Part shown: positions 1 through 64,000 of the stretch, one piece after another | How the letters are laid out: each line of letters opens with the position of its first letter | Position numbering within the stretch: position 1 is the first letter of the stretch | NCBI GenBank assembly: GCA_023898605.1 | Contig: CP060230.1 | Coordinates: forward strand, 530,444 to 594,443 | Length of the DNA: 64,000 nucleotides | Reading direction: 5' to 3' | Origin: Candidatus Nomurabacteria bacterium | GTDB taxonomy: Bacteria; Patescibacteriota; Minisyncoccia; Phycocordibacterales; UBA9973 | Made by a program: the position numbers and the translations under genes | The notes under the pieces: model-generated | The model's database searches: none | What the model was told of the DNA's origin: nothing | What the model saw: only the letters and a program-made list of their open reading frames with translations

Positions 1-2
1 TC

Positions 3-305
3 ATGAATCACCTCACTGACGAAGATCATGACAAGTATCTCTCTGAAGTTAATAGGGTTTTGAAAACAGGAGGACATTTCTTGCTTTTTGTTTTGTCCAA
101 AGAAACTGCAAAATACTTAAACCACTTCCCTTCACAAGAAGAAGGAAATCATTTTGAGTTTCATGACACTCATTATCACTTTTTTACAAAATCAGACCTT
201 GAAAAAATGCTTTCAAAATATTTTGAAATAATAGATTACAAAAGTCTTCCAAGTCTCGGACAAGAAAAAGCAACGTTTCATAGATTTGTTCTGAAAAAAA
301 TATAA
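3..305 (+). CDS. C-terminal fragment of a class I SAM-dependent methyltransferase (5' end outside the window)
   Basis: The translation VLKTGGHFLLFVLSKE fits the MTase post-motif region. The ORF runs off the window start and is followed by a hairpin terminator at 315-337. Confidence 0.45.
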   Translation: MNHLTDEDHDKYLSEVNRVLKTGGHFLLFVLSKETAKYLNHFPSQEEGNHFEFHDTHYHFFTKSDLEKMLSKYFEIIDYKSLPSLGQEKATFHRFVLKKI

Positions 306-340
306 AAAACAAAACCCCGCACACGGCGGGGTTTTTACCA
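305..340. terminator. Bidirectional rho-independent terminator
   Basis: Hairpin CCCCGC-ACAC-GGCGGGG (315-331) with an A-run on the left and a T-run on the right. It would terminate both the + strand MTase gene and the minus-strand ncRNA candidate. Confidence 0.6.
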
Positions 341-790
341 AAACAGGTTTCCAACGGACGGAGAACCTGTAAAAGGTAGCAACCCATCCGCATTACAACT
401 ATGGCGTTTGTTGTCTCTGGCGGGTTGGGCTGCTTATCTTGCGACAAATAAATGTCGCGAATTTTTAAAAGGAAGGTAGAGGTGCGCAATTCTCCGAGCG
501 CACCTCCTCAACTGCGTGTTGAGCTTACCGAAACCAAAGGACCTTTTTGAGCACAATGCGGCTCCTGGACTGCTATGGATGATGTCCGATGTCCAAACCC
601 TATATAATACAGGCATTAACTGGTTCAATGGAGCGGACCTCAAGGATCCTATGCAACTCCTTCCCAAATACCTGCGTGGGGGTTACTGGTCTTCAAGATT
701 AGATAGAATGCTCAAAAATAATAACACCCTACCACCTTCTTGTTTTCGGCCTTTTTACCTCCTTTTGTTCTCAAGAGAACAGTCGACTTG
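336..790 (-). ncRNA. Candidate structured non-coding RNA, possibly RNase P RNA (rnpB-like)
   Basis: This ~450-nt GC-enriched stretch has no convincing ORF; only short overlapping ORFs appear on both strands. A consensus promoter lies upstream on the minus strand and the terminator at 305-340 lies downstream. The minus strand carries GAGGTCCGCTCCATTG (compare CR-I AAGUCCGGGCUCCAUAG). It also carries GGTAAG...GGTGCGC-loop-GCGCACC (compare GGUAAGGGUGAAAGGGUGCGGUAAGAGCGCACC). Confidence 0.35.
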
Positions 791-796
791 TGATAG

Positions 797-825
797 ATTA
801 TATACCACCTATTTACTTTTGTCAA
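797..825 (-). promoter_or_regulatory. Consensus sigma70-type promoter on the minus strand (TTGACA-17-TATAAT)
   Basis: The minus strand reads cTTGACAaaagtaaataggtggtaTATAATc. The -35 is at 820-825 and the -10 at 797-802, with a 17-bp spacer. It points into the ncRNA candidate. Confidence 0.5.
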
Positions 826-854
826 GTATTTATATTTTGGAATAAAAAGACCCG

Positions 855-1256
855 CTAACTCGCGAGTCTTAGTTTTACATACACTAGACTTCTTATCGGA
901 AATCTCCAGCCAAGCATGTTGTTATCTTCACCAGTAAAAAGATGCTGATGTGTGTTTGGCGGGGCCTTTGCCTGATGTATGTTTATGAGAAGTTCGTTGT
1001 TTTCGATAAACAAAAACATTTCTTCCGAAGAAAACTCTTCCCTTTTCGGTTTACACAAGTGTATGTGTCCACCTACTTTTTGAAGACCAACTTCTTCTAG
1101 AAGTTTCATTATCTTTTGCCAGAATTCCTTGGATTCTTTTTTGGTTAAGTTTTTGGGTTTCGCTATGCGTAGATATCCTTTTTTGCAAAAGGTGTACTTG
1201 ACCTCATTCTTTATGAGCAAATCAAGTATGGATTTCCCTTCTCGGTTCATTTTCAA
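855..1256 (-). CDS. Hypothetical protein; the C-terminal half has a weak YcfA/HicA-like motif (KLLEEVGLQKVGGHIHLCKP)
   Basis: 133-aa ORF. Resemblance to the HicA GSHH region is only approximate. Confidence 0.35.
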   Translation of the reverse strand: MKMNREGKSILDLLIKNEVKYTFCKKGYLRIAKPKNLTKKESKEFWQKIMKLLEEVGLQKVGGHIHLCKPKREEFSSEEMFLFIENNELLINIHQAKAPPNTHQHLFTGEDNNMLGWRFPIRSLVYVKLRLAS

Positions 1257-1331
1257 AAAGAGATTGATTCCCTTTTAGTATATATATACATATCCGTAAA
1301 ATCAAACCTTTTATATGGTAAACTTCTACCA

Positions 1332-1466
1332 TGAGAATCATATCTTGGAACCCCGAACAATCTCTCACAAGTTCGAGATTTTACGGGGCGAGAAGTGGTC
1401 ACTATTTTATTCGCAGCTCAATAAAGTGTTAAAATATTTTTATGTTGAGAATCATATCTTGGAACC
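1332..1466 (-). mobile_element. Small GC-hairpin insertion (copy A) with 21-bp direct target duplication at the 5' end of xth
   Basis: TGAGAATCATATCTTGGAACC occurs at 1332-1352 and again at 1446-1466. The 93-bp insert between them carries TTCTCGCCCCGTA on the minus strand, an inner hairpin and TTGTTCGGGG. The module architecture matches copies at 17297-17400 and 60916-61019. Confidence 0.55.
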
Positions 1467-2278
1467 TAAACGGTATAAGGGCTGTACACAAAAAGGGCTT
1501 ATTTCTACCTCTAATAGAAAAATATGACCCAGACATAATATGTCTACAAGAAACAAAGTCAGAAAAAGATCAGATAGATATAGATTTGCCTTCTTATGAA
1601 GAGTTTTGGAATAGTGCAGAAAAACGCGGTTATAGCGGTACTGCTATATTTGTAAAAAAATCTACAAAACTCCCAAAAACCAAAAAAGTTTTGTTCGACA
1701 TACCAGAAAAAATTGAGAAGAAGTACAAATCACTCAAGGACACATACGGAGATCCAAATCGTGAAGGAAGAGTTATTGCTCTAGAAACAGAAAAGTTTTT
1801 TTTAGTAGATGTATATACTCCAAACGCAAAAGACGATCTTTCGCGCGTCTCTCTCCGACACAACAAGTGGGACCCAGCTTTTCTGGAATATGTAAAAAGT
1901 CTCGCAAATCCTTCGACTGGCTCAGGACAGGGAAAGCCAGTTATATTTTGTGGAGACTTGAATGTTGCTCATACTGAGATAGATCTTGCTCGCCCAAAGC
2001 AAAATGTTGGAAAGAAAGGTTATACAAACGAAGAACGAGAAGGTATAGACAATATAATAGATAGCGGTTTTGTCGACGCGTTTAGAATTTTTGAAAAAAG
2101 TGGTGGACACTATACTTGGTGGAGCCACTTTGCAAAAGCACGCGAGAGAAACGTCGGCTGGAGAATAGACTACTTTTTTGTTTCGAAAAACCTTGTGAGT
2201 AAGGTCAAAGACTGCAAGCACCTTACCGACTATATGGGCTCAGACCATTGCCCGATCATGATAGACATCATGATTTAG
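1442..2278 (+). CDS. xth: Exodeoxyribonuclease III (ExoIII/APE1 family AP endonuclease)
   Basis: The N-terminus MLRIISWNLNGIRA...CLQETK and the C-terminal SDHCPI are typical of the Xth family. The gene has 278 aa. Confidence 0.9.
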   Translation: MLRIISWNLNGIRAVHKKGLFLPLIEKYDPDIICLQETKSEKDQIDIDLPSYEEFWNSAEKRGYSGTAIFVKKSTKLPKTKKVLFDIPEKIEKKYKSLKDTYGDPNREGRVIALETEKFFLVDVYTPNAKDDLSRVSLRHNKWDPAFLEYVKSLANPSTGSGQGKPVIFCGDLNVAHTEIDLARPKQNVGKKGYTNEEREGIDNIIDSGFVDAFRIFEKSGGHYTWWSHFAKARERNVGWRIDYFFVSKNLVSKVKDCKHLTDYMGSDHCPIMIDIMI

Positions 2279-2364
2279 GGACATTGCCCGATCATGCTAG
2301 ACATAAATATATAATTTTGCTCGGAACGCCACTTTTAGCCTTATTTATATGTCTTTTTAATACT

Positions 2365-2393
2365 TGACAAATTGTATTACTATGTGCTATAAT
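2365..2393 (+). promoter_or_regulatory. Sigma70 promoter TTGACA-17-TGcTATAAT
   Basis: -35 at 2365-2370, -10 at 2388-2393 with an extended TG. It sits 40 bp upstream of the lipoprotein gene. The 15-mer tgctataatataagg also occurs at 50472-50486 upstream of the ECF sigma gene. Confidence 0.5.
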
Positions 2394-2435
2394 ATAAGGG
2401 ATAAGTTTAAATTCGAACCTTAAAACAAAAGCGAA

Positions 2436-3242
2436 ATGAAAAGAAACATTTTCTTTCTCGCAATCGTCGCCGTTGCGGCGCTTGCATTTTCTTCCTGTGG
2501 TCAGAAAGACTCTGGCACCACATATTACATGTTCACCGACGTTGACACCTGTGTCATGAGACATTATGAACCGGTCCTCGCACCGATCAATCTCTGCTCT
2601 GGTGGTACCAGCAGGTATCAGAAGGTGGTGGATTATACCACTGTCTACGATACCTGTATCACCAGAAAAAACCTCTGGGTTGCGGTTTACGGTAATGGAT
2701 CTGTTGTGGTTTACGACAACAATCGGAACCCACTGCCTGGAAATGGTAGTGTGGACATAACGAATCCCGGAACTCCCGTTCCTGGAATCGGTTTTGTTCC
2801 TCCAAATCCTGGAGTAAGTGCTCCTGGTTCTGGTTCCGGTGGTGGTGGAAATGAAACATGGAACAAGATCTGGCCATGGCTGATAGCTGCTCTCGTAGCT
2901 GTACTGGCTTGGTCATTCATTTCCCTACGTCATCAGAAAAGCCGTGACGCAGAGCAGCGCCGGCGTCATGCAGATAATGCCGAAGCTGAGCGTTTGCGTT
3001 CCGCAAGGATCACCAACGACCAGGCTGAGGAAAATCTTCGCGCTCAAAGAGCGCGAACCCAACAAGAGGCAGACGATCACGTTTCCCAAAGGAAACTGAA
3101 CGCCATCCTCGCAGTGATGGATAAGGTTCAAAAGGATGGTTCTGACGATCGTGTCACTTACCAAAACGGTGATGAGATATATATCATCGAGTCCAGTGCT
3201 CATCCGGCCAAGGATCCTAATGATGAACCCCAAAAAGACTGA
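2436..3242 (+). CDS. Lipoprotein (signal peptide plus lipobox FSSC), Gly/Pro-rich, with one TM segment and a charged C-terminal region
   Basis: N-terminus MKRNIFFLAIVAVAALAFSSCGQ. The middle section has GSGSGGGG low complexity. Confidence 0.6.
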   Translation: MKRNIFFLAIVAVAALAFSSCGQKDSGTTYYMFTDVDTCVMRHYEPVLAPINLCSGGTSRYQKVVDYTTVYDTCITRKNLWVAVYGNGSVVVYDNNRNPLPGNGSVDITNPGTPVPGIGFVPPNPGVSAPGSGSGGGGNETWNKIWPWLIAALVAVLAWSFISLRHQKSRDAEQRRRHADNAEAERLRSARITNDQAEENLRAQRARTQQEADDHVSQRKLNAILAVMDKVQKDGSDDRVTYQNGDEIYIIESSAHPAKDPNDEPQKD

Positions 3243-3382
3243 TCTCCTTCAGAGGATCAAAGCCCCGAGTAAAATCGGGGCTTTCTTTTATTTAAAATAC
3301 GAAAATCAAACATCATTTATTTTGCAGCAACCTTGTAGAGTTAAATTATAAATTATAAATATAATATTATATTTATAATTTT

Positions 3383-3420
3383 ACATTTATTTAACAACAC
3401 GACCGTGTTGTTAAATAAAT
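3383..3420. promoter_or_regulatory. 38-bp near-perfect palindrome (ATTTATTTAACAACACG-AC-CGTGTTGTTAAATAAAT)
   Basis: 18-2-18 inverted repeat immediately 3' of the PaaX-like gene. It is related to the palindrome at 4025-4062 5' of the same gene and to the ACACG/CGTGT palindromes at 8880-8932. Confidence 0.45.
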
Positions 3421-3442
3421 AAAAAAAAAGATTATTTTTTAA

Positions 3443-4024
3443 TTAACTTAGGTCAAACTTTTTCTTCCAATACTCCTCGTTGTCTATTTTTTCAGCTAAA
3501 ATATAATTTACATTATATCCGAAACCAAACTTATTTTTTGATAAAGATATAAACTCTTCTGCATCATAAGGATATATCCATATACTATTTTGAAACTTTT
3601 GAAAACCAAATTTTTTTAAATTAGTTCTAAACAAATCTCTTTTTGATCTGTTATTTTCGTAAACATCAAAAGAAACCAGTCTCCACTTTTTGTCCCATTT
3701 TTTACTGGTATTTTTATTTGGGAAAATCCCCAGTCTTTCTTTTCCACTTTTTGTTATAATAACTTTTATCTTTTCGCCACTATTTATTTTTTGTAAATAA
3801 CCTTTTTGAATGAGTGAATCAAAAACTTTATTATAACTATTCTTTTTTTGAGGAGTTATATCACCGACTCCTATTTTTTGTAGTATAGATTTTTGAGAAA
3901 AAATCGAGTCTTTTTGGTTTGCGTATAAAATTATTGGGTTTTCATATACAAAGTTTAATACTTTTAAAATATTTTTTCCTAACCTTACTTTTTCAAGTTT
4001 CTTTTTTTCTTTTATCTTTTTCAC
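3443..4024 (-). CDS. PaaX-family-like transcriptional regulator (N-terminal wHTH; C-terminal W-D-K-K-W-R-L-V-S-F-D motif)
   Basis: WDKKWRLVSFDVYENNRSKRDLFRTNLKKFGFQKFQNSIWIYP matches the PaaX signature WDGxWRLVxFxIPE..R..R..L...L..LGF..LQ.SVWI.P. The N-terminus looks like a winged helix. Confidence 0.6.
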   Translation of the reverse strand: MKKIKEKKKLEKVRLGKNILKVLNFVYENPIILYANQKDSIFSQKSILQKIGVGDITPQKKNSYNKVFDSLIQKGYLQKINSGEKIKVIITKSGKERLGIFPNKNTSKKWDKKWRLVSFDVYENNRSKRDLFRTNLKKFGFQKFQNSIWIYPYDAEEFISLSKNKFGFGYNVNYILAEKIDNEEYWKKKFDLS

Positions 4025-4062
4025 TATTTAAATAGTAACACGATCGTATTGTTATTTAAATA
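4025..4062. promoter_or_regulatory. Imperfect ~38-bp palindrome (TATTTAAATAGTAACACGATCGTATTGTTATTTAAATA) directly upstream of the PaaX-like gene
   Basis: It has the same half-site family as 3383-3420 and abuts the start codon. Likely an operator. Confidence 0.4.
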
Positions 4063-4091
4063 TGAATAATTATTGACAAAATATCTATACC

Positions 4092-4325
4092 ATGTTATCT
4101 TACTACCGAACTAAACCCTCGTTTTTTATGATGAAGACTTTGAACTTGAAAGAAAAAGAAGCGCCTATTATTGTTTTTACGGCTGCTTTAGCCCTTTTGG
4201 GCTTCATTCTTTTGTTTTTGAATGCGGTCGAAATCTTTTTTAGCAACTGGCGAGTTGATCTCGCTTTGGTGTATGGATCTATTCCGGCCCACGTATTTCA
4301 GATCCTGAATAAAAGGATCGGTTAA
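4092..4325 (+). CDS. Small membrane protein (hypothetical)
   Basis: One TM helix (IIVFTAALALLGFILLFLNAV). The true start may be the internal Met. A terminator hairpin follows at 4343-4368. Confidence 0.35.
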   Translation: MLSYYRTKPSFFMMKTLNLKEKEAPIIVFTAALALLGFILLFLNAVEIFFSNWRVDLALVYGSIPAHVFQILNKRIG

Positions 4326-4424
4326 AAAACATGAAGAACCAGTGCCCCGCTTTTGTAGTGGGGCTTTTTATTTGTCTTGACAGGATATAGAAAAATTTGT
4401 ATTTTTATAAAAAAGGATTGGACT

Positions 4425-4913
4425 ATGAAAAGAAATCCATTACCGCTTTCGGATTTTGTTTTACAAATATTCCGAGAGAAGTTTCAAGAAATCATCGGAC
4501 AGAAAAAAGTTTGCCCGTACAGGATGAAGAGCTTCATTCGAAATCTCGAAAGTCATATTTCCAAAACGAATCATTTTTCTGGAATTATCGAACTTCGATA
4601 TGAAGCGTGTGTAGTACTTGCGACGGAACTACTCTTCTGGCTTGGTCTTACAAAAAGTCTAAATGACATAGAGCAAATATGTCGACTTTCTGATGATCTG
4701 CCAGAGATCAACTCAACAGCCACCGCAATGTACATAAGGTTCATTGTAGAAAATGGTGGTGAGGAGATATCTCACGAACCAAGAGAGGAGGAGATTCCTT
4801 TTTTGGATAAGCCATGGATTATGGCAAACGGAGATATCATATTCCCATCTCATGTAGAGATTACGGATGATGATCTAAACATTTTTACCTTGATTTCGAA
4901 AAAGTCGGCATGA
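4425..4913 (+). CDS. Hypothetical protein
   Basis: The ORF has an AGGA-like RBS upstream of the ATG at 4425. A hairpin terminator (GTCGGCATGACCGAC + T-run) lies at 4905-4925. Confidence 0.45.
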   Translation: MKRNPLPLSDFVLQIFREKFQEIIGQKKVCPYRMKSFIRNLESHISKTNHFSGIIELRYEACVVLATELLFWLGLTKSLNDIEQICRLSDDLPEINSTATAMYIRFIVENGGEEISHEPREEEIPFLDKPWIMANGDIIFPSHVEITDDDLNIFTLISKKSA

Positions 4914-4975
4914 CCGACTTTTTTATTTGCCTGTTTTTGATTATAGGTGTATAAATAACCAAAACAAATTGAAAT

Positions 4976-5497
4976 TTGAAACAAACTAAACCAAAGACTA
5001 TCTTTTTGACTGTTGTCGTATTGATAGTTTCTTTATTTTTTCTTGCGACTTTGAACAGTCACGTTTTTTGGGGAAAGGTAAGCAATTATGGAGTCTTGAT
5101 GACGCTTTTTGTCTCGACTCTGAACCTGTTTCTCGGGTGGCAAGTTGTGTATCCGTCATATCTTTTTAAAAAAGATTTACCAAAAAAGAAGAGGGTTTAT
5201 ATAACAACAATCTTGTCTATAGTTTTGGTTATTTACGGTCTTCAGTACTTGGATTCTGATGAATCAAGAATAGAAGGAGTGATTTTTGCCATAAGAGATC
5301 TCGGCTTCAACCTTTTTGGTATTAGAGCTGATCATTTCTGGCAAAATATTGCTGACGCTGCAAAAGAGGGATTCCCGTTCATAAAATGGGAGTTTATTTT
5401 GTACAAGGCAAATCTTTCTTTTTGGTTTATAAGATACCTAGTTATCGTAAGACCAAAAGTACAGGAAAAAATGAAGAGAAAAAAGAAACAACCATAG
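4976..5497 (+). CDS. Hypothetical integral membrane protein
   Basis: Several hydrophobic helices. Followed by a terminator hairpin at 5499-5520. Confidence 0.45.
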   Translation: MKQTKPKTIFLTVVVLIVSLFFLATLNSHVFWGKVSNYGVLMTLFVSTLNLFLGWQVVYPSYLFKKDLPKKKRVYITTILSIVLVIYGLQYLDSDESRIEGVIFAIRDLGFNLFGIRADHFWQNIADAAKEGFPFIKWEFILYKANLSFWFIRYLVIVRPKVQEKMKRKKKQP

Positions 5498-5548
5498 ACC
5501 CGTAACCTCGGGTCTTTTATTTTGAAAAATCCCCGCTGTTGCAGGGAT

Positions 5549-5968
5549 TTATTTACATATTTCTTTATAGAGAGGATCGTTCTCGTTCTTGTCTACAAGA
5601 TCAAGCCAACCTTCTCCTTTTATCTCAACAGACCATACTCCGATTCTCAGAGAGAACCTATAGACTCTACCTTTCCAGTTGGTGTATAGAAACTCTTCCC
5701 TTTTGGAAAAGTCTCCCACCACTGATAGGTAATCCGATCCAAAAGCACACGGTTTTTCTGTGCTTATGAAAACAGACGAATCGTTTGGAAGCATGAAGTA
5801 GAATATTCCAGTTACTGGATCAAACTCCCAGTGTATAGTTTTTTCTACTTCTAACATCCAAGCATCTTCGGACTCTATTTCCTTGTCGAAAAGATGCCTA
5901 GCGTCTTCTTGTGCTATCGATATGGTGTTGAGAGAAAGAAAAAGTACAAACATACTCAATCCTCTCAT
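5549..5968 (-). CDS. Secreted hypothetical protein (signal peptide MRGLSMFVLFLSLNTISIAQ)
   Basis: N-terminal signal peptide in a 139-aa ORF. Confidence 0.45.
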   Translation of the reverse strand: MRGLSMFVLFLSLNTISIAQEDARHLFDKEIESEDAWMLEVEKTIHWEFDPVTGIFYFMLPNDSSVFISTEKPCAFGSDYLSVVGDFSKREEFLYTNWKGRVYRFSLRIGVWSVEIKGEGWLDLVDKNENDPLYKEICK

Positions 5969-6057
5969 TTGTTAATGTTTTTCTCACATTCTCATAATCA
6001 CCATGTTTAGTCAATAAAAAACACCCTCGAGTACAATCGAGGGTGTTTTTTATTGAC

Positions 6058-6717
6058 TTAGTTTGTACTGTTAGACACTCCACCTTTCGATTCCCCTGGT
6101 AGATTGTTTATGAAGTTGTTTAAGCCACTTTCTACGGCACTGTTTACTTCTCCTGTTTGTGAAACGCCAAGGTAACTCTGGAAACTATTGATTGCCGATA
6201 CTGTTTCTCCACCCATTGTTCCTGTTATCGCGTTTTCTGGCAAGAATCCTCTCATCCAAAGAAGCATTTGAGTTGTAATAACTGGATTACTAGAATTTAC
6301 AGAAACTTCTCCCGCTTGGTCTATAGAGATTACAATATCAGTTCCTGTATCTTCTCCATAATATATTTCGCCACCTATATTACAGCCATCTTCTGGAAAA
6401 AGTCCTGCGGGTGTACCGCTGTATGTTTGAGAAGTTCCATCACTAAAGAAGAACGTAACTGTACATCCGCCACTGTAATCAAATTCTGTAGTTGTGTTTA
6501 CTAGGTATTTTTTTAGTTCATTTTGCCCATTACCCATACCTATATTATCTATATTTTTGTTTATAGGTTTTCTGTTTGCTACATCACCCACCTTCCCAGA
6601 AAAGTAGTTGTCTGGTGAGCCTGTATATTTGTTTATAAAGTATCCAGATATCAAGATTAGAACTATAAGGATTACAAGTCTAAGTGATGAATATCTGGGA
6701 TCTTTGAATAAATTCAT
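6058..6717 (-). CDS. Membrane-anchored hypothetical protein (N-terminal TM, Gly/Thr-rich ectodomain)
   Basis: N-terminal segment LRLVILIVLILISGYFINK. A bidirectional terminator lies downstream at 6024-6056. Confidence 0.45.
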   Translation of the reverse strand: MNLFKDPRYSSLRLVILIVLILISGYFINKYTGSPDNYFSGKVGDVANRKPINKNIDNIGMGNGQNELKKYLVNTTTEFDYSGGCTVTFFFSDGTSQTYSGTPAGLFPEDGCNIGGEIYYGEDTGTDIVISIDQAGEVSVNSSNPVITTQMLLWMRGFLPENAITGTMGGETVSAINSFQSYLGVSQTGEVNSAVESGLNNFINNLPGESKGGVSNSTN

Positions 6718-6888
6718 AATTTTTGATTAATTAATTTTAATAATAGTATTTTAACAAGAAATATATTTTATTTATTTACTCGATGTTTCTTGTGTAACTC
6801 TCCTACTTCCGACTCTTCCAACTCGTCTTTTTTACTTTTTCCTTAAATCATTTGCTCTGCAAATGATCGGGCGACTACAAAAATATTT

Positions 6889-8382
6889 CTATTTTTTATT
6901 ACTGACGCTATGTTTCTGATGTAACCTTGTAATTTCATTCTCCTCCAGAATATCTTTTTGTAGTTTAGCCTTTTCACCCAGAGCTTTTAATTCGTCGTCG
7001 TTCATTTTTTCAAACCCTTCGATGCGTTTCACAAGATAATCTATATCGTTTTTGTTTGGATCATCTAGAACTTCTTCTAGAAGTGCATGAAGTATCCAAC
7101 CCATGCGAGGTCCGGGATTCATGCCAAGTTCTTTTATCATGTACTCGCCATCTATTTTTAGCTGTTTCACGCTTATTGGATCACGAAGAACTTCTTCTAT
7201 CATTGCATGGTATTTTCTCAGTCTATAAGGAGCTTCTGTCTTGGCCATACCCACCCTGTCGCACTCGCGTACTTTCATGAGGTCCCATATATTTTCTACC
7301 CCTACGTTTTTGACTATTCTTCTTACAGCAGAAAGAGATATTTTTTCTGTATCTGAAAAGAACATATGGTATCTAACCATTTTCGTTACTTTTTCTGTCA
7401 GATCCTTTGGAAATTTGAGATTTTCCATTATTTTATTTGCCATTCTTGCACCTACAACTTCGTGCCCGTAGAAAGTCGGTTTTCTTCCCCAACCTTTTGG
7501 TTGCCTTTTTGTTCTAGGTTTTCCTATATCGTGAAACAGTGCAGAAAGTCTTATATCAAGAGGCCAGTTTTTTTGACTAGCATGAGACAGTGCCTCAACA
7601 AGGTGTCTAAATACATCGTATTTGTGAGCACCTCCCTGCTCGCAATCCACACCCTCCAGTAGTTCTGGAACTATGTGTTCCAAAAGGTTAGTTTTTTCTA
7701 GAAGCATTATACCCACTTCTGGCTTATCGGACATTATGATTTTTGTAAATTCGTCCCTTATTCTCTCTTTAGAAATGTCCTTTATTGTCCCTGAAAGATC
7801 TATAATCGCATCAAATGTTTCTTGTGAAACAGTAAAACCAAGTTCCGTAGAAAACCTTATAGCCCTTACTATACGAAGAGCGTCTTCAGAAAAACGCTCT
7901 TTTGCACCCCCAACTGTCCTTATTGTCTTGTCTTTTATATCTTCTTGTCCTTTATAAAGGTCAATTAGTTGTCCTTTAGAAATATCATCTGGACTTTCTA
8001 TGTCCGGAGAATATGCAATTGCGTTGATTGTGAAATCTCTTCTAGAAAGATCGTCTTCTAGCTTGTCAGAAAAAGAAACATTGTCTGGGTGCCTTTTGTC
8101 TGTGTACTTCCCTTCTAGTCTATAAGGAGTGACTTCCACCATTTCATAAGTTTCATCATCTTTTGGTATAAAAACAGAAACTGTCCCAAAGTTATTTTCG
8201 TAAACTGTTTTTTCAAAACAAGACGTTATATCTTCTGGTTTTGCATTTGTAGTTATGTCCCAGTCTTTTGGCACCCTATCTATAAGTAGATCTCTCACAC
8301 ATCCACCAACTAGATATGCTTCAAAACCCTTATTTTTTAAGGTTTTTATGACTTCTATTACATATGTTGGTACTTTATTCAT
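6889..8382 (-). CDS. cca: CCA tRNA nucleotidyltransferase / poly(A) polymerase family with HD domain
   Basis: GGCVRDLL nucleotidyltransferase head, an HDIGK HD motif, and a 497-aa length. Confidence 0.85.
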   Translation of the reverse strand: MNKVPTYVIEVIKTLKNKGFEAYLVGGCVRDLLIDRVPKDWDITTNAKPEDITSCFEKTVYENNFGTVSVFIPKDDETYEMVEVTPYRLEGKYTDKRHPDNVSFSDKLEDDLSRRDFTINAIAYSPDIESPDDISKGQLIDLYKGQEDIKDKTIRTVGGAKERFSEDALRIVRAIRFSTELGFTVSQETFDAIIDLSGTIKDISKERIRDEFTKIIMSDKPEVGIMLLEKTNLLEHIVPELLEGVDCEQGGAHKYDVFRHLVEALSHASQKNWPLDIRLSALFHDIGKPRTKRQPKGWGRKPTFYGHEVVGARMANKIMENLKFPKDLTEKVTKMVRYHMFFSDTEKISLSAVRRIVKNVGVENIWDLMKVRECDRVGMAKTEAPYRLRKYHAMIEEVLRDPISVKQLKIDGEYMIKELGMNPGPRMGWILHALLEEVLDDPNKNDIDYLVKRIEGFEKMNDDELKALGEKAKLQKDILEENEITRLHQKHSVSNKK

Positions 8383-8422
8383 TTTTTGTTTTTTCTTGAT
8401 TTCAAGAAAGAGGTTTTATGTG

Positions 8423-8493
8423 TGCGGCTAAGGAGAATCGAACTCCTGTCTCATCCTTGGCAAGGATGCATTCTACCACTAAACCATAGCCGC
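8423..8493 (-). tRNA. tRNA-Gly (anticodon GCC)
   Basis: The reverse complement GCGGCTA..TTGCCAA..GGTTCGATTCTCC..TAGCCGCA folds as a cloverleaf. Its anticodon loop TTGCCAA gives GCC. Length 71 nt, with no encoded CCA. Confidence 0.8.
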
Positions 8494-8616
8494 GGTTTAT
8501 AATATTTTTTCGAAAGTTATTTCGATAAGTTGGATTATAGTATTTATGTATTATATTTGCAATCGGTGTATATTTATTTTGAAATTTGTGTCATAATCTA
8601 GTCCAGCCATATATAG

Positions 8617-8688
8617 GCTCCTGTGGTGAAATGGATATCACGACGGTCTTCGGAACCGTTATTGGGGGTTCGAGTCCCTCCGGGAGCG
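8617..8688 (+). tRNA. tRNA-Arg (anticodon TCG)
   Basis: Acceptor GCTCCTG/CGGGAGC, anticodon stem ACGGT/ACCGT with loop CTTCGGA, and T-arm GGGGG-TTCGAGT-CCCTC. Confidence 0.7.
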
Positions 8689-8879
8689 CAAAAAGACAAA
8701 GACTATATTTTGTCCTTTAGAATGTCCCTTAGAGTAAAAGACAAAATACACAATTTCTATATAAAATATGGGGATAATTGTGTTCATAATGTTGGTAAAG
8801 GACATTTTTTAACGGACATTTAAAAGACATTTCTAAAAAACCTTTATTTTATAATGTTTTTTAAAGGACACTATAATAT

Positions 8880-8932
8880 GTTTCACGTGAAACCTATTTT
8901 TATTGATAAAAATTGTTACACGTGTAACAATT
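8880..8932. promoter_or_regulatory. Two perfect palindromes with CACGTG cores upstream of yraN-like gene
   Basis: A 14-bp palindrome GTTTCACGTGAAAC at 8880-8893 and a 22-bp palindrome AATTGTTACACGTGTAACAATT at 8911-8932. They belong to the same ACACG/CGTGT half-site family as the palindromes at the PaaX-like gene. Confidence 0.45.
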
Positions 8933-8942
8933 TATATTAATA

Positions 8943-9353
8943 ATGCCAAAAGTATTCACTTCAAAATCTCAAGTTAAGGGTAAAATGGGAGAAAATATAG
9001 CCAAAAAGTACTTTATAAATAAGGGTTTTTCTGAAATAGAAGATAATTTTATGACAAAAAGGGGAGAAATAGATCTAATAATGAAAGAGAGTGTTTCTCA
9101 TGAAACAAGTAAAATTCATTTTATAGAAGTAAAATCCTCATTTTGTGATCTTTCTATGGGTTTCACGGGAAACAATTTTAGACCAGAGGAGAATATGACA
9201 CCTAAAAAGGTTGGTAGTCTAAAGGTAACAATAGAGGAGTATATTGTTAGAAATAATATAGAAGGGGAGTGGGTTTTTGACTTGGCTTTAGTTTATATAG
9301 ACAAAGATAATAAGCTGGCGAAAGTTGATGTTTTGGAAAATATAATATTGTAG
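8943..9353 (+). CDS. YraN/UPF0102-family PD-(D/E)xK endonuclease-like protein
   Basis: The pattern GENIAKKYFINKGF..GEIDLI....IHFIEVKSS and the C-terminal region follow YraN. The true start may be the internal Met (MGENIAKKY). Confidence 0.55.
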   Translation: MPKVFTSKSQVKGKMGENIAKKYFINKGFSEIEDNFMTKRGEIDLIMKESVSHETSKIHFIEVKSSFCDLSMGFTGNNFRPEENMTPKKVGSLKVTIEEYIVRNNIEGEWVFDLALVYIDKDNKLAKVDVLENIIL

Positions 9354-9367
9354 TATTATTTATTTCA

Positions 9368-9973
9368 ATGGAAAAATTATTTAATGAAAACAAAATGAGA
9401 GAAATTAAATACTCTTCAATAGAAAAAGAACCAAAGTGGTTTGTACAGGGTTCTTATGTTTTAGATAAAATTTTTAACAAAAATACAGCTAGTGATATTG
9501 ATATTTTTATAAAAAAAGGAGATAAAGAGCCCGTATTAGATGCAGGTCTTAAAAAACATATTGTAGAAATGCCTGAAGATGCTTATTTCCCACCAGTATT
9601 TGGATCCTATAATACAGATAAATATATTATGACTGAAAATGGGATATTTTTCCCAGATGGTTTTCCTCAAAAACCAGAAGAATTAATCTTTTTGTTAGAC
9701 GAGAGAGTTTTAGATATTGTTGATGTTTTAAGAGGTTTTAAGATACGAGATAAATATGATATTAGGATCAGTGAAAACCTTGACAATACTTGGACAAAAA
9801 CACTTGTAAGAGATCTTGATAGTTCAAAAATAGATAAAGGTCTTTTTGACGGCCTTGAAGATTTTATAGAATATGTTGAGTTTGTAATTGATGAAAATAT
9901 TTCTAAAGAAAATATAATTTTTGTGAAAAATGAAATAGAAAAAAGAGTCGGAAAAGATTTTTTTAAGAAATAA
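9368..9973 (+). CDS. Hypothetical protein with a minimal nucleotidyltransferase-like motif (GS-x16-DIDIF)
   Basis: QGSYVLDKIFNKNTASDIDIFI fits a Pol-beta-type NTase hG[GS]...DhD pattern only loosely. Confidence 0.35.
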   Translation: MEKLFNENKMREIKYSSIEKEPKWFVQGSYVLDKIFNKNTASDIDIFIKKGDKEPVLDAGLKKHIVEMPEDAYFPPVFGSYNTDKYIMTENGIFFPDGFPQKPEELIFLLDERVLDIVDVLRGFKIRDKYDIRISENLDNTWTKTLVRDLDSSKIDKGLFDGLEDFIEYVEFVIDENISKENIIFVKNEIEKRVGKDFFKK

Positions 9974-9991
9974 TTTTTAACTAACAAAAAG

Positions 9992-10166
9992 CTGTTTTAC
10001 TTGCCCAATATAGAAATTTCTTTGTCGGGGCACTGGGATTCCCCTTCGGGCCGGGGTTTTTCCATCGAATTTTCGATATGATAAAACCCTTCGAATCCCA
10101 GGCGTAAAACAAGCAGTTGTTTTACTTGCCCAATATAGAAATTTCTTTGTCGGGGCACTGGGATTC
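9992..10166. repeat. 49-bp direct repeat: tRNA-Pro 3' end plus downstream flank duplicated 125 bp away (att-like)
   Basis: TGTTTTACTTGCCCAATATAGAAATTTCTTTGTCGGGGCACTGGGATTC occurs at 9993-10041 and 10118-10166. The second copy continues into the tRNA-Pro T-arm and body; the first diverges. Confidence 0.6.
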
Positions 10167-10222
10167 GAACCCAGAGTCGCTCGCTCCCAAAGCGAGTATG
10201 TTAGCCGTTACACCATGCCCCG
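10150..10222 (-). tRNA. tRNA-Pro (anticodon TGG)
   Basis: The reverse complement CGGGGCA..CTCGC-TTTGGGA-GCGAG..GGGTTCGAATCCCAG-TGCCCCG-A is 73 nt. Confidence 0.8.
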
Positions 10223-10240
10223 ATATCTTTTGTAATTGTG

Positions 10241-10311
10241 TGCGGGTGAGGGGAATCGAACCCCTGTCTACTGCTTGGAAGGCAGTCATTCTACCACTAA
10301 ACTACACCCGC
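10241..10311 (-). tRNA. tRNA-Gly (anticodon TCC)
   Basis: The reverse complement GCGGGTG..ACTGC-CTTCCAA-GCAGT..GGGGTTCGATTCCCCT-CACCCGC-A is 71 nt. Confidence 0.8.
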
Positions 10312-10415
10312 ATGACTTTCGTGGAGTAGAACTATTCTATGATTTTATTGGCTTTTTTGCAAGTTTTTGTTTTACTGGTAAAATTAATATATTGTAATTA
10401 ATTTTTAATAAATAT

Positions 10416-10781
10416 ATGTTCAAAAGAATGTTTGAAGTATTTGGTGGAAACAAAGAAGAAGATAAAACAATACCTCATGATGTAAATCTAGAAACTGCGC
10501 ATGTTGGTCCAAATGAAACACAAGTAGTTTATAAGATTGGAGAAAATCAAAATGAAAATAGATTAATGGAAGAAAAATATGAAGACTTTGTAGAGGTTGA
10601 TCACGAGGCTGAAAATAAATCCATGAACCCCACCTTGGGTCATAGAAATTTTTTGGATGGTGTTTACAAGAATGAAAAAAGTGAAAAAAGCATGGATGCC
10701 AAAAACTCAAAAAAGAGAGGCGTTAGACAATCTGACTATAGAAAAGAGATGAATAAGATGAATCCAGAAGATATCCTTTAG
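10416..10781 (+). CDS. Hypothetical charged protein
   Basis: 121-aa ORF followed by the bidirectional terminator at 10803-10836. Confidence 0.4.
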   Translation: MFKRMFEVFGGNKEEDKTIPHDVNLETAHVGPNETQVVYKIGENQNENRLMEEKYEDFVEVDHEAENKSMNPTLGHRNFLDGVYKNEKSEKSMDAKNSKKRGVRQSDYRKEMNKMNPEDIL

Positions 10782-10802
10782 ACTTTATTTATATAAACAA
10801 AC

Positions 10803-10836
10803 AAAAAACCCGCTTTTGCGGGCTTTTGTTTTTGTA
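10803..10836. terminator. Bidirectional rho-independent terminator
   Basis: AAAAAACCCGCTTTTGCGGGCTTTTGTTTTT lies between convergent genes. Confidence 0.6.
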
Positions 10837-10846
10837 ATTGTGACGC

Positions 10847-11161
10847 TTAAGCGTCTTTTTTCTTGTCCAGAGACTCTATTTTGAGAGCTTTGAAACCCCA
10901 ATAAACAACAGCGGCTATTATGATGAAGTCTATAAGTGTTGAGACAAATGCTCCCCACATAATACTTGCATCTCCCACTACAATCATCTTATCAGCCAAA
11001 TTGACTCTACCCATAAGGAGGCCAATTAGGGGATTTATGATGTTTTCTACTAGAGCTGAAACGAGTTTTGAAACAGCACCACCGAGAATAAAACCGATAG
11101 CGAGCCCAACAACTCCCTGTTCTCTTATAAAATCCATGAAACCTTTTATTCCTTGGTTCAT
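10847..11161 (-). CDS. mscL: Large-conductance mechanosensitive channel MscL
   Basis: The N-terminal F.DFIREQGVVGLAIGFILGGA and the overall 104-aa two-TM layout match MscL. Confidence 0.8.
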   Translation of the reverse strand: MNQGIKGFMDFIREQGVVGLAIGFILGGAVSKLVSALVENIINPLIGLLMGRVNLADKMIVVGDASIMWGAFVSTLIDFIIIAAVVYWGFKALKIESLDKKKDA

Positions 11162-11180
11162 AAACTAGATTTTAGCATAT

Positions 11181-12185
11181 TTATGATTGATTTTCTTTAG
11201 CGTATTCGCGCAAATCAACAACTTCGTCAGTTTCGTCCACTATTTCTCCTACAAGTACCTCTAGAACGTCCTCTAGGGTCACTATGCCAGCTGTTCCACC
11301 AAATTCGTCTCTAACTACTGCCAGGTGTGTCCTATTCTTCTTGAAGATCGTCAGAAGCGCGTCTACTCTTGTTTTTTCACTAACAAAAAGAGGCTTGTCT
11401 GCTATGTCTACAGCACGTAGGTATTTGTTGTCTCGAGCAAGTTCTATAAGGGCTAGTTTTGTCTGTATAACACCTACGACGTTGTCTAGATCTTTGTCTA
11501 TAACAGGTAGCCTAGAATAAGCTTTTTCATAAAGGCTTTTGCTTAGATCTTCTAGCTTTGCGTCTTTTTCTACATAATCAACAACAGTTCTGGGTGTCAT
11601 GATGTCTCTAGCTGTTTTGTCGTTCATGGTAAAAACTCTACCGATCATCTCTCTCTCGTCTTTCTCGATAGAACCCTCAAGTTCACCGAGCTCCGAAAGA
11701 AGCCTCAACTCTTCTTCTGAAGTTATTTTTTTGTGGCGTATGAATTTTTTGGTGATTTTTTCTATAAGAAACGTTACTGGTCTAAACACACTTGTCAGAA
11801 ACAGAACAGGTCTAGATACAAATAGTGCTATTGGTTCTGCAAAGTTGTCTCCTAGGGTTTTTGGGATTATTTCTCCTAGTAAGATTATAAGTATTGTCAA
11901 AATGGCACTTATAATTCCCAAAAGTTCGTCTCCAAAAATTTTTGTTGCAACGTGACCTATAAAGATACTACCAACAATATTGTTTACATTGTTTAGTAGA
12001 ACAATTGTGGTGATGCTTCTAGAAGGGTGTTTTTTTATTTCGAGTAGGGCAGAGGAGCCGAACTTTCCTTGTTTTTTTAGTATATTTGCCTTAGAAAGAC
12101 TGACCCCAAACAAAGAAGTCTCAACCAAGGAGAATATAAATGACAAAAGAATAACCAGAAGTCCGAGAAATATTAAACTAGACAT
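11181..12185 (-). CDS. CNNM/CorC-HlyC family protein (DUF21 TM domain, CBS pair, CorC C-terminal domain)
   Basis: N-terminal multi-TM region, a CBS-like middle, and a conserved C-terminal transporter-associated region. Confidence 0.75.
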
Positions 12186-12258
12186 ATATGAGGACTATTA
12201 TAGCAGAAATTTGCAAAAATGCTTTTGGGGGTGTAAAAATAGAAAAAACCGCTTGAAA

Positions 12259-13173
12259 ATGAAAAAAATAAAAGATTTTTTAGGACTTGTTACAAGGATT
12301 GCAATTGTCCTACTCAGTACATTTTTTCTTTTTTGGACCATCTTTGCGATTGTTGGAATTTTTGAAAAAAATAAAAATCCAATACCGGAAGACAGCTTTA
12401 CAGTTATTCCACCAGTAATTCTGAATACCTATTACAGTAGCGGCGACATTGAGACAGATCATATTATTAATGTTTTTGCAGGATGTGAAGAACTTACTCG
12501 AGAGGAAAAGTTATCTATTTTCTTGGAGGACACCATTTTTGAATGTAAATCTGCACTAGAAAGAGCTGTTGTTTTTTCTTGGAAAAATGAAACAAAAAAT
12601 AGACTGGATCTTTTTTCAAAAATGTCATTGCCTGAGTTTGATAGATATCTTTATGAGCATAACATAAGCTTGGATAGATTTTCTGTTGTCGCATCGGATA
12701 GTGTCGATGCTGATCTCTGGAAAGAAATGGTTTGGGGGGTTTACAATAAGTCTCCTGGATCAAAGTTCTCTTTCAAGAAAAAAGGGGAAGGAAACATGAT
12801 GCTTCGTATTGGAGCAGACGCATTCTACAACCCTTTGTCTAAAAGGATATCCTTCAAAAAAATCTGCAAAAAAGGAGATGACGGAATATTCAGACCGGAT
12901 ATCGATATTTTCTTTGGTGAAATAGCACATTCATTACAGTTTTATTATCAGCCCTGCAGGTCAATTTCTCGAGCAACGGGCGGTATATTTAGATCATTTT
13001 TATTCTGGCCAGTAGATAATTCTATTGGAGCCAGGAGAAGTGTATCTGATCTGTATTGTTTGGAATACTCTAGAGAAAATTCCCTAGAGCATGAAGCACA
13101 CACATGCCTGAGAAAATGCTTTGATTCGTATCTAGAAGTTTTTTATTCCAGACCGGAGGATATAGTTTATTAG
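12259..13173 (+). CDS. Hypothetical membrane-anchored protein
   Basis: The ORF track start at 11980 overlaps the upstream gene. ATG 12259 (MKKIKDFLGLVTRIAIVLL, TM) is the plausible start. A terminator lies at 13172-13198. Confidence 0.5.
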   Translation: MKKIKDFLGLVTRIAIVLLSTFFLFWTIFAIVGIFEKNKNPIPEDSFTVIPPVILNTYYSSGDIETDHIINVFAGCEELTREEKLSIFLEDTIFECKSALERAVVFSWKNETKNRLDLFSKMSLPEFDRYLYEHNISLDRFSVVASDSVDADLWKEMVWGVYNKSPGSKFSFKKKGEGNMMLRIGADAFYNPLSKRISFKKICKKGDDGIFRPDIDIFFGEIAHSLQFYYQPCRSISRATGGIFRSFLFWPVDNSIGARRSVSDLYCLEYSRENSLEHEAHTCLRKCFDSYLEVFYSRPEDIVY

Positions 13174-13363
13174 GCCGAGCATTGCCCGGCCTTTTTTATT
13201 TTATATAAAACGAAAACACCTCGCTAAAAGCGAGGTGTTTTCGTAAATAGGAATACGGGGGACTATTTTTCCTTCGGCCATTACTTGTTGCAACAAGTAA
13301 GGCTCAGGATTTGTTAGTTGTTACTACTTAACTGCGTTCTACCTAAGGCAGACAGGCCTTAAT

Positions 13364-13636
13364 TTATTTGACCGCATCTTTTAGAGCTTTTGCTGCTCTA
13401 AACTTAGGAACACGTGTTGCAGGAACTTGAACCGCTTCTCCAGTTTTTGGATTTCTTGCAGTTCTAGCTGCTCTGTCTTTTACAGAGAAGATTCCTAGAC
13501 CAGCTATAGAAACTTCTTCGCCTCTTTTTAGAGTAGAAACGATAGAATCTATTATTCCGTCTACTACGCCCTCTGCAGCAACTTTTGTTGTACCCATTTT
13601 TTGGTGTACCATTTCAACAATTGCTTGTTTGTTCAT
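13364..13636 (-). CDS. hup: DNA-binding protein HU
   Basis: Canonical 90-aa HU sequence: MNKQAIVE....GFGTFSV..R.AR.GRNP.TGE.. Confidence 0.9.
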   Translation of the reverse strand: MNKQAIVEMVHQKMGTTKVAAEGVVDGIIDSIVSTLKRGEEVSIAGLGIFSVKDRAARTARNPKTGEAVQVPATRVPKFRAAKALKDAVK

Positions 13637-13835
13637 AGTTTTTATATAAGAAACAGGTTTTCTACTAGTCGAAAACGAGCTTCATTATTAGGCTGATAAT
13701 ACTAAGCTTAGCTTTCAAATATGCTTGATAGCTATAAACTATTATACAGCAAGGCTATTTTTTGGCAAAATATTGACAAAATTGTTACATGTTTTTTAAA
13801 CAAATAAAAAATCCGCCGTTTTGGCGGACTTTTGA

Positions 13836-14180
13836 TTATTCTAACCACTTTTTGTCTAAATAATACTCTACACTTTCTTTGTCCATATCTCCTTTTATGT
13901 ACTCAAGTGCAAGACTTTTGTCTTTTTCCCTAAGAGATTCTATTTCGCTAAAAATTTTTTCAAAATCCTCTCTACTTGTTTCATTTCCTTCTAGCCACCC
14001 TTTGTCTAGATAAGACTGTATATCTTCTTTTGACATCTCTTCTCTAGCATAGCTAAGCAATAAGTCTTGTGCTTTTTCGCTCATAGCACCTACTTTTTTG
14101 AGAATTTTTTCAAAATCCTCTCTACTAATTCTATCTTCTTTTGTTTCAGGTGTATTTGCACCAGGAAATCCTTCATTCAT
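13836..14180 (-). CDS. Hypothetical protein with internal tandem duplication (two REDFEKI...YLDK.WLE modules)
   Basis: Residues ~20-66 and ~68-114 are clear repeats. Confidence 0.5.
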   Translation of the reverse strand: MNEGFPGANTPETKEDRISREDFEKILKKVGAMSEKAQDLLLSYAREEMSKEDIQSYLDKGWLEGNETSREDFEKIFSEIESLREKDKSLALEYIKGDMDKESVEYYLDKKWLE

Positions 14181-14261
14181 AGTTTTTTACTTTAGTTAGA
14201 TTGTTAATGTTTTTATTTTATCACTGATTTTTATCTTGCAAACCCGGTAGTGAGCCTTTGT

Positions 14262-14528
14262 TTAAGACAAAATATTTTTAAAGTAATCTTTTAGTCTTCT
14301 TTTAAACATTCTCCTGCCCGTGCTAGTTTTTAGATATTTTTCTCTTCTTTTTGCGTCACTTTCAAGAATACAGGCCTCATAATATATGATTTTCCACGGC
14401 ATATATCTTTTGGTTGAAATATTTTGTCCAGCGTTATGTTCTGCAACTCTATCTTTTAAGTTTTTTGTATAACCAAAATACAACTCATTAGAATGTTTTT
14501 TGCTTTGCAAGCAATAAACATAGAACAT
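14262..14528 (-). CDS. GIY-YIG nuclease-domain protein (UPF0213-like)
   Basis: The MFYVYCLQS...LYFGYTKNL..R..EHN pattern matches GIY-YIG. Confidence 0.7.
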   Translation of the reverse strand: MFYVYCLQSKKHSNELYFGYTKNLKDRVAEHNAGQNISTKRYMPWKIIYYEACILESDAKRREKYLKTSTGRRMFKRRLKDYFKNILS

Positions 14529-14545
14529 AACAAAACAAAGATCTA

Positions 14546-16102
14546 CTACCGGGCAAACTCTATCACCCTAGTTTCTCTTATAACCATAACTTTGATTTCT
14601 CCAGGATATCGGAGTTCTTGCTCTATCTTGAGTGCAATATCTCTCGCCATTTCTTTGGCATCGAGATCAGTTACTTCTCCTGGTGTTACGAAAACTCGAA
14701 CCTCTCTACCAGCAGAAAGGGCATATGTTTTTTCTACTCCAGAGAAAGAGTTTGCGATATTTTCTATATCTTCTAGTCTCTTTAGATATTGTTCGACACT
14801 ATCTCTTCTTGCTCCTGGTCTTCCTCCAGATATAGCGTCGGCTGTCTGAACAATTCTAGCTTCTAGTGATTCATAAGGGTATTCATCGTGGTGGCTTCTC
14901 ATCGCAATAACTATTCTAGGATCAGCACCAAACTTTTCTAGTATTCTTATACCTATTTCTACGTGTGTACCTTGAACTTCATGATCCAGAGCTTTTCCTA
15001 TGTCGTGAACAAGAGCACCGGCCTTGGCAACATACGGATCTAGTCCCAACTCTTCGGCAATCATTCCAGCAATGTGTGACATTTCTACCGAGTGTTGCAA
15101 CACATTTTGACCATAACTAGTTCTGAAATATAGTCTTCCCAAAACCGCAACAAGTCTAGGATCAAAGTTTAGTATCCCACACTCATAAACTGCTTCTTCA
15201 CCTTTTTGCTTGATGATTTTGTTTATGTCATTCTTGGCTTTTTCGATTTCTTCTTCTATTTTTGCAGGTTGAATTCTTCCGTCTAGAATCAAGTTTTCTA
15301 GAGCGACTCTGGCGATTTGCCGTCTAACTGGGTCAAAAGAAGATATAACTATTGTTCCTGGTGTGTCGTCTACGATAAGTTCTACACCGGCTGCTTTTTC
15401 AAACGCTCTTATGTTTCTACCTTCTTTTCCTATAATTTTTCCTTTTATTTCGTCTGAAGGTATTGTTACAGAAGTCGTCATCATTTCAGAGTTTGTTGCA
15501 CTAGCTAATCTCTGAATTGTTGTAGTCAAAATCTCTCGAGCTTTTTTCTCAAGTTTTTCTTCACCGTCTCTTTCGAGTTTTTGAAGTTTGACTAGTATGT
15601 CTTCCTCGTTGTTTTTTCTTATCTCTTCGAGGATTTTATTTTCCGCGTCTTCTTTTGTTAAACCAGAAATTTTTTCTAGTTCAGTCTTCTTTTTGTTCTC
15701 GATTTCTTCTACTTCTTTCTTTTTGTTCTCGATTTCTTCCGATTTTTGTTTTATTTGTTCAGATTCTTCGTCCAAGTCTTTTTGTCTTTGGTCTAGGAAT
15801 TCTTCCTTTTTGATAAATCTCTCTTCGGTCTTTTTGAATTCCAATTCTTTTTCTTTTTCTAGACCTTTGAGTTCTTCTATCTTTTCTTCTTCTTTCTTTT
15901 TTGCGTCGTCGAGTATTTTTCGAGCCTCTTCTTTGGCTGAGATCATCATCTTTTTGATCTCGAGCTCCATGGAACCTTTCTTTCCCAAAGAAACTATAAG
16001 TCTCAAGTAGTACCCGAGCGCGAGCCCGACAAGCATTCCCAATGCTCCGAGCGCAATTGCAAATGTGCTCATACTTTTTCTGTAAGAGCAAAATCTGCCC
16101 AA
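14546..16102 (-). CDS. rny: Ribonuclease Y (N-terminal TM, coiled coil, KH and HD domains)
   Basis: KH (GKIIGKEGRNIRAFE) and HD (HDIGKA..H) motifs. A repetitive EEIENKKK coiled-coil region causes tandem DNA repeats at ~15690-15760. The start may be an internal Met. Confidence 0.9.
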   Translation of the reverse strand: MGRFCSYRKSMSTFAIALGALGMLVGLALGYYLRLIVSLGKKGSMELEIKKMMISAKEEARKILDDAKKKEEEKIEELKGLEKEKELEFKKTEERFIKKEEFLDQRQKDLDEESEQIKQKSEEIENKKKEVEEIENKKKTELEKISGLTKEDAENKILEEIRKNNEEDILVKLQKLERDGEEKLEKKAREILTTTIQRLASATNSEMMTTSVTIPSDEIKGKIIGKEGRNIRAFEKAAGVELIVDDTPGTIVISSFDPVRRQIARVALENLILDGRIQPAKIEEEIEKAKNDINKIIKQKGEEAVYECGILNFDPRLVAVLGRLYFRTSYGQNVLQHSVEMSHIAGMIAEELGLDPYVAKAGALVHDIGKALDHEVQGTHVEIGIRILEKFGADPRIVIAMRSHHDEYPYESLEARIVQTADAISGGRPGARRDSVEQYLKRLEDIENIANSFSGVEKTYALSAGREVRVFVTPGEVTDLDAKEMARDIALKIEQELRYPGEIKVMVIRETRVIEFAR

Positions 16103-16319
16103 GATATATTTATTTTTTCGTTAGTTTTTCAGAGGATTCAATGTTTTTTAGGTTTGAATTTGTTTGATTTTCAGAGTTTCGGCGGTTTTGACAGAATTTG
16201 CCCTTCTTTTGGTTACTTATTAATCTACAAAATACATACTAACATTTATTTTTGTATAGTGCCAGAATCTGGCTTGCCATAAGTTATTTTTGTGTTAGTT
16301 TAATAAAAAACCCGTACAT

Positions 16320-16679
16320 ATGCCCATAAAACTAAAAAAACTCTTTTCCAAAAAAAAGAAACTTCTCGGGGAAAATCATCGTGATTTTGGGAAAAATATT
16401 GTCTTGGATGAGAGTGGTTTTGTCAAAAGAGAAACCTTCTCCAGTCTGATATCAGAAGTTTCTTCCTTCTTGGAAAGAAGTTCGAAATATCTCAAGGAAG
16501 AAGAGATACTCGCCTTCAAAAAGTTTCTCGAGTTTTTGAAGAAAAACGAGAAAAAAGCTCCAGGCAATAAAAAGGTAGAGGAAAAACGGAACAAAAATAA
16601 TCCGGCAGTGCAGAGGCACCATCGTGGATTTGATGACCGCGATTCAAATTTTCTCCAGAAAATTCCTGAATTTTTCTGA
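16320..16679 (+). CDS. Hypothetical Lys-rich protein
   Basis: The ORF is followed by the bidirectional terminator at 16683-16714. Confidence 0.35.
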   Translation: MPIKLKKLFSKKKKLLGENHRDFGKNIVLDESGFVKRETFSSLISEVSSFLERSSKYLKEEEILAFKKFLEFLKKNEKKAPGNKKVEEKRNKNNPAVQRHHRGFDDRDSNFLQKIPEFF

Positions 16680-16682
16680 CAA

Positions 16683-16714
16683 AAACCCGCACTCTTTGGT
16701 GCGGGCTTTTTCTA
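16683..16714. terminator. Bidirectional terminator (CCCGCAC-TCTTTG-GTGCGGG + T-run)
   Basis: A-run, hairpin, then T-run between convergent genes. Confidence 0.6.
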
Positions 16715-17296
16715 TGACTTTGCTTTTGTGATTATGTCGTCGATGAGTCCGTATTTTTTTGCTTCGTCAGCCTCCATATAGTTGTCTCTATCGGTGTCTT
16801 TTTCTACTTTGTCTATTTTTTGGCCTGTGTTTTTAGAAATTATTTCGTTTAGAACTTTTTTCCATTTGAGTATCTCTCTTGCTTGGATTTCTACATCTGA
16901 AGCTTGTCCTTGTGTGCCACCAAGTGGTTGGTGGATCATGATTCTAGAGTTTGGAAGAGCAAATCTTTTGCCTTTTGCTCCGCCAGAAAGTAGAACTGCA
17001 CCCATAGAAGCCGCCATACCTACACATATAGTAGATACATCTGGTTTTATGTATTGCATTGTGTCGTATATGGCCATACCAGCTGTTACTGAACCTCCTG
17101 GTGAGTTGATATATAGCTGTATGTCTTTCTTTGGATCTTCGTGAGCTAGAAATATAAGTTGTGCGATTACAAGGTTAGAAGTGTAATCGTTTACTTCATC
17201 GTTTAGAAAAACGATTCTTTCCTTGAGTAGGCGAGAGTATATGTCGTAAGCTCTTTCTCCAAATTGTGATTTTTCTAGTACGGTAGGTATCAACAT
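16712..17296 (-). CDS. clpP: ATP-dependent Clp protease proteolytic subunit
   Basis: Catalytic-triad context ([12 protein letters not shown]) in a 194-aa ORF. Confidence 0.9.
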
Positions 17297-17400
17297 AAGA
17301 TAAAAATTGATTAAGTTTATAAAAGTCTTTATTTGTTAAATCAGCACTTCTCGCCCCGTACTAAAAATGAAGCAACGAGCGCTTTTTAGTATTGGGGGGA
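17297..17400 (+). mobile_element. GC-hairpin element copy B (degenerate; no clean flanking duplication)
   Basis: Sits in the clpP-tig intergenic region. A ~52-nt AT-rich segment is followed by CTTCTCGCCCCGTA, an inner hairpin (ctaaaaa...tttttag) and TATTGGGGGG. Confidence 0.4.
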
Positions 17401-17460
17401 CTGTTGAGATTAACATATGTTTTTACTAATTAGTTTTGTATTTTCGAATAATAACAATTT

Positions 17461-18564
17461 TTATTCCTTTCCACCAGCTTCTCCTTCTAGGATTTTTATA
17501 ACTTCTTCGTTTCTAGATGTTTCTTCTACGTAGTTTCTGACCCTTATTTTGTCAGCTCCAGGATACATACCCATAAGAGCGTCTACTTCTTTGTCTATTT
17601 TTGCATCATCTATTTTTATTTTTTCCTCTTTTGCAATTTCTGAGAAAACCATTTGTAGTTCAACTCTTTTCTTTGCGCTTTCTTTCATTTCTTCGCGGAG
17701 TGCTTCTGGTGTTTTGTTTATTTGTTTTAGATAATCTTCTGTTTTCATGCCAGAACCTTTGATTCTTGCATCTAGTTCAAACATCATGATATCTATTTCG
17801 TTTTCTATCAATATTTCTGGAAGAGATACTTTTGATTTTTCTCTTATTTCATCAAGTATTTTCATTCTCCTTTCGTTTTTTTGAGCAGCCTTCTTTTCTT
17901 CTTCTAGATTTTCTTTGATTTTTTTCTTTAGATCATCTATAGATTCGAAGTTTCCAACACTTTTTGCGAAGTCATCGTTCAATTCTGGTATATCTTCTGG
18001 TTTTATGTCATGAGAGTGTGGATGTGAGTGGTCGTGTTCGTCGTTTCCATGTTCTCTTGCGTGTGCGTTTTGTTCTGCTTTCATGTTTTGAAGTTCTTTT
18101 ATAACATTCTCAACATCTTCGTCTTTTACTTGAGAAGGTGCTTCTTCTTTTACACCACTCGCAATTTTTTTGTAATCCGGAAGAGATATTTCTGGCATAA
18201 GAAAAGTAACTATTTTGAATTCAACAGGTGAACCGCTCGCTACTTTTGTAAGAGATATTTCTGGTTGTCCGATAGGGGATAGGTTATTTTCTGTTATTGT
18301 TTCTATATATCTATCTAGTATGAGATCTTTTGCAGTTTCTTCTATTAGTTTCAGATCACCTACTTGGTTTTTGACCATATCAAGAGGCGCGTTTCCTTTT
18401 CTGAAACCTTTGATCTCTATATTTTCAGCCAGTTTTTTGAGACTTTTTTCTTTTTCTGTTTCTATAAGCTCTACTGGTATTTCTCCCAAAATCTCTATTT
18501 TGCTGTCTTTTTTCTCTCCTAGTTTTATTTTTATTTTATCCATAACACAGCACACTTTATACAA
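17461..18564 (-). CDS. tig: Trigger factor (short form)
   Basis: The N-terminal GFRKGNAP motif and gene order next to clpP fit tig. The likely start is Met8 (MDKIKIK). Only 367 aa, so the PPIase region appears reduced. Confidence 0.65.
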   Translation of the reverse strand: MYKVCCVMDKIKIKLGEKKDSKIEILGEIPVELIETEKEKSLKKLAENIEIKGFRKGNAPLDMVKNQVGDLKLIEETAKDLILDRYIETITENNLSPIGQPEISLTKVASGSPVEFKIVTFLMPEISLPDYKKIASGVKEEAPSQVKDEDVENVIKELQNMKAEQNAHAREHGNDEHDHSHPHSHDIKPEDIPELNDDFAKSVGNFESIDDLKKKIKENLEEEKKAAQKNERRMKILDEIREKSKVSLPEILIENEIDIMMFELDARIKGSGMKTEDYLKQINKTPEALREEMKESAKKRVELQMVFSEIAKEEKIKIDDAKIDKEVDALMGMYPGADKIRVRNYVEETSRNEEVIKILEGEAGGKE

Positions 18565-18624
18565 AATATAGGCTTATGTCAAAAAAAATCCGCCGATATC
18601 GGCGGATTTTTTCAAAAGATGTTT

Positions 18625-18990
18625 TTACAAGTCTGCGTCTAGATTTTCTAGATCCAAAGAATTTAGATCTTGTTCTATAGAGCTAACGTCGTCAGAAGTG
18701 TTTGTTATTTCTGGAACTTCTAGATCATCTACCATGTTTACTTCTGTAAATGTTTCTACAACATCATTTTGTGTTGGCGCTATTGTTTGATTTTTGCTTG
18801 AAAGAATAAATATTCCACCTGCAATAAGTATTATGATTATTATCACAATACCCCAAGGACTACCCTTGTGTTCTTTTGCCATAGACATACTACTCTCTGG
18901 CATAGACTCGTTTTGACTTGGCATCTCGTTTTGAGACATATTTTCTCCTTCGTTCATAGGAGTTTGATTCATCATGTTTTCACCTTCCAT
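18625..18990 (-). CDS. Hypothetical single-pass membrane protein
   Basis: TM segment WGIVIIIIILIAGGIFIL. The terminator at 18588-18612 lies downstream. Confidence 0.45.
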   Translation of the reverse strand: MEGENMMNQTPMNEGENMSQNEMPSQNESMPESSMSMAKEHKGSPWGIVIIIIILIAGGIFILSSKNQTIAPTQNDVVETFTEVNMVDDLEVPEITNTSDDVSSIEQDLNSLDLENLDADL

Positions 18991-19002
18991 ATTTTGTTTT
19001 TA

Positions 19003-19668
19003 TTAGTTTTGTTCTTGTGAATAAGGTTTTAGAGCGTCGACTACTGCTCTTAGGCTTTCGTGTACTTTCTTGAGTGATTCTTTTGTTTCTTCTGCTGCAG
19101 CCTTGATAGATGCGGGATCTTTTTCATCGTCTGAGATAAGGTCTTTTAGACCATCAACTGAAACTTTTGCATCGGCGATAGAAGTTTTTATGTCTTCTAC
19201 TAGAGTTTCTATATCAGATACATCTTCTCCAGAAGATTTTATCTTTTCTACTCTAGATTCTACTCTGGTTAGGATTCTTTCTAGGTTTGTTATGGCGTTT
19301 TGGAATCTTTCTGAAACAAGTCCTCTCATGAAGTGTCCTTCTTCTCCATCTCTTTCTAGAACACCTTCACCGTTTGGACCTCTGAATCCATGTCTTTCCA
19401 TCATGTGTTCACCATCTTCACCATCTTCTCTGTCTTCGTTAAGCGGTCTAACGAATCCGGGCACTGCTCTTGGTCTTATAAATCCAGGAACGATTGCTGG
19501 AGTTTCCTCCTCATCTTTGTCCTCGATATCTACAGAAGAATCGTCTACTACTGTTTCTGTGCTGTCGTCTATAGACTCATCTTCGTCTTCGGCTCTTGCA
19601 CTTGTTGCTACAAAACTGATTCCAAGAACCAACATAAGAATCAGGATGTATGATAATTTCTTTTTCAT
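19003..19668 (-). CDS. Secreted acidic hypothetical protein
   Basis: Signal peptide MKKKLSYILILMLVLGISFVATSARA. Confidence 0.5.
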   Translation of the reverse strand: MKKKLSYILILMLVLGISFVATSARAEDEDESIDDSTETVVDDSSVDIEDKDEEETPAIVPGFIRPRAVPGFVRPLNEDREDGEDGEHMMERHGFRGPNGEGVLERDGEEGHFMRGLVSERFQNAITNLERILTRVESRVEKIKSSGEDVSDIETLVEDIKTSIADAKVSVDGLKDLISDDEKDPASIKAAAEETKESLKKVHESLRAVVDALKPYSQEQN

Positions 19669-19695
19669 AAATTTGTTTGATTATTTGTCTTAAAA

Positions 19696-19730
19696 TACTA
19701 AGAAGGTGCATGATATGCACCTTCTTAGTA
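19696..19730 (-). terminator. Perfect 15-bp-arm hairpin, probable ppa terminator
   Basis: TACTAAGAAGGTGCATGATATGCACCTTCTTAGTA, with a TTTT run on the minus strand side. Confidence 0.45.
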
Positions 19731-19769
19731 TAACATAGTGACTATATATCAATATTTATTGTACACAGT

Positions 19770-20300
19770 CTATTTTCCAAATTTTTCCTTGTATAGATCA
19801 ACAGATCTATTTACTGCTTCTAGTGCGGCATTTTTGTCACCCCAACCAGTTACTTCTACAACTTTGTCTTGGATTTTTTTGTAAGTTGTGAAGAAGTGTT
19901 CGATTTCTTTCAATGTGTGTTTATTTACATGAGAGAGATCTGTAACCTCGTCCCACCTTGGATCTTTTGCTGGAACAGCGATTATTTTTGCATCACTGTC
20001 TCCATCGTCTAGCATATTCATGATTCCGACAGGTCTTGCTCTAACTAGTATAGATGGAGCAAGTGGATATGTTGTTAGAAGCACAACATCGAGTGCATCG
20101 CCGTCGTCCCAGTATGTTTGTGGTGCAAAACCATAATCAAAAGGGTAGTCTTGTGCAGTGTGCATTGCTCTATCTAGAGCAATAAGTCCAGTTTCTTTGT
20201 CTATTTCGTATTTGTTTTTTGATCCTTTTGGTATTTCTACAATAACGTTTATTACTTCTGGAGATTTTTCTCCGATACTAAGTTCGTGTAGTAAATTCAT
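19770..20300 (-). CDS. ppa: Inorganic pyrophosphatase (family I)
   Basis: DGDALDVVLL and the ~176-aa length. Confidence 0.9.
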   Translation of the reverse strand: MNLLHELSIGEKSPEVINVIVEIPKGSKNKYEIDKETGLIALDRAMHTAQDYPFDYGFAPQTYWDDGDALDVVLLTTYPLAPSILVRARPVGIMNMLDDGDSDAKIIAVPAKDPRWDEVTDLSHVNKHTLKEIEHFFTTYKKIQDKVVEVTGWGDKNAALEAVNRSVDLYKEKFGK

Positions 20301-20303
20301 ATA

Positions 20304-21563
20304 TTATTCTGCTTCTTCTTCTGTTACTTCTTCTGCGACCTCATTTGTTTCTTCGTTGTTTTCTACTACTTCTTCTACCACTTCCTCTGTTTCTTCGTTT
20401 TGAACTTCACTTTCTTCTTCTGTTATTTCGTCTATGTCAGCTCCTTTTATATCTATCTTCCAGCCAGTTAGTTTTGCTGCGAGACGAACGTTTTGACCAC
20501 CTTTTCCTATTGCAAGAGATAGTTGGTCACCCGTTACTTCAACAAAAGCTTGTTTTTCTTCTTCGTTTATCTCAACATCTAGAACTTTTGCAGGTGATAG
20601 AGAGTTGGCGATGTATCTACCCATGTCTTCTGACCAAGGTATGATATCTATTTTTTCGTTTCCAAGCTCACTCATAACAGTAGAAACTCTTATACCTTTT
20701 TGTCCAACACATGATCCAACTGGGTCTATGTGCTCGTCTTCTGAATAAACAGCCATTTTTGTTCTTGATCCAGCTTCTCTTGCAATTGCCTTGATCTCGA
20801 CTGTTCCAGCTGTTATTTCTGGTACTTCAATTTCGAAAAGTCTTTCGATAAATCTAGGGTGAGTTCTAGATAGTCTAAGGTTTATACCTCTTGGACCGTC
20901 TTCTACTTCATATAGATAAGCCTTTAGCCTATCTCCTCTTCTATAGTGTTCTCCGTTTGGTTGTTCTTCTGGTGGGATTATACCTGTAGCACGTCCAAGA
21001 TCTAGGATAACCATACCCCTGTCTATCTTTTGGACTATTCCACTCACGATTTCTCCCTCTCTTTCTCCAAATTCTTCGTGAACAGCGTCTTTTTCAGCTT
21101 CTCTTATCTTTTGGATAATAACTTGCTTTGCTGTTTGGGCTGCAATACGACCAAAATCTGTTTTTGTTTCTAGTGGAAATACTAGCTCATCGCCAAGACT
21201 TGCATCAGCCTTTATTATTTTTGCGTCTTCTAGCATTATATGATGTTCTTCGTTGTATCTAGGCAGTACGTCTTCTCCCTCTTCTCCTTCTACTACCTCA
21301 TCCTCTTCTCCTTCTTCTAGTATTCGTACTGTTGATTCGTCTACTACTATTTTTACTTGTTCAAATGTCATTTCGCCAGTCTCTGTGTCAAAGTTGGCTC
21401 TGACTATCTGGCCCTTTTTTCCGTATTCTTTCTTGTAAGCGGCAGCAAGTGCTTGGTTTATCGCTTCCAAGATCTTTTCTTTTGGTATTTTTCTTTCTTC
21501 TTCTAGTTGCTCTAGTGCTGAAGAAAGTACTTTTAGATCTAACATATTTAATTTTATATTCAA
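20304..21563 (-). CDS. nusA: Transcription termination/antitermination factor NusA with acidic C-terminal tail
   Basis: N-terminal domain, S1 and KH domains (GKGGQNVRLA). Confidence 0.9.
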   Translation of the reverse strand: MNIKLNMLDLKVLSSALEQLEEERKIPKEKILEAINQALAAAYKKEYGKKGQIVRANFDTETGEMTFEQVKIVVDESTVRILEEGEEDEVVEGEEGEDVLPRYNEEHHIMLEDAKIIKADASLGDELVFPLETKTDFGRIAAQTAKQVIIQKIREAEKDAVHEEFGEREGEIVSGIVQKIDRGMVILDLGRATGIIPPEEQPNGEHYRRGDRLKAYLYEVEDGPRGINLRLSRTHPRFIERLFEIEVPEITAGTVEIKAIAREAGSRTKMAVYSEDEHIDPVGSCVGQKGIRVSTVMSELGNEKIDIIPWSEDMGRYIANSLSPAKVLDVEINEEEKQAFVEVTGDQLSLAIGKGGQNVRLAAKLTGWKIDIKGADIDEITEEESEVQNEETEEVVEEVVENNEETNEVAEEVTEEEAE

Positions 21564-21688
21564 TTTTTACTAAAAATCACTCGCTTTCGGCGAGTGTTTA
21601 CGACACAACCATTATACACAAAAAATAGATTTCCACAAGATATTTTATATATAAAGTCATATTTATCATGATATAATCATGACAAGAA

Positions 21689-22057
21689 ATGGAAAATATT
21701 CCTGATTACAATCTAGAAGTAAAAGACAAAGTTTTTGGCGGAGGATCTTCTTCTAAAGAAACTGTTTCTATTCCTGAAGAAGGAGCTTCGAATCCTACAC
21801 CCACCATAACTCCAAATGTAGAAGACCACCATCCGCACATGAAGAAAAGACATGTCTTTATTATTGCACTAGCTCTGGTTTTGATAGCAGGAGTTGCTGT
21901 TTTGTATTCTAAGTTCGGTGATTTTTCCAAAAAACAAGACGGACTATCAGACGCTCAAAAACAAGCAATAATAAATGATCTAAACCAAGAAACTGGACCA
22001 GTTACTTTTACTCAAGAAGAAAAGAAGCAAATATTAGATAGTGTAAGTACTCAATAA
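21689..22057 (+). CDS. Hypothetical membrane-anchored protein
   Basis: Single TM helix VFIIALALVLIAGVAVLY. Confidence 0.4.
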   Translation: MENIPDYNLEVKDKVFGGGSSSKETVSIPEEGASNPTPTITPNVEDHHPHMKKRHVFIIALALVLIAGVAVLYSKFGDFSKKQDGLSDAQKQAIINDLNQETGPVTFTQEEKKQILDSVSTQ

Positions 22058-22058
22058 T

Positions 22059-24140
22059 ATGATAAAAAGTTTTAGCAAAATAATTCTTATATTCTCAATA
22101 CTATTTTTGTTTGGATTTAGTAAGTCTTTTGCTGGGACAGGGGACAATGTTACCGGTTGGGCGTGGTCTTCCAACATAGGTTGGATATCTTTCAACTGTG
22201 TTACAGATAGCTCTTGTGATGCCGGGACACTTTTTGATGATCCTGGAGCAGATGGGACACTCGAAGGTCCTGGCGGAGACACTATTCCAGGAACAGAAGA
22301 CACAGGAGGAACAGATGCTGGAACAGGATTTATAGAAAATTCTTGGAGGATGCTTGTTAATAAAACTATAGAGTCTTTCGATACTGCTTTTGTTTCACCT
22401 ACATATAAAATATACAAAAAACTCTCTTATCTTATAAAAGATACTCTTTCTCCAGAGACTATATACGCAGATGATCTAGATGGGATTTCTCCTCCTGGAG
22501 TTGATTATGGAGTAAACATAGATCCTCTGACAGGAAGTATGTCTGGTTATGCATGGAGTGAAAATATAGGTTGGATTTCTTTCAACGAATCTTCAGGATG
22601 CCCCGGAGAAGGTATTTGTAGTCCTAGTATGGACCTTGGAACTGGCGCACTAAAAGGTTGGGCAAAGGCAATAAACGGAAACACATCTGACGACGGTTGG
22701 GATGGGTGGATCTCTCTTTCTTGTAAGAACCACGATTTGGTTATTTGTTTTCCAAGCTACAAGGTTAAGTTTGATCTTGGAACAGGTGCAACAAGCGGTA
22801 CAGATAGATGGGCATGGGGAAGCGATGTTATAGGATGGGTATATTTTGGAGATGTTGTTGTTGATCTACCTCAGCCAACACTTTCTCTCGTTGCTACTCC
22901 AAATATTGTTTCTGCTGGCGGATCTACTTCACTTTCTTGGACATCTACAAGTACTACTTCTTGTAGCGCATCTTCTTCTGACGCACTTTGGACCGGTACA
23001 AAACCTACAAACTCTATAGCACCGGAGTCAGTTATACCTTCTGGCGATATCGTCCTTACAGATGAGTTTGGAGATATACACTATTACACAAAATATGTGA
23101 TGGATTGCGATACAACAACAGGTGAACCGATTTCTTCAGAAGAATATGTAGAAGTTATATACGAAGATGGTGTTTCAGCTGGAAGTTTGGTTCTACAAGC
23201 ATCTCCAACAATTGCTTCTGGTGACAACGGATACAAAGTAAAACTTACTTGGTATTCTCCTACAGCTACAACACTCACATCTTGTGTTGCAAACTCTTAC
23301 TCTATAGCAACTGGAACAGACGTCCCTCTAACTGGAACTGGCTGGACAGGACCACAAACATCACTAACAGCTACAAACTCTTACACCGCAAGTACTCCGG
23401 GTGAAACTATATTTGTTCCAGAAAATCCGACAAAATACTCTATAACTTGTGAAGATGTTCTTGCTAGCGAAAGCGTAACTGCAACAACCGTTGTACCTAG
23501 AGTTCTAGCGGTGCCGAGTGTAGATATATTTGCATCGAGTCCGTCTGGAACACCTGGATCATACAACGTTGATCTTTCTTGGGAACCACTAAACGTGACT
23601 TCATGTACTGCTTCTAACGAAGATGGAATATCTGGTTGGTCTGGACCAAAGTCTGCGCTACCTGGTCTCAATACTCAAAGTGACGTTAGTCTTTCTGACG
23701 GAGGGACAACTTATACCATTACTTGCTCTGGTGCTTATGGTTCTGCGAGTGATTCTGTAACAGTGTTCCCGCCTTCTGATCCTGGAGATGACGGAGATAC
23801 TTCATGTACAGATTGTTTCCCAGCTGATGGACCTGCTGTTGCGCTAACATATGCTGATTTTATTCCTGGAGTATTGGTTCCTGGATCTGTGACACTTATC
23901 TGGAAAACACAAGACGTTGTTTCTTGCGAAGCTTCTTCTACTGATACTCTCTGGACTGGGCCAAAAGCTGCAACTCCAGATGGAATATATACAGAGGTAG
24001 GGGTGCTCTATACATCACCGTTTGAAGATTACACAATTACATGTATAGGCGACGACGACTCAACAGTTTCTGACACGCTTAAGCTCAACGATTCTTCACC
24101 GAAAAACCCAATTGTAAGACCGACTTGGATAGAGTTTTAA
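22059..24140 (+). CDS. Large secreted repeat protein (G(W/Y)AWS.NIGWISFN repeats, then four ~90-aa LSW..SC.AS..W.GPK modules)
   Basis: Signal peptide. GWAWSSNIGWISFNC, GYAWSENIGWISFNE and WAWGSDVIGWVYFGD. Repeated LSWTSTS..SCSAS / LTWYSP..SCVAN / LSWEPLNVTSCTAS / LIWKTQDVVSCEAS modules. Confidence 0.65.
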   Translation: MIKSFSKIILIFSILFLFGFSKSFAGTGDNVTGWAWSSNIGWISFNCVTDSSCDAGTLFDDPGADGTLEGPGGDTIPGTEDTGGTDAGTGFIENSWRMLVNKTIESFDTAFVSPTYKIYKKLSYLIKDTLSPETIYADDLDGISPPGVDYGVNIDPLTGSMSGYAWSENIGWISFNESSGCPGEGICSPSMDLGTGALKGWAKAINGNTSDDGWDGWISLSCKNHDLVICFPSYKVKFDLGTGATSGTDRWAWGSDVIGWVYFGDVVVDLPQPTLSLVATPNIVSAGGSTSLSWTSTSTTSCSASSSDALWTGTKPTNSIAPESVIPSGDIVLTDEFGDIHYYTKYVMDCDTTTGEPISSEEYVEVIYEDGVSAGSLVLQASPTIASGDNGYKVKLTWYSPTATTLTSCVANSYSIATGTDVPLTGTGWTGPQTSLTATNSYTASTPGETIFVPENPTKYSITCEDVLASESVTATTVVPRVLAVPSVDIFASSPSGTPGSYNVDLSWEPLNVTSCTASNEDGISGWSGPKSALPGLNTQSDVSLSDGGTTYTITCSGAYGSASDSVTVFPPSDPGDDGDTSCTDCFPADGPAVALTYADFIPGVLVPGSVTLIWKTQDVVSCEASSTDTLWTGPKAATPDGIYTEVGVLYTSPFEDYTITCIGDDDSTVSDTLKLNDSSPKNPIVRPTWIEF

Positions 24141-24160
24141 TGATATAATTTCGATATAAA

Positions 24161-24883
24161 ATGAAAACAAATCTAGAAACAAAAATAAAAACACTGATAC
24201 TTTCTGCAATATTTATATCTGCTATTGGTGTTGTTGGCGCAGAAGATTTCGGTGTTTGGAACTATCCAGCCTGTGGCGGTGGAGAATGTAACACTCCAGG
24301 ACTTGTAAATGAGTCTGTTACATCACAAGGAAAAGAAGGTGATCTATATGTAGTGGCTGACGAGGATATTCCTTCTTCTTCTGGTGAAATTTATGCAGAC
24401 AGAATCGGTATATGGGGAGACTCTTTCTTGTTTGGTAGTCTAGATATAGGTGATGGAACAGAACCGTCTTCTCTTAGTGTTTTGGGAGACGTAACCCTTC
24501 ATGACAAAAGATCAGCAAACCCTCTAAATGCAGGAGTAACATATCCAGCTGACATATGTGTAGATTCAGATGGTAAAACTGTTATATGTACTGGTGATAC
24601 TGATACTGGTTTTGACCCAGAAACTTTTTCTATGCATGACTATACAACTATAGTTGAGACCGGGCTTGTAGAGGGAAACAATGTTGTTGCAACTTGTCCA
24701 GCTAGTCATCCGAATCTTATAGGTGGCGGAGGATATTGTTCATCGACAGGACTCGGAACAAGTGAGACAGTCATGAAAAGTATCCCTTATAAGAATACCG
24801 GTAGTCCAACATATAACGCATGGATGACAGACTGCGAAAACACAAATGACACTACAACTTCGTATGCAATATGTTCAATATAA
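24161..24883 (+). CDS. Secreted Cys-containing protein, paralog 1 of 3 (C..HP..IGGGGYC ... YAICSI)
   Basis: Signal/TM N-terminus and shared C-terminal motifs with the next two genes. Confidence 0.55.
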   Translation: MKTNLETKIKTLILSAIFISAIGVVGAEDFGVWNYPACGGGECNTPGLVNESVTSQGKEGDLYVVADEDIPSSSGEIYADRIGIWGDSFLFGSLDIGDGTEPSSLSVLGDVTLHDKRSANPLNAGVTYPADICVDSDGKTVICTGDTDTGFDPETFSMHDYTTIVETGLVEGNNVVATCPASHPNLIGGGGYCSSTGLGTSETVMKSIPYKNTGSPTYNAWMTDCENTNDTTTSYAICSI

Positions 24884-24885
24884 AT

Positions 24886-25596
24886 ATGAAAAATAACCTA
24901 AAGAAAAACATAAAAATAATCTCTATTGCCCTTGTTGCCGCTTTGGGTTATTCTCTATTTGCTAGTGCGTGGTCTATACCTACAGGATATCCTCCATACA
25001 GTAACAAATCTAATCCTATAAATAGTCTAAACTCTGATCAGTATAAATATGCGAACCTTTCTATTTTCGACGACACAACAACAGCTGCGATAGAGGGTTC
25101 ACTAGTTGCCGATAGATTTGAAATATTTGGTTCAGATTTTGGACCAAGCGTATTTTTCGATGCAGTAAATATAGGTCATCCAGCAATAACAACAAGTCTT
25201 GATGCGTCACTCTATATAAAAGAAAATGCTAGTATGTCTGTAACTTCACTAGACGAGGGTGTTCTAGGGGTAAACACAGACGGAGTTATGGTCACAAGAC
25301 CAAACGAGGTTGGAGATCCAGTGTTTTATAGTGCGGGTTCGACAATGACAGTAGTTTATAAAGATTTTGATACAAATAACCCGTATATGGTTTGTCCGGT
25401 AGATTATCCATATATAATCGGTGGTGGAGGATACTGTACTGGGGACGGGCTAACATCTGAAAAAATACAAAAATCAATCCCAGACTCTTTGGGCGGAAAT
25501 GTAGACGGTATAGATCATTTAGAGTACACAAACTGGGGGTTTGGATGTAAGGGTATAGGTGACAATGGTCGTATATATGCGATATGTTCAAAATAG
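24886..25596 (+). CDS. Secreted Cys-containing protein, paralog 2 of 3
   Basis: CPVDYPYIIGGGGYCTGDGL ... YAICSK. The start is taken at MKNNLKK. Confidence 0.55.
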   Translation: MKNNLKKNIKIISIALVAALGYSLFASAWSIPTGYPPYSNKSNPINSLNSDQYKYANLSIFDDTTTAAIEGSLVADRFEIFGSDFGPSVFFDAVNIGHPAITTSLDASLYIKENASMSVTSLDEGVLGVNTDGVMVTRPNEVGDPVFYSAGSTMTVVYKDFDTNNPYMVCPVDYPYIIGGGGYCTGDGLTSEKIQKSIPDSLGGNVDGIDHLEYTNWGFGCKGIGDNGRIYAICSK

Positions 25597-25598
25597 TT

Positions 25599-26327
25599 AT
25601 GAATAAAATAAACAATAAAAAAGAAATATTGAGTTTGGTAGCAGTGACTTTTGTTATTGCGATTGTTGCTGGTATAGGATCATTTGTTTCTGCATGGTCA
25701 GAACCGGGAAGTGGTTGTAACCCTCCTTCTTGTGATACTGTTTCACCGATAGACGTGAAAAATATTTCTAATAATAAATCAGGAAGAATTTTTATCCAAG
25801 ACAACACTGCAACTGGTGGAGTAGAAGAAGGTCAGGTTTCAGCTGACAGAATATATACATGGGAAGATGGATCCGTTATAAAAGGCGACACTCTTATAGG
25901 TGTGGCTGGTATAACTGGAGTTACTCCAAATTTGTTTGTAAAAAAAGATTTAGTTTTTGATCCTTATAATGAATATAATAGCCCTGGAGTATTTCCAAAA
26001 AATCTTTGTATAAATAGTACCGGAGAGATTGTCACATGTGATGCAATCCCAGAAGGTGAGGATCCGTTCTACTCATATTCTAGAGATATAACTATAGTTC
26101 ACCCCACAAGTGCACTAACCTCTGATGACAGGACAGCATATTGTCCAGCAACACACCCATATGTGATTGGTGGAGGTGGAGAGTGTTATCCAGACGGACT
26201 ATTTGATCAAAAAGGAATAAAAAGACTCGAACCTATAAAAAGTGGCGCAGCTTACTACAATGCATTCAAGATAGAATGTAGAGCCACAACATCGGAAATA
26301 GAAGTTTACGCAATCTGTTCAAAATAA
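25599..26327 (+). CDS. Secreted Cys-containing protein, paralog 3 of 3
   Basis: CPATHPYVIGGGGECYPDGL ... YAICSK. The start is taken at MNKINNKK. Confidence 0.55.
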   Translation: MNKINNKKEILSLVAVTFVIAIVAGIGSFVSAWSEPGSGCNPPSCDTVSPIDVKNISNNKSGRIFIQDNTATGGVEEGQVSADRIYTWEDGSVIKGDTLIGVAGITGVTPNLFVKKDLVFDPYNEYNSPGVFPKNLCINSTGEIVTCDAIPEGEDPFYSYSRDITIVHPTSALTSDDRTAYCPATHPYVIGGGGECYPDGLFDQKGIKRLEPIKSGAAYYNAFKIECRATTSEIEVYAICSK

Positions 26328-26332
26328 TTATA

Positions 26333-26366
26333 AAAAAAAGAGTCCCCGAGTAGTCGGGGACTTTTA
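26333..26366. terminator. Bidirectional terminator (AGTCCCCGAGTAGTCGGGGACT + T-run)
   Basis: Lies between convergent genes. Confidence 0.6.
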
Positions 26367-27692
26367 GTTTGCGATCATGAATCTGGCTGACTGACCATTT
26401 TCTGTTCGGATGAAGTATATCCCGGGCAGGTAATCAGATGTATTCAAGGTTCCTGAACTAACTTTTTCTAAAAGTTTTCCTTCTAGTGTATAGATAGTTC
26501 CAATCCCCATTAACCCACTGATTTCAAGATGATCATTTGCCGGGTTTGGATAAAGATACAATAAATTTGCATCCTTTTGATCTTCAACAGACGTAAAAGT
26601 ATTGTAAGTATCTTTCAATACCCAGATATCTCCCAACTCGTAGGAGTATTCTTGGACTTCTTCGTCAGTTGCACAGCGTAAGCCGCCTCCGAAAGTTTGC
26701 TTTGCAACAAGCCACGTATATCCTTTTGTAAAGATAACATGACAATTGCCTCCACCTCCAATCTTTGCACCCCTTTGGTCGATGAATTCGGTCCAGTCTT
26801 TGACATTGTTTGAGAACAATATCTCAGACAGCTCGTCACCGTTTCCAGGATCTTCGGTGGTTATGTAAAGAGTTTCTCCATCGGGACTATTGTATAAGTC
26901 TTCGATATCACCGAAACTTCCAAGCATGTCTTCCGAATAGTTTACATACCACCCGGCATTTGACTGTTGGTATACACCGCCACCGCTCATTCCAGCTGCA
27001 ACTGTTAGTTTACCTTGGAAGAGTTTCATGTCGAGGATCTCGATATACTCGAGAGGCCAGCCTTCCCACTCTTCACTTGCTGAAAGATCTACAAACTCTT
27101 GCGAGATGAGATCAAACTTCAGAAATGATTCGTAGTGATGGTTTTCACCGCCGATGAAAAGGTAGTCACCTTTTTGTTCGAGACACCTTACCAACGTTCC
27201 ATAAGGAAGAATGGTTGTAGTGTCTACTCCGTCCCAGAGTAATATTCTGGACCTAAATCCAAAAGTATTATCATAAGGGAGTTCTTGAACAAACAAGCAA
27301 TAACCTCTCTCTTCGTCAGCAAAGCCAAACGAAATGAAACCTTCGATACCAAATACCAAAGCCCTTGTTCCGAGAGTGAAAACTCCACCTTCTCCGAAGG
27401 TGTATTTCTCACCCTGAAAATCCAGGATCCCGTGAGTACCGTCTTTGACGGACCCCGAAAGGATGTCGTCGCCATCGAGCACAAACGCGCCATCTACAGG
27501 CATACCATTAACGTTGGTGATGTTTTTGCCGAAGCAAACAACACTGCCATCATCTTGTGTATATTGACCGTAAATGTAGGCATCGTCGTTGATCATGCCG
27601 ACAAGATTCATGTAACCCTGCACCGTTGGTGCTTGTGGGTATGCGATCGCTACTACCAGCAGCGAAAGCATCAAAAAGATGAGTTTTTTCAT
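26364..27692 (-). CDS. Secreted protein with Bacteroidetes-type T9SS C-terminal sorting domain
   Basis: Signal peptide MKKLIFLMLSLLVVAIAYPQ. The C-terminus LYPNPANDHLEISG...IYTLEGKLL....LPGIYFIRTENGQSARFMIAN matches the Por/T9SS CTD consensus. Local GC is visibly higher than the flanks. Confidence 0.65.
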   Translation of the reverse strand: MKKLIFLMLSLLVVAIAYPQAPTVQGYMNLVGMINDDAYIYGQYTQDDGSVVCFGKNITNVNGMPVDGAFVLDGDDILSGSVKDGTHGILDFQGEKYTFGEGGVFTLGTRALVFGIEGFISFGFADEERGYCLFVQELPYDNTFGFRSRILLWDGVDTTTILPYGTLVRCLEQKGDYLFIGGENHHYESFLKFDLISQEFVDLSASEEWEGWPLEYIEILDMKLFQGKLTVAAGMSGGGVYQQSNAGWYVNYSEDMLGSFGDIEDLYNSPDGETLYITTEDPGNGDELSEILFSNNVKDWTEFIDQRGAKIGGGGNCHVIFTKGYTWLVAKQTFGGGLRCATDEEVQEYSYELGDIWVLKDTYNTFTSVEDQKDANLLYLYPNPANDHLEISGLMGIGTIYTLEGKLLEKVSSGTLNTSDYLPGIYFIRTENGQSARFMIAN

Positions 27693-27834
27693 TGCTGATA
27701 GTTTTGTTTAACAAAGTTCTTCTGACTCTATAAAACTATTTTTTACTCCAAATGTCAAGCAAATTAAGGATTATTTTCCACAACACCACAAAATAAGGCA
27801 AAAAAAGGCCTTTTTGTGGTAAAATTAGCCGGTA

Positions 27835-28125
27835 ATGAATGAAATAGACTATTTCAACACATACAGGATGACCAACCCAGCTCAGTTTATAGAAAGGTTA
27901 GACCTAACAAATCTAGACAATATATATCTATCTCCGACAGTGATTTGGCCAGCATTTTTGCTTTTGGTTTGCTTTGTCGGCGTTATTTCTGTGGCGATAC
28001 TGTTTCACTGGTTTATGTATTCTAGGAGTAAGTTTTGGCCACTTGTGTTTTCTGGAGTGTATTTGTTTGGAGTTCTGACTTCTCTTGGATTTTTGTTAAG
28101 TGTTTTGAATAGATTTTTTATATGA
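27835..28125 (+). CDS. Small membrane protein (hypothetical)
   Basis: Two TM helices. Confidence 0.4.
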   Translation: MNEIDYFNTYRMTNPAQFIERLDLTNLDNIYLSPTVIWPAFLLLVCFVGVISVAILFHWFMYSRSKFWPLVFSGVYLFGVLTSLGFLLSVLNRFFI

Positions 28126-28652
28126 GAAAAATATTTTTTGAAAAAGAAGAAAGGGTGATCAAAACAGTAAGAAGAAGCCTGATAATTTTCTCTTTTCAGG
28201 TGTTTGGTTTTGTTTTGCTTATGATTTTGCCACTTCTAGTTGCGTATTTCTTCAAAATGTACCTTTCTTCTTATGTAACTATAGGTACAGAGTCTGATCT
28301 TATAGGTTTGTGGAGAATATTTCTCGGTATATGGTTTTTGTTTTTATGGGTGGGACTTTCTCTCAAGTTTACAAACTACTTTTTGGACATATGGATAGTC
28401 ACTGACAAGAGAATAATAGATGTAGATCAAAAAGCGCTCTTCAATAGAAGAGTTGTATATATGAATCTAGATAGAATCCAAGATGTAAGTGTAGAAACAA
28501 AGGGTCTTCTAAGAACAATTTTCAAAGTTGGAGATGTTCATGTCCAAACAGCGGGTGCAGAAACAAACTTTGTCATAAAAGATGCGAGATCTCCGAGCTC
28601 TGTCAAAGAAGCTATTTTGAAAGCAAGCGCAGAGTTTGGTAAAAATGAATAA
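28122..28652 (+). CDS. Membrane protein with bacterial PH-like (YdbS/YdbT-type) domain
   Basis: Two N-terminal TM helices, then a ~100-aa domain (IWIVTDKRIIDVD....VHVQTAG). Confidence 0.45.
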   Translation: MRKIFFEKEERVIKTVRRSLIIFSFQVFGFVLLMILPLLVAYFFKMYLSSYVTIGTESDLIGLWRIFLGIWFLFLWVGLSLKFTNYFLDIWIVTDKRIIDVDQKALFNRRVVYMNLDRIQDVSVETKGLLRTIFKVGDVHVQTAGAETNFVIKDARSPSSVKEAILKASAEFGKNE

Positions 28653-28703
28653 AACTGGAAATATTGTAGCGAAGATTTAATTTTATCGTGTTATAATTTA
28701 GCC

Positions 28704-30455
28704 ATGCGCATAAAAGATGCAGACCTAAAAAGATTCATACTAGATTCAGGACTTCTTTCTGAGAAAGATCTAAAAGCCGCCGAGGGAATCGCAAAAGAAA
28801 AAGAAATAACTCTGAATGAAGCACTTCTAACTCAAGGCAAAATCTCCGAAAATAATCTAAGAAGGATGCAAGCATATGTTTTGGGTATACCTTTTGTTTC
28901 TCTTGTTGGTCAAAAGGTTGATTTCAAGATTCTTTCTATGATTCCGGAGCCGATTGCTAGAAAGAACAACATAATCGCCTACAAAAAATCTGGCGAAGAA
29001 CTAGAAGTGGCTATGCTAGACACAGATGAGCTTCCAGTTATCGACTTTGTTAGGAAAAAGACTGGCCTAAAGATTGTTCCCAGGCTTAGTGATGAAGCAT
29101 CTATCAAGGACGCACTTTTGCAATACAAAAAATCTCTAAAGGCAGAGTTCGACGACATCATCCAAAAAGAAGCGATGTCACTAAAAGCAATCAAAGAAGA
29201 CGCTGGTGACGATGTTTCAGAAAAAGATTTGAAAGAAATGGCGGAAGATCTACCTATCGTCAAAATCGTCGACACGCTCATTTCTCACGCGATTTTGCAA
29301 GGAGCGTCTGACATACACATAGAACCAGGAGAATACGAGCTCGTTGTTAGATATAGAATAGACGGTATCCTTCACGATGCAATGAAACTTCCAAAAGAGT
29401 CTGCTGCAGGTATAACTGCAAGAATAAAAGTTCTTTCGAACTTGAAACTAGACGAGAAGAGACTTCCGCAAGACGGAAGATTCAAGATAAACACTGATGA
29501 CCAAAAAGTTTCTTTCCGTGTATCTACACTTCCTACTTACTTTGGAGAGAAAACCGTTATGCGTCTTTTGAGAGAGTCTAGTAAGGGATTTACTCTAGAG
29601 GGTCTTGGATTCCATGGACTTGGTCTTGAGAGAATACACGAAGGTATGAAGCAACACACAGGGATGCTTCTTGCTGCCGGTCCAACTGGTTCTGGTAAAA
29701 CCACAACACTATATACAATGCTCGACATGCTAAACACTCCCGACGTAAACATTTCGACAGTAGAAGACCCTATCGAGTATCAGATGCCGAGAATCAACCA
29801 AACTCAAGTAAAGTCTGAAATTGGTATGACATTTGCAAACGGACTTCGTGCGCTTTTGAGACAAGACCCAGACATAATCATGGTGGGTGAGATTCGAGAT
29901 GGAGAAACAGCTTCTTTGGGTATCAACGCATCTTTGACAGGACACCTTGTGCTTTCAACTATCCACACAAACTCTGCTGCTGGTGCCGTGCCGAGACTTA
30001 TAGACATGGGAGCGGAGTCTTTTTTGATCGTTTCTACTCTAAAAACTGTTATTGCTCAGAGACTTGTTAGAAGACTTTGCCAAGACAAAGAAAAATATAT
30101 ACCTTCAAAAGAAGAACTTGCTGCAGTTTCGAAAATAGCAAATCTAGATAGGATTCTAGAGGTTCTAAAAGAAGAAAAGATAGTTGGTGAAAAAGATGAT
30201 TGGACAACTATACCGTTTTATAGAGCCAAAGAGTCTGGCGAGTGCCCAGATGGATATAGTGGCCGAGTCGGAATACACGAAATACTTAAAATAAGCCCAG
30301 CTATAAAAGAAATAATAATAAAAGACGGGTCACCTGACGAGATAGAAGCCAAGGCAAAAGAAGAGGGCATGATAACAATGTTAGAAGACGGTGTAGTCAA
30401 AGCTGCTCAAGGTATAACTTCTCTAGAAGAAGTTCTAAGAGTTGTTTCAGAATAA
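28704..30455 (+). CDS. pilB: Type IV pilus assembly ATPase PilB/GspE family
   Basis: Walker A GPTGSGKTTT and the GspE N-terminal domain. Confidence 0.9.
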   Translation: MRIKDADLKRFILDSGLLSEKDLKAAEGIAKEKEITLNEALLTQGKISENNLRRMQAYVLGIPFVSLVGQKVDFKILSMIPEPIARKNNIIAYKKSGEELEVAMLDTDELPVIDFVRKKTGLKIVPRLSDEASIKDALLQYKKSLKAEFDDIIQKEAMSLKAIKEDAGDDVSEKDLKEMAEDLPIVKIVDTLISHAILQGASDIHIEPGEYELVVRYRIDGILHDAMKLPKESAAGITARIKVLSNLKLDEKRLPQDGRFKINTDDQKVSFRVSTLPTYFGEKTVMRLLRESSKGFTLEGLGFHGLGLERIHEGMKQHTGMLLAAGPTGSGKTTTLYTMLDMLNTPDVNISTVEDPIEYQMPRINQTQVKSEIGMTFANGLRALLRQDPDIIMVGEIRDGETASLGINASLTGHLVLSTIHTNSAAGAVPRLIDMGAESFLIVSTLKTVIAQRLVRRLCQDKEKYIPSKEELAAVSKIANLDRILEVLKEEKIVGEKDDWTTIPFYRAKESGECPDGYSGRVGIHEILKISPAIKEIIIKDGSPDEIEAKAKEEGMITMLEDGVVKAAQGITSLEEVLRVVSE

Positions 30456-31677
30456 AAATATGAATTTTAATTACGAAGGAATCACAAAAGATAAAGGAAG
30501 AGTAAAAGGGACAATAGAGTCTCCAGATAAGTTCAATGCCGCAAAAGATCTCCGAGAGAAGGGAATAACAGTGCTTTCTCTTGAACCAAAATCTGAAAAG
30601 AAGGGGTCTTCTATCCTAGACCTTCTTCCTTTTGGAAAAATAAAACTAGCTGAAAAAATACTTTTCACCAGAAACCTTTCTGGGATGATTTCTGCCGGAC
30701 TTTCTCTGTCTAGAGCACTTCAGGTTTTAGAAAAGCAAACAGAAAATAAAAAAATGAGAGAAGTTTTGAGATTTCTTATAGATGAAATAGATAAGGGAGG
30801 TACACTTTCTGACGGTATGGCAAAAAATCCAAAAGTTTTCTCAGCGATTTTTGTCTCTATGGTTAGAGCAGGTGAAGAGTCTGGAGCACTTTCCAATGCA
30901 CTAAAAGAAGTTGGACTAAACCTTCAGAAGGCTTATGACCTAAACAAAAAAGTAAAAGGTGCGATGACGTATCCATCTATTATTTTGGGGGCAATAGTTT
31001 TGGTTGGAGTTTTGATGATGATATTTGTTGTACCCTCTATTACAAAAACTTTCGTCGAGCTTGGAATTGATCTTCCCACATCAACACAGTTCATCATATT
31101 TATGAGTGAACTCTTCCAAAACTACGCGATATTTGTGTTTATGGGATTGGGTCTAGTTGTTTTTGGAGTTATGTATTTTGTAAAAAGAACACCAAAACTT
31201 AAAAAGATTTTTCATAAAATCATATTGAAGATACCTGTCATAGGTCTTATCGCAAGACAGGTCAATTCCGCCAGAACAACCAGAACCATGTCCTCTCTTC
31301 TTTCTGCTGGTGTTTCTGTTACAAAAGCTTTGGAGATTACAAAAGAGGTTCTTCAAAATACAGAGTTTAAAAACGTTATAGACGAATCAATTGCTTCTGT
31401 TCAGAAGGGTGTAGCTTTGTCAGAAGTTTTCAAAAAGTATCCAAAACTTTATCCCGTCATGGTTAGTGAAATGATGGAAGTTGGAGAAGAAACAGGAAAC
31501 TTTGCTTCTATGCTTATGGACATAGCTGTTTTCTACGAAGAAGAAGTAGATGCCAAGACAAAAAACCTTTCAACAATTATCGAACCTGTTCTTATGATAT
31601 TTATTGGTGGAGCTGTGGGGTTCTTTGCACTATCTATGATAACTCCTATGTATTCCATTTTGGACACAATCGGTTAA
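30442..31677 (+). CDS. pilC: Type IV pilus assembly platform protein PilC/GspF family
   Basis: Two GspF repeats and multi-TM topology. The likely start is MNFNYEG. Confidence 0.85.
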   Translation: MFQNKNMNFNYEGITKDKGRVKGTIESPDKFNAAKDLREKGITVLSLEPKSEKKGSSILDLLPFGKIKLAEKILFTRNLSGMISAGLSLSRALQVLEKQTENKKMREVLRFLIDEIDKGGTLSDGMAKNPKVFSAIFVSMVRAGEESGALSNALKEVGLNLQKAYDLNKKVKGAMTYPSIILGAIVLVGVLMMIFVVPSITKTFVELGIDLPTSTQFIIFMSELFQNYAIFVFMGLGLVVFGVMYFVKRTPKLKKIFHKIILKIPVIGLIARQVNSARTTRTMSSLLSAGVSVTKALEITKEVLQNTEFKNVIDESIASVQKGVALSEVFKKYPKLYPVMVSEMMEVGEETGNFASMLMDIAVFYEEEVDAKTKNLSTIIEPVLMIFIGGAVGFFALSMITPMYSILDTIG

Positions 31678-31687
31678 AATTAGAATA

Positions 31688-33499
31688 ATGGTTTTTAACC
31701 AAAAAAATAAAAAGTTTTATAGCAAAGGAACGACTTTGATTGAAACGCTTATTGCCGTCGCTTTTTTTGTTGGTGTTTCGACTGCAATCTACGGTGTGTA
31801 TGGAAAAATACTAGAACTTACTCGCGTTGCTAGAATGCGAGATATTATCGCGACTACAGCAAATGAATATATAGAAATAATCAGAAATCTTCCTTATGCC
31901 GATGTTGGTGTAGAGGGTGGAGTTCCAGACGGGGTCATACCCTACCAGCAAAATATAACCAGAAATGGTTACACTATGAGAATACAGACTTTTATAGAAA
32001 ATGTTGATCAAGATTTTGACGGAACTGTTGGTGGTACTCCAAACGACGACATGCCAGCTGACGCAAAACTTGTCGAGATAAGGGTTCAGTGTATAGAATG
32101 TGATACTTATTACAATACGATGGCTTTTACAGCACTTATTTCTCCTAAAAATATGGAGTTTGATACAAACAGTGGAGCGCTTTACGTGTATGTCATAGAT
32201 GCCAATGGTGACCCTCTCCCAAATATAGATTTAGATATAGATAATGCTTCAGAGTCTATAAGTATAAACGATCAAACTGGGGCCGATGGTGTGTACAAGG
32301 TTATAGGTGCACCATCTGGAACAAGAAAATATAGAATACAGGCCACGAAATCCGGGTATACTTTCGACAGTACGTATCTAAAGTCAAACCTTGGCGGCTC
32401 TACTCCGGTTCTTCCACACGCCTCTGTAATTGATCAAGAAATTACATCTATAACAATGGTTGTAGACAGGGTCAGTAACATACAGTTTTCATCTGTTGAT
32501 GAAGACTGCAACGCTATTGGTGCTTTTGACTTTCAACTTACGGGTGAAAAACTTTTGGGTACTAATCCGACATATTTGAAATATAATCAATCTCTCGTTA
32601 CAAACGCCTCTGGGATAAAAAATCTTTCAAATGTTGAGTGGGACACATATTCTGTTACTTCTATAGACTCTGTATATGACCTTATAGGATCAAACCCTCT
32701 TCTCGAGTTTTCTGTCTCACCAAACTCTACTCAAAGTATGCAATTGGTAGTAGCACCAAAAGATCAGCCTACACTACTAGTTAGTGTAAAAGATGGAAGT
32801 ACTGGCCTTGCACTTTCTGACGTAACGGTAGATATAGACGACGGTGCGGGTTATACGGACAGTGCTATAACTGGTAAGGGATCAAAGAGTCAGACAGACT
32901 GGTCTGGTTCTTCTGGTGTGGCTACCTCTGTTCCAGATGGAGTAGATTACTTTTCTTCAGACAGCAACTTGGAACTTAGAAGTCCAGAAGGTGATATGAA
33001 ACTAAGATATCAAGGTGGAGTGTATCTATCTTCTGGTTATCTTATTTCTTCTACTTATGATACTGGTTCCGCAAGTAATTTTAGTGAAATAACATGGAAC
33101 CCATATACTCAGCCAGCTGAAGCTGGGGCGGCAAGTAGTGTTAGATTCCAGATAGCTACAAACAATGACTATACAACTTGGAATTTCTTGGGACCAGATG
33201 GAACAAACGCCACTTACTATACATATGGAGATCAAGCGATCTCTTCCGTACACAACGGGGATAGATATTTGAGATATAAAGTTTATCTATCTACTGACAA
33301 TACTGCTTATACGCCGACAGTTTCTGATATAGGTTTTACATATACAACTAACTGTACACCTCCTGGACAAGTAGTCTTCCAAAGTATTCCAACTGGAAAT
33401 TACACGATAACTTCATCCAAGACTGACTATAATACTGACATATTATCTTTTACAGTTGGTTCGACGTGGCAACAAGCAGAAGTAACACTTACAGAATAA
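31688..33499 (+). CDS. Giant prepilin-type protein (N-terminal GTTLIETLIAVAF methylation motif)
   Basis: Class III signal-like N-terminus, then a ~570-aa extracellular region. Confidence 0.6.
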   Translation: MVFNQKNKKFYSKGTTLIETLIAVAFFVGVSTAIYGVYGKILELTRVARMRDIIATTANEYIEIIRNLPYADVGVEGGVPDGVIPYQQNITRNGYTMRIQTFIENVDQDFDGTVGGTPNDDMPADAKLVEIRVQCIECDTYYNTMAFTALISPKNMEFDTNSGALYVYVIDANGDPLPNIDLDIDNASESISINDQTGADGVYKVIGAPSGTRKYRIQATKSGYTFDSTYLKSNLGGSTPVLPHASVIDQEITSITMVVDRVSNIQFSSVDEDCNAIGAFDFQLTGEKLLGTNPTYLKYNQSLVTNASGIKNLSNVEWDTYSVTSIDSVYDLIGSNPLLEFSVSPNSTQSMQLVVAPKDQPTLLVSVKDGSTGLALSDVTVDIDDGAGYTDSAITGKGSKSQTDWSGSSGVATSVPDGVDYFSSDSNLELRSPEGDMKLRYQGGVYLSSGYLISSTYDTGSASNFSEITWNPYTQPAEAGAASSVRFQIATNNDYTTWNFLGPDGTNATYYTYGDQAISSVHNGDRYLRYKVYLSTDNTAYTPTVSDIGFTYTTNCTPPGQVVFQSIPTGNYTITSSKTDYNTDILSFTVGSTWQQAEVTLTE

Positions 33500-33500
33500 T

Positions 33501-34115
33501 ATGAAAAGAGTTCACAATAAAAATTTACAAAAAGGTTTTACGTTGGCAGAAACAATTGTGACCTTGGCGGTTGTAGGTCTTATTGTTGCCAGTGTTGCGG
33601 CTTTCCAAGCAAACGTTTTCTCTTTCACTAGAACATTTAATGCTGGGCTTAGTGCGGCAGATCATGCAAGAAGGGTACTCAAGCCTATTTCCAACGAACT
33701 TCGCGCAGCAGAAACTTCTGAAGTTGGTAATTATGCTATTTCAGAAGGAACAGCCACTTCGGTTACTTTCTTCTCAGATATAGATTCTGATGATGTTGCA
33801 GAAATGGTCAGATATTATCTGGATGGTACTGATATAAAAAAAGAAGTTACTGAACCAGCTGAAAACCCATATGATTATAACAGTGGAACAACAGAGACAA
33901 TTACTATAATAAGAGGTGTGACAAATAGTGATATATTTTATTATTATGATACAGATTATGACGGAACAACTAGCGCGCTTACTTTTCCTATAACTGTTAC
34001 AGATGCGAGACTTATAAAAATAAGCTTAACAATAGACGAAGATCCTCAGAAAGATCCACCACCATTATCAATAGTTACAGAGGTTTCTTTTAGAAACTTG
34101 AAAGATAATTATTAA
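33501..34115 (+). CDS. Prepilin-type (pseudopilin) protein (GFTLAETIVTLAVVGLIV)
   Basis: Canonical G-F-T-L-x-E N-terminus. Confidence 0.6.
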   Translation: MKRVHNKNLQKGFTLAETIVTLAVVGLIVASVAAFQANVFSFTRTFNAGLSAADHARRVLKPISNELRAAETSEVGNYAISEGTATSVTFFSDIDSDDVAEMVRYYLDGTDIKKEVTEPAENPYDYNSGTTETITIIRGVTNSDIFYYYDTDYDGTTSALTFPITVTDARLIKISLTIDEDPQKDPPPLSIVTEVSFRNLKDNY

Positions 34116-34120
34116 TCTTT

Positions 34121-35602
34121 ATGAAATTGATTAACTCAAAAAATAAAAAAGGATCTCTTCTCTTAGGCGTTGTATTTTTTTCTGCTATTTCTATATCGCT
34201 TGTCACTGCTTTTATAGGGTGGTCAGTTTCTCTTTCTAGGGTTTCAAATACTGTTCTAGACAAAGAACAAGCTTTTCAAATAGCCGACGCAGGAATCGAT
34301 TATTATAGATGGCACTTAGCCCATGACCCAGATGATTTTCAAGATGGTACAGGTACATCTGGACCATATGTTCATGTTTTTTATAACAGAAACGATATAG
34401 CAATAGGCGAGTTTAGTTTAGATATAACTGCTCCCTCAGAAGGGTCAAATCTTGTAACAATAACTTCTACTGGTTCTATATATGATAATCCAGATGCAAC
34501 AAGATCAATTCAGGCAAAACTCGCTATACCTTCTTTTGCGCAGTGGGCTGTTGTTTCCAATGATAATTTGAAGTTTGATGAGGGGACAGAAGTTTATGGT
34601 CCGATTCATTCAAATCAGGGAGTTAGAATGGATGGTATTGCATATAACATAGTAACTAGTTCCGTTTCTGATTATGATGACCCAGACCATGATGGTGATA
34701 ATGAATTCGCTGTACACACTCATGTAAAACCACCACCAGAAACAGGTACATATGATGATGCCCTAGGTTCTGTTGCTGCAGAGACACCCCCGGCAACTAT
34801 GGCAGACAGAACAGATGTTTTTTCTGCTGGTAGAGAATTCCCTACAACAACCGCAGATTTTGTTGGCATGAGTGGAGATTTTTCAGAAATGAAAACAGCT
34901 TCTCAGACGAACGGCTCATATCTATCTTCTAGTGGTGCATATGGATATAGAATACAGTTAAAAACTGACGGAACGTATGATTTATATAGAGTTGCAAAAC
35001 TGGTACAGCAAAGCGGGTCTTGTATTGATCCAGGAAACCAAGATGGTTGGGATTTGTGGAGCATAAAAACAACTGGAGGTGAAACGTTTATTGATAATTA
35101 TGACGTGCCAGCTGATGGAATAATCTTTGTTGAAGATGATGTTTGGGTTAGCGGGCAAGTAGATAGATATAGAGTAACTATAGTCGCGGCAACTTTTCCA
35201 GACGTGCCATCAGATAGAAAAAATATAATTATAAATAACGATCTTACTTATACAAATTATGACGGACAAGACGCAATAGGTTTGATAGCTCAAGACAATA
35301 TAAACATAGGACTTAGATCAGCTGACCACCTAAGGATAGACGGAGCTCTTATTGCACAAAATGGAAGAATAGGTAGATATTATTATTCTGATCAGTGTAC
35401 TTCGTATTATGCTCGTGACGAGCTTACACTTTTTGGTGCTATTGCCACATATGGAGCTCATGAGTTTTATTATGATGACGGATCTGGTTATGCCGCCATA
35501 TCTATAAATTACGACTCAAACCTTCTTTATGGACCGCCTCCATATTTTCCTCTTGCAGATGAGGCCTATTCCACAGTTTCTTGGAAAGAAGTCGCAAATT
35601 AG
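34121..35602 (+). CDS. Pilus-associated protein with N-terminal hydrophobic anchor (PilX/minor pilin-like)
   Basis: N-terminal TM and operon context only. Confidence 0.4.
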   Translation: MKLINSKNKKGSLLLGVVFFSAISISLVTAFIGWSVSLSRVSNTVLDKEQAFQIADAGIDYYRWHLAHDPDDFQDGTGTSGPYVHVFYNRNDIAIGEFSLDITAPSEGSNLVTITSTGSIYDNPDATRSIQAKLAIPSFAQWAVVSNDNLKFDEGTEVYGPIHSNQGVRMDGIAYNIVTSSVSDYDDPDHDGDNEFAVHTHVKPPPETGTYDDALGSVAAETPPATMADRTDVFSAGREFPTTTADFVGMSGDFSEMKTASQTNGSYLSSSGAYGYRIQLKTDGTYDLYRVAKLVQQSGSCIDPGNQDGWDLWSIKTTGGETFIDNYDVPADGIIFVEDDVWVSGQVDRYRVTIVAATFPDVPSDRKNIIINNDLTYTNYDGQDAIGLIAQDNINIGLRSADHLRIDGALIAQNGRIGRYYYSDQCTSYYARDELTLFGAIATYGAHEFYYDDGSGYAAISINYDSNLLYGPPPYFPLADEAYSTVSWKEVAN

Positions 35603-35628
35603 TGTCTCGTTTTGTGTATAATTAGTAC

Positions 35629-36381
35629 ATGAAAACAGAAAAAATCCTCGTAGTTGCCAACTGGAAAGCAAATCCTGAGTCAAAAAAAGAAGCTGAAAAA
35701 TTAGCCAAAGGTCTATCAAAAAACTGGAAATCTAGAGATTCTAAAAACAAAGATTATGTTATTTGTCCTCCAGCTATATTTCTAGATGTTGTGGCAAAAA
35801 ATCTCCCTAGAGGTGCTGCTTTGGGTGTACAAGACCTATATTTCGACAAGTCTGGTGCGCACACTGCAATGATTACACCGCCAATGGCAAAAAGTATAGG
35901 TGCTAATTATAGTATTGTTGGTCACTCAGAAATGAGGGCCTCTATCGATACACATGAATCTATAAACAAAAAAGTTAATTTTATAATCTCATCTTCTATG
36001 ACGCCTATTTTATGTATAGGAGAAAATGATCGAGATGAAAACGGATTTTATTTGAAAGAAGTTTCTGACCAAATAACTAGTGCGCTATATGGTATTTCGA
36101 AGAAAAGTCTTTCTTCTCTCATCATCGCATATGAGCCAGTTTGGGCTATAGGTAGTGGCGCAAAAAGAGAGGCAACACCGAAAGAGTGCCAAGAAATGGT
36201 TATCTTTATAAGAAAAATAATTAGAGATCTTTATGATGCTGATTCTTCAAAAAAAGTAAAAATAATATATGGTGGTTCAGTAAATGAAGAAAACTCCGCA
36301 TCTTACATAGAAGATGGTATGGCAGAAGGATTTTTAGTTGGAAGAGTTAGTCTTGATCCAAAAAGATTTTTGAGTTTGTAA
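35629..36381 (+). CDS. tpiA: Triosephosphate isomerase
   Basis: ANWKAN, VGHSE.R and YEPVWAIGSG motifs. Confidence 0.85.
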   Translation: MKTEKILVVANWKANPESKKEAEKLAKGLSKNWKSRDSKNKDYVICPPAIFLDVVAKNLPRGAALGVQDLYFDKSGAHTAMITPPMAKSIGANYSIVGHSEMRASIDTHESINKKVNFIISSSMTPILCIGENDRDENGFYLKEVSDQITSALYGISKKSLSSLIIAYEPVWAIGSGAKREATPKECQEMVIFIRKIIRDLYDADSSKKVKIIYGGSVNEENSASYIEDGMAEGFLVGRVSLDPKRFLSL

Positions 36382-36384
36382 AAT

Positions 36385-37527
36385 ATGAACTTTATCTCAA
36401 AAGTAAAAAACCTAAAAGGAAAAGTGGTAATACTTAGAGCGGATTTCAATGTGCCGATAAAGAACGGTCTAATAGTAGATACGTCTAGAATCGATGCAAA
36501 CATAGAAACTATAAATTTTCTCAAAGAAAAAGGTGCAAAGGTTTTTATAATTTCTCATCTTGGCAAAGATGGAAACGAGACATTGAAGCCAGTTTTTGAG
36601 TATTTGAAAAAAATATATGAGATTACTTTTTATGAGAAGATTCCAGAAAATAAAAAAGATATAACAGGATTGGTACTGCTTGAAAATGTTAGATCTTTTG
36701 ATGGAGAAATGACAAACAGTTTAGAGTTTGCAAAAAATCTTTCAAAATTGGCGGATATTTTTGTAAATGATGCTTTTTCTGTTTCTCATAGAAAGCAATC
36801 TTCTGTATACGCTATAACGCATTTCTTACCTTCGTATTTTGGACTTCATTTTGAAAAGGAAATGACAAGTTTGTCCGCAGTTTTCAAACCAGAAAGACCG
36901 TTTACTTTTATTATAGGCGGAGCCAAGTTTGATACGAAACTTCCTATTATAAAAAAGTTCTTGAAAATAGCCGATAGTGTTTTTGTCGGAGGTGCACTCG
37001 CGAACAGATTTTTAGAACTCAAAGGTTTGTCTATAGGAGAATCATTTTCTGACAGGGGAGATTATGGTTTGGAAGAAATAATAAACAATAAAAAGATTGT
37101 TTTACCAGAAGATGTTGTTGTAAAAGAAAAAAACGGAACAAGCTCACTCGTTTCAGTTTCCGGAGTTTCTTCTAATGGAGAAATTGTAGATATAGGAGAG
37201 ACAACAGTTCAAGCTATGAAAGATTTATTAGAAAAAAGTAAGTCTATTTTATGGAATGGACCTTTTGGAAAATATGAAGAAGGTTTTGATAAGGCGACTA
37301 TAGAAATCTTAAATTTTTTGAAAGACAAAAAAGACAAAAAAATAATAATAGGTGGAGGTGATACCGTGGCTGTAATTTCAAAACTAGGAATAAAAAACGA
37401 ATTCTATTTTGTTTCTATGGCTGGTGGAGCAATGATAGACTACCTATCTGGCGGGACACTTCCTGGTATCGATGCAGTCAAAAAATCTAATAAAAGATTT
37501 TTTATAAAAAAACTTTTTATTCGTTAA
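36385..37527 (+). CDS. pgk: Phosphoglycerate kinase
   Basis: RADFNVP N-terminal motif and a GGGD...GGGA C-terminal nucleotide-binding region. Confidence 0.8.
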   Translation: MNFISKVKNLKGKVVILRADFNVPIKNGLIVDTSRIDANIETINFLKEKGAKVFIISHLGKDGNETLKPVFEYLKKIYEITFYEKIPENKKDITGLVLLENVRSFDGEMTNSLEFAKNLSKLADIFVNDAFSVSHRKQSSVYAITHFLPSYFGLHFEKEMTSLSAVFKPERPFTFIIGGAKFDTKLPIIKKFLKIADSVFVGGALANRFLELKGLSIGESFSDRGDYGLEEIINNKKIVLPEDVVVKEKNGTSSLVSVSGVSSNGEIVDIGETTVQAMKDLLEKSKSILWNGPFGKYEEGFDKATIEILNFLKDKKDKKIIIGGGDTVAVISKLGIKNEFYFVSMAGGAMIDYLSGGTLPGIDAVKKSNKRFFIKKLFIR

Positions 37528-37943
37528 GAGATAGAATTTATTTTCTCAGCAATAGGCGCCAAATCTTCTGGTGATTTTTTAGTATGATGCCAAGGTTTTA
37601 GGCCGTCAGTTTCAAACCTTGGGATTATGTGTAGGTGGTAGTGCATGATTTCTTGCCCTGAATCTTTTCCATTGTTTTGAACTATATTTATCCCAGTTGC
37701 ATCAACGGCTTTCATTATTTTTTGTGACAAGTTTTTTGCGACGGGAAGTATTTTGGAAAGAGTTTCTTCTGGTGTTTCAAATATGTTCTCAAAATGTTTT
37801 TTTGGCACAACAAGAGCATGGCCATCGTTTATGGGTTCTATTACCAAAAATGAAACCAGGTCGTTGTCTTCATATATCTTGAAAGACGGGTATTCTCCGC
37901 TTATTATTTTGCAAAATACGCAATTATCATTGTTTTCCATATT
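37524..37943 (-). CDS. HIT-family hydrolase
   Basis: The HIT motif HYHLHIIP and CVFCKI. The start is taken at MENNDN; the ORF track extends further upstream. Confidence 0.75.
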   Translation of the reverse strand, partial: NMENNDNCVFCKIISGEYPSFKIYEDNDLVSFLVIEPINDGHALVVPKKHFENIFETPEETLSKILPVAKNLSQKIMKAVDATGINIVQNNGKDSGQEIMHYHLHIIPRFETDGLKPWHHTKKSPEDLAPIAEKINSIS

Positions 37944-38010
37944 TTTATTATAGTACAAATATGTTTTTTTGATAATTTTGCCAATTTTGAGAAATGATAT
38001 AATTGTACTT

Positions 38011-39648
38011 ATGTCACTAGACTTTATAAAAGATCTCCTGAAAAAGAGAGGTATAGTAAACAAAACTGAAATAGAGAAATTTCTAAACCCCTCTTATGAA
38101 GATAGGCATGACCCTTTTCTGATGAAAGATATGAAAAAGGCGGTAGAAAGGATAAAAAAAGCCATAGATAAAGACGAAAAAATAACAATATACTCTGATT
38201 ACGATTGTGATGGCATACCCGGGGCGGTTGTGTTTTCTGATTTTTTAGAAAAAATAGGTTTTTCCAATTTTGAAGTTTATATACCAGATAGACATGACGA
38301 AGGCTATGGACTAAATATGTCAGCAGTAGAGTCTATTTTAAAAAACGGAACAAAACTTCTTGTAACAATAGATCTCGGTATTACTGCAATAGAAGAAGCA
38401 CTTTTACTAAAAGAGAAAGGGGTTGATCTCATCATAACCGACCACCATGAACCCAAGGAAGTTTTACCAGAGTGTTTCGCGATACTAAACCCAAAGACTG
38501 ATGATTACCCAGAAAAGATGCTTTGTGGAAGTGGCGTTTGTTACAAGTTTGTAGAAGGATTTTTATCCAAATATGGAACTGAATATTCTGTCCCTAATGG
38601 TTGGGAAAAGTGGCTTTTGGATATGGTTTCTCTTGCGACGCTTTCTGATATGGTTCCTCTTTTGGGGGAAAATAGAGTTTTTGCAAAATACGGCCTATTG
38701 GTTTTTAGAAAAACAAAAAGACCAGGATTAAACGCACTTCTTTCTGAACTTTCTATCGACAAAAGATTCATAAGTGAAGACGATATAACGTTTATGATAA
38801 CTCCTAGGATCAATGCCGCTTCTAGACTAGATGATCCAATGATTGCTTTTAGACTTCTTTCAACCAAGGATGCAAAAGAGGCGATGCTTCTAGCAAAAAA
38901 ACTAAGTGAAATAAATGATACAAGAAAAAAACTCGTAGCCCAGACAGTAAAAGAAGCAAAAAAAAGATTGGCAAAAAGAGAAACAGGTAAAGTTATCGTT
39001 ATAGGAGACCCAACTTGGAGGCCTGGAATACTAGGACTTGTTGCTTCGAAGATTTCTGAAGAATATGGCAAGAGCACTTTTGTATGGGGAGAAGACGGAG
39101 GAGGTGAAATAAAGGGTTCTTGCAGGTCTTTTGGTGATGAAGATGTATTTACACTAATGGACAAAACAAAAGATTCTTTTGTTTCTTTTGGCGGACATAA
39201 GGGCGCAGGAGGATTTTCTGTAAGCAAAGACAAGATACATTTTTTAGAAGAAGAACTTTCTAAAAACTCAAAAAGAGGTGAAAACGAAACCGGTGAAGTA
39301 GAAAGTATTTTTGACACAACCCTCTCTCTTATAGATGTTTCTAGAGAAAGCGCAGAAATGCTTAGAAAAATGTCTCCGTTTGGTTTTGGTAATCCAAAGC
39401 CCATAATAAAGTTTGAAGAACTAAACTTAAAAAATCTTCGCAAGTTTGGTAAAGACAAATCCCACCTAGAACTTATTGTTTCTGATAAAAGCGGAGGTCA
39501 AGATAGAAAGGTTATTTATTTCTTTGCCAAGGATGACGATGTGGCAGCGCTAGAAGAAATAGATATATTTTCTCTCAAAGCTCATATTGACGAATCTTAT
39601 TACGGAGGGTCTTATGAACTGAGACTTAGGTACGTGTCTATTGACTAG
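38011..39648 (+). CDS. recJ: Single-stranded-DNA-specific exonuclease RecJ (DHH + DHHA1)
   Basis: DYDCDG, DHH (ITDHHEP) and GGHKGAGG motifs. The start is uncertain; the ORF opens at 37969. Confidence 0.8.
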   Translation: MSLDFIKDLLKKRGIVNKTEIEKFLNPSYEDRHDPFLMKDMKKAVERIKKAIDKDEKITIYSDYDCDGIPGAVVFSDFLEKIGFSNFEVYIPDRHDEGYGLNMSAVESILKNGTKLLVTIDLGITAIEEALLLKEKGVDLIITDHHEPKEVLPECFAILNPKTDDYPEKMLCGSGVCYKFVEGFLSKYGTEYSVPNGWEKWLLDMVSLATLSDMVPLLGENRVFAKYGLLVFRKTKRPGLNALLSELSIDKRFISEDDITFMITPRINAASRLDDPMIAFRLLSTKDAKEAMLLAKKLSEINDTRKKLVAQTVKEAKKRLAKRETGKVIVIGDPTWRPGILGLVASKISEEYGKSTFVWGEDGGGEIKGSCRSFGDEDVFTLMDKTKDSFVSFGGHKGAGGFSVSKDKIHFLEEELSKNSKRGENETGEVESIFDTTLSLIDVSRESAEMLRKMSPFGFGNPKPIIKFEELNLKNLRKFGKDKSHLELIVSDKSGGQDRKVIYFFAKDDDVAALEEIDIFSLKAHIDESYYGGSYELRLRYVSID

Positions 39649-39716
39649 AGTTTTGTTGTGTTCTTTTGATAGAGATTTTTGTGACAATCTTTTTGGTTTT
39701 TAGTACTATTTAGAAC

Positions 39717-40442
39717 ATGCAGGTTATCGATATATATACAGACGGATCTTCTCGAGGTAATCCTGGAAGGGGTGGCTGGGGGAGCATTGTTTGTATAAAG
39801 CCAAAAAACAAAGATGGAAATACAGACAAGATTGTTGAACTCGGAGGTTTTGAAGAAGCAACAACAAATAACAGAATGGAACTAACGGCAATAAAAGAAT
39901 CTCTTTCTCATATAGAAAAAAGAAAAATAGAAGGAGAAATAAATATTTTTACTGATTCAAGTTACGCACTCAACGGACTTTCTGGCTGGATGTATGGCTG
40001 GGAAAAAAATGGCTGGAAAACAAGCACGGGCGAAGATGTTTTGAACAAAGACATATGGCAAGAATTACTTGGGCTTTTTCTTAGAATAAAAAGAAAAAAC
40101 GGTATAAATATGAACAAGGTCAAAGGACATAGCGGTGTTCTTTTGAACGAAAGAGCGGATGATATTGCTACAATGTATGCCGACAAAGAACATGTCTTTT
40201 TGTTTACTGGTTCAAGAAGCCAGTACGAAGCCCTTTATAAAAACGAGTTAAAAGAGAAAAAAACAAAAACCCCAAATTTCAAAGCATACTCTTATGTATC
40301 TTTGGTCGGAGGAAAAGTTTTTATAGATAAAAGTTGGGAAGACTGCAAAAAAAGAGTTTCGGGAAAAAGCGGAGTACTATATAAAAAGTCCAGAAACGAA
40401 GAAGACGAAAAAAGAATAATTGAAGAGTTTCGAAAATCCTGA
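39717..40442 (+). CDS. rnhA: Ribonuclease HI with C-terminal extension
   Basis: IYTDGSSRGNPGRGGWG, TNNRMEL and HSGVLLNERADDIA. Confidence 0.8.
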   Translation: MQVIDIYTDGSSRGNPGRGGWGSIVCIKPKNKDGNTDKIVELGGFEEATTNNRMELTAIKESLSHIEKRKIEGEINIFTDSSYALNGLSGWMYGWEKNGWKTSTGEDVLNKDIWQELLGLFLRIKRKNGINMNKVKGHSGVLLNERADDIATMYADKEHVFLFTGSRSQYEALYKNELKEKKTKTPNFKAYSYVSLVGGKVFIDKSWEDCKKRVSGKSGVLYKKSRNEEDEKRIIEEFRKS

Positions 40443-41938
40443 TGAAAGATAGATATTTTTATCCTATATCTTTTGGTTTTATATTTGGAGTCTTTTGGGC
40501 TCCAATTTTTTTGAAAATAGATTGGTTTGATAAAGGTTTTTTATATTTTGTTTTTTCTTCATTTTTGTTTTTTGTAATTCTTAAAACATTTAGTTTCAAA
40601 AACTTATCTATTGGTATTTTTATAATAGCTTTTTGTTCCGGAGGAGGGTATTTTTTATATAGAGATGGAATAAAGTCAGAAGATTTATCTTTTTATGTTG
40701 GAAAAGATTTTTATGTAGAAGGAGAAGTTTCTAGTTATCCCGAAGAAACCACTAGAAAGAAAAAGTTTATTCTAAAATCCAGTGAGTATAGAACAAAGTT
40801 TTTAGTTTATGTAGAAAAAGATCAAGAGTTAGATTATAAAAATGAAGTTTTTATCGGAGGACAAATAGCTTTGCCAGAAAATTTTTTCAACGATTTTGGT
40901 AGAGAGTTTGATTACATAAGTTATCTCAAGAAAGATGGCATAAACTACATAATATATGCTGACGAGGTACAGATTTTAGAAAATGAAAAAGTATCTTTAG
41001 TTGGTTTTCTTTATAAAATTAGACAAAAAGTTACTTATAACATGGAAAGATTTGTAAAATCTCCAGAGAAAGGTCTTTTGTCTGGGATTATGATAGGTGA
41101 AAAAGGTGGAATACCTGACGATTTAGAAAAAGATTTCATTCTTGTTGGACTCATACACATAGTCGCTTTGTCAGGATACAACGTTAGTATTGTTGCGCTT
41201 GGTGTTGAAAAATTTTTCAACCTTATTTTTTCAAAAAGATTTGCGTTATCACTCGCGATGATTTCTATTGTGTTGTTTGTTTTGATGACCGGTTCTAGTC
41301 AGACATCTATAAGAGCTGGAATTATGGCAATTTTGGCACTTCTTGCGCTTTCTTCTGGATTTGAATATTCGATTACAAGAGGAATCTTTTGGGCTGCATT
41401 TTTGATGCTAGTTATAAAACCAAACCTTTTGTCTTCTGATATATCTTTTCAGCTTTCTTTTTTGGCAACTCTCGGAGTTGTATATATATCTCCTCTTATT
41501 CAAAAAGTCCTCAAAAGAAAAAAACTTGGTTTTTTTCTTACAATACTTACAACAACTCTCGCTGCCCAGATCGCAGTTTCGCCTTTTATTCTTTATAAAA
41601 TGGGGACATTTTCAGTTGTTTCTCTTCCTATAAATTTATTAGTTTTGCCCGTTATACCTTTTATTATGATTTTTGGAGGGATATTGGCATTTTTAGGTTT
41701 TCTACCGGTATTGGCTGAACCGATTGCCTTTCTGGGAGAAAAACTACTTTCTTATATTATTTTTCTTACAAAATATTTTGCCGATTTATCATTTGCGACT
41801 TTGTACATAGAAAAAATACCGGTTTTTTTGCTTGTCTTTTATTACATAGCTATAATTTTTTGGATTTTGAGAAACAGCACTAGTTTAGAAGTAGTGTTGC
41901 GAGACCTAAGAAAGAAAGAAAACCAAGAACATCTGTAG
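40442..41938 (+). CDS. ComEC/Rec2-like competence membrane protein (no MBL domain)
   Basis: A DUF4131-like N-terminus and a multi-TM competence domain. The MBL-type ComEC C-domain is a separate gene at 49379-50260. Confidence 0.55.
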   Translation: MKDRYFYPISFGFIFGVFWAPIFLKIDWFDKGFLYFVFSSFLFFVILKTFSFKNLSIGIFIIAFCSGGGYFLYRDGIKSEDLSFYVGKDFYVEGEVSSYPEETTRKKKFILKSSEYRTKFLVYVEKDQELDYKNEVFIGGQIALPENFFNDFGREFDYISYLKKDGINYIIYADEVQILENEKVSLVGFLYKIRQKVTYNMERFVKSPEKGLLSGIMIGEKGGIPDDLEKDFILVGLIHIVALSGYNVSIVALGVEKFFNLIFSKRFALSLAMISIVLFVLMTGSSQTSIRAGIMAILALLALSSGFEYSITRGIFWAAFLMLVIKPNLLSSDISFQLSFLATLGVVYISPLIQKVLKRKKLGFFLTILTTTLAAQIAVSPFILYKMGTFSVVSLPINLLVLPVIPFIMIFGGILAFLGFLPVLAEPIAFLGEKLLSYIIFLTKYFADLSFATLYIEKIPVFLLVFYYIAIIFWILRNSTSLEVVLRDLRKKENQEHL

Positions 41939-43139
41939 CTGTTGTTATAAAAATTGTTGCAGATGTTGCTGGGTCTTTTCCGATTTTTTTCATTATTAGA
42001 GGTATGATTGTTCCAAAGAAGGCTGCGACTACAAGATTGATTATCATCGCTAGGCCAAGAATTATTCCTATTCTGTAATCTTGATGTAGGAAAAATAGAA
42101 TTATAGAAACCACTACACCGTTTAGTATTCCGTTTAGTACAGAAGCGGTTACTTCGTGCTTTATTGCAGGAAGCGCATTTGAAAAGTTTATTTGTCCCAA
42201 TGCTATGGCTCTAACCATAACAGCGAGAGTTTGAGTTCCTGCGTTTCCTCCCATACCAGCAACTATTGGCATATAAACTGCAAGAAGAACATATGATTTT
42301 ATAGTTTCTTCAAAAAGCCCAACTATACTCGCTGCCAAAAATGCAGTACCAAGGTTTATAAGAAGCCACTTGTATCTAGATTTAAATTTTTTGAAACCAC
42401 TATCATAAACGTTTTCTTCGTCAGAAACACCAGCAAAGTCATAAAGTGACTCATCTTCGTGCTCGTGGAAAAGTCTTAGTACGTCGTCCGAATATATAAT
42501 ACCTAGAACTTTTCCTTCTTCTCCTAAAACTACTGCCTTGTCGTGAGGGTGTTTTCTGAAAAGACTTCTGACTTCTTCGTGCCCAGCGTCAGCCTTGATA
42601 GAAAGAATTCTTTTAGAGTACTTTTTAGCGGGCTCTCCAGGAGAGGCAAATCCCAACTTGTGACCAGGGATATAACCTGTAACAAGTGAGTTTCTAGTTA
42701 GAAGTATTGCAGGGAGTCTACCTGTTCTTTTTTCGTGTACTTTGCATTCGTTTGCCACATCACCTATTTTTGAGTTTTCGTCTATTTGTATATAGTCGAT
42801 GTTCATTATTCCTCCCGCTGTTTCAGACGGGAATTCTAGAAGTGTCTCTATAGATTTTTTTAAATCGGTTTCGAGAGATTCTATTATTGTTTTTTGCCTA
42901 GCTTTTGAAAGTATCTGAAGTACATCTGTTGCGTCGTCTGGATCTAGGTGGCTTATAAAGCCTAATATTTCTTCGTTGGATAGATCTTTTAAGATCTGGA
43001 AAAGAAGGTGTTTTGTTAGTATAAGAGATATTTCTGCTTGTTCGTTATGTGGAAGTGACAAGAAAACCTCTTTTCTTGGTTTATTCCCAAACCTAAGCTC
43101 ATGGAGTACTTCGTCGAACGGATCTTTTCTTTTGCTCAT
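41880..43139 (-). CDS. mgtE: Magnesium transporter MgtE
   Basis: MgtE N domain, CBS pair, and five C-terminal TM helices with MGGNAGTQ. Confidence 0.8.
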   Translation of the reverse strand: MSKRKDPFDEVLHELRFGNKPRKEVFLSLPHNEQAEISLILTKHLLFQILKDLSNEEILGFISHLDPDDATDVLQILSKARQKTIIESLETDLKKSIETLLEFPSETAGGIMNIDYIQIDENSKIGDVANECKVHEKRTGRLPAILLTRNSLVTGYIPGHKLGFASPGEPAKKYSKRILSIKADAGHEEVRSLFRKHPHDKAVVLGEEGKVLGIIYSDDVLRLFHEHEDESLYDFAGVSDEENVYDSGFKKFKSRYKWLLINLGTAFLAASIVGLFEETIKSYVLLAVYMPIVAGMGGNAGTQTLAVMVRAIALGQINFSNALPAIKHEVTASVLNGILNGVVVSIILFFLHQDYRIGIILGLAMIINLVVAAFFGTIIPLIMKKIGKDPATSATIFITTATDVLGFLSFLGLATLLLN

Positions 43140-43231
43140 AAGTAATATTATATTCTGAAAAAAGCTTCTAGTATAGTCTTCTGATGTAAAGAATCTTTGA
43201 CATTTGTCCCGAAAAATAATATATTTTTCTT

Positions 43232-43435
43232 GTGAAAGAAAAAGTAAAAAACAGAGTTCACGAAGAAAGAACCGCCTCTGGTATTACGCAAGAAGATCTT
43301 GCCGAAGGTGTTGGTGTTTCTAGACAAACAATTATTGCCATAGAAAAGGGAAACTACACTCCATCTGTTTTACTTGCATTAAAAATTGCAAATTTTTTTC
43401 AGAAACCTTTGGAAAAAATTTTTTGGTATAAATAA
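43232..43435 (+). CDS. XRE-family HTH transcriptional regulator
   Basis: LAEGVGVSRQTIIAIEKGNYTPSVLLALKIANFF. Confidence 0.8.
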   Translation: MKEKVKNRVHEERTASGITQEDLAEGVGVSRQTIIAIEKGNYTPSVLLALKIANFFQKPLEKIFWYK

Positions 43436-43438
43436 TAT

Positions 43439-43810
43439 ATGCATAAATACATAACAAAAAAAGAATTAGTATACGGAATATTGCTCGTGCTTCTAATAGT
43501 TTGTTTGATCAATCCACTTGATCTATATATGTTGGACATGTTCCACATGATGCTACTTGGAGCACTCGTTGCAGTGGTCGCGCTTTTTGCTGGTTTTGTT
43601 GTACATGAAAAGATAACAGATGAAAGAGAGTTGATACACAGGGATAGCGCCGGAAGAGTTGGTTTTACTATAGGTATATCTTTTATAACTTTTAGAATTC
43701 TTATGCAGAGTATTACTGGAAATCCATTAGATTACTGGCTACCACTTACGCTACTCGCGATGATACTCGGGAAGATACTTTCTAGGGCGTGGTCGAGAAA
43801 ATATAGATAA
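43439..43810 (+). CDS. Membrane protein co-transcribed with the XRE regulator
   Basis: Four TM helices. Starts 4 bp after the XRE stop. Confidence 0.5.
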   Translation: MHKYITKKELVYGILLVLLIVCLINPLDLYMLDMFHMMLLGALVAVVALFAGFVVHEKITDERELIHRDSAGRVGFTIGISFITFRILMQSITGNPLDYWLPLTLLAMILGKILSRAWSRKYR

Positions 43811-43889
43811 TTTTATAATGTAAAGAATACTTTACATTATAAATCATAACTGATATTATATTTTTGTAAAAATAATTTTTAAAAAACAT

Positions 43890-44387
43890 ATGTCAAACAA
43901 AAACATAATAATTGTAATATTGATTTTAGTAGCAGGATCACTTTTGATTTCTTTTTCCAACAAGAAAGATCAAGTGTCAGAAGTTGCAGATTCTTTTGTA
44001 GAAGAAAATGCGAGTCAGGATTCTATGGTTTTTGACCACGAAGGAGAAATGATGGAAGAAGGAGAAAATATGGTTTCAGAGGGAACTTATGAAGCTTATG
44101 ATCCAGCAAAACTTGCATTGGCTGAAGATGGAAAAGTAGTTCTATTCTTTCATGCGCCGTGGTGTCCTACTTGTTCGCTTCTAAACAAGGACATAGAGGC
44201 AAATCTTTCTAGTATTCCAGAGGGGGTTCATATATTAAAAGTAGATTACGATACTTCTTCAGAACTTAAACAAAAATACGGAGTAACTTACCAGCATACG
44301 CTTGTTCTGGTAGATAAAGACGGAAATATGATAGAAAAATGGTCAGGAGGAGATACGTTAGAAACCATACTAGAAAAAATAATATAA
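43890..44387 (+). CDS. Secreted thioredoxin-like protein (WCPTC)
   Basis: The HAPWCPTC active site with an N-terminal TM/signal. Confidence 0.7.
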   Translation: MSNKNIIIVILILVAGSLLISFSNKKDQVSEVADSFVEENASQDSMVFDHEGEMMEEGENMVSEGTYEAYDPAKLALAEDGKVVLFFHAPWCPTCSLLNKDIEANLSSIPEGVHILKVDYDTSSELKQKYGVTYQHTLVLVDKDGNMIEKWSGGDTLETILEKII

Positions 44388-44454
44388 AAATATTTTCCAC
44401 AAAAAGAATGTAAAGAGTACTTTACATTCTTTTTCTTTCGTATATACTTTTTAT

Positions 44455-46266
44455 ATGACAATATTTCTTATATCATTTTTGGCGGGAGCGCTTACGGTTT
44501 TGGCGCCGTGCATTTTGCCACTTTTGCCAGTTATTATAGGAGGATCTATCACCTCTGGAGAAGGGGAAAGAAAACCTTATACAATAATTACCTCTCTTAT
44601 TCTTTCGATCGTACTTTTTACACTTATCTTGAAGTGGAGCACTGCTCTTATAGGAGTGCCAGCCGAACTTTGGTCATATATTTCAGGAAGTATTTTGGTG
44701 CTTTTGGGTCTATTTATGTTTTTCCCCGGGCTTTGGGAAAAACTACCTTTTGTTTCCAAAATGAACATAGGAGGAAACAAGCTTGTAGGAAAAGGATTTC
44801 AAAAGAAAAATTTTTGGGGAGATGTGCTTATAGGAGCAGCACTCGGTCCAGTTTTTTCTTCATGTTCACCTACATATTTTGTGATACTTGCAACTGTATT
44901 GCCAGAGAGTTTCATAAGAGGACTATTTGCTCTTTTTGCATATTCTTTGGGTCTTGGAATTGTGCTACTTCTCATTTCTATAATAGGTCAAAGATTTGTC
45001 TCAAAGCTTGATATTTTGGCTAATCCAAGAGGTTGGTTCAAGAGGGGGATCGGCGTGTTGTTTGTGATTGTAGGTATATTTGTATTTTCTGGATTAGACA
45101 AGGTTGTACAAACTCGTCTCATAGAAGGTGGAGTTTATGGTAATCTTTCATCTTTTGAAAACAAACTCATAGATCAAACCATAAACAATGAAAAAGAAAG
45201 TACTGATATAGAAAAAACACAAGAAGAAATTATTTTTGGAGAAAATCTAACAGAAGAGTCACTCGGTAGATTTGAAGAAAAATCTAAAAAATACGATAGA
45301 TATGTCGAGATAGTAAATCCGTCTGGTTTTGTAAATACAGATGGACAAAGTATAAGCATCTCAGATTATATTGGAAAAAAAGTTATTCTTATCGACTTTA
45401 TGACTTATAGTTGTATCAACTGCATAAGAACGTTTCCTTATGTAAACGAGTGGTATGACAAATATGAAGATGACGGGCTAATTGTTATAGGTATTCATAC
45501 ACCAGAGTTTGCTTTTGAGAAAGATATAAACAACGTAACAGAAGCTTTGAATGACTATGGAATAAAGTTTCCAGTAGTTTTGGATAACGATTATTCTACT
45601 TGGCGCGCATGGGAAAACTCTTTCTGGCCGAGAAAGTATTTGATCGACATAGATGGTTTTGTGGTATATGACCACGCGGGCGAGGGCGCATATGAAGAAA
45701 CAGAACAAAAAATAATAGATCTTCTAGAAGAGAGAGCAACTGTACTTGGAGAAAGTCTAAGTATAAATGAAACACTAGTAAGTTCTGAAAAATCTACAAT
45801 TTCTGGACAAAGCCCAGAAACATATTTCGGATCAAGAAGAAATTCTGCATATGTAGATACAAACCTTGGTTCATGCTTGGTATTACTTGGTTGTAGTTTT
45901 GATTATGATGCAAATAATATTTCCCAGAACAAATTTGCTCTTTTTGGAGATTGGCAAGTTTTTCCTGAGTATCTTGAATCAAAATCGACAAATTCTGGTT
46001 TTGGATTCAAGTTTTATTCCAAAAAGGTATTTTTAGTCGCCGGACCAAGCACAACAACATCTGTTGCGAAAGTTTACATAGATGGAAACATAATTTCTGA
46101 CATTGATAAGGGTAAAGATGTAGTTTCTGGAGGTACATTGACCATAGATTCACAAAGATTATATGAAGTTGTTGATCTTTCTAGTGGTCCAGCTATACAT
46201 ACACTAGAAATCAAGACTACTTCAGGTGGAAATCTAGATATTTATACACTTACTTTTGGTGTGTAA
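44455..46266 (+). CDS. CcdA/DsbD-type thiol-disulfide transporter fused to a TlpA/redoxin-like domain
   Basis: N-terminal LAPCILPLLP DsbD motif with multiple TM helices. The C-terminal domain has CINC in a redoxin context. Confidence 0.65.
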   Translation: MTIFLISFLAGALTVLAPCILPLLPVIIGGSITSGEGERKPYTIITSLILSIVLFTLILKWSTALIGVPAELWSYISGSILVLLGLFMFFPGLWEKLPFVSKMNIGGNKLVGKGFQKKNFWGDVLIGAALGPVFSSCSPTYFVILATVLPESFIRGLFALFAYSLGLGIVLLLISIIGQRFVSKLDILANPRGWFKRGIGVLFVIVGIFVFSGLDKVVQTRLIEGGVYGNLSSFENKLIDQTINNEKESTDIEKTQEEIIFGENLTEESLGRFEEKSKKYDRYVEIVNPSGFVNTDGQSISISDYIGKKVILIDFMTYSCINCIRTFPYVNEWYDKYEDDGLIVIGIHTPEFAFEKDINNVTEALNDYGIKFPVVLDNDYSTWRAWENSFWPRKYLIDIDGFVVYDHAGEGAYEETEQKIIDLLEERATVLGESLSINETLVSSEKSTISGQSPETYFGSRRNSAYVDTNLGSCLVLLGCSFDYDANNISQNKFALFGDWQVFPEYLESKSTNSGFGFKFYSKKVFLVAGPSTTTSVAKVYIDGNIISDIDKGKDVVSGGTLTIDSQRLYEVVDLSSGPAIHTLEIKTTSGGNLDIYTLTFGV

Positions 46267-46345
46267 AAACTATGCATATATTAGAGAACTGATTGATATA
46301 ATAGTATTATCGGGTCGTTTATAAAAAAATAATCTTTCTTTAAGT

Positions 46346-46492
46346 ATGACAATGGATGAACTAAAAGAGTCTTGTTCTTGTGGCAGTGAAAAGCCGTCCG
46401 GCAACTGTTGCAATAGCGAGCACCCCTGCCCGTGTGGTGGTGGAAAACCAGTATCTTCCTGTTGTATAAAGGGAAGTGCGTCCCAAGAATAA
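46346..46492 (+). CDS. 48-aa Cys-rich peptide (MTMDELKESCSCGSEKPSGNCCNSEHPCPCGGGKPVSSCCIKGSASQE), metallothionein-like
   Basis: This uninterrupted ORF is below the 60-aa track cutoff. It has 9 Cys in 48 residues arranged as C.C / CC / C.C / CC pairs. Confidence 0.4.
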   Translation: MTMDELKESCSCGSEKPSGNCCNSEHPCPCGGGKPVSSCCIKGSASQE

Positions 46493-46541
46493 ATTATTAG
46501 AAATTAATTTAGAATCAAAAAAGATTCTTTAATATTATCAA

Positions 46542-47108
46542 ATGAAAAAAACTTTAGTACCAATTGTCTCTGTAGTGGCAATTGTCCTATCTTTCTCTTA
46601 TATCTTTTCAACAGATAAATTTATAGGAGGAATCGAGCCAGGAAATATAATGGCTCTTGTAAGAACAGCTGATCCTTGTAAAACAGGACAAAACGATGAC
46701 TATCTTCACCCTGAAAGATTTCTCAGAGCCAATGGTTCTGTCAGATGTAAAAATGGTGTTGTTATATTTGATCACCATATAACACCCAAGTTCATTAAAA
46801 CAATAATACCTTATGTTTATGAACAGACAGGCGTTAGAATTGATCTAAATGACATTGATTTTTATATCACTCTACCTGAAACAGGAGAACAAGTTGTTTA
46901 TCAAGATATATTCAACTGGACAGAAAATGGCCAAAGAGCTATTTTCAACACAAACGAACTTTTGTGGAAACAGTGGAGACCTTACCTAGAAGGAGATAGA
47001 ACACACGATTTTGGTGTTTCTATGATCCACAGACCAACTGGAACAGATGTTAGTATCGTTTTCGGAAACCACGACACTATGACACTTTACTTTGTCGGTC
47101 TACAATAA
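46542..47108 (+). CDS. Secreted hypothetical protein, paralog of the next gene (DYLHPERF...VIFDHHITPKFI family)
   Basis: Signal/TM N-terminus. About 65% identical over 150 aa to 47200-47970. Confidence 0.5.
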   Translation: MKKTLVPIVSVVAIVLSFSYIFSTDKFIGGIEPGNIMALVRTADPCKTGQNDDYLHPERFLRANGSVRCKNGVVIFDHHITPKFIKTIIPYVYEQTGVRIDLNDIDFYITLPETGEQVVYQDIFNWTENGQRAIFNTNELLWKQWRPYLEGDRTHDFGVSMIHRPTGTDVSIVFGNHDTMTLYFVGLQ

Positions 47109-47199
47109 TTTAATTCTTGAGGATTTTACAAAAAGAGGCCACACGGCCTCTTTTTGTATGGGTTTGGTATTTATTTATTTTTCTGTTTATAATTGATAT

Positions 47200-47970
47200 A
47201 TGGACAATATAGAAAATACTCAAAATAACTTTGAACCAAATTACGAAGTAGTACAAGAAATACAACAAAACGATAAAAAAGACTTCTTAAAGATATCTAT
47301 AATAGCCCTTCTTGCTTTAGTTTTGTTCCTGCTTGTATTTTTATTTGCTAGCGGATTCTTTGGCGGCAAAAAATATACAAATAATCTTTTTCCAAATCCA
47401 AATACCTTAGAAAATTTTTGGAATCAAAACTCTGAAGATGATACCGAAAACCAAAATACGGATACAGGTAGTGATGTTTATAATCCAGGTTATGGCATAG
47501 ACACGACTCCAAGCGAAAGCACAAGCAAAGATTGTAATGGTGGTAAGAACGACGATTACCTACACCCAGAAAGATTTATCAATCCAGACGGCACTCTCAA
47601 GTGCGCGGACGGTGTAGTTATATTTGATCACCAGATAACGCCAAAATTTATCCGTACTATCATCCCATATGTAAAAGCCGAGACTGGTTACGACATAGAT
47701 CTAAACTTAGTGGATTTCTACATAACACTACCCGCTACCGGCGAAGAAGTTGTATATAAAGATATATTTAATTGGTATGTAGATGGAAAAAGAACAATAT
47801 TTAACACCAACGAGCTTCTTTGGGAGAAGTGGGGGAGTTATATTGGAAATAGTCATACATATGACTTTGGCGTAAAGATGATCCACCGCCCAACCGGAGC
47901 AGATATAAGTATCATCTTCAAAGATCACACCACTATGACCTTATATTTTGATGGTTTAAATGGGAATTAG
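47200..47970 (+). CDS. Membrane-anchored hypothetical protein, paralog of the previous gene, with a longer N-terminal linker
   Basis: A TM helix, a low-complexity linker, then the conserved C-terminal domain. Confidence 0.5.
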   Translation: MDNIENTQNNFEPNYEVVQEIQQNDKKDFLKISIIALLALVLFLLVFLFASGFFGGKKYTNNLFPNPNTLENFWNQNSEDDTENQNTDTGSDVYNPGYGIDTTPSESTSKDCNGGKNDDYLHPERFINPDGTLKCADGVVIFDHQITPKFIRTIIPYVKAETGYDIDLNLVDFYITLPATGEEVVYKDIFNWYVDGKRTIFNTNELLWEKWGSYIGNSHTYDFGVKMIHRPTGADISIIFKDHTTMTLYFDGLNGN

Positions 47971-48207
47971 AATATGAAGTTAAGAAGTATATTTAAATTA
48001 CTATTGATAACAACTACTATACTCATAGCCTGTTTATTTATTGTCTTCTTTGTTCCAGTGAAGGTACAGATAAAAGAAGAGTTTGCTCAGTGTCTAGTTC
48101 CTCCTTGTGGTTCAGAAAAAGTAATAGAGTTTACTACTATCAGGGATTTTATACAATCTTATGCTGATTATAAATAATAAAAAGCTCGGAGTGATCCGAG
48201 CTTTTTA

Positions 48208-48711
48208 TTAATGAGTGGTTTTCACGTTTGGCCACGCTGGTTCCATGAGTGTTCCAGTGGCATCATAAAAACGTAAGTAATATTCTGTTCCATTTGGTAC
48301 AAGTTCATTCAAGTTGGTTGATTTACTAGTCAAATCTTGTACTTCCAGAATAGTCGCGCCGCTGACAGGGTCTTCTATTATAAGAGTGATTGGTTTTTGG
48401 TATCCGGCATAAACATCACTAAATTTTGTACTTTTTTCGATTTCGTTTATTTGAAATGACCAACCACTATCTGAAGGTGAGATAACCCCAGTACTTTCGT
48501 TTGCACTAGCGTTTGAAACAGAAGTGTTACTTACTTCTGTTTCAGTGGTAGGGGTTTCAGGAATAGGAAAATCTAACGGAATCGAATACGTGTTATTTTT
48601 TGAGTTTTGTGAACCCCTCCTTGTGAGAATTAAAATAGCTACACATATAATTGCCAAACTGAGAATTACGATAATTATCACTAACCAGTCTTTTTTATTT
48701 ATTGTTTTCAT
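48208..48711 (-). CDS. Membrane-anchored hypothetical protein
   Basis: N-terminal TM and a Ser/Thr-rich linker. Confidence 0.4.
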   Translation of the reverse strand: MKTINKKDWLVIIIVILSLAIICVAILILTRRGSQNSKNNTYSIPLDFPIPETPTTETEVSNTSVSNASANESTGVISPSDSGWSFQINEIEKSTKFSDVYAGYQKPITLIIEDPVSGATILEVQDLTSKSTNLNELVPNGTEYYLRFYDATGTLMEPAWPNVKTTH

Positions 48712-48714
48712 TTT

Positions 48715-49296
48715 TTATATGAGTTTTGAAAAATTATTTTCAATAACTTCCCAGTTTAAATTTTCGAAAAAGTCCTCGATATATTGCTTCTTACCGCTTG
48801 GCTGATAGTCGGCCACGAAAGAGTGTTCCCACATGTCTATAGCAAGTATCATGTCAGCACCACCAAGTTGTCCCAAGTGTTGCTCGTCCACCCAGCTTGC
48901 TAGAAACTTGTCTTCTTTTTTGTCGTACCAAAGTACAGCCCAACCAACACCACGAGTCATAGCAAGGGATGTAAATTCTTTTACAAATTTTTCATAAGAA
49001 CCAAAAAGTTCCATTAATCTTTTCCCAAGAGTACTTTCTGGATCAAGTGCCCTTGGTCCGCCTTGAAGAGAAGAGAAGTATATCTCATGATTTCTCATGC
49101 CGTTGTATTCGAAACTGAATCTTCTGAAGAGTTCTGCTGTTATATAAGGATCTTTTTCGCTATCAAGCTTGGACATCATATCTATTATACCGTTAGCATT
49201 TTTGACATAACCGTTATATAGACCTATGTGTTCTTCTATTGTTTTTTCGGAAATTCCTTTTAGTTTTGGGATATTAAACTCTTTGGGACTAAACAT
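48715..49296 (-). CDS. sodA: Fe/Mn superoxide dismutase
   Basis: DMWEH with full N- and C-terminal SOD domains. 193 aa. Confidence 0.9.
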   Translation of the reverse strand: MFSPKEFNIPKLKGISEKTIEEHIGLYNGYVKNANGIIDMMSKLDSEKDPYITAELFRRFSFEYNGMRNHEIYFSSLQGGPRALDPESTLGKRLMELFGSYEKFVKEFTSLAMTRGVGWAVLWYDKKEDKFLASWVDEQHLGQLGGADMILAIDMWEHSFVADYQPSGKKQYIEDFFENLNWEVIENNFSKLI

Positions 49297-49378
49297 GTTT
49301 TTGTGGTGTTAATTCTAATACTTCAATTCTAACATATAAAGCTTGTATGTAGCCTCTTTAGATTTTATTATCTAAATA

Positions 49379-50260
49379 ATGACTAATCTTACAAAAGAAA
49401 CTAAATCAGCACTTATTTTCCTCGCGTTTCTTGGGGCAGTAATATATTTTGTTTATTTTTATGTTTTTTCTACAACAAAAACAAACGCAGAAAGTTCTGA
49501 CATATTGGAGATATCTTTTTTGGACATAGGGCAGGGTGATGCAATATATATAGAGGCTCCAAACGGAAATCAGATGCTTGTCGATGTTGGACCTTCTTCT
49601 AACATTGCCTCTCCACTCAAAAAAGTTATACCAGCTTTTGATGATTATATAGACGTTGTTGTTCTTACAAATCCAGACGCAGATCATATTGCCGGACTTT
49701 CTTATATTTTAGATAACTACAATGTTGGTTTAGTTGTAGAGCCCGGAACAAAGTCTGACACCAAAACATACAAAGATTTGAGAGAAAAGATAAACGAAAA
49801 GCATGTGAAGTATATAGTTGCAAATAGTTCAACAGATATTATTTTGGACAAAGAAAGTGGAGTCTATTTCGACGTTATCTTCCCAGACAGAGATGTTTCT
49901 TATTGGGAAAGAAACGATGGATCTTTGGTTGGAGTTTTGAAGTATAAAGATGTCGATGTTTTGTTTACGGGAGATGCAACTCTAAAGACAGAAGATATTT
50001 TTTTGAAAAACGAGAATTTAGAAGGTGTCGATATACTGAAAGTCGGACACCATGGATCTAGGACTTCTACGGGAGTGTCCCTTCTTCGTGAAATAACTCC
50101 AGAAATTGCCGTTATTTCTTCTGGTAAAAACAATCGATACGGGCACCCGCACCAAGAAGTTATAGATAGATTAAACGATTTTGAAGTAGAAACTTTACTT
50201 ACTGCTAAACTTGGCACTATTACAATTTTGTCGGATGGACATACTTTGGATATAAAATAA
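49379..50260 (+). CDS. ComEC-C-type metallo-beta-lactamase fold hydrolase with N-terminal TM
   Basis: LDIGQGDA, HPDADHIAG, GDA and VGHHGS motifs. Confidence 0.7.
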   Translation: MTNLTKETKSALIFLAFLGAVIYFVYFYVFSTTKTNAESSDILEISFLDIGQGDAIYIEAPNGNQMLVDVGPSSNIASPLKKVIPAFDDYIDVVVLTNPDADHIAGLSYILDNYNVGLVVEPGTKSDTKTYKDLREKINEKHVKYIVANSSTDIILDKESGVYFDVIFPDRDVSYWERNDGSLVGVLKYKDVDVLFTGDATLKTEDIFLKNENLEGVDILKVGHHGSRTSTGVSLLREITPEIAVISSGKNNRYGHPHQEVIDRLNDFEVETLLTAKLGTITILSDGHTLDIK

Positions 50261-50471
50261 AAGAAAAAAGCGTCTTACCTTCTAAAGACGCTTTTTTCTT
50301 TTATCTCGGGATAGGAGACCGAGAAACTAGTAATATTTTAAACCTGTCCGCCGGTGTCGCAAGAGTCGATTTCTCGACTGGCAGATTGCCTTTTTCGGCG
50401 TACACTTTATAAGACACAACAGATTTATAAATCTTACACTTTTTACAAAAATAACTTTTTACCCTATAAAA

Positions 50472-50487
50472 TGCTATAATATAAGGA
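50472..50487 (+). promoter_or_regulatory. Extended -10 promoter element (TGCTATAAT) upstream of the ECF sigma gene
   Basis: TGcTATAAT at 50472-50480. It is identical over 15 nt to the -10 region at 2385-2399. Confidence 0.4.
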
Positions 50488-50521
50488 CTTTTAGGGATAA
50501 TGTAAGATTTTCCCCTTATAA

Positions 50522-51046
50522 GTGTCTTTTGTTATGGAGGAGGACTACACAATACAAACATTTGAGTCTATATTTGAGGACTACTCCGATAGTATCTTTA
50601 GGCACTTTGTCTTCAAAATAAGTGATAGAGATCGGTCCAAAGAACTAACTCAAGAAGTATTCATGAGACTCTGGAAGACTATGTCTTCTGGAGAAGCTAT
50701 AGATAATCCAAAGAGCTTTCTTTATAAAATCGCTCACAATCTATATGTAAACGAATACCGAGATAGAAAAAACCATAGATCCCTAGAGGAATCTATGGAA
50801 CAAGGTTTCGACGTAGAAGGAGAAACCGAGCAAGATATATTTGATAACATTTCTACCGAAGAAGTAATCAAGCTGTTCGAAGAACTAAAGCCTTCATATA
50901 GGGAAGTTCTGACCATGAAACTTGTTGATGAATATTCGGTCAAGGAAATTTCTGAAATTTTAGGAGAGACAGAAAACTCTGTTTCCGTAAGACTTCACAG
51001 GGCGATTCAAAAGATAAAAACAATATTAGAAAATCATGACATTTAA
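50522..51046 (+). CDS. ECF-type sigma-70 family RNA polymerase sigma factor
   Basis: Region 2 (FRHFVFKISDRDRSKELTQEVFMRLW) and region 4 HTH (YSVKEISEILGETENSVSVRLHRA). Confidence 0.8.
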   Translation: MSFVMEEDYTIQTFESIFEDYSDSIFRHFVFKISDRDRSKELTQEVFMRLWKTMSSGEAIDNPKSFLYKIAHNLYVNEYRDRKNHRSLEESMEQGFDVEGETEQDIFDNISTEEVIKLFEELKPSYREVLTMKLVDEYSVKEISEILGETENSVSVRLHRAIQKIKTILENHDI

Positions 51047-52199
51047 AGACCAAAAAAACCAAATAAAGCTTTCATCTGATGAAAAAAATCAGATGTATTG
51101 GTCTATCAGACTAAGAAATCAAATTCTTTCTTCAAAAAGAAGGAGTGTTTCTAGTTTCTCATTTTTTGCCGCACACCCGATGTTTAGAATTGTAGGTGCA
51201 GTTGTTTTGGTTTTCTTCACTCTTGGAGGAACAGTTTCTGCTTTTGCAGAACAGGCTATTCCCGGAGAGACTTTTTATAATGTAAAAACAAATGTTAACG
51301 AAAGAGTTGTAAATGCATTTAAACTAACAACAGAAGCAAAAACTGCTCACGAAACACAACTTATCGAAAGAAGATTTGAAGAAGTAAAAAAGGTTCTAGA
51401 AAAAGAAAGTATTTCAAATGATCAAAAGGCAGAACTCGTTTCTAGTCTTCAGGATGATGTAAAGAAGCACAAAGATAGAGTAGTCAAAAATGTATCTATC
51501 TTGAGAGAAGAAGGAAAAAGCGGCAAGGCTCTAACCCTTCTATCTGAAGCTGAAAAGGTTATCGAAGTAAAATCAAACTCTATTTCTTCTGACGGAGAAA
51601 ATAGTGATGATCAAAACATCGTAGAAATAGTAGATGGATTCAAGAAATCTATGGCAGAAGTAAGTACTGAAGCTGTAGAGGAATCAAACAATATAGTTTC
51701 TGAAATCAAAACAGGAGACAGCATAAAAATAGAAGAAGACCTGTCCGCGATTCAAGAGAAACTCTCTTCTACATTTTCAGATTTTTCTAGACTATATTAC
51801 TTGCCAAAGACACAAAGCTCGATAGATCCAGAGTTCGAAGAGTCTATTGATCTTCTTTTCGAGGAAGCGAGAGATCTTGCAAATAAGGCTGACGAGTTAT
51901 ATCAAGACTCAGAAATAAACGATGCTATAGATATGTACAAGCAAGCGTTTGATATCATAAGCAAAGCTTTGATTTCTCTAGAAACAGAAATGGACAATAT
52001 AAATTCAAAACCAAAAGCTCCAAAAGAGGAAATAGAAGAGGTTGTTGGAGAAGAAGAGGTGATAGAAGAAACTCCAGTTGAGATAGTAGAACCAGCAGTA
52101 GACGAAAAGCCAGAAGAAAATAATATAACCGAAATACCAAAAGAAGCTTCTGTTATAAACTCACAAACAGTCGATACAAGAAACGCTTCTATAAATTAA
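51036..52199 (+). CDS. Putative anti-sigma factor / membrane protein (single TM, coiled-coil ectodomain)
   Basis: Overlaps the sigma gene stop. N-terminal cytoplasmic segment, then a TM helix. The assignment is by context only. Confidence 0.4.
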   Translation: MTFKDQKNQIKLSSDEKNQMYWSIRLRNQILSSKRRSVSSFSFFAAHPMFRIVGAVVLVFFTLGGTVSAFAEQAIPGETFYNVKTNVNERVVNAFKLTTEAKTAHETQLIERRFEEVKKVLEKESISNDQKAELVSSLQDDVKKHKDRVVKNVSILREEGKSGKALTLLSEAEKVIEVKSNSISSDGENSDDQNIVEIVDGFKKSMAEVSTEAVEESNNIVSEIKTGDSIKIEEDLSAIQEKLSSTFSDFSRLYYLPKTQSSIDPEFEESIDLLFEEARDLANKADELYQDSEINDAIDMYKQAFDIISKALISLETEMDNINSKPKAPKEEIEEVVGEEEVIEETPVEIVEPAVDEKPEENNITEIPKEASVINSQTVDTRNASIN

Positions 52200-52225
52200 A
52201 AAATCCGAGTATCTAACTCGGATTT

Positions 52226-52468
52226 TTATATAAGACCTGCTTTCTTTAGTGTATTGTAGGCGCCATTTTTGTTTATAGTTTTGATCGCCTTTGTTGAAAT
52301 ATTGAGTGTCAGAGTTTTTCCTATTTCAGGAACAAAAATCCTCTTTTTTTGAAGGTTTGCATACTTCCTCTTTTTTCCAGTTGGATTGAATTTAGTAGCA
52401 CGAACTCTGTTTGAGTATCCGCCAGCTACTTTTGAGGACTTTTCAGTTATTGGACATTTCTTTGCCAT
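52226..52468 (-). CDS. rpmB: 50S ribosomal protein L28
   Basis: MAKKCPITEKSSKVAGGYSNRV..TKFNPTGKKR is the L28 pattern. The ORF track has an upstream extension. Confidence 0.7.
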   Translation of the reverse strand: MAKKCPITEKSSKVAGGYSNRVRATKFNPTGKKRKYANLQKKRIFVPEIGKTLTLNISTKAIKTINKNGAYNTLKKAGLI

Positions 52469-52528
52469 ACGAGGGATTATGTTATCATAAGTACTGATAC
52501 AAGGCAATAGCCTGTAGTTTTATGGATT

Positions 52529-53131
52529 ATGGAGTCAATTTTTCTTATAGCAATAATTATATTTTCTGTAGTTATACATGAAGTCGCCCATGGATATGTG
52601 GCTTATAAACTCGGTGATATGACCGCGTATTATCAGGGGAGACTGACTCTCAATCCTATAAAACATCTAGATATGTTTGGCTCTATTATTTTGCCGGCAC
52701 TCCTTGTTATTAGCGGGACAGGTTTTTTGTTTGGTTGGGCAAAGCCGGTTCCTTATAATCCAAACAACATAAGAGGTAAAAAGGGTGCACTTTTTCTTGT
52801 TTCTGCTGCAGGTATATTTGTGAATCTTACAGTGGCGGTTGTTTTTGCGCTTGTTTTAAAACTTTTTGCAATAATTGGATTAGCCTCTATCGCCATAACA
52901 TATATATTTTCTTCCATTATAATGATCAACATTATTTTGGCAGTTTTCAACCTTATGCCTATTCCTCCACTTGATGGGTCTAAAATACTAGCTTCATTTT
53001 TCGGAGCTAGAGGAGAAATGATTCTTTATAAGTTTGAAAAGTATTCTTTTTTATTGGTTATTGCTTTCGTTATTTTCTTGTGGCCTTTTATTTCTTCTTT
53101 TGTGAGCATAATATTTGATTTTCTTGTATAA
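52529..53131 (+). CDS. Site-2 protease family (M50) membrane metalloprotease
   Basis: HEVAHG HExxH motif within a TM helix. Multi-TM, 200 aa. Confidence 0.7.
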   Translation: MESIFLIAIIIFSVVIHEVAHGYVAYKLGDMTAYYQGRLTLNPIKHLDMFGSIILPALLVISGTGFLFGWAKPVPYNPNNIRGKKGALFLVSAAGIFVNLTVAVVFALVLKLFAIIGLASIAITYIFSSIIMINIILAVFNLMPIPPLDGSKILASFFGARGEMILYKFEKYSFLLVIAFVIFLWPFISSFVSIIFDFLV

Positions 53132-53149
53132 TTTTAGATATAGGAACTT

Positions 53150-54910
53150 ATGTATATTTTTTCTAGAAAAAACTTACTAAAAATTTTTATTCTGACTTGT
53201 TTTATAGCACTGCCTTTTTCGAAAGTTTTTGCAGCAGAAATATACGATGATTACAGGTATGCAGTGATACTGGAAGATAGTAGTCGTATAAATATGAAAA
53301 CCGACTACGGTGTAAATGTTTACAATAGCTCTGTTACCGGTTATGCATGGAGTGAAAATTATGGATGGATAAACTTCGATCCTTCTGGTGATGAGGGTGT
53401 AGAAAACAACAACGGAACACTTCTTGGCTACGCCTGGGGAGAAAATTTAGGATGGATAAACTTTGCTCCAACAAATGGTGGAGTAACAATAGATTCTGAC
53501 GGATATTGGCACGGTTATGCATGGAGCGAGAAAGTTGGATGGATTGCTTTCAACTGTAGCGAATCAACACTCTGTGACACATACAAAGTTAGATCACAGT
53601 GGACATCTAACGGTGCATCTGGCGGCGGCGGAGGTTCATCTGGTGGCGGATCTTCTACTACAACAGAAGAGCCGCCCGTAATACCTCCTACTGTAGAGAA
53701 TCCACCAGTAGATTCTGGAGATACTACTCCTATAAACAACAATGATAATCCTGGAAACGATGGAGACATCTCTAGCCCAGATATAGATACTCCCGTACCA
53801 CCAATTCCTCCTATAGAGGAACCAGATATTCCTCTTCCTACTGAGGACAATGTTCCAGATAACTTCAATCCTTTTTCGGACGCAGTTTTGAGTAGCATTT
53901 CTATACTTGAAGATATAATAATCTCCACACTTTCGCTTGCTGAAAACATAGTGTCTTCTCCAGAAGGAGATACAACTGTAAAAATAGTAACAACTCTAGG
54001 TATTATCTTTGCAGGTATTTCTTCTATGATATCTGTAATGTTTGCCAACCCTCTATCTATATCTGAGATAGTTTTGATACCAGTTAGACTTTGGTCACTT
54101 CTTTTGACTGCTCTTGGTATAAGAAAGAAAAACAAACCTTGGGGTGTTGTATATGATGCTGTAACAAAGCAACCACTAGACCCGGTTTACGTTACTCTTT
54201 TTGACGAGATGAATAGCGAAGTTGGGAGCACTATAACTGATATTGACGGTAGATACGGATTCTTTGTTAGTCGTGGTAGATACAGAGTAGTACCTGGTAA
54301 AACTCACTATAGTTTTCCGTCTAGTCTTATGGCCGGCAAAGACAAAGACGAACTTTATAACGATATATATCACGGAGAAATTTTTGAAATCACAAGTGAT
54401 GAATCTATTATTACAAAAAACATTCCTATGGATCCAGTTGGTTTTGACTGGAATGAATATGCAAAGAGTCAAAAAAATCTGAATCTATTCTACTCTAGAA
54501 TGGATAAATTCTTGGCAGTATTTTCAGACGTGTTGTTTGTTCTAGGTTTTGCTATTTCTATAATTGCTACAACCGTTTCTCCTGTTTTGTATAACATAAT
54601 CATAATGTCTCTATACGTAGTCATGCTATTTTTGAAAGAAACTGTTTTGAGACCAAAACCACAAGGAAGAATAATTTTTGGAGGTGAACCACTTGCTTTT
54701 GCTATTGTAAAAGTTTATGACGCAAACACCGGCATGATGATTGGTAAAAAACCTACAAATAAAAATGGAGCATTCTATCTACTAGTAGGAAAGGGAACAT
54801 ATTACTTAACTATCGACAAAAAACTAGATGACGGTACTTATCAAGAAGTACACAAAACAAGCAGTTTTGAGGCAAAAACTGGTTATATAGACCAAAAAAT
54901 ATCTTTTTAA
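53150..54910 (+). CDS. Surface/membrane protein with three GYAWSEN.GWI.F repeats, a Gly/Ser/Pro-rich linker, TM segments and a carboxypeptidase-regulatory-like beta-sandwich domain
   Basis: GYAWSENYGWINFDPS, GYAWGENLGWINFAPT and GYAWSEKVGWIAFNCS. DGRYGF and KNGAFYLLVGKGTYYLTI motifs lie near the C-terminus. Confidence 0.6.
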   Translation: MYIFSRKNLLKIFILTCFIALPFSKVFAAEIYDDYRYAVILEDSSRINMKTDYGVNVYNSSVTGYAWSENYGWINFDPSGDEGVENNNGTLLGYAWGENLGWINFAPTNGGVTIDSDGYWHGYAWSEKVGWIAFNCSESTLCDTYKVRSQWTSNGASGGGGGSSGGGSSTTTEEPPVIPPTVENPPVDSGDTTPINNNDNPGNDGDISSPDIDTPVPPIPPIEEPDIPLPTEDNVPDNFNPFSDAVLSSISILEDIIISTLSLAENIVSSPEGDTTVKIVTTLGIIFAGISSMISVMFANPLSISEIVLIPVRLWSLLLTALGIRKKNKPWGVVYDAVTKQPLDPVYVTLFDEMNSEVGSTITDIDGRYGFFVSRGRYRVVPGKTHYSFPSSLMAGKDKDELYNDIYHGEIFEITSDESIITKNIPMDPVGFDWNEYAKSQKNLNLFYSRMDKFLAVFSDVLFVLGFAISIIATTVSPVLYNIIIMSLYVVMLFLKETVLRPKPQGRIIFGGEPLAFAIVKVYDANTGMMIGKKPTNKNGAFYLLVGKGTYYLTIDKKLDDGTYQEVHKTSSFEAKTGYIDQKISF

Positions 54911-54970
54911 GAACTTAACTGTTAAAAACTAATTTTTCTGTTATTTTGACACTAATTTTGGTGTTACAAT

Positions 54971-56875
54971 ATGTGTATGTTTAGAAGAGCAAAGATTTTT
55001 GTAACGCTACTTATGATAGGGTTCTTTTGTTTTGCTGTGTACTCTTCTTATGCAACTCCTCCTTCTTCAAAATATACTGCAGGGGAAACTCTAAACCCAA
55101 CTTGTTCTCCGGGAGATACAAATTGTAGCGTCGTACCTCTAAGCATAGGAGACGAAATAGGTTCTTCTACAAGTGGCTCTATACTTTTTGCGGATTCTTC
55201 TGGTAATCTTGCTCAAGATAACTCTAAACTTTTCTGGGATGATACAAATAACAGATTTGGTATCGGAACAACTACTCCAAGTTTTGAGATATCAGTTGTC
55301 GACGCTACTTCTGATGGAGTTATAAATATAGATGCATATGCTGGTAAAAAACCAGTCTTTGGTGGTAGATCAGTAAACGGTACAACCGCTTCGCCAAGTA
55401 ATACACTTCAAAACGATATAATCGCAGAGTTTGCAGGTGCTGGTTATGGAGACACTGGATTTTCTGCTTCTTCTACTGGCTCAATTAGAATGATCGCCGC
55501 AGAAGACTTCGATGATTCTTCTTTTGGAACAAATATCTCTTTTAGAACAACAAACATAGGTTCTACATCACTTACTGCCAAGGCAATAATTACATCAGAA
55601 GGTTTATTTGGTATAGGAACAGAATCTCCGAGCGCGGTTCTGGATTTTGGCGGCTTATTTTCTCCAAGTACTACGTTTCAAACTATTCGTACAAACAACA
55701 CAATCCAACCGACAACTAGCATCTCAAACATATTTGCTATAAATAACAACATGAACATAGCCGGCTCTGCTTCGGGGATAACTTTGACAAACCTTATCGC
55801 CAACAGATCGACTATAAACACTTCTGGTTCTTGGACTGGCACTGTTGGAAGTATGTATAACTTTTATGCAAACAACGGAACAAATTCTTCTTCTGGCTCA
55901 CCAACTATAAACACTTACTACGGCTTCTATACAGAAGACCTGACTATAGGTACAAGCAACTTTGGTTTTGTTGGAGAAGTTTCTTCTGGTGGAAACAAGT
56001 GGAACCTATATATGTCTGGAACTGCTGACAATTATTTGGCGGGGGATACTGGTATCGGGGATTCGACACCGGACTATCTTCTAGATGTAGAAAATGCATC
56101 GGTAGACACCGACTTGTTTTCTCTGCGAGACTCTGACGGTGCTTGTCTACACAATCCAGAGTCTGGAGCCGAAACAGTAAGTTGTTCTTCTGATGAAAGA
56201 CTAAAGACAAATATAGAAGATGCAGACTCCGTACTTTCTTCTCTCCGAAAATACAGGATAAGAGAATATGATGTTATTGCTTCGGGTGATCACCTTGTGG
56301 GAATTATTGCGCAAGAAGCTCTCAAAACTCATCCAGAAATAGTAAATCTTGGTCCAGACGGATACTATACTGTTGACCTCCCAAACTCTTGGACACTAGT
56401 AAAAGCAATACAAGAATTGGATCAAGAAATCACAGATATCAATTCTTTCGACATAGAAACAAAAGGAAGTTTTTATAACACTTTGGTTTCTTGGCTTGGT
56501 GATAGAGCAAATGGTATTGCAGAAATATTTTCAAAGAAACTTGTTACAGAAGAACTTTGTCTGGAAGATGTTTGTATCGACAAGAATGACCTAAAGAATC
56601 TCCTAGAAAAAAATAGTGGAAGTAACACTGTTATATACGTAGGCGGAGGATCATCTTCTGGTGGTAATGAAGAAGAGAGCGATGTAGAAGATGGCGAAGG
56701 AGAAGTTTTGGGTGAAGAAATAGACAATATAGAGGAAGAGGCAGTAGAAGATGGAGCAGTAGAAGACGAAGTCATAGAGGAAGAGCCTATAGAAGAAGTT
56801 ATAGAGGAGTTACCGGTAGTAGAGGAGGAAATACCAGTAGAGTTCGAAGAGCCAACCTCTCCAGAAGGTGAATAA
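54971..56875 (+). CDS. Tail-fibre-like secreted protein with C-terminal peptidase S74 intramolecular-chaperone autoprocessing domain and acidic tail
   Basis: SDERLKTNIEDADSVLSSLRKYRIREYDV ... GIIAQEALKTHPEIV matches the S74/endosialidase chaperone domain motifs. N-terminal signal/TM. Confidence 0.55.
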   Translation: MCMFRRAKIFVTLLMIGFFCFAVYSSYATPPSSKYTAGETLNPTCSPGDTNCSVVPLSIGDEIGSSTSGSILFADSSGNLAQDNSKLFWDDTNNRFGIGTTTPSFEISVVDATSDGVINIDAYAGKKPVFGGRSVNGTTASPSNTLQNDIIAEFAGAGYGDTGFSASSTGSIRMIAAEDFDDSSFGTNISFRTTNIGSTSLTAKAIITSEGLFGIGTESPSAVLDFGGLFSPSTTFQTIRTNNTIQPTTSISNIFAINNNMNIAGSASGITLTNLIANRSTINTSGSWTGTVGSMYNFYANNGTNSSSGSPTINTYYGFYTEDLTIGTSNFGFVGEVSSGGNKWNLYMSGTADNYLAGDTGIGDSTPDYLLDVENASVDTDLFSLRDSDGACLHNPESGAETVSCSSDERLKTNIEDADSVLSSLRKYRIREYDVIASGDHLVGIIAQEALKTHPEIVNLGPDGYYTVDLPNSWTLVKAIQELDQEITDINSFDIETKGSFYNTLVSWLGDRANGIAEIFSKKLVTEELCLEDVCIDKNDLKNLLEKNSGSNTVIYVGGGSSSGGNEEESDVEDGEGEVLGEEIDNIEEEAVEDGAVEDEVIEEEPIEEVIEELPVVEEEIPVEFEEPTSPEGE

Positions 56876-56969
56876 GCCTTATTCTTTCAGGTTTTGCTTG
56901 CAAAAAATATAGATATATAGTAGAGTATCTCGGACGTGGCTTTAAGTGGTCCCGTTTTTTAGATTAAAT

Positions 56970-57389
56970 ATGCCGACAATAAATCAGCTAATAAAAAAGA
57001 ACAGAAAATCAAAGACTAAGAAGTCAAAATCTCCTACACTAAGTAGGGGTTTTAACCACATCAAAAACAAGCCAGTTTTCTACCCAGCACCATTCAAAAG
57101 AGGTGTTTGTTCAAAAGTTACAACAACTACTCCTAAAAAGCCTAACTCAGCGCTTCGAAAAATCGCCAGAGTAAGACTAACAAATGGACAAGAAGTTACA
57201 GCTTATATTCCAGGAGAAGGACACAACCTACAAGAACACTCAGTTGTTGCTATAAGAGGAGGTAGAGTAAAAGACCTTATCGGTGTGAGATATCACGTAG
57301 TTAGAGGTGTATTTGACACAACAGGTATAGAAAAGAGAAGAAAAGGAAGAAGCCGATACGGTGCTAAAAGACCTAAGAAAGACAAATAA
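56970..57389 (+). CDS. rpsL: 30S ribosomal protein S12
   Basis: PTINQLIKK...KSPAL...[10 protein letters not shown]. The start is at ATG 56970. Confidence 0.9.
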
Positions 57390-57402
57390 TATTTAGATAG
57401 AT

Positions 57403-57873
57403 ATGAGAAGAAAAGTTACAAATAGAAACAAGCCAAGACCAGACGCAGTTTATGCTTCAGAAAAACTTTCTAAGCTTATAAACAGTGTTATGTGGGACGG
57501 TAAGAAATCTCTTGCAGAAGGAATAGTTTATCGTGCGCTTGATATCATAAAAGAAAAAACTGGTAATCCAAACCCTATCGAAGTGTTTGATCTAGCTCTA
57601 AAGAACGCTGGACCGCTTACTCAAGTTAGATCTAGAAGAGTCGGAGGTGCTAACTATCAGGTTCCTGTAGAGGTTAGACCAGAAGCAAGACAAGCTTTTG
57701 CTATAAGATGGATACTAGAAGGAGCAAGAAGCAAAAAAGGTATGCCTATGGAACAAAAGCTAGCTGAAGAAATCTTGCAAGCTTCAAACAACGAAGGATT
57801 TGCTGTAAAGAAGAAAGAAGATACTCACAGAATGGCAGAAGCAAACAAAGCATTTGCTCACTTCGCTTGGTAA
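57403..57873 (+). CDS. rpsG: 30S ribosomal protein S7
   Basis: A 156-aa S7 sequence followed by the terminator at 57896-57922. Confidence 0.9.
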
Positions 57874-57969
57874 TAAACTAAAAAGTCAAAAAATAAAAAC
57901 CTCCCTGTTGGGAGGTTTTTATTTGCAAAATTTTGGTGTTGGGTGTAGATTTACAAAAAAAGAACCAAA

Positions 57970-58563
57970 ATGGGAGAATTCAAAATTTATAAGAATGGGC
58001 ACCCTGTCCCTTCAGAGAGTCTCCTTATAAAAGAAATAAAGAGAGACCCGCCAGTGAGAATTGAAAAAGAGAGAAAAAGTTTGGTGCAAATCGTTGCCGA
58101 CGAAAGCCATAACCTTTCAAACTCTTTTTTAAAAGAAGCTTTTTCCCCTCCAGAAAACCCAGAGAATTTTTTGATCAAAAAGGAAGGTCTGGTCGTTATA
58201 GACCACTCTTCTTTTGGAGAGGGAGTAAATCAAATATTCTCTTTTCTAAGCAGTAATTCGGTAAAAGACGGATCTTTGGTTCTCATAACATATGGTTTAC
58301 CATCAAACATGAGAAAAAAAGATATTTTACCAATAAGGGAACTTATCTATCAAAAGGTTTCGTTTGCTGTTGTCGTAGGAGAAGACATATCTGTCGAAAG
58401 GAGATTCAATAAATTGAACTCTATTGTTCACGCCAACACTCTAGAGGAAGCCGTTTTTTTCCTCAAGAACATGGACAAGGACAAGATAGGATGGTTTCTT
58501 CCATGGAAAAGAAACGGGGATTTTGAAAGCATTTTTCTCAAGGATGCACTACGCGCGGTTTAA
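57970..58563 (+). CDS. Hypothetical protein inserted between rpsG and fusA
   Basis: 197-aa ORF of unrecognised family. It has its own upstream terminator and a downstream hairpin (CGCGCGGTTTAAACCGCGC). Confidence 0.45.
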   Translation: MGEFKIYKNGHPVPSESLLIKEIKRDPPVRIEKERKSLVQIVADESHNLSNSFLKEAFSPPENPENFLIKKEGLVVIDHSSFGEGVNQIFSFLSSNSVKDGSLVLITYGLPSNMRKKDILPIRELIYQKVSFAVVVGEDISVERRFNKLNSIVHANTLEEAVFFLKNMDKDKIGWFLPWKRNGDFESIFLKDALRAV

Positions 58564-58655
58564 ACCGCGCTTTTTATTTGCCAAAACTAACTTTTTGGCG
58601 TAATATAGCCTTGACTTAGGAAAGGGTCATTTTTTATTTAGTAGGTTTTTATTCA

Positions 58656-58785
58656 CGGATCCCGTACGAAATAGCGGACGCGATCATGCAAATAAAAATC
58701 AAGGTCAATTTATTATTTTAATTGGAAATTAGGATAAAACCCGCACTATAGGTAAGGGTCCGCGTCCTATTTCGTAACGGGATGG
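58656..58785 (+). promoter_or_regulatory. Long-range inverted repeat (~23-bp arms, ~75-bp spacer) in the fusA leader; the right arm covers the fusA start codon
   Basis: TCCCGTACGAAATAGCGGACGCG (58660-58682) pairs with CGCGTCCTATTTCGTAACGGGA (58761-58782) with two single-nt bulges. The ATG is at 58782. Confidence 0.45.
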
Positions 58786-60938
58786 AAAGAGATTATCCAC
58801 TAGAAAAAGTAAGGAACTTTGGGATTATTGCCCACATCGACGCCGGAAAAACTACTACTTCCGAGCGTGTTTTGTACTACACCGGTGTTTCTCACAAGAT
58901 TGGTGAGGTTCACGAAGGTGAAGCTACAATGGACTGGATGGAACAAGAAAGAGAGAGAGGTATTACTATTACCTCTGCTGCTACTACTTGTTTCTGGACA
59001 CCTACATACGTAGGCGACAAAGAAGACAAAAAAAGCAAATTTAGGTTCAACATAATCGACACACCTGGACACATCGACTTCACAGTTGAGGTGAAAAGAT
59101 CTATGAGAGTTTTGGACGGAGCAGTTGTTGTGTTTGACGGTGTTGCTGGTGTAGAGCCACAATCAGAAACAAACTGGAGATATGCCGACGAAGCCAACGT
59201 GCCAAGAGTTTGTTTTATAAACAAATTAGACAGAACAGGTGCTTCTTTTGAGAAGTCATATCAATCTATTATAGATAGACTTTCAAAGAGTGCAGTTAGA
59301 ATGCAGCTTCCTATCGGACTAGAAGATCAGCACGAAGGTGCAGTAGATCTTCTTACAAGAAAAAGCTACAGATTCTCAGGAAAAATGGGAGACGAAATCA
59401 TAGAAGGTGATGTCCCAGAAAACATGAAAGAAGAAGTTGAGAAATACCGAAATGAACTTGTAGAGTCTATCGTTTCAAACGATGAGACTATGATGAACGA
59501 CTATCTAGAAGGCAAAGAGCCAGAACTAGCTGTTCTAAAAGCAACACTTAGAAAGGCAGTTATCGCAAACAAGATCTTTCCTGTTTATTGCGGTAGTGCC
59601 CTAAAGAACAAAGGTGTTCAACTAGTTCTAGACGCAGTTGTTGACTTTCTTCCTTCTCCTCTAGATGTTCCTCCTGTAAAAGGAATTGATCCTGAAACAG
59701 AAGAGGTAGTAGAGAGAAAGACAGAAGACGGAGAACCTCTTTCTGCACTTGCTTTCAAAGTTGCTACAGATCCATTTGTAGGACAACTTATATTCTTCAG
59801 AGTTTACTCTGGAACCCTTTCCGCTGGTAGCTATGTCTACAACCCTAGAACTGGTTCAAAAGAAAGAATCGGTAGAATCTTGCGTATGCACGCAAACCAA
59901 AGAGAAGAAGTAAAGAAAGTTTACGCTGGAGAAATCGCAGCAGCTGTTGGACTAAAAGATACTATTACATCTGACACACTCTGTGACGAAGAACACCCAA
60001 TCGAACTAGATAGAATCGTGTTCCCAGAACCAGTTATCTCTCTTAGAATCGAACCAAAGACAAAATCTGATCAAGAGAAACTCGGTATGTCACTTTCTAG
60101 ACTTGCTCAAGAAGACCCAACATTTAGAGTTTCAACTGACTCTGAAACAAACGAAACAATCATCGCTGGTATGGGAGAACTTCACCTAGACATAATCGTA
60201 GACAGACTAAAGAGAGAGTTCTCAGTAGAAACAGTTGTCGGTAAACCTCAAGTTGCTTATAGAGAAACAATTACAGGTGACGCTGATGTAGAAGGAAAAT
60301 ACATCAAACAATCTGGAGGTAGAGGTAACTACGGTCACGTAAAGATCAAAGTAAAACCACTAGATCAGAAGATGACAAAGGAAGATATAGAAAAACTACC
60401 GAAGAACGTAAAGAGAGAAGACCACTTCGAATTCATCAACAACATCAAGGGAGGTGTTATTCCACAAGAATACATTCCTGCTTGTGAAAAAGGATTTAGA
60501 GAAGGTCTAGACAGAGGAATACTTGCAGGATTCAAGATGGTAGATGTTTCTGTTGATCTATATGACGGTAGTTATCACGAAGTTGACTCAAACGAAATGG
60601 CGTTCAAGATCGCTGCTTCTATGGCTATTCAAGAAGCTTGTCAAAAAGCTAGACCAGTTATCCTAGAGCCTATGATGAAGGTAGAAGTTGTAACTCCTGA
60701 CCAGTTCATGGGAGACGTTTCTGGAAACCTTTCTTCTAAGCGTGGTCTTATCGAAGGTATGGAAGATAGAGGTATGAACAAAGTTGTAAAAGCTGTTGTT
60801 CCTCTTTCTGAAATGTTCGGATTCATGACAACACTTAGATCTATGACTGAAGGTAGAGCATCATTCAACATGGAATTCCTAAGATATGATATTGTTCCAC
60901 AAAACGTTGCGGATGAAATAATCAAATCACGTAAATAA
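58782..60938 (+). CDS. fusA: Elongation factor G
   Basis: G domain [10 protein letters not shown] and DTPGHIDF. 718 aa. Confidence 0.9.
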
Positions 60939-61041
60939 TTGAAATTAGAAAAGGCTAGATAATCAATTCTCGCCCCGTACAAAGAACCGCATGAATTCAT
61001 GCGGTTCTTTTGTTCTGGGGTTCCACAAAACGTTGCGGATG
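60894..61041 (+). mobile_element. GC-hairpin element copy C with 22-bp direct duplication of the fusA 3' end
   Basis: GTTCCACAAAACGTTGCGGATG occurs at 60894-60915 and 61020-61041. The 104-bp insert carries TTCTCGCCCCGTAC (60967-60980), a perfect inner hairpin (60981-61010) and TGTTCTGGGG. The insert also supplies the current fusA stop. Confidence 0.55.
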
Positions 61042-61097
61042 CCTGTTCGCCTTGGGTGGGAAATCATAAAATCTAGAAAATAATATAAAAATAAATC

Positions 61098-61126
61098 AAA
61101 AAAACCGCGCCTTGCGGTTTTTTTGA
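61098..61126. terminator. Bidirectional terminator (AACCGCGCCTTGCGGTT + T-run)
   Basis: A-run, hairpin, then T-run. Confidence 0.55.
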
Positions 61127-61163
61127 TTTGGTGTAATCTTTTGTTTAAATAAAAAGTACAATT

Positions 61164-61595
61164 TTGTCAAAAAGAAAAAAGCATCCGAATAAAAAAGAAT
61201 TGGACAAAATTCTTATTGACCTTATAACGTGGCCCACAAAGCCATCTGCTAGGTTACTGGAACATCTTCGTTTTGTATTGATTACTGGAAATGTTTTTGA
61301 TCTCCCTTTTCATACACAAGGATCTGGCGCCTCTGTTGATATAGAAAGACAACACCTTATCCTTGTTTTTAGGGATCTTGTAGAAGGTACCAGTACAAAA
61401 TTTGAGGGTAATCAGGAGTATTTGAAGTATGTGCGCTTGTATATGCGCACAAAAGACAAATATCTTCTAAGTTATTACGAGGAAATATTGAAGTTCCTTA
61501 TTTGCATTGGGGCTGATAGAAATAAGTATTGTAACAAAAGGGTTATAAGTAAAATAAACATTTCCATTAAAAACATCGAAGAAAATGTTTTGTAA
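61164..61595 (+). CDS. Hypothetical protein
   Basis: 143-aa ORF followed by a hairpin terminator (AGCTACCCAGGGGTAGCT + T-run). Confidence 0.4.
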   Translation: MSKRKKHPNKKELDKILIDLITWPTKPSARLLEHLRFVLITGNVFDLPFHTQGSGASVDIERQHLILVFRDLVEGTSTKFEGNQEYLKYVRLYMRTKDKYLLSYYEEILKFLICIGADRNKYCNKRVISKINISIKNIEENVL

Positions 61596-61657
61596 AGCTA
61601 CCCAGGGGTAGCTTTTTTATTTGTGCAATTTTGTTTTTAGTGTAGTATGATTTCAAA

Positions 61658-62359
61658 ATGAACAAAGACATGAAAACAGCTATAGTAGTCGGTGCGACTG
61701 GCGAGATCGGCGGAGCTATAGCTTCGCTCCTTGTAGAAAAAGACTTCCATGTGATTTGCTTTGGCCGAGACAAGACAAAACTCTCAAGTCTAAAGAAAGA
61801 TCTAGGAGAAAACGTCTCAACTTTCTCAGTTGATCTTCGTGACACTGAAAATTTGGAAATGATGATCTCTGACATCAAACTTCAATACAAGAAAATTGAT
61901 CTTGTTGTAGGAGCAGCAGGTTTCTTTGAGTGGGACAACGAGTCCCCGAGTTTGCTCTCTGCGATATCAAAGATTTCCGAAGCTAACTTCGACTCAAAGG
62001 CGAGGTTTTACGACTCTTTCAAAGAAGTTTTCAAACCAAAAGGGGTGGTTTTCAAATTTGTCGGATCTCACATTGCCGACGAAAAACTTTTTTCTGACTC
62101 TGATATCGAAAAGTTCGGTGAAGTAGCTTATGCTTACGCTATGAAAAACCTACGCAAGTGGGTTGCCCAAAAAAAGAGAGAAGATATCGACAATACCATT
62201 TTGATATCTGAACCAGGGTTGATAGATACAGCTATGGCCAGAAGAAAGTTCACCAAAGAAAGACTCGGTTATGAACCTGATTGGCAGAGAGAATCTCTAA
62301 AACCGGAAGATTATGCAAATATCTTCTGGAAAGAAGATCTCGAAGAAATTTTCCAATAA
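61658..62359 (+). CDS. Short-chain dehydrogenase/reductase-like NAD(P)-binding protein
   Basis: N-terminal VVGATGEIGGAIA Rossmann motif. 233 aa. Confidence 0.55.
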   Translation: MNKDMKTAIVVGATGEIGGAIASLLVEKDFHVICFGRDKTKLSSLKKDLGENVSTFSVDLRDTENLEMMISDIKLQYKKIDLVVGAAGFFEWDNESPSLLSAISKISEANFDSKARFYDSFKEVFKPKGVVFKFVGSHIADEKLFSDSDIEKFGEVAYAYAMKNLRKWVAQKKREDIDNTILISEPGLIDTAMARRKFTKERLGYEPDWQRESLKPEDYANIFWKEDLEEIFQ

Positions 62360-62411
62360 ACCGGTTAGCTCCCGGTTTTTTCTTTTTTGAGCATTTTTAG
62401 GCTTTTTCCTC

Positions 62412-62440
62412 TTGACTTATCGACTCTATTTCGCTAATAT
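62412..62440 (+). promoter_or_regulatory. Sigma70 promoter for tuf (TTGACT-17-TAATAT) followed by a structured ~145-nt leader
   Basis: -35 at 62412-62417 and -10 at 62435-62440. The leader contains CGTATTCCGCGA...TCGCGAAATACG and CGCGAATTACGCG hairpins. Confidence 0.45.
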
Positions 62441-62585
62441 GTTCTAGCGCGAATTACGCGTTTTTTTACTAGTCGTATATTACTAATCAATTAACTAAAT
62501 CGTTCTTTTCGTCGTCGTATTCCGCGAGTACTGAGTTCTCGTATGTTCGCGAAATACGTAGACGTTATAAGACTAAAATAAATTT

Positions 62586-63779
62586 ATGGCAGATTTTGAC
62601 AGATCAAAACCTCACGTAAACGTAGGTACAATTGGTCACGTTGACCACGGTAAGACAACTCTTACTGCGGCTATTTTGCACGTTCTATCTAGAGCAGGTG
62701 GAGAATACGGTGCAGCTATTAAAGGTGTCGATCAAATCGACAAGGCGCCAGAAGAAAAAGCGAGAGGAATAACAATTTCTCTTTCTCACAACGAATACTG
62801 GACACCAACAAGACACTACGCTCACATTGACGCGCCAGGTCACGCTGACTACATCAAGAACATGATTACAGGTGCAGCTCAGATGGACGGTGCTGTTATC
62901 GTAGTTGCAGCAACAGACGGTGTTATGCCACAAACAAGAGAACACATCCTTCTTGCAAAACAAGTTGGTGTGCCTAAGATAATCGTTTTCCTAAACAAGT
63001 GTGACATGGTAGATGACAAAGATCTTCTAGACCTTGTTGAAGAAGAGGTAAGAGAGCTTCTAGAGAAGCAAGGATTCGACAAAGACTGTCCTGTTATAAG
63101 AGGATCAGGTCTTAAGGCTCTTGAATCAGCTTCAAACGATGACGAATGGGCTAAGAAAGTTATGGAACTTATCGAAGCTCTAGATACTTACATTCCACTT
63201 CCAGAAAGAGAAGTAGACAAACCATTCCTTATGCCTATCGAAGACATATTCTCTATCGAAGGTAGAGGTACTGTTGTTACAGGTAGAATCGAAAGAGGTA
63301 AGGTTGTAGTTGGAGAAGAAGTAGAAATCGTTGGTATCAAAGAAACATCAAAGACTACAGTTACTGGAGTTGAAATGTTCAACAAGCAACTAAAAGAAGG
63401 TCTTGCTGGAGACAACGCAGGTATCCTTATAAGAGGTATCAAGAAAGACGACATAACAAGAGGACAAGTTCTTGCAAAGCCAAGTTCTGTAAATCCTCAC
63501 ACAGAATTTGAATGTGAAGTTTACATTCTTAAAAAAGAAGAAGGTGGACGACACACTCCATTTATGAACGGTTACAAGCCTCAGTTCTACGTAAGAACTA
63601 CAGACGTTACAGGAGAAGTTACTCTTCCAGAAGGAACAGAAATGGTTATGCCTGGTGACACTGTAAAACTAAAAGCAAAACTAGTTGTACCAGTTGCTCT
63701 AGAAGAACAACAAAGATTTGCGATAAGAGAAGGTGGAAAGACTGTTGGTGCCGGTGTTGTTACAAAGGTCATCGCCTAA
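62586..63779 (+). CDS. tuf: Elongation factor Tu
   Basis: [18 protein letters not shown] and NKCD. 397 aa. Confidence 0.95.
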
Positions 63780-63815
63780 CACTAACCTAATCATTATCAA
63801 ATTATTTAGCTCTTT

Positions 63816-64000
63816 ATGACTGAAAGCACGACAAAAACAAAAAAAACTAAAGCATCGAAATCCGAAGCTGTTTCTAAGCTTAGGATACAGGTTCGTGCCT
63901 ATGAAAATAAGGTACTAGATGTTTCTGTAAAGCAAATCATAGATACAGCTCGTAGATATGATGCTACTGTTAGAGGACCAGTTCCACTACCTACAGAAAT
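63816..64000 (+). CDS. rpsJ: 30S ribosomal protein S10 (3' end beyond the window)
   Basis: RIQVRAYENKVLDVSVKQIIDTARRYDATVRGPVPLPT. Its position directly after tuf fits S10. Confidence 0.8.
   Translation, partial: MTESTTKTKKTKASKSEAVSKLRIQVRAYENKVLDVSVKQIIDTARRYDATVRGPVPLPTE

Follow-up and report, generated by a model that had tools for sequence, protein, structure and literature searches.

A hairpin-bearing insertion at the xth start of a Nomurabacteria genome and a candidate family of small gene-end units in Patescibacteria

Results

The insertion at the xth 5' end

The window analysed here is a 64,000-nt stretch of the genome of a Candidatus Nomurabacteria bacterium (contig CP060230.1, positions 530,444 to 594,443). 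The motif TTCTCGCCCCGTA occurs in it three times, at 1382-1394 on the minus strand and at 17348-17360 and 60967-60979 on the plus strand, beside one end of xth, clpP and fusA, respectively. Read in the orientation of the motif, the three copies (A, B and C) follow a common plan, namely a gene end, about 51 nt, TTCTCGCCCCGTA, a hairpin, GGGG and a second copy of that gene end. Throughout, L denotes the gene end of about 71 nt that precedes the hairpin, M the hairpin module itself, and R the gene-end copy that follows GGGG.

At xth, the 21-nt sequence TGAGAATCATATCTTGGAACC is found exactly twice in the window (1332-1352 and 1446-1466), and no match to it arose in 100 shuffles even when three mismatches were allowed. 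The perfect duplication claimed for this gene start in a preliminary description of the DNA is thus real and has no chance expectation. The 93 nt separating the repeats carry on the minus strand, as had also been claimed, TTCTCGCCCCGTA (1394 to 1382), an inner hairpin (aaatctc/gagatt) and GTTCGGGG. The full minus-strand order is the xth 5' end, ACAT, 47 nt of AT-rich sequence ending in ACCAC, the motif, the small hairpin and GTTCGGGG, after which the xth 5' end comes again, followed by unrelated sequence. ACAT, in this reading direction, is the source of the new xth start codon. The parts of unit A are as follows.

1395-1465, minus strand: left block L of about 71 nt; working xth 5' end, with repeat copy 1446-1464
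1442-1444 (ATG) / 1445-1447 (TTG): start codon in L; 47-nt upstream region ending in ACCAC (1395-1399)
1427-1435: extended -10 box in L facing xth, TGTTAAAAT; promoter layout as in the xth relatives L252 and L254
1351-1394, minus strand: hairpin module M of 44 nt, TTCTCGCCCCGTA - AAATCTC(gaacttgt)GAGATT - GTTCGGGG
1282-1350, minus strand: right block R; displaced older xth start, with repeat copy 1332-1350 and old ATG 1331-1333
1316-1324: extended -10 box in R, in the old xth upstream region, TGGTAAACT

The upstream start reads ATG-AGA-ATC (MRIISWN) and the working gene ATG-TTG-AGA. The former had been called ancestral, and it is the displaced older xth start; the working start codon and its extended -10 promoter both lie within the inserted part, in keeping with the earlier claim that the insert rebuilt the start. 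Either ATG or TTG could be the xth start in the window. A public entry matches the xth protein at 100% identity and, because that entry is 277 aa long, xth probably begins at the TTG.

An extended -10 box stands 6-7 nt before the ATG in the new and the old upstream region alike, as it does in relatives. Since both regions have the -10 layout of the relatives, we take them to be genuine xth promoter regions of different origin. L and R of copy A are unrelated beyond the gene terminus, and R extends toward the neighbouring divergent gene at 855-1256. Just upstream of M, copy A has a sigma-70-like site (TTAACA-17-TAAAAT), the sole good site of this kind among the copies.

A second duplication, at the xth 3' end, had been reported as well. 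It is real, but its first copy starts at 2246 rather than 2242; the two copies (2246-2277 and 2282-2313) are 84% identical, contain no module and, as judged from the sequence, look like simple slippage.

The copies at clpP and fusA

Units B and C consist of the following parts.

17277-17347, plus strand: left block of unit B; working clpP start (CAT 17294-17296, gene on the minus strand) with a 51-nt upstream region ending in GCAC
17348-17399, plus strand: hairpin module of unit B, TTCTCGCCCCGTA ... TATTGGGGGG
17398-17470, plus strand: right block of unit B; diverged clpP-start remnant between the module and the tig stop codon
60895-60966, plus strand: left block of unit C; working fusA 3' end with repeat 60894-60915, recoded EIIKSRK codons, stop codon 60936-60938 and 28 nt downstream
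60967-61020, plus strand: hairpin module of unit C, TTCTCGCCCCGTA - CAAAGAACCGCATGAATTCATGCGGTTCTTTTG - TTCTGGGG
61021-61134, plus strand: right block of unit C; displaced older fusA end, with repeat copy 61021-61041
61042-61059: 18-nt insert in R of unit C, CCTGTTCGCCTTGGGTGG
61060-61083: old EIIKSRK codons and stop codon in R of unit C
61093-61129: terminator-like hairpin in R of unit C, 82% identical to the 3' half of module C

Copy C has a perfect 22-nt repeat (60894-60915 and 61020-61041), and its two fusA copies spell the same 14 protein letters in differing codons. The R block measures 72 nt and stops exactly where the next hairpin starts; the hairpin at 61093-61129 is probably a degenerate older module, because it matches the 3' half of module C so closely. 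A perfect repeat is absent from copy B, whose module is followed by 19 nt that form a synonymously diverged version of the first six clpP codons: (GG)ACTGTTGAGATTAACAT in R is the reverse complement of ATG TTA ATC TCA ACA GTC, which reads MLISTV, compared with MLIPTV in clpP, and about 13 of the 19 nt are identical. Judged by this divergence, copy B would be an older instance of the architecture seen in copy A. The earlier claim that B and C share the architecture of A therefore stands as to the kind of structure, but not as to a perfect repeat in B.

Fold of the hairpin module

Across the copies, M is an imperfect hairpin of 35-60 nt with conserved ends, (A)CCAC-TTCTCGCCCCGTA on the 5' side and TAC(T)GGGG on the 3' side; variants of the 5' end occur, such as TGCCTGCCCCGTAG. 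Compared with shuffled sequences, modules fold with a mean z of -3.8, and 90% of them fall below -2. Among the 18 sequences of the 55-nt class, pairing covers 93.6% of cells, as against 71% in shuffles, none of 500 of which reaches this value, and only 41-55% in slid controls. Double changes occupy 81 cells, where 28 are expected, and 12 of the 20 pairs covary. Compensatory covariation, which the preliminary description proposed to test on the three window copies, is thus strong in this class.

The stem is a covarying one of 20 bp with two single-base bulges, both on the 3' arm. Its lower part, CCCCGUA/UAC(U)GGGG, is invariant, and its top is variable with a conserved apical loop, GCAYUCG. Of 95 modules, 70 are more stable on the M strand than on the complementary one and 8 show the reverse, with 58 G-U pairs in play. 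This bias points to the M strand as the functional one, in the form of RNA or ssDNA. Taken together with the modelled fold, it suggests that the module is a selected hairpin acting single-stranded, in one of these two forms.

Searches of Rfam at gathering thresholds recovered only four tRNAs in the whole window, and relaxing the E-value to 10 for copies A and C gave generic hairpin noise only. Family-wide, -10 boxes are not enriched at any fixed position upstream of M. We therefore reject a dedicated promoter for an M RNA, good sites being confined to copy A.

Distribution, geometry and targets

With one genome per species, the exact motif plus GGGG gave about 17 true matches among 120 genome hits, all of them in CPR MAGs (Nomurabacteria, Saccharibacteria, Parcubacteria and others); the remaining hits, about 100, are chance matches in GC-rich genomes. 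A stricter pattern recovered at least 120 loci from metagenomes, and 940 kb of CPR loci contained 129 exact and 21 variant modules as against 2 in shuffled controls. Hundreds of further module copies are present in public data, all in Patescibacteria, and some contigs carry five modules in 9.5 kb. Viral contigs returned 11 hits, mostly chance matches in GC-rich DNA; the sole phage-like contig with a module (L249) encodes structural proteins only. No description of such a family came from Rfam or from exact-motif and keyword searches of the searchable literature.

The anatomy was compiled over 121 distinct copies. What follows GGGG is, in 102 of 142 copies, a repeat of a stretch whose first base lies 68-73 nt upstream of the module (mode 71). 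Thus the module and its gene-end repeat, which the preliminary description proposed to search for and tabulate, recur across Patescibacteria. GGGG is followed by T in all but one of 142 copies, and 98% of left repeats begin with T; before the left repeat there are weak preferences only, for T at -2 (59%) and for a purine at -1 (73%). The 71-nt left block has no conserved positions but the last five, (A)(C/G)CAC.

The targets, always at a terminus, comprise more than 50 conserved genes. The counts are led by tsaD (20), typA (9), fusA (8) and uvrB (7), with 3 for xth; transketolase, sodA, secF, tig, ychF, clpP, H+-PPase, ribosomal proteins, aminoacyl-tRNA synthetases and many tRNA 5' ends are further targets. 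Copies at 5' ends number 67, with M antisense to the gene, and copies at 3' ends 37, with M in sense; orientation is thus set by the kind of gene end. The working gene always lies on the 5' side of M, and the distance from the gene terminus to M falls anywhere within 7-62 nt. The layout is gene body, L, M and R, in which L is the working terminus and R a displaced, decaying copy. The direct repeat follows from this layout, because the unit lies exactly before the matching resident stretch and R is pushed outward after GGGG.

Two other readings can be weighed at this point. The first is a local tandem duplication, caused by hairpin replication slippage in this genome or by faulty assembly. Some arrays could indeed come from unequal crossing-over, and the duplication at the xth 3' end resembles slippage without any module. 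However, the same architecture is found across different assemblies, on over 100 independent contigs, the same M recurs across divergent genomes, and L and R are unrelated past the terminus in copy A and recoded in copy C. The cross-genome data already contradict this reading, also in its form of an assembly artefact or a structure unique to one contig, and we consider it hardly credible.

The second reading takes M as a host cis-regulatory or antisense RNA motif to which the repeats are incidental. The hairpin is conserved and covarying, an M-strand RNA at 5' targets would be antisense to the gene start, and copy A has its sigma-70-like site just upstream of M. At 3' targets, however, the following sequence is sense; the family has no promoter at a fixed position and no Rfam match, and the duplicated gene ends, the arrays and the variable occupancy are left unaccounted for. 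We regard such a role as the whole explanation as very improbable.

The earlier claim of an insertion at xth is supported, the structure being of the insertion type rather than local noise. The description of what was inserted changes. The insertion proposed as 93 bp with a 21-bp duplication holds as an insertion, but the moving unit comprises about 71 nt of gene end, one repeat included, together with the 44-nt hairpin. Long repeats of this kind had been noted as atypical of transposase target-site duplications, and this is upheld; elsewhere they run to the gene terminus or are recoded synonymously. The sequences thus support a repeat that would be the homologous overlap of incoming and resident gene ends, not a fixed 21-bp duplication. 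The event may have been recombination at a core site or RNA-templated, the two options named in the preliminary description. On balance, we lean slightly toward the whole reading in which Patescibacteria (CPR) harbour a large family of mobile units, small, non-coding and non-autonomous, with copy A as a member.

Comparison of the two gene ends

Differences between L and R show a 3-nt periodicity, and the substitution spectrum over 473 mismatches is symmetric and transition-rich. By these measures the two look like orthologous gene ends, and not like the products of error-prone or adenine-directed copying. Many young copies lose identity exactly at the terminus (position 1 of a tRNA, or a start or stop codon), and the flanks beyond are unrelated. 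At least 8 copies show a different pattern, with a perfect 17-22 nt beside M followed by 65-80% identity still within coding sequence. This perfect stretch differs between genomes and is identical within each genome.

With the register set without bias, the first 20 nt have a mean conservation of 0.70, the same as the next 20-40 nt (0.70). Consequently there is no sign of long-term selection for a working guide, a candidate explanation that we set aside as unsupported, and any requirement for identity would act at integration and not be kept up later. Identity that ends at the gene terminus in many recent copies also yields a bump at about 20 nt.

Related loci, arrays and modes of spread

The comparison with orthologous xth loci proposed in the preliminary description revealed occupied, decayed and empty states. 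Among the relatives, the xth 5' end is occupied by an intact unit in L109, bears decayed modules in L252/253 and L257/258, and is empty in L254-256, where the promoter lies directly upstream. Pairs of same-species alleles with and without the unit were not found: an all-against-all BLAST of 130 loci gave 29 near-identical pairs, none polymorphic at the module. For this reason, the assignment of L as incoming and R as resident rests on parsimony.

Movement is indicated by the recurrence of the same hairpin at differing targets (L048 and L106 at fusA, L088 at a tRNA). Two loci at different genes of one genome, L001 and L013, have in common the hairpin and about 45 adjacent nt, and one subfamily has an identical 21 nt from start codon to module at uvrB and at an ABC-ATPase gene. 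L126 and L135, both at tsaD, carry the same hairpin in gene bodies and flanks that are about 25% different. Since the same M here accompanies unrelated L blocks, L and M are not always co-inherited, and hairpin swapping or gene conversion is needed.

Tandem arrays of the form L-M-L-M-R (L131, L220) have L blocks with 69-70 nt identical and then a diverged third copy, and their M copies are near-identical. A degenerate second module follows R in copy C of the window and in L019, L048 and L128.

Recombination mosaics are visible between the near-identical CPR contigs L096 and L179, and they bring up a mode of spread free of dedicated machinery. In this case natural transformation and RecA recombination would spread the hairpin insertion passively, with the displaced copy of the gene end as right homology arm and M perhaps as a signal for uptake or as a terminator. 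RecA pairing needs a minimal identity close to 20 nt, about the length of the perfect stretch beside M, and the orthologue-like periodicity and symmetric spectrum of the L-R differences agree with such exchange as well. By this route, however, the first duplication at a new gene cannot arise. Nor does it account for the junction of GGGG with T, for the constancy of 71 nt over more than 50 targets, or for an invariant 13-mer across CPR phyla with a covarying stem. We therefore judge passive spread on its own to be quite unlikely.

A further possibility is that the copies are scars of larger integrase-driven elements (phage, plasmid or island) that were later deleted, leaving attL and attR close together. 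Integrase-driven elements replace a gene end and leave a direct repeat of the replaced end, the type of trace seen here. Tyrosine recombinase genes lie near xth in two relatives, and on one contig a comF-like gene sits between two hppA-end copies. A single conserved module at more than 50 different targets is hard to square with such scars, as are a uniform unit size in place of random deletion end points and the presence of the module at 5' ends too, in antisense. Copies that have no nearby repeat are not surrounded by long-distance repeats either. This origin appears improbable, and, like passive spread, slippage and a regulatory motif, it covers part of the data only.

Discussion

Relation to known mobile systems

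Integrative elements that enter the end of a tRNA, tmRNA or protein gene, and CIMEs, their integrase-less derivatives, offer a parallel in logic, in that incoming DNA supplies a new terminus and so keeps the gene intact, the old one becomes a direct repeat on the far side, and the repeats can be recoded. A direct repeat that is a gene terminus with a working replacement end, a feature of integrative elements, is present at xth, clpP, fusA and more than 100 other copies. Unlike those elements, the units described here are about 110-125 nt long, encode nothing and have a block length of about 71 nt, and a single conserved hairpin is shared by more than 50 different gene ends of either kind, 5' or 3'. 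An integrase-type element with one or a few protein-recognised att sites was rejected, given over 50 targets per module and the lack of long-range repeats or an adjacent recombinase in the loci searched.

The PATEs of the IS200/IS605 family and the omega RNA of TnpB resemble the units in having a strand-specific hairpin at the element end, a small, non-autonomous form, and a flank directly after this end that is guide-like (a scaffold, then the 3' flank). The PATEs differ from the present units, which have a single hairpin, no conserved 4-5-nt target motif and long homologous repeats, and the omega scaffold is far longer than M. Two defining IS200/IS605 features were examined and fail. First, subterminal hairpins are expected at both ends; here there is one, and the 71 nt to its left are unconserved save the last 5. 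Second, a fixed 4-5-nt motif without target duplication is expected; here we find T at +1 (98%), weak preferences at -2 and -1, and long repeats. The ORFs of the window include no tnpA or tnpB.

Tn7, homing to attTn7, and CAST elements likewise use conserved gene ends as safe sites at a fixed distance and orientation, and both geometric features are present here (68-73 nt in 102 of 142 copies, one orientation). Tn7-type ends, the 5-bp duplication, kb-sized cargo and tns or cas genes are nevertheless missing, and the 'guide' of the present units runs on into a full gene terminus. The genes tnsB, tnsC and tniQ and cas cargo were rejected as a basis, the window having no such ORFs and the units being non-coding and about 115 nt long.

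Similarities to integron attC sites lie in an imperfect hairpin whose ends are conserved, whose top is variable and in which one arm has bulged bases, and in strand-specific function; arrays of short content plus hairpin, joined between G and T, recall integron cassettes. The ends CGCCCCGTA and TAC(T)GGGG, however, differ from RYYYAAC and GTTRRRY, there is no intI or attI platform, and what stands in for a 'cassette' is a 71-nt gene end with homology to the target. With these ends, followed by T, and with arrays located at housekeeping gene ends, attC core sites and intI-attI arrays were dismissed. Rolling-circle elements (Helitron, IS91) also have a hairpin just inside the 3' end, insert between a purine and T, and capture host flanks; by contrast, the left end here is unconserved, target choice would depend on homology, and no Rep/HUH gene was seen in the window.

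The tigRNAs of TIGR-Tas systems, which are frequent in CPR, have variable-stem hairpins with CUU at the stem base, where M has CAC-UUC. Each carries two spacers of about 9 nt within an internal loop, with box C/D nucleotides on either side, and the arrays are located next to tas genes (PMC12045711; bioRxiv 10.64898/2026.09.09.750476). M, unlike these, is a near-continuous helix with the matching sequence outside the hairpin; a tigRNA was rejected on this architecture (93.6% paired cells and only two single-base bulges). A diversity-generating retroelement (TR/VR) was rejected since the 473 mismatches have a symmetric, transition-rich spectrum and are not confined to adenine. As regards REP/BIME sequences with RAYT, most modules read CCCC-GTAG...CTAC, yet gene-end repeats flank them.

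By analogy, then, the units would resemble gene-end-rebuilding integrative elements in logic, hairpin-ended ssDNA elements (PATEs, attC, Helitron/IS91) in form, and Tn7/CAST in geometry. Among the features tested, the family misses at least one that defines each of these systems.

A proposed mode of integration

We consider it somewhat more probable than the opposite that the family consists of non-autonomous homing units, each a replacement gene end of about 71 nt plus a hairpin, which integrate by about 20 nt of identity. An incoming unit would integrate directly before the stretch of the resident gene that it matches; its own end L would take over, and the resident end R, left after GGGG, would decay. 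Targeting would proceed by nucleic-acid identity over some 17-22 nt adjoining the 3' end of M, rather than by fixed-site recognition by a protein. Such integration may be guide-like or dependent on annealing, with an intermediate that carries the matching stretch and is possibly circular or terminally redundant, and a trans-acting enzyme may recognise M in single-stranded form, the M strand being present as RNA or as ssDNA. Since a replacement gene end travels with the unit, insertion into an essential gene need not kill the host. Tandem arrays could come from repeated landing or from unequal crossing-over.

Integration of homing units is the most economical account of the orientation rule, the recoded ends, the arrays, the occupancy of essential genes, and the native-looking promoters and terminators on both sides. 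Among the points counted against it is the length of 71 nt at more than 50 targets, to which it assigns no mechanism.

The main rival fits the constancy of this length. There, L is native and the element consists of M and the sequence that follows; M and the next 20 nt or so would form a guide RNA in a CAST/Tn7-like system, and the element would land 66-71 bp downstream of the start of the match. The constant 68-73 nt from repeat start to M, the fixed orientation, the choice of conserved gene ends (as in Tn7 and CAST homing), the scaffold-then-3'-guide layout and the M strand being the stable one all fit such fixed-distance insertion, as does the 72-nt R block of copy C that ends where the next hairpin starts. 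R, however, is no 20-nt spacer: it comprises whole termini with their own start or stop codon and a native-looking promoter or terminator. Moreover, a conserved right end is absent, arrays hold identical L blocks and near-identical M copies, L ends in a conserved ACCAC, and units of about 115 nt have no Tn7-like ends or genes. Many guides would also mismatch their target at 5 or more of 20 positions. We thus regard guide-directed insertion at a fixed distance as unlikely.

Returning to the homing unit, one may ask whether the hairpin and the following 20 nt or so act as the guide, in RNA or ssDNA form, of a programmable system for integration or cleavage, as yet undiscovered, in Patescibacteria. 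We offer this as a tentative idea, and would wager against it. Such a system would home to the termini of essential genes with its own rescue copy, include a measuring step of about 71 nt and be retargetable to dozens of genes.

As to the enzyme, no TnpB, reverse transcriptase, HUH protein or integrase is obvious among the window ORFs, and neither a transcript nor a circular junction was found. The window does encode a stand-alone GIY-YIG protein (14262-14528) and a wHTH plus Cas2-like protein (3443-4024). Both were rejected as module enzymes, their frequency in module-centred loci being no higher than that of RNase H. Autonomous versions were sought around copies that have no nearby repeat, and no distant repeat was found anywhere in those loci.

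Implications for CPR genomes

CPR bacteria have tiny genomes and are thought to be poor in mobile DNA. Against this background, a single conserved 13-mer with a hairpin marks the family at the ends of dozens of essential genes, across phylum-level lineages and, in some genomes, at a density of several copies per 10 kb. The spare gene end would account for the survival of such an element in streamlined genomes, and the element provides ready-made promoters and terminators for core genes. If targeting by about 20 nt of identity and a trans-acting enzyme both hold true, the units would represent a compact, naturally multi-target and sequence-programmable insertion system. At a practical level, gene calling in CPR MAGs is affected by displaced fragments of gene ends and by start and stop codons that have changed.

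Units and variation in public loci

Two of the Patescibacteria (CPR) loci fetched for comparison carry units of special note; the family's order is gene body, left block (the working gene end), hairpin module and right block (the displaced older gene end). At the 3′ end of sodA (L131, 1450–1700), a module comes after two perfect 69-nt blocks, and its loop holds a nested second module core, inserted between GCTA and TGC, i.e. at the A/T boundary. Therefore, the hairpin core may be able to move independently. In the second locus (L220), the 3′ region of the H+-pyrophosphatase gene is present twice (4680–5000 and 6500–6850), with modules in each copy and a comF-like phosphoribosyltransferase gene between them. 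The second copy includes a module that has no left block and directly joins a 42-nt gene-body fragment to the repeat start.

Between two further public loci, L096 (1866–1960) and L179, 34 mismatches with 3-nt spacing fall within 94 nt. This cluster borders an alignment whose remainder is 99–100% identical, and it has the appearance of a mosaic produced by recombination between strains of CPR bacteria.

Displaced and duplicated gene ends in the window

The displaced fusA end in the right block of copy C contains two further elements:

61042–61059: 18-nt insert, CCTGTTCGCCTTGGGTGG
61093–61134: terminator-like palindrome of fusA, sharing 82% identity with the 3′ half of module C (60967–61020, plus strand)

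The insert starts precisely where the perfect fusA repeat ends and resembles both module ends joined with the hairpin deleted. The palindrome, in which the TTCTCGCCCCGTA end is missing, probably derives from an earlier module that has degenerated and now acts as the terminator.

The terminal codons of xth are also present twice, 36 nt apart (2246–2313), as CATTGCCCGATCATG[A/C]TAGACAT, with ...IMIDIMI* being the working end and ...IMLDINI* the displaced one. No hairpin module lies between these two copies, the spacer being GGGA alone, and the duplication may represent either a collapsed unit or plain slippage.

In addition, the 3′ end of tRNA-Pro, together with 41 nt downstream, is doubled at 9983–10041 and 10108–10166, giving two 59-nt copies with 95% identity at a distance of 125 nt. 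Read on the minus strand, the 66 nt inserted between them fold into hairpins, include an inverted piece resembling a tRNA T-arm, and directly adjoin the second copy through their GAAGGGG end. The layout is identical to that of the hairpin-unit family studied here, whereas the module is different; the fetched loci gave no homologue.

Other genes in the window

Two candidate enzymes are encoded in the window:

3443–4024, minus strand: protein of 193 aa that contains a Cas2-like domain of the PaaX type (Pfam E 1.9e-18)
14262–14528, minus strand: stand-alone 88-aa GIY-YIG nuclease (E 1.7e-15)

Both are also found on other module-bearing contigs, at a frequency not above that of RNase H. Between rpsG and fusA, a 197-aa ORF (57970–58563), for which Pfam gave no convincing match, lies within the str operon, which is otherwise conserved. 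Finally, the coding motif GYAWSENIGWI(S/N)F is repeated at 22155–22586 and 53339–53554; the two proteins that share it are large, are either secreted or membrane proteins, and lie ~31 kb apart.

Follow-up and report, generated by a model that had tools for sequence, protein, structure and literature searches.

Phages and integrative elements can supply a replacement end for the gene into which they insert, as phage 21 and e14 do in icd, and as is the case with tRNA-gene integrases. Another arrangement of this kind was described in fungal mitochondria, where mobile endonuclease ORFs (mORFs) carry the C-terminus of a foreign gene; they were observed in atp6 of Allomyces and in atp6, atp9, cox2 and nad3 of Glomus (PMC3630166). 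The inserted and native ends of these genes have 64-81% identity at the DNA level and 91-100% identity at the protein level, which was interpreted as horizontal transfer (PMC3630166).

Here we consider a hairpin element situated between the genes clpP and tig in a 64-kb stretch of DNA from a Nomurabacteria genome (below, the window means this entire stretch). As in the mORFs, an in-frame foreign gene end is followed by the displaced native end; an endonuclease ORF inside the insert was not found, and indeed the insert of about 100 nt contains no ORF. The element, denoted copy B, is probably a member of a family of ORF-less, non-autonomous cassettes of CPR/Patescibacteria, about 115-130 nt in size, that spread horizontally and are moved in trans; each could be called a gene-end replacement cassette. 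No published account of such an element was found in the full-text literature, the motif string included.

Results

The element between tig and clpP

Copy B has the layout ascribed to it in the initial annotation and common to copies A and C of the same window: an arm, the motif CTTCTCGCCCCGTA, a variable hairpin, and a G-run (Table 1). The arm is exactly 50 nt long in each of the three copies, rather than about 52 nt as stated initially. The sequence of the copy B arm is unrelated to the arms of copies A and C. Folded as DNA, copy B has an energy of -10.5 kcal/mol (z = -2.8 relative to shuffled sequences).

The initial annotation found no clean flanking duplication at copy B and suggested that it may be an older or degenerate copy. 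The former is wrong: the 18 nt following the G-run repeat codons 1-6 of clpP (17399-17416), at the site predicted from copies A and C. We compared this relic in eight retrieved contigs of the host species. In five of them it reads ATGTTAATCCCAACAGTC and differs from the working start ATGTTGATACCTACCGTA in five positions, all of which are third codon positions and all synonymous, so that both sequences encode MLIPTV and all 12 first and second codon positions match. None of two million random 18-mers matched all 12 of these positions. The change of proline to serine in the relic is seen in some strains only. The supposed degeneracy therefore reduces to a duplication whose copies differ at synonymous sites.

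Both versions of the clpP start exist as working genes in relatives that do not have the element, the start being ATGTTGATACCTACAGTA in L100 and ATGTTAATCCCAACAGTT in L102. As the new and old ends differ only synonymously, they seem to originate from two functional clpP genes of different lineages, and not from decay. The closest relatives of the host have no clpP copy of the element; the trigger factor identity to these relatives is only 48%. In copy B the new copy starts 67-69 nt upstream of the motif, depending on how the G-run is counted.

The suggestion that copy B interrupts a once tight tig-clpP junction is upheld, as the ATG of the relic lies 44 nt past the tig stop codon. The old clpP start has been severed after codon 6, and the new start with its 50-nt upstream region serves the gene. 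What now lies between clpP and tig is the relic start, the hairpin, and the new 50-nt upstream region. At clpP the cassette probably brought in a new ATG, codons 1-6, and 50 nt of upstream sequence, and clpP has been parted from tig. Judging from the sequence, the relic ATG, if used, would start a 26-codon ORF closing within the arm.

Table 1. Features of the three window copies and the sites of the other family members
Feature	Coordinates	Strand	Comment
clpP, working gene, 194 aa	16712..17296	-	ORF list; Pfam PF00574 CLP_protease; copy B target (clpP 5' end)
clpP new gene end, first 18 nt, abuts arm	17279-17296	-	reads ATGTTGATACCTACCGTA
Copy B arm, AT-rich, 50 nt, last two letters CA	17297-17346	+	now clpP upstream region
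Copy B conserved 5' motif	17347-17360	+	CTTCTCGCCCCGTA
Copy B inner hairpin	17361-17389	+	CTAAAAA...TTTTTAG
Copy B 3' segment after inner hairpin	17390-17399	+	TATTGGGGGG
Copy B hairpin	17353..17399	+	base GCCCC/GGGG, stem-loop 17361-17389, spacer TATT, G-run 17394-17399
Old clpP start, relic	17399..17416	-	here ATGTTAATCTCAACAGTC (MLISTV); ATGTTAATCCCAACAGTC (MLIPTV) in 5/8 contigs
Original tig-clpP spacer, 44 nt, tig stop to relic ATG	17417..17460	-	
tig (trigger factor), upstream neighbour of clpP	17461..18564	-	Pfam PF05697/PF05698
Copy A, 5' end of xth	about 1332..1466	-	xth ORF 1442-2278 (+), Exo_endo_phos
Copy A relic start	1332-1352	-	
Copy A hairpin and motif	1351-1395	-	
Copy A arm	1396-1445	-	
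Copy A new copy	1446-1466	-	
Copy C, 3' end of fusA	60894..61083	+	fusA 58782-60938
Copy C 22-nt repeat, left	60894-60915	+	
Copy C arm	60916-60965	+	with working end EIIKSRK*
Copy C motif	60966-60979	+	
Copy C hairpin	to 61021	+	
Copy C second repeat copy	61020-61041	+	
Copy C GC-rich insert, 18 nt	61042-61059	+	
Copy C recoded old end	61060-61083	+	EIIKSRK*
fusA 3' end, L026			Saccharibacteria; same Val-Pro codon as copy C
fusA 5' end, L063/L068			Zambryskibacteria
sod 3' end			same genome as the fusA 5' copy (Zambryskibacteria, L063/L068)
alaS 5' end, L031			
alaS 5' end, L094			species related to that of L031
tRNA-Arg 5' end, L017			
tRNA-Arg 5' end, L079			
Response regulator 5' end, L023			Nealsonbacteria
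Transketolase-like gene 5' end, L072			
Non-coding site, L067			

Copies A and C and the window census

The 13-mer TTCTCGCCCCGTA occurs in the window exactly three times, at 1382-1395 (-), 17347-17360 (+) and 60966-60979 (+). We built a covariance model from 12 family members. Copies A, B and C score 46-48 bits (E about 1e-10), copy B reaching 48 bits with the full model (E = 2e-10), whereas the next best match in the 64 kb scores 12.6 bits. This is far beyond chance, and the initial assignment of the three copies to one family is upheld. Additional diverged copies were not revealed by the model in the 64 kb.

In copies A and C, the arm and hairpin are flanked by a perfect direct repeat of 21-22 nt, whose left copy ends 50 nt before the motif. 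The 21-nt repeat of copy A is TGAGAATCATATCTTGGAACC; here the coding part is identical in 21 of 21 positions, but the untranslated sequence of one copy is unrelated to that of the other. The relic of copy C is interrupted by an out-of-frame 18-nt insert that starts exactly past the 22-nt zone. Copies B and C are present in all strains of the host species that were found. Exact-protein look-ups aimed at unoccupied alleles retrieved only occupied ClpP and EF-G contigs, with no pair of empty and occupied loci otherwise identical, and returned no record for the xth protein or for the ORF at 9368-9973.

The same 64 kb also contain gene-end duplications without the motif, at the 3' end of tRNA-Pro (9983-10166) and the 3' end of xth (2243-2315).

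The family in other CPR genomes

Pattern scans for the family covered GTDB species genomes, JGI metagenomes and IMG/VR. Most hits were chance matches, single ones in GC-rich genomes, while consistent real members were found in low-GC CPR contigs. The covariance model added one diverged member with the motif CCTTGCCCCGTA. In total there are ten further sites, in Saccharibacteria, Zambryskibacteria, Nealsonbacteria, Parcubacteria and unbinned low-GC contigs, which together with the three window copies makes 13 (Table 1). The number is limited to about 13 because exact motif matches were required in the collection scans. Among viral contigs (IMG/VR), there was a single doubtful match, inside a phage ORF (L039). 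No recognisable standard relic was observed at the motif-plus-hairpin matches L036, L039, L075 and L089. One odd copy, also without a standard relic, lies beside a tRNA-Gly gene (L059).

The motif CTTCTCGCCCCGTA is invariant in 12 copies. Wherever a site is associated with a gene, the intact gene lies toward the arm; a truncated version of its end begins 0-2 nt past the GGGG, nearly always with T. The junction has the form N|T in 11 of 12 copies. Except for this T at the first duplicated base, no consensus of the PAM or TAM type was observed beside the targets.

The duplicated stretch starts 67-72 nt upstream of the motif (mean 69.8, standard deviation 1.3, in the 12 copies with the exact motif); the spacing in the diverged sod copy is about 62 nt. 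The 70-nt spacing holds for coding shares between 8 and 46 nt, and despite hairpins that are 31-49 nt long. For example, it is split as 10 + 61 nt in L072, and its first 45 nt are coding in L063. As the spacing is constant across these coding shares, a 50-nt arm with a 20-nt repeat is a special case of a 70-nt unit. The homologous, or duplicated, stretch itself is 8-46 nt long and ends at the gene boundary. The arm had been taken for a conserved part of a generic element; this has to be abandoned, as the arms of other copies hold replacement codons specific to the gene.

Native relics and foreign ends

In L068, the rpsG stop codon is followed after 10 nt by the relic ATG of fusA, and in the element-free relative L107 the fusA ATG follows the rpsG stop codon after 17 nt. 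In L072, the stop codon of the upstream gene and the relic ATG overlap (ATGA). Since the relics occupy native operon positions, the inserted DNA consists of the replacement end, the untranslated arm and the hairpin, whereas the relic is the remnant of the resident gene. The mirror-image model, where the hairpin and the relic would be the incoming part, was rejected for the same reason. A simple target-site duplication was also rejected, because the homology never extends past the gene boundary, and untranslated sequences are unrelated even where the coding part is identical. The EF-G gene call of L068 begins within the arm, at MILISGKYMQRD..., so that annotators should beware of the spurious small ORFs and N-terminal extensions to which relic starts and ends beside the hairpins give rise.

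The fusA 5' copy is absent from the closest EF-G relatives of L068, namely L103, L105 and L107 (85-89% identity). As close relatives lack the fusA 5' and clpP copies, these copies are gains.

Pooled over the sites, the new and old ends have 39.8 synonymous and 27.2 non-synonymous differences (pS 0.64, pN 0.11, pN/pS 0.17; binomial p = 2e-12 against the neutral expectation). In copy B, L023, L026 and the fusA 5' copy of L063, synonymous positions are saturated (pS 0.87-1.15). Synonymous saturation with at most 11% of non-synonymous differences means that the ends diverged as working genes in different lineages, and not by drift in place. In copy B, L026 and L063, about 25% of positions are different between the new and old ends. 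Among the sites found, there is no insertion recent enough to show movement directly.

The identity peaks at the junction. In most copies there is a perfect match of 5-22 nt, followed by recoded (copy C, L023) or unrelated sequence. This suggests pairing or crossover in the first ~20 nt. A diversity-generating retroelement was considered and rejected: at the 65 mismatches, A occurs 25 times in the new copy and 24 times in the old one, and all substitution types are present.

The hairpin

Every copy folds into one hairpin of 11-22 base pairs. The CCCC/GGGG foot is invariant, in agreement with the outer pairing noted initially. The adjoining pair is G.U or G-C, and above it there is a small asymmetric interior region with GTA on the 5' side and a T-rich 3' side. 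The upper stems have a mean identity of only 41% between copies and yet are always paired. Thus the initial annotation was correct in that the inner hairpins are unrelated in sequence but preserve pairing by compensatory changes.

In the alignment, which was fitted to the covariance model, so that the following values should be read with this caveat, 91.4% of cells form a pair, compared to 82.2% after column shuffles. Thirteen cells have changed on both sides (6.2 in shuffles), and the covariation score is 0.262 (0.118 in shuffles). None of 500 shuffles reached the observed value on any of the three measures, and slid controls were lower as well. The initial annotation would have been given up if there had been neither other copies nor covariation; ten more CPR sites and covariation were found. 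Owing to the conserved G.U pairs, the fold is specific to the motif strand.

Candidate -10-like boxes are located 2-8 nt upstream of the motif, directed toward the hairpin, in six of 12 independent copies, compared to about 1.7 expected. The arm of copy A contains a sigma-70-like candidate promoter TTAACA-17-TAAAAT in the same direction, the only one among the three window copies. These boxes are a lead for a transcript that may start at the motif, rather than a demonstration of it. A bridge RNA or a guide in the hairpin core was rejected, since matches or complementarity to the target or flanks were within the shuffled expectation in all 12 copies. At gathering thresholds, Rfam models matched only four tRNAs in the window, and around copy B there was nothing at E <= 10. 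The element is not an intrinsic terminator: the terminator scan calls none of copies A, B and C on either strand, and CGAGAAG, rather than a run of T, comes after the hairpin when it is read on the sense strand of clpP.

Candidate enzymes

Pfam analysis revealed no transposase, integrase, reverse transcriptase, or TnpB/Cas-like gene among 40 window ORFs, and no such gene occurs consistently beside the other copies. In the search for such genes and for nucleases, only a Cas2-like PaaX_M protein and a GIY-YIG protein of 88 aa emerged, and neither is linked to the copies. The same window contains genes of DNA uptake: ComEC, the ATPase and platform protein of a type IV pilus, and RecJ.

Discussion

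The anatomy of the copies, the position of the intact gene on the arm side, the 70-nt spacing, the native relics, the foreign new ends, the patchy distribution and the covariation of the hairpin are established. In our reading, the cassette has two parts. One is formed by about 70 nt comprising the replacement first or last codons of the gene and untranslated sequence. The other starts with the conserved single-stranded CTTCTCG and continues with the hairpin, whose foot is GCCCCGTA ... T-rich ... GGGG and whose top may vary as long as it is paired. The cassette sits in register within a resident housekeeping gene, the resident end being displaced past the foot (GGGG|T) as a truncated relic; the resident gene stays intact because the end brought by the cassette is used.

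The observed end product is a unit of about 70 nt plus the hairpin, placed in register before the homologous end of the resident gene. The mechanism of insertion goes beyond this, and our confidence in the following scheme is moderate to low. We propose that a trans-acting protein recognises the motif and the hairpin foot and sets the far end of the unit about 70 nt upstream. To our knowledge, nothing described measures 70 nt. The gene-derived first ~20 nt of the unit may pair with the resident gene, by break repair or annealing, and the heteroduplex could be resolved toward the resident or the incoming sequence, producing identical or recoded zones, respectively. The hairpin foot would be joined at N|T. 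Finally, the relic and the gene body could serve as homology arms, so that DNA uptake and recombination would spread the occupied locus among related strains.

Several other explanations should be considered. One possibility is a by-product of natural transformation, that is, homology-facilitated illegitimate recombination. DNA of a related CPR cell would recombine by homology within the gene body and be joined illegitimately at the GC-rich hairpin foot, which would act as a favoured joint or a nuclease-resistant end rather than as part of a dedicated mobile element. It would be in line with the genes for ComEC, the type IV pilus and RecJ in the window, with the foreign origin of the new ends, with the overlap of 1-3 nt (G or GG plus T) at the GGGG|T joint, and with the motif-less duplications of the tRNA-Pro and xth 3' ends. 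We consider it unlikely, as chance joints are not expected to produce a 13-nt motif identical across CPR classes, the spacing is constant at 70 +/- 1.3 nt, the same fusA codon is affected in two distant lineages, and ordinary terminator hairpins of the window have no relics. Still less probable is a miniature integrative element, where the hairpin, motif and 70 nt would form an attP-like site for a tyrosine-type integrase encoded elsewhere, the 70 nt being the distance from an arm site (the motif) to the crossover. In attP sites of the lambda type, core-to-arm distances do include about 70 bp, and the attL/attR-like arrangement with a replaced gene end, the 5-22 nt of junction identity followed by divergence, and the N|T junction in 11 of 12 copies could be explained in this way. 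However, there are at least ten unrelated targets with no common core, double-stranded DNA of about 120 bp is physically unlikely to form a circle, and no integrase gene was found in the window or near the other copies. Besides, a hairpin that varies in sequence but has compensatory changes and G.U pairs points to a single-stranded form.

RNA-guided homing would assume that a promoter at the arm end produces an RNA with the hairpin as a handle and ~20 nt of the relic as a guide, and that a trans-acting nuclease cuts alleles lacking the cassette at a distance of about 20 nt from the junction. The cassette would be copied when the cut is repaired from an occupied allele, and occupied alleles would be shielded by the recoded end. 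Several observations fit: the -10-like boxes in six of 12 copies with about 1.7 expected, including TTAACA-17-TAAAAT of copy A, the strand-specific fold with G.U pairs, the 16-22 nt of perfect identity followed by recoded sequence in copy C and L023, the persistence of relics, and the start of the 18-nt insert of copy C exactly past the 22-nt zone; many targets would be possible with one protein. But there is no PAM/TAM-like motif beside the targets, copies A, C, L017 and L079 with their identical 20-nt zone would target themselves, no candidate nuclease was observed among 40 scanned window ORFs, there is no Rfam match, and promoter-like boxes carry little weight in AT-rich DNA. Hence the chances of this model are slim. 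They are equally slim for its extension to an ORF-less "home-and-rescue" gene drive, with its own promoter, a relic-guide RNA and a trans-acting nuclease, where the gene would be kept working by the recoded 70-nt end and one protein could drive many cassettes into essential genes throughout CPR. Finally, the hairpin could be a regulatory structure of the host, a terminator or insulator, with duplications that arose locally in place and diverged later. Copy C, L026 and L063 do have terminator-like inner stems (a GC stem followed by a T-rich tract), and the alaS element common to L031 and L094 is compatible with vertical descent. On the other hand, a neutral relic diverging in place could not keep its non-synonymous differences to at most 11% with synonymous sites saturated, the untranslated parts are unrelated even at 21/21 coding identity, the three window copies are not recognised as terminators by the scan, and the distribution is patchy among close relatives. 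We consider a host regulatory hairpin very unlikely.

If the element is a gene-end replacement cassette, this would be very small selfish DNA of CPR residing inside essential conserved genes (those for EF-G, ClpP, AlaRS, and tRNAs), where the host gene is unharmed because the cassette brings its own replacement for the gene end. It would imply an enzyme that reads the hairpin foot and measures 70 nt. Operons would be rewired, clpP having been cut from tig and given a new upstream region, and the copies would provide a visible marker for DNA exchange among distant CPR lineages.

Comparison with known systems

MITEs, REP/BIME and the palindromes derived from IS200/IS605 are similar to the cassette in being small, ORF-less, dispersed hairpins, presumably moved in trans. 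In contrast to them, the cassette has no terminal inverted repeats and no duplication of 2-10 bp. It has a single hairpin at one end, no fixed tetranucleotide, and a coding sequence specific to the target. Thus it is not a MITE, the more so as its gene-derived 5' end is unrelated to the GGGG foot. It is also neither an IS200/IS605-type palindrome nor a TnpB guide RNA, since there is one hairpin, no consensus left of the junction, and no Rfam match.

The attC sites of integrons are known to be hairpins recognised by shape, with a conserved foot, an unpaired interior, a variable top with compensatory changes, and a recombination point at the 3' foot between G and T. All these features resemble the cassette. 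However, the cassette has neither an R''/R' consensus nor an integrase nor an array, and recombination at attC sites does not generate gene-end duplications. We rejected attC as RYYYAAC/GTTRRRY is absent, the foot being GCCCCGTA ... (T)GGGGT in all copies; moreover, the copies are solitary at housekeeping genes, and there is no integrase among the 40 window ORFs scanned.

Phages integrating into gene ends share with the cassette the flanking direct repeats, the synonymous differences between the two ends and the preserved function of the gene. These phages are kilobases long, encode an integrase, and have one specific attachment site each, whereas the cassettes form one hairpin family with ten or more targets and no gene of their own.

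Of the architectures described so far, that of the fungal mitochondrial mORFs is the nearest (PMC3630166). In both cases there is a gene core with an in-frame foreign end, a mobile insert, and the displaced native end retained as a relic (PMC3630166). The mORF inserts are about 0.4-1 kb long, encode a LAGLIDADG or GIY-YIG homing endonuclease, and affect 3' ends only (PMC3630166). In contrast, the cassette is bacterial, it has a hairpin of 45-60 nt with no ORF and a fixed replacement of 70 nt, and it affects 5' and 3' gene ends as well as tRNA genes. Thus, if the reading is correct, it would be an ORF-less bacterial counterpart of the endonuclease-borne gene-end swaps of fungal mitochondria.

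Candidate remnants of the hairpin element

In copy C, the hairpin element at the 3' end of fusA, the fusA relic (the truncated old gene end displaced beyond the hairpin foot) contains a GC-rich insert of 18 nt, CCTGTTCGCCTTGGGTGG, at window positions 61042-61059, exactly at the end of the 22-nt identical zone. The insert resembles the joined outer parts of the element, CTTCTCGCC and TTGGGGT, with 13 matches in 16 positions. Because of this likeness, it may represent an earlier copy of the element that has collapsed.

The Zambryskibacteria locus has the element at the 5' end of fusA. Two contigs closely related to it, L105 and L103, carry other inserts at the rpsG-fusA junction (see table). L105 also carries a truncated motif CTTACCCCGTACGAAATCCGCCG 36 nt past the fusA stop codon (about 3650-3720), and this looks like a decayed copy of the element at the fusA 3' site.

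An atypical copy adjoins the tRNA-Gly(GCC) gene of contig L059 (4470-4680). Its hairpin has no GGGG foot and lies directly against the CCA end of the intact tRNA. The left side is formed by an internally deleted copy of the tRNA-Gly with its 35-nt flank (89% identity), and thus the non-coding flank is duplicated at this locus. The start of contig L066 (1-69) is Illumina/Nextera adapter sequence fused straight onto the motif, an artefact of assembly that the public entry retains.

Other genes of the window

Genes for DNA uptake and pilus formation occupy window positions 28704-41938. An ORF similar to that with the PaaX_M / Cas2-like domain adjoins tig in relative L102 (9355-9834); neither a CRISPR array nor other cas genes were seen. 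The GIY-YIG ORF is annotated as a gene in only part of the strains' contigs (in L001; not in L002 or L004). At window positions 22155-22586 and 53339-53556 a repeated coding motif, GYAWSENIGWISF, is found within two large ORFs. These ORFs have no Pfam match and probably encode surface proteins.

Coordinates of genes, gene ends and inserts
Feature	Contig	Positions	Strand	Remark
xth end, working	window	2243-2278		reads DHCPIMIDIMI*
xth relic, frameshifted	window	2281-2315		reads DHCPIMLDINI*; GG between it and the working end
PaaX_M / Cas2-like ORF	window	3443-4024	-	193 aa
GIY-YIG nuclease-domain ORF	window	14262-14528	-	88 aa; stand-alone, beside RNase Y
PilB-like ATPase	window	28704-30455
PilC-like platform protein	window	30442-31677
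Pseudopilin	window	33501-34115
RecJ	window	37969-39648
RNase H-domain protein	window	39717-40442
ComEC	window	40442-41938
Avd-like 23S_rRNA_IVP ORF	L105	1058-1501		insert, rpsG-fusA junction
Unrelated 159-nt insert	L103	1341-1501		rpsG-fusA junction

Other gene-end duplications

Two tandem copies of the xth 3' end lie at 2243-2315, with no hairpin separating them. The same gene bears copy A of the element at its 5' end.

At the tRNA-Pro(TGG) gene, positions 9983-10166 contain a 59-nt direct repeat (95% identity, copies 125 nt apart). One copy comprises the last 18 nt of the tRNA and the 41 nt that flank it downstream, and the second copy is a relic. Between the two lie 66 nt, in which a small GC hairpin has a T-run; this stretch also includes the palindrome ATCGAATTTTCGAT and, in inverted orientation, a partial copy of the T-arm. 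Like the hairpin cassette, this is a gene-end duplication with a unit of similar size. However, the CTTCTCGCCCCGTA motif of the cassette is absent here, and the non-coding flank is duplicated as well.

Follow-up and report, generated by a model that had tools for sequence, protein, structure and literature searches.

A compact beta-repeat head domain shared by two otherwise unrelated families of putative surface proteins of Patescibacteria

Two proteins encoded in the analyzed stretch of 64,000 nucleotides (the window), protein A (22059-24140; 693 aa) and protein B (53150-54910), carry directly after a cleavable signal peptide a genuine, non-low-complexity domain, here termed the head, and sequence comparison indicates that A and B are homologous in this part only, their bodies being unrelated. 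The domain is widespread and so far has no name in the domain libraries, no solved structure, and no literature. Our preferred reading, to which we assign a probability of roughly one-half, is that the head acts as a non-catalytic module binding a conserved ligand, probably a glycan or an envelope component. A large part of bacterial diversity belongs to the Patescibacteria, whose surface proteins mostly lack annotation; with the domain defined, more than 7,900 clusters would be better annotated, among them giant adhesin-like proteins from metagenome-assembled genomes (MAGs).

The repeat motif GYAWSENIGWISF had been pointed out in an earlier note as an unrecognized sequence shared by the two proteins, and both the ORFs and the peptides quoted from them are present. 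When the whole window was translated in all six frames, five occurrences of the strict pattern [GW][YWF]AW[SG] were found, exclusively in these two ORFs; the sixth copy quoted, RWAWGSDVIGWVYF, is one residue longer than the pattern. The motif forms the core of a longer beta-repeat unit of 29 to 43 aa (about 29 aa in protein B, 28 to 43 aa in protein A) with the consensus G[YW]AW[SG]ExxGWIxF(N/D)-loop-(Y)GVxI(D/N)-xxxG-x-(L/F)-S. Protein B has a cap followed by three units, and protein A has four units rather than the three first counted, since a degenerate third one, GWAKAINGNTSDDGWDGWISLSC (residues 200 to 222), had been overlooked; it is retained family-wide as GWAxAL..GWDGWIxL (consensus also GWARAL..GWDGWIxL).

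An HMM built from the heads of family B, to which protein B belongs, in other genomes recovered protein B with an E value of 3.6e-49 and protein A with 1.2e-13, the best value among all other ORFs of the window being about 0.4. BLASTP of A against B was significant in the head only (E=8e-08; A 149-237 versus B 52-148) and returned no alignment at all outside it. The possibility raised earlier that the two proteins are unrelated outside low-complexity regions thus did not hold, as the head aligns in both searches. A chance or low-complexity similarity, for which only the shortness of the motif as first quoted would speak, is disproved by the HMM search across families and by the confidently predicted fold and is further opposed by the restriction of the motif, the BLASTP result, and the number of clusters found, and its probability is negligible.

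The features of both proteins and of their neighbors are compiled in Table 1. With respect to protein A, the cleavage site was placed by eye, and its relatives have an AxA-type site (VQA/VQS) five to eight residues ahead of the first repeat. Unit 1 is a beta hairpin in the AF2 model with the pair Cys47/Cys53, and it is split from units 2 to 4 by an insertion that is missing from the family consensus and predicted to be disordered at residues 73 to 136 (pLDDT of <50 at fragment residues 50 to 113). Unit 2 aligns with protein B from residue 52 of the latter onwards and carries Cys181/187. In fragment numbering, G177/W178 of unit 3 are invariant and W191, D192, G193, W194, and I195 nearly so, the cysteines being Cys222/230, and unit 4 has the invariant G236/W237 and modeled strands at 221-231 and 236-239. 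In protein B, the cap contains a long strand (model residues 2 to 13; pLDDT, 96), and C136/C142 and W151 of unit 3 are invariant. Further invariant residues of this head are, in fragment numbering, G37, G45, W46, I47, G66, A68, W69, W75, N77, F78, G95, W98, G103, and W104. Conserved cysteine pairs follow the repeats, and the mature N-terminus is conserved across phyla as ENIDP or GTID; in relatives outside CPR, the sequence AxA↓ENIDP lies directly ahead of the domain.

Table 1. Features of proteins A and B and of neighboring genes (positions in the window; residues of the respective protein)
Feature	Position	Strand	Residues	Description and basis
A, predicted signal peptide	22059..22133	+	1-25	...SKSFA↓GTG; single N-terminal hydrophobic segment
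A, unit 1	22134..22217	+	26-53	GTGDNVTGWAWSSNIGWISFNCVTDSSC; motif scan, unit HMM domain i-E=2e-09
A, lineage-specific insertion	22218..22505	+	54-149	96 aa; D/G/T-rich, then short helices
A, unit 2	22506..22634	+	150-192	YGVNIDPLTGSMSGYAWSENIGWISFNESSGCPGEGIC...; motif scan, unit HMM i-E=2.4e-08
A, unit 3 (degenerate)	22635..22757	+	193-233	...GWAKAINGNTSDDGWDGWISLSC...; family consensus, model strands
A, unit 4	22758..22874	+	234-272	YKVKF..RWAWGSDVIGWVYFGD; family consensus GxAWGSDVVGWISF
A, four putative Ig-like modules	22875..24098	+	273-680	Regular expression W..SC.AS..W(T/S)G(T/P)(K/Q)
A, C-terminal tail	24108..24137	+		PIVRPTWIEF; family motif P-x-[WYF]-x-E-[IFV](-x-P-F)
Type IV pilus-like cluster	28704..35602	+		Downstream of A; PilB/T2SSE, PilC/T2SSF, three pilin-like proteins
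Peptidase_M50 (site-2 protease-like)	52529..53131	+		18 nt upstream of B; Pfam label from L088/L090 orthologues
B, predicted signal peptide	53150..53233	+	1-28	...SKVFA↓AEIY; hydrophobic segment 9-27, putative cleavage site
B, cap/degenerate unit 0	53234..53338	+	29-63	AEIYDDYRYAVILEDSSRINMKTDYGVNVYNSSVT; conserved xGTIDxTxxxA...INF...VxVTD
B, unit 1	53339..53425	+	64-92	Motif scan, unit HMM i-E=7.8e-13, model strands
B, unit 2	53426..53512	+	93-121	Motif scan, unit HMM i-E=1.7e-16
B, unit 3 and closing strand	53513..53605	+	122-152	GYAWSEKVGWIAFNCSESTLCDTYKVRSQWT; motif scan, unit HMM i-E=4.1e-12
B, Gly/Ser-rich, then Pro-rich stalk	53606..53869	+	153-240	Composition
B, membrane module	53870..54907	+	241-586	Pfam, hydropathy, numerous columns invariant in 36 sequences
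Peptidase_S74 (intramolecular chaperone) fibre-like protein	54971..56875	+		Pfam PF13884, E=3e-07

The head of protein B is confidently predicted as an all-beta domain of about 125 aa (AF2; pLDDT, 90.4; pTM, 0.82; 13 strands), which makes it a compact target for structural and binding studies. In the model of protein A, units 1, 2, and 4 mostly reach a pLDDT of 76 to 94, and unit 3 is patchier, with values down to about 65. Neither sequence nor structure connected the head to a named family: Pfam-A and NCBIfam searches of the two proteins and six neighbors gave nothing on the repeat at E<=1, a Pfam scan of 33 heads at E<=10 returned noise only (the recurrent weak matches to ATP-gua_Ptrans, DUF1269, and PnpCD_PnpD_N were judged spurious), and PDB sequences matched neither the proteins nor the head profile. 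Foldseek, run with both models against the PDB and with that of head B also against BFVD, gave no significant match, including any to the known lectin, CBM, beta-propeller, beta-prism, beta-trefoil, lipocalin, or wall-binding folds. The verbatim motif strings occurred in 8 million papers only as noise of the type "yaws en...," and a CPR-specific literature search yielded nothing on the two families. Database names such as "PKD domain-containing" and "carboxypeptidase regulatory-like domain-containing" cover the bodies of the families only and leave the head unannotated.

Family A is a large Patescibacteria family with more than 1,000 matches, in which Ig/PKD domains follow the head and the C-terminus bears a conserved tail, P-x-[WYF]-x-E-[IFV]; the head is its only conserved part, and the body varies. 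Protein A shares with it the signal peptide, the spacer of at most about eight residues, the four units with a degenerate third one, and the tail (...RPTWIEF), but it is an atypically long member of a family with a typical length of about 400 aa; its best relative, L008, has 687 aa. Its body lacks matches to the typical Ig_Rha78A_N (PF25788) and PKD (PF18911/PF00801) domains, which occupy in relatives the place of the four modules that the earlier note had described. These modules are present, with cores at residues 294-315, 398-433, 508-531, and 615-636; a Pfam search gave no match to them, and their Ig-like nature is deduced solely from the sequence pattern.

Family B, likewise a large Patescibacteria family (960 matches), joins the head via a Pro-rich stalk to a polytopic membrane module with two CarboxypepD_reg domains. 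In 118 of 120 matches, the head is found at the same place, head and membrane module are the two conserved blocks, and only the linker varies, with a changing length and VWA or Ig insertions in relatives. Protein B conforms to this layout, with the cap and three 29-aa units at about residues 30 to 150, a variable linker, and the conserved C-terminal module with its motifs PWGxVYD and DxDGRYGF, and it is 37 to 48% identical to many members over 91 to 100% of its length. The linker, transmembrane segments (by hydropathy at about 279-297, 304-322, 461-479, and 476-494), and carboxypeptidase-regulatory-like domain (PF13620 at 332-381 and 506-555; 38.4 bits versus a cutoff of 32.3) are all as described previously, the Pfam match concerning the body of protein B and not the repeat.

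Both genes reside in conserved housekeeping surroundings. Protein B lies between L28/Peptidase_M50 and rpsL-rpsG-fusA (L28-M50...S12-S7-EF-G), and the same position was found in 19 to 20 of 31 well-flanked family-B loci and also in L088 and L090, with Peptidase_M50 upstream in 19 of the 31. The S74 gene, previously highlighted as following B, is a recurrent partner that adjoins family B, on one side or the other, in the window as well as in L088 and L090, and in 12 of the 31 well-flanked loci. Protein A is located in a conserved NusA...PilB neighborhood, ahead of a pilus-like cluster whose ORFs at 31688-35602 have pilin-like N-termini (G↓(F/T)TL(A/I)ET). Of 47 family-A loci, 10 have PilB downstream in the same orientation, two of them as the immediate neighbor, and the overall count is 17/80 versus 2/80 in family-B loci (Fisher test, P=3e-4); in L004, a prepilin peptidase is found two genes upstream. 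An obligate pilus operon is ruled out by other contexts of family A, e.g., after SecY or unrelated ones as in L007. The three paralogs downstream of A, which had been taken as part of an adhesion locus, were rejected as conserved partners, occurring in 1, 7, and 1 of 80 loci.

These contexts would allow the head to dock onto a filament encoded next to it, the type IV pilus in family A and the trimeric S74 fibre in family B, with B serving as the base of the fibre in the membrane or as its assembly factor, and A as a pilus-associated accessory protein. The recurrence of the S74 gene beside family B, the position of family A upstream of PilB on the same strand with the enrichment given above, and the prepilin peptidase gene of L004 are in line with such docking. 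However, one head would need to recognize two unrelated filaments, the linkage is partial, reaching about 20% with the pilus genes and about 40% with S74, numerous genes of family A lie elsewhere, and the partner domains of carriers outside CPR suggest generic adhesin-like proteins. In addition, the class III prepilin signal (G↓(F/T)TLxE) is absent from the N-termini of A and B, both of which are of the ordinary Sec type. Filament docking is regarded as quite improbable.

The distribution of the head extends well beyond the two families. A head-only profile matched 7,926 clusters at 50% identity (E<=1e-3), and at least 516 loci were found in GTDB species genomes. Among the carriers outside CPR are giant adhesin-like proteins, from one MAG assigned by binning to Desulfobacterales and one to "Candidatus Methylomirabilis," and the partner domains comprise Ig, PKD, VWA, cadherin, TSP3, MopE, PD40, dockerin, Lcl_C, and Peptidase_C13. 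The strict placement right after the cleavage site, the conserved mature N-terminus, the tolerance of almost any downstream domain, and invariant residues typical of core packing (G, A, W, I, F) could all be accommodated by a structural, oligomerization, or export cap that has no external ligand and either nucleates folding or multimerization or is recognized during export; an interaction between head A and head B would even be conceivable. Such a cap, which would still be a novel component of proteins secreted by bacteria, is very unlikely, given that some proteins contain second and third repeat blocks 270 to 350 residues in, which makes N-terminal placement non-obligatory, and that the domain is common to monoderm-like CPR and diderm lineages, whose export routes differ.

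The signal peptides, the paired cysteines after the repeats, and the Ig/PKD partners in relatives suggest that A and B are extracellular. Patescibacteria are episymbionts whose surface appendages mediate host binding (PMC11623550). The heads might accordingly be lectin-like tips of a host or partner adhesin that attach the episymbiont to its host, with both loci as attachment loci, and the distal position of the head on a stalk, the tail-fibre-like S74 protein and the type IV pilus genes as neighbors, as well as the reported role of the appendages, fit this picture. Against it, the head of family A is conserved and the body varies, which is the reverse of usual host-range determinants, both genes belong to core housekeeping synteny and not to variable islands, and the head also occurs in the non-CPR MAGs. 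Furthermore, no phage receptor-binding protein has the head; searches of GenBank phages (tblastn) and IMG/VR (pattern and tblastn) found no viral carrier. A host or partner adhesin is rather unlikely; the conservation of the head and its occurrence outside CPR argue against a rapidly evolving, host-specific one, but not against the binding of a conserved ligand. The earlier proposal of two related adhesion loci is only partly supported: the shared head, the extracellular appearance, and the S74 partner speak for it, but the bodies are unrelated and the housekeeping neighborhoods differ.

Three or four units and the cap form one compact all-beta domain, and its placement behind a Sec signal peptide makes it the N-terminus of the mature protein. 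In protein A, the head is joined to a putatively secreted stalk of Ig-like modules with a conserved tail, and in protein B to a Pro-rich stalk on a polytopic membrane module. According to the preferred reading of the head as a binding module, the stalk would hold it off the membrane, where it would recognize a conserved ligand, most plausibly a glycan or some other polymer or filament of the envelope, belonging either to the own or to a partner cell, and the variable body would supply anchoring or other functions. A conserved ligand is favored over a variable target because the head is conserved in both families and the genes occupy core-genome positions. The invariant Trp, Tyr, Gly, and Ala of the head may serve purely structural core packing, and aromatic richness alone is therefore no indicator of a glycan site. 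Carbohydrate binding by the head is a guess, and the surrounding genes point to filaments (pilus, S74 fibre) as partners more than to glycans. Should a glycan of the host or the envelope prove to be the ligand, the domain would provide a handle on the attachment of CPR cells and the organization of their envelope.

Comparable arrangements are known from several systems. Choline-binding repeats are short, aromatic and Gly-rich beta-hairpins (GW..G.WYY type). CW_binding_1 (PF01473) and the related glucan-binding repeats resemble the head in their aromatic/Gly-rich beta repeats and variable fused domains, and they themselves bind a conserved envelope polymer; they differ in having about 20 aa per unit, compared with 29 to 43 aa, and in forming long solenoid arrays that are usually C-terminal. 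CW_binding_1 was not matched by any of the 33 heads at E<=10, and Foldseek retrieved no solved choline-binding domain. The notion of a binding head draws on an analogy with the ChW-type GW repeats (PF07538), non-covalent cell surface anchors with an unidentified ligand (PMC5817068, PMC6700490). Like the head, they are extracellular tandem repeats around an invariant GW, occurring in small sets (triplets have been suggested) on many different bodies (PMC5817068, PMC6700490), and ChW was the only named repeat with even faint matches (2/33 heads; best E=0.002), whereas the model did not match proteins A and B at E<=1. A ChW unit has about 50 aa and one GW, in contrast to the two Trp-centered strands (AW... 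and GWIxF) of the head unit, and ChW repeats occur in Firmicutes and Actinobacteria. There they are mostly part of endolysins and as a rule do not lie at the N-terminus, unlike the head, for which no phage carrier was found. SLH domains (PF00395), which anchor proteins by binding a conserved wall polymer (PMC5817068), share with the head the three tandem repeats that make up a single compact domain at the N-terminus of many otherwise unrelated secreted proteins and the combination of a conserved head with a variable body, but they are helical, with about 55 aa per repeat, and without sequence or fold similarity to the all-beta head. Finally, up-and-down beta-barrels (FABP/lipocalin-like, pallilysin Tp0751, hemophilin HphA) ranked highest in the Foldseek searches without reaching significance and are, like the heads, antiparallel beta meanders of a similar size, but these binders have no internal repeats and no sequence similarity to the heads; FABP, pallilysin, and hemophilin were rejected as fold matches (E=0.27 to 0.7; TM, 0.23 to 0.38; root mean square deviation, 3.5 to 8 Å).

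A more far-reaching and quite improbable scenario would regard the head as a new fold and the shared recognition module of a core surface apparatus of Patescibacteria. Protein B would then be the membrane base of the S74 trimer, encoded in the str region, and protein A an Ig-stalk coupled to the pilus locus and retained via its P-x-W-x-E-F tail, both gripping the same conserved glycan, of the host or the own envelope, in episymbiosis. If true, such a common module would offer a testable molecular handle on the attachment of Paceibacteria-type CPR cells.

As for the tail, most of the 120 best family-A matches carry it. Within 80 loci, 32 of the 70 ORFs with a head have the motif, compared with 6 of the 1,265 ORFs without one. 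Its 7 to 10 residues in protein A lack a transmembrane segment and a Por_Secre_tail match, and comparison of protein A with LPXTG, PEP, and T9SS sorting was negative. Protein A is the only real ORF of the window with the motif, and its use as a genome-wide sorting signal is not supported. Independently, an ORF of the window that has a T9SS tail was noted as an orphan.

Proteins A and B, two ORFs of the Nomurabacteria window, share a tryptophan-rich beta-repeat domain behind the signal peptide, here called the head. The pattern scan, BLASTP, and a cross-family HMM establish this similarity as real homology and not low complexity. In the six-frame translation of the whole 64 kb, the strict pattern [GW][YWF]AW[SG] occurred five times, always within these two ORFs, and BLASTP of A against B was significant in the repeat region only (E=8e-08; A 149-237 vs B 52-148). 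The HMM, built from family-B heads of other genomes only, scored protein B at 3.6e-49 and protein A at 1.2e-13, and none of the remaining window ORFs did better than E of about 0.4; chance similarity of the heads is excluded. Both ORFs have the coordinates given in the earlier note and contain the peptides that it quotes, and its claim of an unrecognised repeat common to two surface proteins was right. The genes are of the Patescibacteria type (GC of the window, 36.6%), and the same protein A is found on GCA_020428735.1 (NCBI) and on Logan contigs of SRR14234112 and SRR14234116.

The head is a bona fide repeat domain with defined boundaries, and its unit is longer than the motif first quoted. 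In protein B, the unit is a regular 29-aa repeat (HMM consensus GYAWGENYGWINFNPTNGGVCNDTSGKLS), flanked by a cap and a closing segment. Protein A had been credited with three units but has four, the overlooked third being degenerate (GWAKA...GWDGWISL) yet conserved across family A. A 96-aa insertion, which the family lacks, separates its units 1 and 2, with disorder predicted for a large part of the inserted stretch (residues 73-136). Each head is preceded by one hydrophobic segment at the N-terminus that shows an AxA-like site, and units ending in ...FNC carry a second Cys 6-8 residues further on; the pair in protein B is invariant within family B. Judged from sequence, these features would fit a secreted, disulfide-stabilised domain. 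The AlphaFold2 model of the B head, based on a 91-sequence alignment, has a mean pLDDT of 90.4, a pTM of 0.82, and 13 short beta strands with zero helices. In the modelled fragment of protein A, units 1, 2, and 4 mostly reached pLDDT 76-94, unit 3 was patchier (down to about 65), and the middle of the insertion fell below 50.

Features of proteins A and B and of nearby ORFs (nucleotide positions in window coordinates, residues in protein coordinates)
Feature	Position	Sequence or detail
Protein A	22059-24140 (+)	693 aa
Protein A, four repeat units	residues 26-53, 150-192, 193-233, 234-272	
Protein A, four Ig-like modules	residues 294-315, 398-433, 508-531, 615-636	core W..(S/T)C.A(S/N)..W(S/T)G(T/P)(K/Q)
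Protein A, C-terminal tail	24108-24137	...RPTWIEF
Protein B	53150-54910 (+)	586 aa
Protein B, cap preceding the units	residues 29-63	conserved but degenerate
Protein B, repeat units	residues 64-92, 93-121, 122-152	
Protein B, closing segment	after the three units	C..C...KV.T.W
Protein B, stalk	residues 153-240	Gly/Ser, then Pro-rich
Protein B, membrane module, TM-like segments	residues about 279-297, 304-322, 461-479, 476-494	
Head Cys pairs	A 47/53, 181/187, 222/230; B 136/142	
Three tandem secreted paralogs	24161-26327 (+)	240, 241, 247 aa
Secreted protein with sorting domain	26364-27692 (-)	442 aa
Pilin-like protein	31688-33499 (+)	603 aa; prepilin-type N-terminus KGTTLIETLIAV
Sigma-factor-like ORF and single-TM protein	50522-52199 (+)	174 and 387 aa
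Family-B locus	52529-57873	

The head belongs to an unnamed domain family without a detectable structural relative. No model of Pfam or NCBIfam covers it, PDB sequences matched neither the two proteins nor the head profile, the motif strings are absent verbatim from the searchable literature, and no phage carrier was found in GenBank phages or among IMG/VR contigs. Foldseek with the head models found no significant neighbour in the PDB (top, non-significant matches: FABP5 and pallilysin, E=0.27, TM about 0.3; hemophilin, E=0.42, TM 0.23-0.27) and nothing in BFVD. The sole named repeat with even faint matches was ChW (2 of 33 heads, best E=0.002), a GW-containing repeat of roughly 50 aa that is implicated in non-covalent surface anchoring and whose ligand is not known (PMC5817068, PMC6700490). 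When membership was tested, the head did not prove to be a ChW repeat, which is a functional analogue at best. The head is best classed with aromatic beta-repeat surface modules that combine a conserved head with a variable body, a familiar class of object, and the family merits its own definition and a structure.

We propose that the head is an extracellular, non-catalytic binding module, a statement to which we assign as a whole a probability of about 0.5, while its descriptive part is close to certain. Binding is put forward as a proposal because the aromatic residues could be conserved for structural reasons alone; a structural, oligomerisation, or export cap is quite improbable.

Both families use the head modularly at the mature N-terminus of membrane-anchored or secreted proteins. 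Searches with the A head retrieved more than 1,000 proteins, typically of about 400 aa, from Patescibacteria of the Paceibacteria type (with the labels Pacebacteria, Nealson-, Giovannoni-, Kaiser-, and Yanofskybacteria), in the usual order signal peptide, four units, Ig_Rha78A_N, and PKD; protein A itself had zero Pfam matches. The conserved part of family A is the head alone. Most of its 120 best matches (P0001-P0120) also carry an extreme C-terminal tail, P-x-[WYF]-x-E-[IFV], often followed by x-P-F (e.g., LPKWKEIPPF, PVYEEI), which occurred in 32/70 head-bearing ORFs vs 6/1,265 other ORFs of 80 genomic loci. It has no TM segment, matched no known sorting signal, and may serve in retention or docking. 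The full-length search with protein B yielded 960 proteins, and the head lies at the identical N-terminal position in 118 of its 120 best relatives. Invariant columns are numerous in the head and in one other block, the membrane module with two CarboxypepD_reg domains (PF13620, 38.4 bits vs cut-off 32.3); the linker is variable, and some members accommodate VWA or Ig insertions between membrane module and head. The B head would be held off the membrane on a Gly/Ser/Pro stalk of approximately 90 residues, and the A head would sit at the tip of the Ig-like modules with the conserved tail at their opposite end.

A pattern scan with tblastn confirmation located at least 516 head loci in GTDB species genomes, the 80 listed being essentially all Patescibacteria MAGs. 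A family-A gene on a 4.6-kb contig binned as 'Bdellovibrionales bacterium RIFOXYD1_FULL_53_11' (L062, MEQJ01000026.1) probably reflects mis-binning of a Patescibacteria contig and not a true occurrence in Bdellovibrionales. When the head-only profile (A3, 127 positions) was run exhaustively with hmmsearch on 1.84 billion cluster representatives, 7,926 of them matched at E<=1e-3, 4,567 at 1e-10, and 701 at 1e-30. The best-scoring ones are not CPR-like, with 500-3,269 aa and 4-8 matched stretches each; among those with source names are a 'DUF1566 domain-containing protein [Desulfobacterales bacterium]', a 'PD40 domain-containing protein', a 'MopE-related protein', and a hypothetical protein of Ca. 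Methylomirabilis. Their repeat begins directly behind the signal peptide (...A|ENIDP..YAWGENVGWLNLEP), often with a second block 270-350 residues on, and is combined with MopE, TSP3, PD40, Big_13/6/9, cadherin, Lcl_C, CHB_HEX_C, Peptidase_C13, dockerin, or CarboxypepD_reg domains.

Family B is a core gene of conserved position that often has a fibre gene next to it, as the neighbours in 31 metagenomic loci, all with 3 kb or more on each side, indicate: M50 lies upstream in 19, S12, S7, and EF-G lie downstream in 20, 19, and 17, respectively, and an S74-like gene adjoins on either side in 12. Surface-appendage genes are unusual in the str region. In the window, the order is L28, Peptidase_M50, B, S74 fibre protein, S12, S7, and EF-G, and the 18-nt spacing suggests that M50 and B are co-transcribed. 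The same embedding between rpmB and rpsL-rpsG-fusA, often including the Peptidase_S74 tail-fibre-like gene, recurs in many Patescibacteria (loci L088, L090, and L091-L170), e.g., as M50-S74-B-S12-S7 (L088) or L28-M50-S12-S7-x-B-S74-EF-G (L090). Just upstream of L28, M50, and B in the window, an ECF-type sigma-factor-like ORF overlaps the start of a single-TM protein in what looks like an anti-sigma arrangement; other family-B loci do not conserve the pair (1 of 80).

Protein A lies between a 122-aa membrane protein and three secreted paralogs, in a tight array whose genes overlap or are 1 to 20 nt apart. Next comes a type IV pilus-like cluster that encodes PilB, PilC, and three proteins whose N-termini are of the prepilin type. 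Within 10 kb of family A, NusA, PilB, and PilC were found in 20, 17, and 14 of 80 loci, and PilB was more frequent than near family B (17/80 vs 2/80; Fisher p=3e-4). A recurrent block comprises RNase Y-HU-ClpP-trigger factor-PPase-NusA, a divergent family-A gene, and PilB-PilC-pilins-TIM-PGK; other positions are after SecY, close to prepilin peptidase, or in unrelated contexts. This proximity and the S74 neighbours of family B would suit a module docking onto a pilus or S74 fibre, which we consider unlikely. Among the 47 family-A loci that extend 6 kb or more downstream, a same-strand PilB followed in 10 and was adjacent in two.

The proposed binding module would recognise a conserved ligand, such as a glycan of the envelope or the extracellular space or some other common polymer. 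The conservation of the head, the core synteny of both families, and the sharing of the head between the CPR and lineages outside it (represented by MAGs binned as Desulfobacterales and Ca. Methylomirabilis) make such a ligand likelier than a variable host receptor; a host-specific adhesin is unlikely. The suggestion of two related adhesion loci in the earlier note finds partial support only.

The three paralogs, whose starts and stops overlap, share a GGGG(Y/E)C motif and a YAICS(I/K) C-terminus and had zero matches in Pfam and NCBIfam. They were rejected as conserved partners, their relatives occurring near family A in 1-7 of 80 loci only. On the opposite strand of the protein A locus, a secreted protein has at its C-terminus a sorting domain of the T9SS type (Por_Secre_tail, E=5.9e-07, 30.1 bits vs cut-off 27); Patescibacteria are not known to have T9SS. 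This orphan, itself its sole database match, has a GC of 0.42-0.43 and is not clearly foreign. The pilus cluster also contains a pilin-like protein of very large size with a weak CarboxypepD_reg match, a transthyretin-like domain of the same kind as in the body of protein B.

Follow-up and report, generated by a model that had tools for sequence, protein, structure and literature searches.

How does a type A C-terminal domain (CTD), a module treated as diagnostic of T9SS cargo, come to stand at the end of a secreted protein in a CPR bacterium, and what might it do there? The gene that raises this question lies in a stretch of 64,000 nucleotides (hereafter the window) from a Nomurabacteria-like member of Candidatus Paceibacterota (Minisyncoccota, kingdom Bacillati), from a wastewater or activated sludge source. 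A search of the literature on CTDs or T9SS in Patescibacteria, CPR or Parcubacteria returned nothing. The first-pass annotation of the window had proposed either horizontal acquisition from a Bacteroidetes donor or a chimeric assembly, and a gene that is an outlier in composition and carries a foreign-looking domain is an insufficient basis for calling one or the other. We favour instead, at a probability of about 65%, a joint reading in which a resident gene encodes a Sec-exported CTD protein, the CTD came from an ancient donor, and its role is T9SS-independent retention at a surface.

From its N-terminus onwards, the protein consists of a signal peptide, an all-β N-region, a linker and a type A CTD (Table 1). 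It is already known and named in NCBI, where the identical protein is deposited as MCA9353617.1 / USN94733.1 and its source is given as Candidatus Nomurabacteria. The first-pass annotation had described the signal peptide as cleavable, and by inspection the N-terminus (MKKLIFLMLSLLVVAIA/YPQ) has what this takes, namely two Lys residues, a 14-residue hydrophobic core with a mean Kyte-Doolittle value of 3.19 and an A-x-A site; all three orthologues have equivalent N-termini. A putative promoter, read by eye at a position where a consensus scan made no call, lies about 36 nt upstream of the ATG, and TTGACA/TTGACG boxes are also present upstream of all three orthologues. No Shine-Dalgarno sequence was found upstream of the gene.

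Table 1. Features of the CTD gene and its surroundings, in window coordinates.
Feature	Position	Strand	Basis
Complete gene, 442-aa predicted secreted protein	26364..27692	-	ORF list; ATG start; stop codon 26364-26366
Signal peptide, aa 1-17 (MKKLIFLMLSLLVVAIA), predicted cleavage after A-I-A	27642..27692	-	Inspection and hydrophobicity
Lineage-specific all-β N-region, aa 22-360	26613..27629	-	AF2, Foldseek, profile searches
Linker between N-region and CTD, aa 361-379	26556..26612	-	pLDDT < 50
T9SS type A CTD (Por_Secre_tail), aa 380-442 (63 aa)	26367..26555	-	Profiles, model, motifs
Promoter-like site	27729..27758	-	TTGACA 27758-27753, spacer 17-18 nt, A/T-rich -10-like hexamer
Bidirectional intrinsic terminator hairpin (inverted repeat I3)	26341..26362	.	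9-bp GC-rich stem, A8 and T4 flanks
Conserved five-gene array, convergent with the CTD gene	21689..26327	+	Recurs beside the orthologue in L007, L008/L009 and L010

The assignment of the C-terminus to the T9SS sorting domains, first made by eye, stands: this is a bona fide type A T9SS CTD, an Ig-like sandwich, in a non-Bacteroidetes genome. It scores above the cut-offs of both PF18962 (Por_Secre_tail; 30.1 bits against 27, over aa 380-435) and TIGR04183 (25.9 bits against 23), and these marginal passes are backed by a match of the family profile to the CTD of F. johnsoniae NucA in a solved T9SS-substrate complex (8glk_D, E 2.4e-6) and by a confident 7-strand model. With PF18962 the orthologues reach 24.5, 29.6 and 40.3 bits, so that three of the four family members, the target included, exceed the cut-off. 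The AF2 model, whose input alignment consisted mostly of presumably Bacteroidota-type CTDs, is a seven-stranded sandwich with a pLDDT of 92.4, and its best matches in the PDB are PorZ (5m11, TMq 0.68) and the NucA CTD (8glk_D, TM 0.64), followed by the CTDs of RemZ/RemA and RgpB. PNPA, G405, D420, GIY424-426 and G433, which cover motifs B and D, are invariant in all four orthologues; of motif E, the first basic residue is present in three of the four and the second Lys in none, a residue also missing from 23 of 60 comparator CTDs. In each of the four lineages the domain is intact and untruncated, at the extreme C-terminus of a signal-peptide-bearing protein. Overall it is not better conserved than the rest of the protein, with 24-28% identity between the target and its orthologues as compared to 28-31% in the N-region. 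The nearest named proteins that match in the CTD only are from Flavobacteriia, and such CTD-only matches include proteins from Chryseobacterium and Hwangdonia.

The N-region has no match among the Pfam and NCBIfam profiles. In the predicted model it comprises a small β module (about aa 46-110), which is similar to one repeat unit of the protein P0007, and a β-propeller-like body. The AF2 prediction, made from four sequences, contains β strands exclusively and has a pLDDT of 60 overall and of 70-90 for aa 90-300; its top Foldseek matches in the PDB are all β-propellers, at TM scores of only 0.3-0.4. The linker that follows is the least conserved of all segments across the orthologues.

Could this combination have been put together by the assembler, by joining a Bacteroidetes fragment to a CPR contig? 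The composition of the gene, unlike that of its flanks, may be counted in favour of such a chimera, as may one short public contig (L006) that resembles a hybrid at the CTD boundary. Both junctions, however, recur in five other contigs, which stem from several runs and assembly collections and are collinear with the window across them at 99.94-100% identity, and in a sixth assembly, the NCBI MAG GCA_020428735.1, the same two neighbours flank a gene for the identical protein. The identical protein is found on two NCBI contigs, of 15.8 kb and 619,167 bp, the gene is free of SNPs in the four other assemblies that were compared base by base, and distant relatives share the same architecture. Because the junctions recur in five other assemblies and the protein stands on two NCBI contigs, a chimeric assembly of the window, to which we assign a negligible chance, is excluded, and the gene is real.

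Its surroundings are as the first-pass annotation had described them. The CTD gene is convergent with an array of paralogs and shares a bidirectional terminator with it, a hairpin that adjoins its stop codon and lies 14 nt past the stop codon of the final array gene. The array encodes a 122-aa membrane protein, a 693-aa secreted protein with GWISF motifs and three secreted paralogues of about 240 aa that end in IGGGGxC...YAICSK, none of which matches anything in Pfam, NCBIfam or the PDB sequences. The content of the window is otherwise typical of CPR rather than Bacteroidetes-like, including type IV pilus genes, RNase Y, ComEC and an interrupted S12-S7-EF-G-EF-Tu row. The CTD gene lies between the type IV pilus locus and the secreted-protein array, and it adjoins PilB/PilC/pilin genes in three of the four genomes. 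The annotation had seen no T9SS machinery in the window, and likewise among the roughly 50 ORFs scanned in it there is no T9SS or outer-membrane biogenesis family (Bam, Lpt and Lpx included), and in the three relatives no T9SS core gene lies within 10 kb of the orthologue. When searched against the six-frame translations of the window and of four related loci (about 60 kb), a coverage of about 10% of the 619-kb genome, the CTD profile matches this family only.

The best full-length matches of the protein are relatives of this genome and not Bacteroidetes, the outcome that the first-pass annotation had itself set against its reading. An exhaustive search of 1.84 billion representatives yielded only three clusters of full-length homologues, at 26-31% identity, and no homologue of the N-region outside the clade. 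All three occupy the same syntenic slot on Paceibacterota-type contigs, with the order of array and orthologue kept. One of these relatives is deposited as Candidatus Paceibacterota. A query of genome contigs with the family alignment gave only one GTDB species representative, a word-indexed search with the whole protein returned nothing but the protein itself, and scans of genome contigs with the single protein sequence and of metagenome contigs with the family alignment or the exact CTD-coding DNA gave no match. Three CTD matches of similar length (P0025, P0044 and P0047) were considered as distant homologues of the N-region and rejected, as none aligns beyond the CTD. The closest foreign CTD (P0006) is unusable as a source of context because its 511-bp contig opens with adapter sequence. 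The NusA proteins of the relatives are 69-74% identical to that of the target genome, and the pairwise identities of the CTD proteins rank as do those of NusA and of the array genes, with L009 and L010 the closest pair in every gene, a congruence test that is weak because the family has just four members. The shared gene order, and a divergence that tracks that of the neighbouring genes, imply that the acquisition is older than the last ancestor that these lineages share.

This vertical pattern bears directly on the proposal that the genome acquired the gene recently, by horizontal transfer out of Bacteroidetes. Compositional deviation had been put forward in its favour, and the gene is indeed richer in GC than its flanks, with a GC content of 0.433 against a mean of 0.367 over the 64 ORFs of the window (z 1.8) and a GC3 of 0.429 against 0.292 (z 2.1), although the deviation is modest and not unique (the ORF at 2436..3242 has 49% GC). 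Further points in favour are that the CTD family is overwhelmingly found in Bacteroidota, with Chryseobacterium and Hwangdonia among the CTD-only matches, and that the CTD of the target is up to 42% identical to foreign CTDs but only 18-25% identical, in the same comparison, to those of its orthologues, a closeness that is a selection artefact because the foreign set had been picked as the top hits of the target itself. Against it, the orthologues share their slot in three diverged relatives and the N-region is confined to the clade. The excess in GC3 sits in the N-region (0.44) and not in the CTD (0.35), and it recurs in the orthologues from two other low-GC genomes (L010, z 2.1; L009, z 1.0). 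Insertion hallmarks are absent, with no meaningful flanking repeats, no mobility families nearby and the nearest tRNA gene 16 kb away. A CTD swapped in recently is not supported either, its GC3 being nearer to the genome norm than that of the N-region. Nearly all genes of the window lack a Shine-Dalgarno sequence, and its absence, genome-wide rather than specific to this gene, was rejected as a Bacteroidetes signature and is no sign of recent arrival. We consider recent transfer extremely unlikely.

The best reading of the gene is that of a vertically inherited, fast-evolving surface protein of a Nomurabacteria-like clade. It is a genuine resident, which the ancestor shared by at least four diverged lineages already carried in this slot beside the five-gene secreted-protein array, and it has since evolved fast, as have the neighbouring surface-protein genes. 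For the CTD module, and possibly for the whole gene, the most probable source is a Bacteroidota/FCB donor, long ago. Such an ancient Bacteroidota origin, of the CTD or of the whole gene, is plausible, and the second variant is possible because the signal-peptide site of three orthologues (A-x-A/Q) resembles the Q-rule for signal-peptide sites in Bacteroidetes (PMC5837995). The GC3 excess that persists in three low-GC genomes speaks against a simple course of old vertical inheritance with amelioration, which does not predict it.

What the CTD does in this host is a separate matter. The members of the CPR that have been described are monoderm (PMC8871954), and since no T9SS lies near the gene, we infer that the domain is not a signal for translocation across an outer membrane. 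The protein would be exported by Sec and left outside the cell after cleavage of its signal peptide, and the conserved β-sandwich tail would most likely act as a handle for recognition or retention, by which the propeller is kept at or docked to a cell surface. The protein would probably take part in cell-cell contact, along with the products of the neighbouring secreted array and of the type IV pilus locus. The ancient donor, the genome-wide absence of a T9SS (judged from the 64 kb and from what is known of the radiation in general) and the adhesive or retention role are all inferred.

According to PMC10202324, the residues of the conserved CTD motifs are exposed at the surface, where T9SS subunits may bind to them. 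That they do not vary here hints that they face a T9SS-like partner and are not kept for some generic structural reason. One reading that builds on this is that the exported propeller is an adhesin whose cargo-like CTD docks from outside on PorV and PorU/PorZ, exposed proteins of T9SS shuttling and attachment, of a Bacteroidota partner on or with which the bacterium would live and onto whose surface the protein could even be ligated. These motifs do not vary among the four orthologues, whose identity is otherwise about 30%, a T9SS of the cell's own is not seen in the 64-kb window, and the gene lies between the pilus locus and the secreted-protein array; Patescibacteria use type IV pili to attach to their hosts (PMC11880426), and the abundances of Patescibacteria, Parcubacteria OTUs included, and of Chitinophagales, which belong to Bacteroidota, are positively correlated in activated sludge (PMC9530719). 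The case is nevertheless purely circumstantial, no exogenous CTD is known to be recognised from the cell exterior, the conserved residues could be structural, and all four members lack the second Lys of motif E, so that we consider this docking unlikely; its stricter form, an epibiont tethered, possibly covalently, through the capture of its CTD by PorV and PorU/Z of a Bacteroidota partner such as one of the Chitinophagales, we hold to be slightly less likely still.

The long conservation of the motifs could alternatively point to a machinery of the clade's own that recognises the CTD, be it a system for sorting or attachment that has gone unrecognised or an unexpected outer layer built in part from T9SS components. 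CTD proteins and T9SS core genes tend to occur together, with few exceptions (PMC10202324). Against such a machinery, the 64-kb window and about 60 kb of related loci hold only one CTD protein. According to the description of TIGR04183, several T9SS species have on average twenty or more CTD proteins per genome. No candidate genes for it lie nearby in any of the four genomes, a contig of 619 kb, which is probably the whole genome, could hardly accommodate a trans-envelope system of many genes, and the CPR cells described are monoderm; we therefore regard such a machinery as very unlikely.

We give equally little credence to the view that the CTD has no function and is merely left over from an old transfer, with the activity of the protein residing in the N-region only. 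The missing T9SS context and an overall conservation of the CTD no higher than that of the N-region fit a relic, but the domain is still intact and terminal in four of four lineages, its motif residues are invariant, and its sequence remains above the family cut-offs and yields a model with a pLDDT of 92.

A canonical CTD with intact motifs, kept through long divergence in a CPR clade, is a clean exception to the co-distribution of these domains with the T9SS. If the genome as a whole also lacks a T9SS, then either the CTD has a T9SS-independent role, mislabelled by annotation pipelines, or an epibiont exploits the T9SS of its partner. If either is true, the reading of CTD matches in metagenomes would be refined and a testable handle on the host range of uncultured Paceibacterota would be gained.

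Among known systems, the protein most invites comparison with the type A cargo of Bacteroidota, such as NucA and RemA of F. johnsoniae and RgpB and PorZ of P. gingivalis. It shares with them the succession of signal peptide, body and terminal CTD, the size and place of that domain (60-75 aa at the extreme C-terminus in the cargo, 63 aa and likewise terminal here), HMM scores above the cut-offs, the PNPA/G/D..GIY/G motifs and a predicted 7-strand Ig-like sandwich. It differs from them in its host, which belongs to a group without a known outer membrane, in the absence of T9SS genes from 64 kb that hold one CTD protein and not dozens, in the missing second Lys of motif E and in an N-region whose relatives are confined to a narrow clade. 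Bacteroidota proteins that combine a β-propeller with a CTD, a common architecture of T9SS cargo, resemble it in their succession of an all-β, propeller-like body, a linker and a CTD, whereas its own body has no detectable sequence kinship with any Bacteroidota protein and is modelled with only moderate confidence, at a pLDDT of 60. With the surface proteins encoded next to pili in Patescibacteria, finally, it has in common the signal peptide, an N-region that belongs to no family and an identity of 26-31% between relatives as opposed to 69-74% for NusA, but it stands apart from them by a GC3 consistently above that of its neighbours and by a domain tied to a diderm-specific system.

The 442-aa protein is the product of a real ORF and combines a Sec/SPI-type signal peptide, a body modelled as all-β and the fold of a type A T9SS C-terminal domain (CTD); its gene is monocistronic and carries a terminator of its own. 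Its N-terminus, MKKLIFLMLSLLVVAIA↓YPQ, resembles a Sec/SPI signal peptide, as the first-pass annotation had proposed along with the CTD. The C-terminal 63 residues pass the curated cut-offs of PF18962 (30.1 bits, cut-off 27) and TIGR04183 (25.9 bits, cut-off 23) marginally, reinforced by a match of the family profile to the F. johnsoniae NucA CTD in a solved T9SS-substrate complex (8glk_D, E 2.4e-6) and by a tail model from 64 CTD sequences, which has seven strands (pLDDT 92.4) and finds its nearest PDB folds in PorZ and the CTDs of NucA, RemZ/RemA and RgpB; NCBI's pipeline already labels the protein. The body (aa 22-360), for which no family match was found, is all-β in an AF2 model from a shallow alignment (pLDDT 60) whose fold matches are, without exception, generic β-propellers, and aa 46-110 are similar to an ~80-aa repeat unit in a large unrelated protein; it constitutes a new, narrow, lineage-specific family.

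While a word-indexed protein search matched only the protein itself, an exhaustive HMMER search of 1.84 billion cluster representatives yielded three more full-length clusters (P0002, P0003 and P0005), each ~30% identical to it over the whole length. All three are encoded in the window's arrangement: the CTD gene converges on three paralogues of ~240-255 aa, preceded by genes of ~100 and ~650-690 aa, NusA, pyrophosphatase and trigger factor come next, and in L008-L010, contigs of two of the relatives, the opposite flank is occupied by the type IV pilus operon. One relative contig is deposited as Candidatus Paceibacterota (GCA_031973435.1), now Minisyncoccota, kingdom Bacillati, in the NCBI taxonomy. 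Full-length matches are thus syntenic relatives, which contradicts the import from Bacteroidetes that had been suggested, taken as a recent event. L009 and L010 form the closest pair in every gene (NusA 93%, CTD protein 47%), so the CTD family follows the organismal pattern and behaves as a fast-evolving resident. With no flanking repeats, tRNA gene or mobility gene found at the CTD gene either, recent transfer is effectively excluded.

Features of the window and related loci, with identities of their products to those of the relatives
Feature	Position (strand)	Identity to relatives	Remark
Stretch of raised GC3	1-6000
Lipoprotein-type ORF	2436-3242 (+)		49% GC, z 3.5; signal LAFSSC↓G
PaaX_M/Cas2-like domain ORF	3443-4024		25% GC
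ORF with signal peptide	5549-5968 (-)		signal ends SIA↓Q
Five-gene array	21689-26327 (+)
693-aa array gene		42-51%	global alignment
Three array paralogues		33-46%	global alignment
GC-rich hairpin	26341-26362		adjoins CTD-gene stop codon
CTD-protein gene, 442 aa	26364-27692 (-)	29-31%	global alignment
Orthologue, L007	8101-9432
Orthologue, L009	10001-11398
Orthologue, L010	10001-11383
NusA		69-74%	global alignment
PilB		74-75%	BLASTP
PilC		64-65%	BLASTP
TATAAT-like box 6-10 nt before ATG	e.g. 21689, 24161, 28704, 35629, 41880(-), 47200
Two large secreted proteins	53150-56875 (+)		directly upstream of rpsL
S12-S7-EF-G-EF-Tu row	56946-63779 (+)		interrupted

A chimeric assembly, the other explanation on offer, is effectively excluded as well. 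Five contigs (from SRR14234112, SRR14234115, ERZ28659597, ERZ28660125 and SRR6747804), drawn from two different assembly collections, encode the protein, and all are collinear with the window over both junctions at 99.94-100% identity; a base-by-base comparison with four contigs found no SNPs in the CTD gene. The exact 442-aa sequence is present in NCBI (MCA9353617.1 and USN94733.1), on a MAG contig with the same neighbours (GCA_020428735.1) and on a 619,167-bp contig. Separately, in the 1352-bp contig L006 (ENA ERZ28655936, scaffold_56673) the right 616 nt, spanning CTD, terminator and array-gene end, are 99.7% identical to window 25939-26554, and the left 736 nt, unrelated to the window, encode a fragment 47-51% identical to the CTD proteins P0072 and P0073, whose source contigs are not CPR-like (candidate phyla radiation) in appearance. 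The junction of the two parts coincides exactly with the first YPNPA codon, and L006 is either an assembly chimera via this conserved motif or a genuine domain swap at the CTD boundary.

The impression that the gene is GC-richer than its flanks proved correct, though the deviation is modest: its GC of 0.433 and GC3 of 0.429 compare with means of 0.367 (sd 0.036) and 0.292 (sd 0.065) over 64 window ORFs (z 1.8 and 2.1), and ORF 2436-3242 is far more deviant. The GC3 excess sits in the N-region (0.44; CTD 0.35). GC3 is also raised in the orthologues of two other low-GC genomes (z 2.1 and 1.0), and the remaining orthologue, on a contig of 48.5% GC, has a lower value than its neighbours. The uniform 41-45% GC of the four orthologous genes, against local backgrounds of 36-49%, together with the N-region excess, is not accounted for by simple vertical descent and amelioration. 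Elsewhere, within the stretch of raised GC3 at the start of the window, the lipoprotein-type ORF and the ORF ending its signal in SIA↓Q, which flank the PaaX_M/Cas2-like one, look compositionally foreign.

Three weak clues suggest an ancient Bacteroidota origin, namely the taxonomic bias of the CTD domain family, named CTD-only matches from Chryseobacterium and Hwangdonia, and, in three orthologues, a signal-peptide site of the form A-x-A↓Q, which fits the Bacteroidetes Q-rule (PMC5837995); Gln occupies +1 in only one of about nine other window signal peptides. The contig with the closest foreign CTD (P0006), L014 (ENA ERZ27295584 k141_192606), carries Nextera adapter sequence, TCGTCGGCAGCGTCAGATGTGTATAAGAGACAG, at bases 9-43 and is therefore adapter-contaminated.

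Of ~50 window ORFs scanned or with precomputed Pfam matches, none falls in a T9SS, Bam, Lpt or Lpx family, which upholds the reported absence of T9SS machinery, and the CTD profile matched nothing outside the protein's own family in six-frame translations, whether of the window or of four related loci. The window encodes CCA-adding enzyme, RNase Y, ClpP, trigger factor, NusA, PilB, PilC, pilins, TIM, PGK, RecJ, RNase H, ComEC, MgtE, a DsbD-thioredoxin protein, SOD, S12, S7, EF-G and EF-Tu. The row of the last four is interrupted by a 197-aa ORF without family match between S7 and EF-G, and two further ORFs, one of 143 aa and one for a short-chain dehydrogenase, separate EF-G from EF-Tu; of the two secreted proteins upstream, one has CarboxypepD_reg domains and the other a Peptidase_S74 domain, which serves phage tail-spike endosialidases as an intramolecular chaperone. 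The five-gene array, without family match, is conserved in L007, L008/L009 and L010 and converges on the CTD gene in every case. It encodes a 122-aa membrane protein, a secreted protein of 693 aa that contains Ig-like repeats and repeated copies of a GW(A/I)WS.NIGWISF motif, and, in overlapping genes, three ~240-aa paralogues (mutual identity 31-36%), all of them bearing a signal peptide and finishing in a Cys-rich segment (IGGGGxC...YAICSK).

The hairpin adjoining the CTD-gene stop codon also terminates the array, the shared terminator described at first pass, and a TTGACA box precedes the start codon by ~60 nt. The lack of a Shine-Dalgarno sequence is uninformative, since almost all window genes lack one (1/40 upstream regions has a similar sequence); this and the ATG-proximal TATAAT-like boxes of many genes suggest that leaderless transcripts are widespread. 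The L009 and L010 orthologues, the two closest to each other, have a hairpin-like element, GCTCAAAGATGCATATTGAGC, in common in their 5' leaders, ~40-70 nt before the start codons; at the equivalent place L007 carries another hairpin (CGAGGAA...TTCCTCG), and none was found in the window gene's shorter leader.

The CTD is intact and C-terminal in all four orthologues. PNPA, G405, D420, GIY424-426 and G433 are invariant, at only 24-28% identity between the protein's CTD and the others. That the domain is a relic is unlikely because of this invariance; a separate sorting system belonging to the clade and recognising it would probably be unlikely too in a genome of ~619 kb, in which a single CTD protein has been seen. 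The rare CPR organisms with described envelopes are monoderm (PMC8871954). We propose that the protein is exported by Sec, its signal peptide being cleaved, and that the CTD, with no outer membrane to cross, would have no role as a translocation signal in this host; it would more likely be a conserved handle retaining or docking the putative propeller at a surface, where the protein may act in cell-cell contact alongside the pilus and the secreted proteins of the neighbouring array. Of the alternatives that survive, the most interesting has the CTD imitating cargo for the T9SS of a Bacteroidota partner, which would make the protein an adhesin; the motif conservation, the adjoining pilus genes and a report that Patescibacteria in sludge co-vary with Chitinophagales (PMC9530719) speak for it, and we still consider it quite improbable.

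Set against known systems, in which the conserved motif residues are surface-exposed, where they may serve to bind T9SS subunits, and efficient secretion needs the last 13 CTD residues, especially the lysines conserved in motif E (PMC10202324), the orthologues keep the first basic position of motif E in three of four cases and lack the second Lys in all four, as do 23 of 60 comparator CTDs. CTD proteins accompany T9SS core genes "with few exceptions" (PMC10202324), and we found no paper on CTDs in the CPR; what is described here is a canonical domain from a known family, in an unexpected host.
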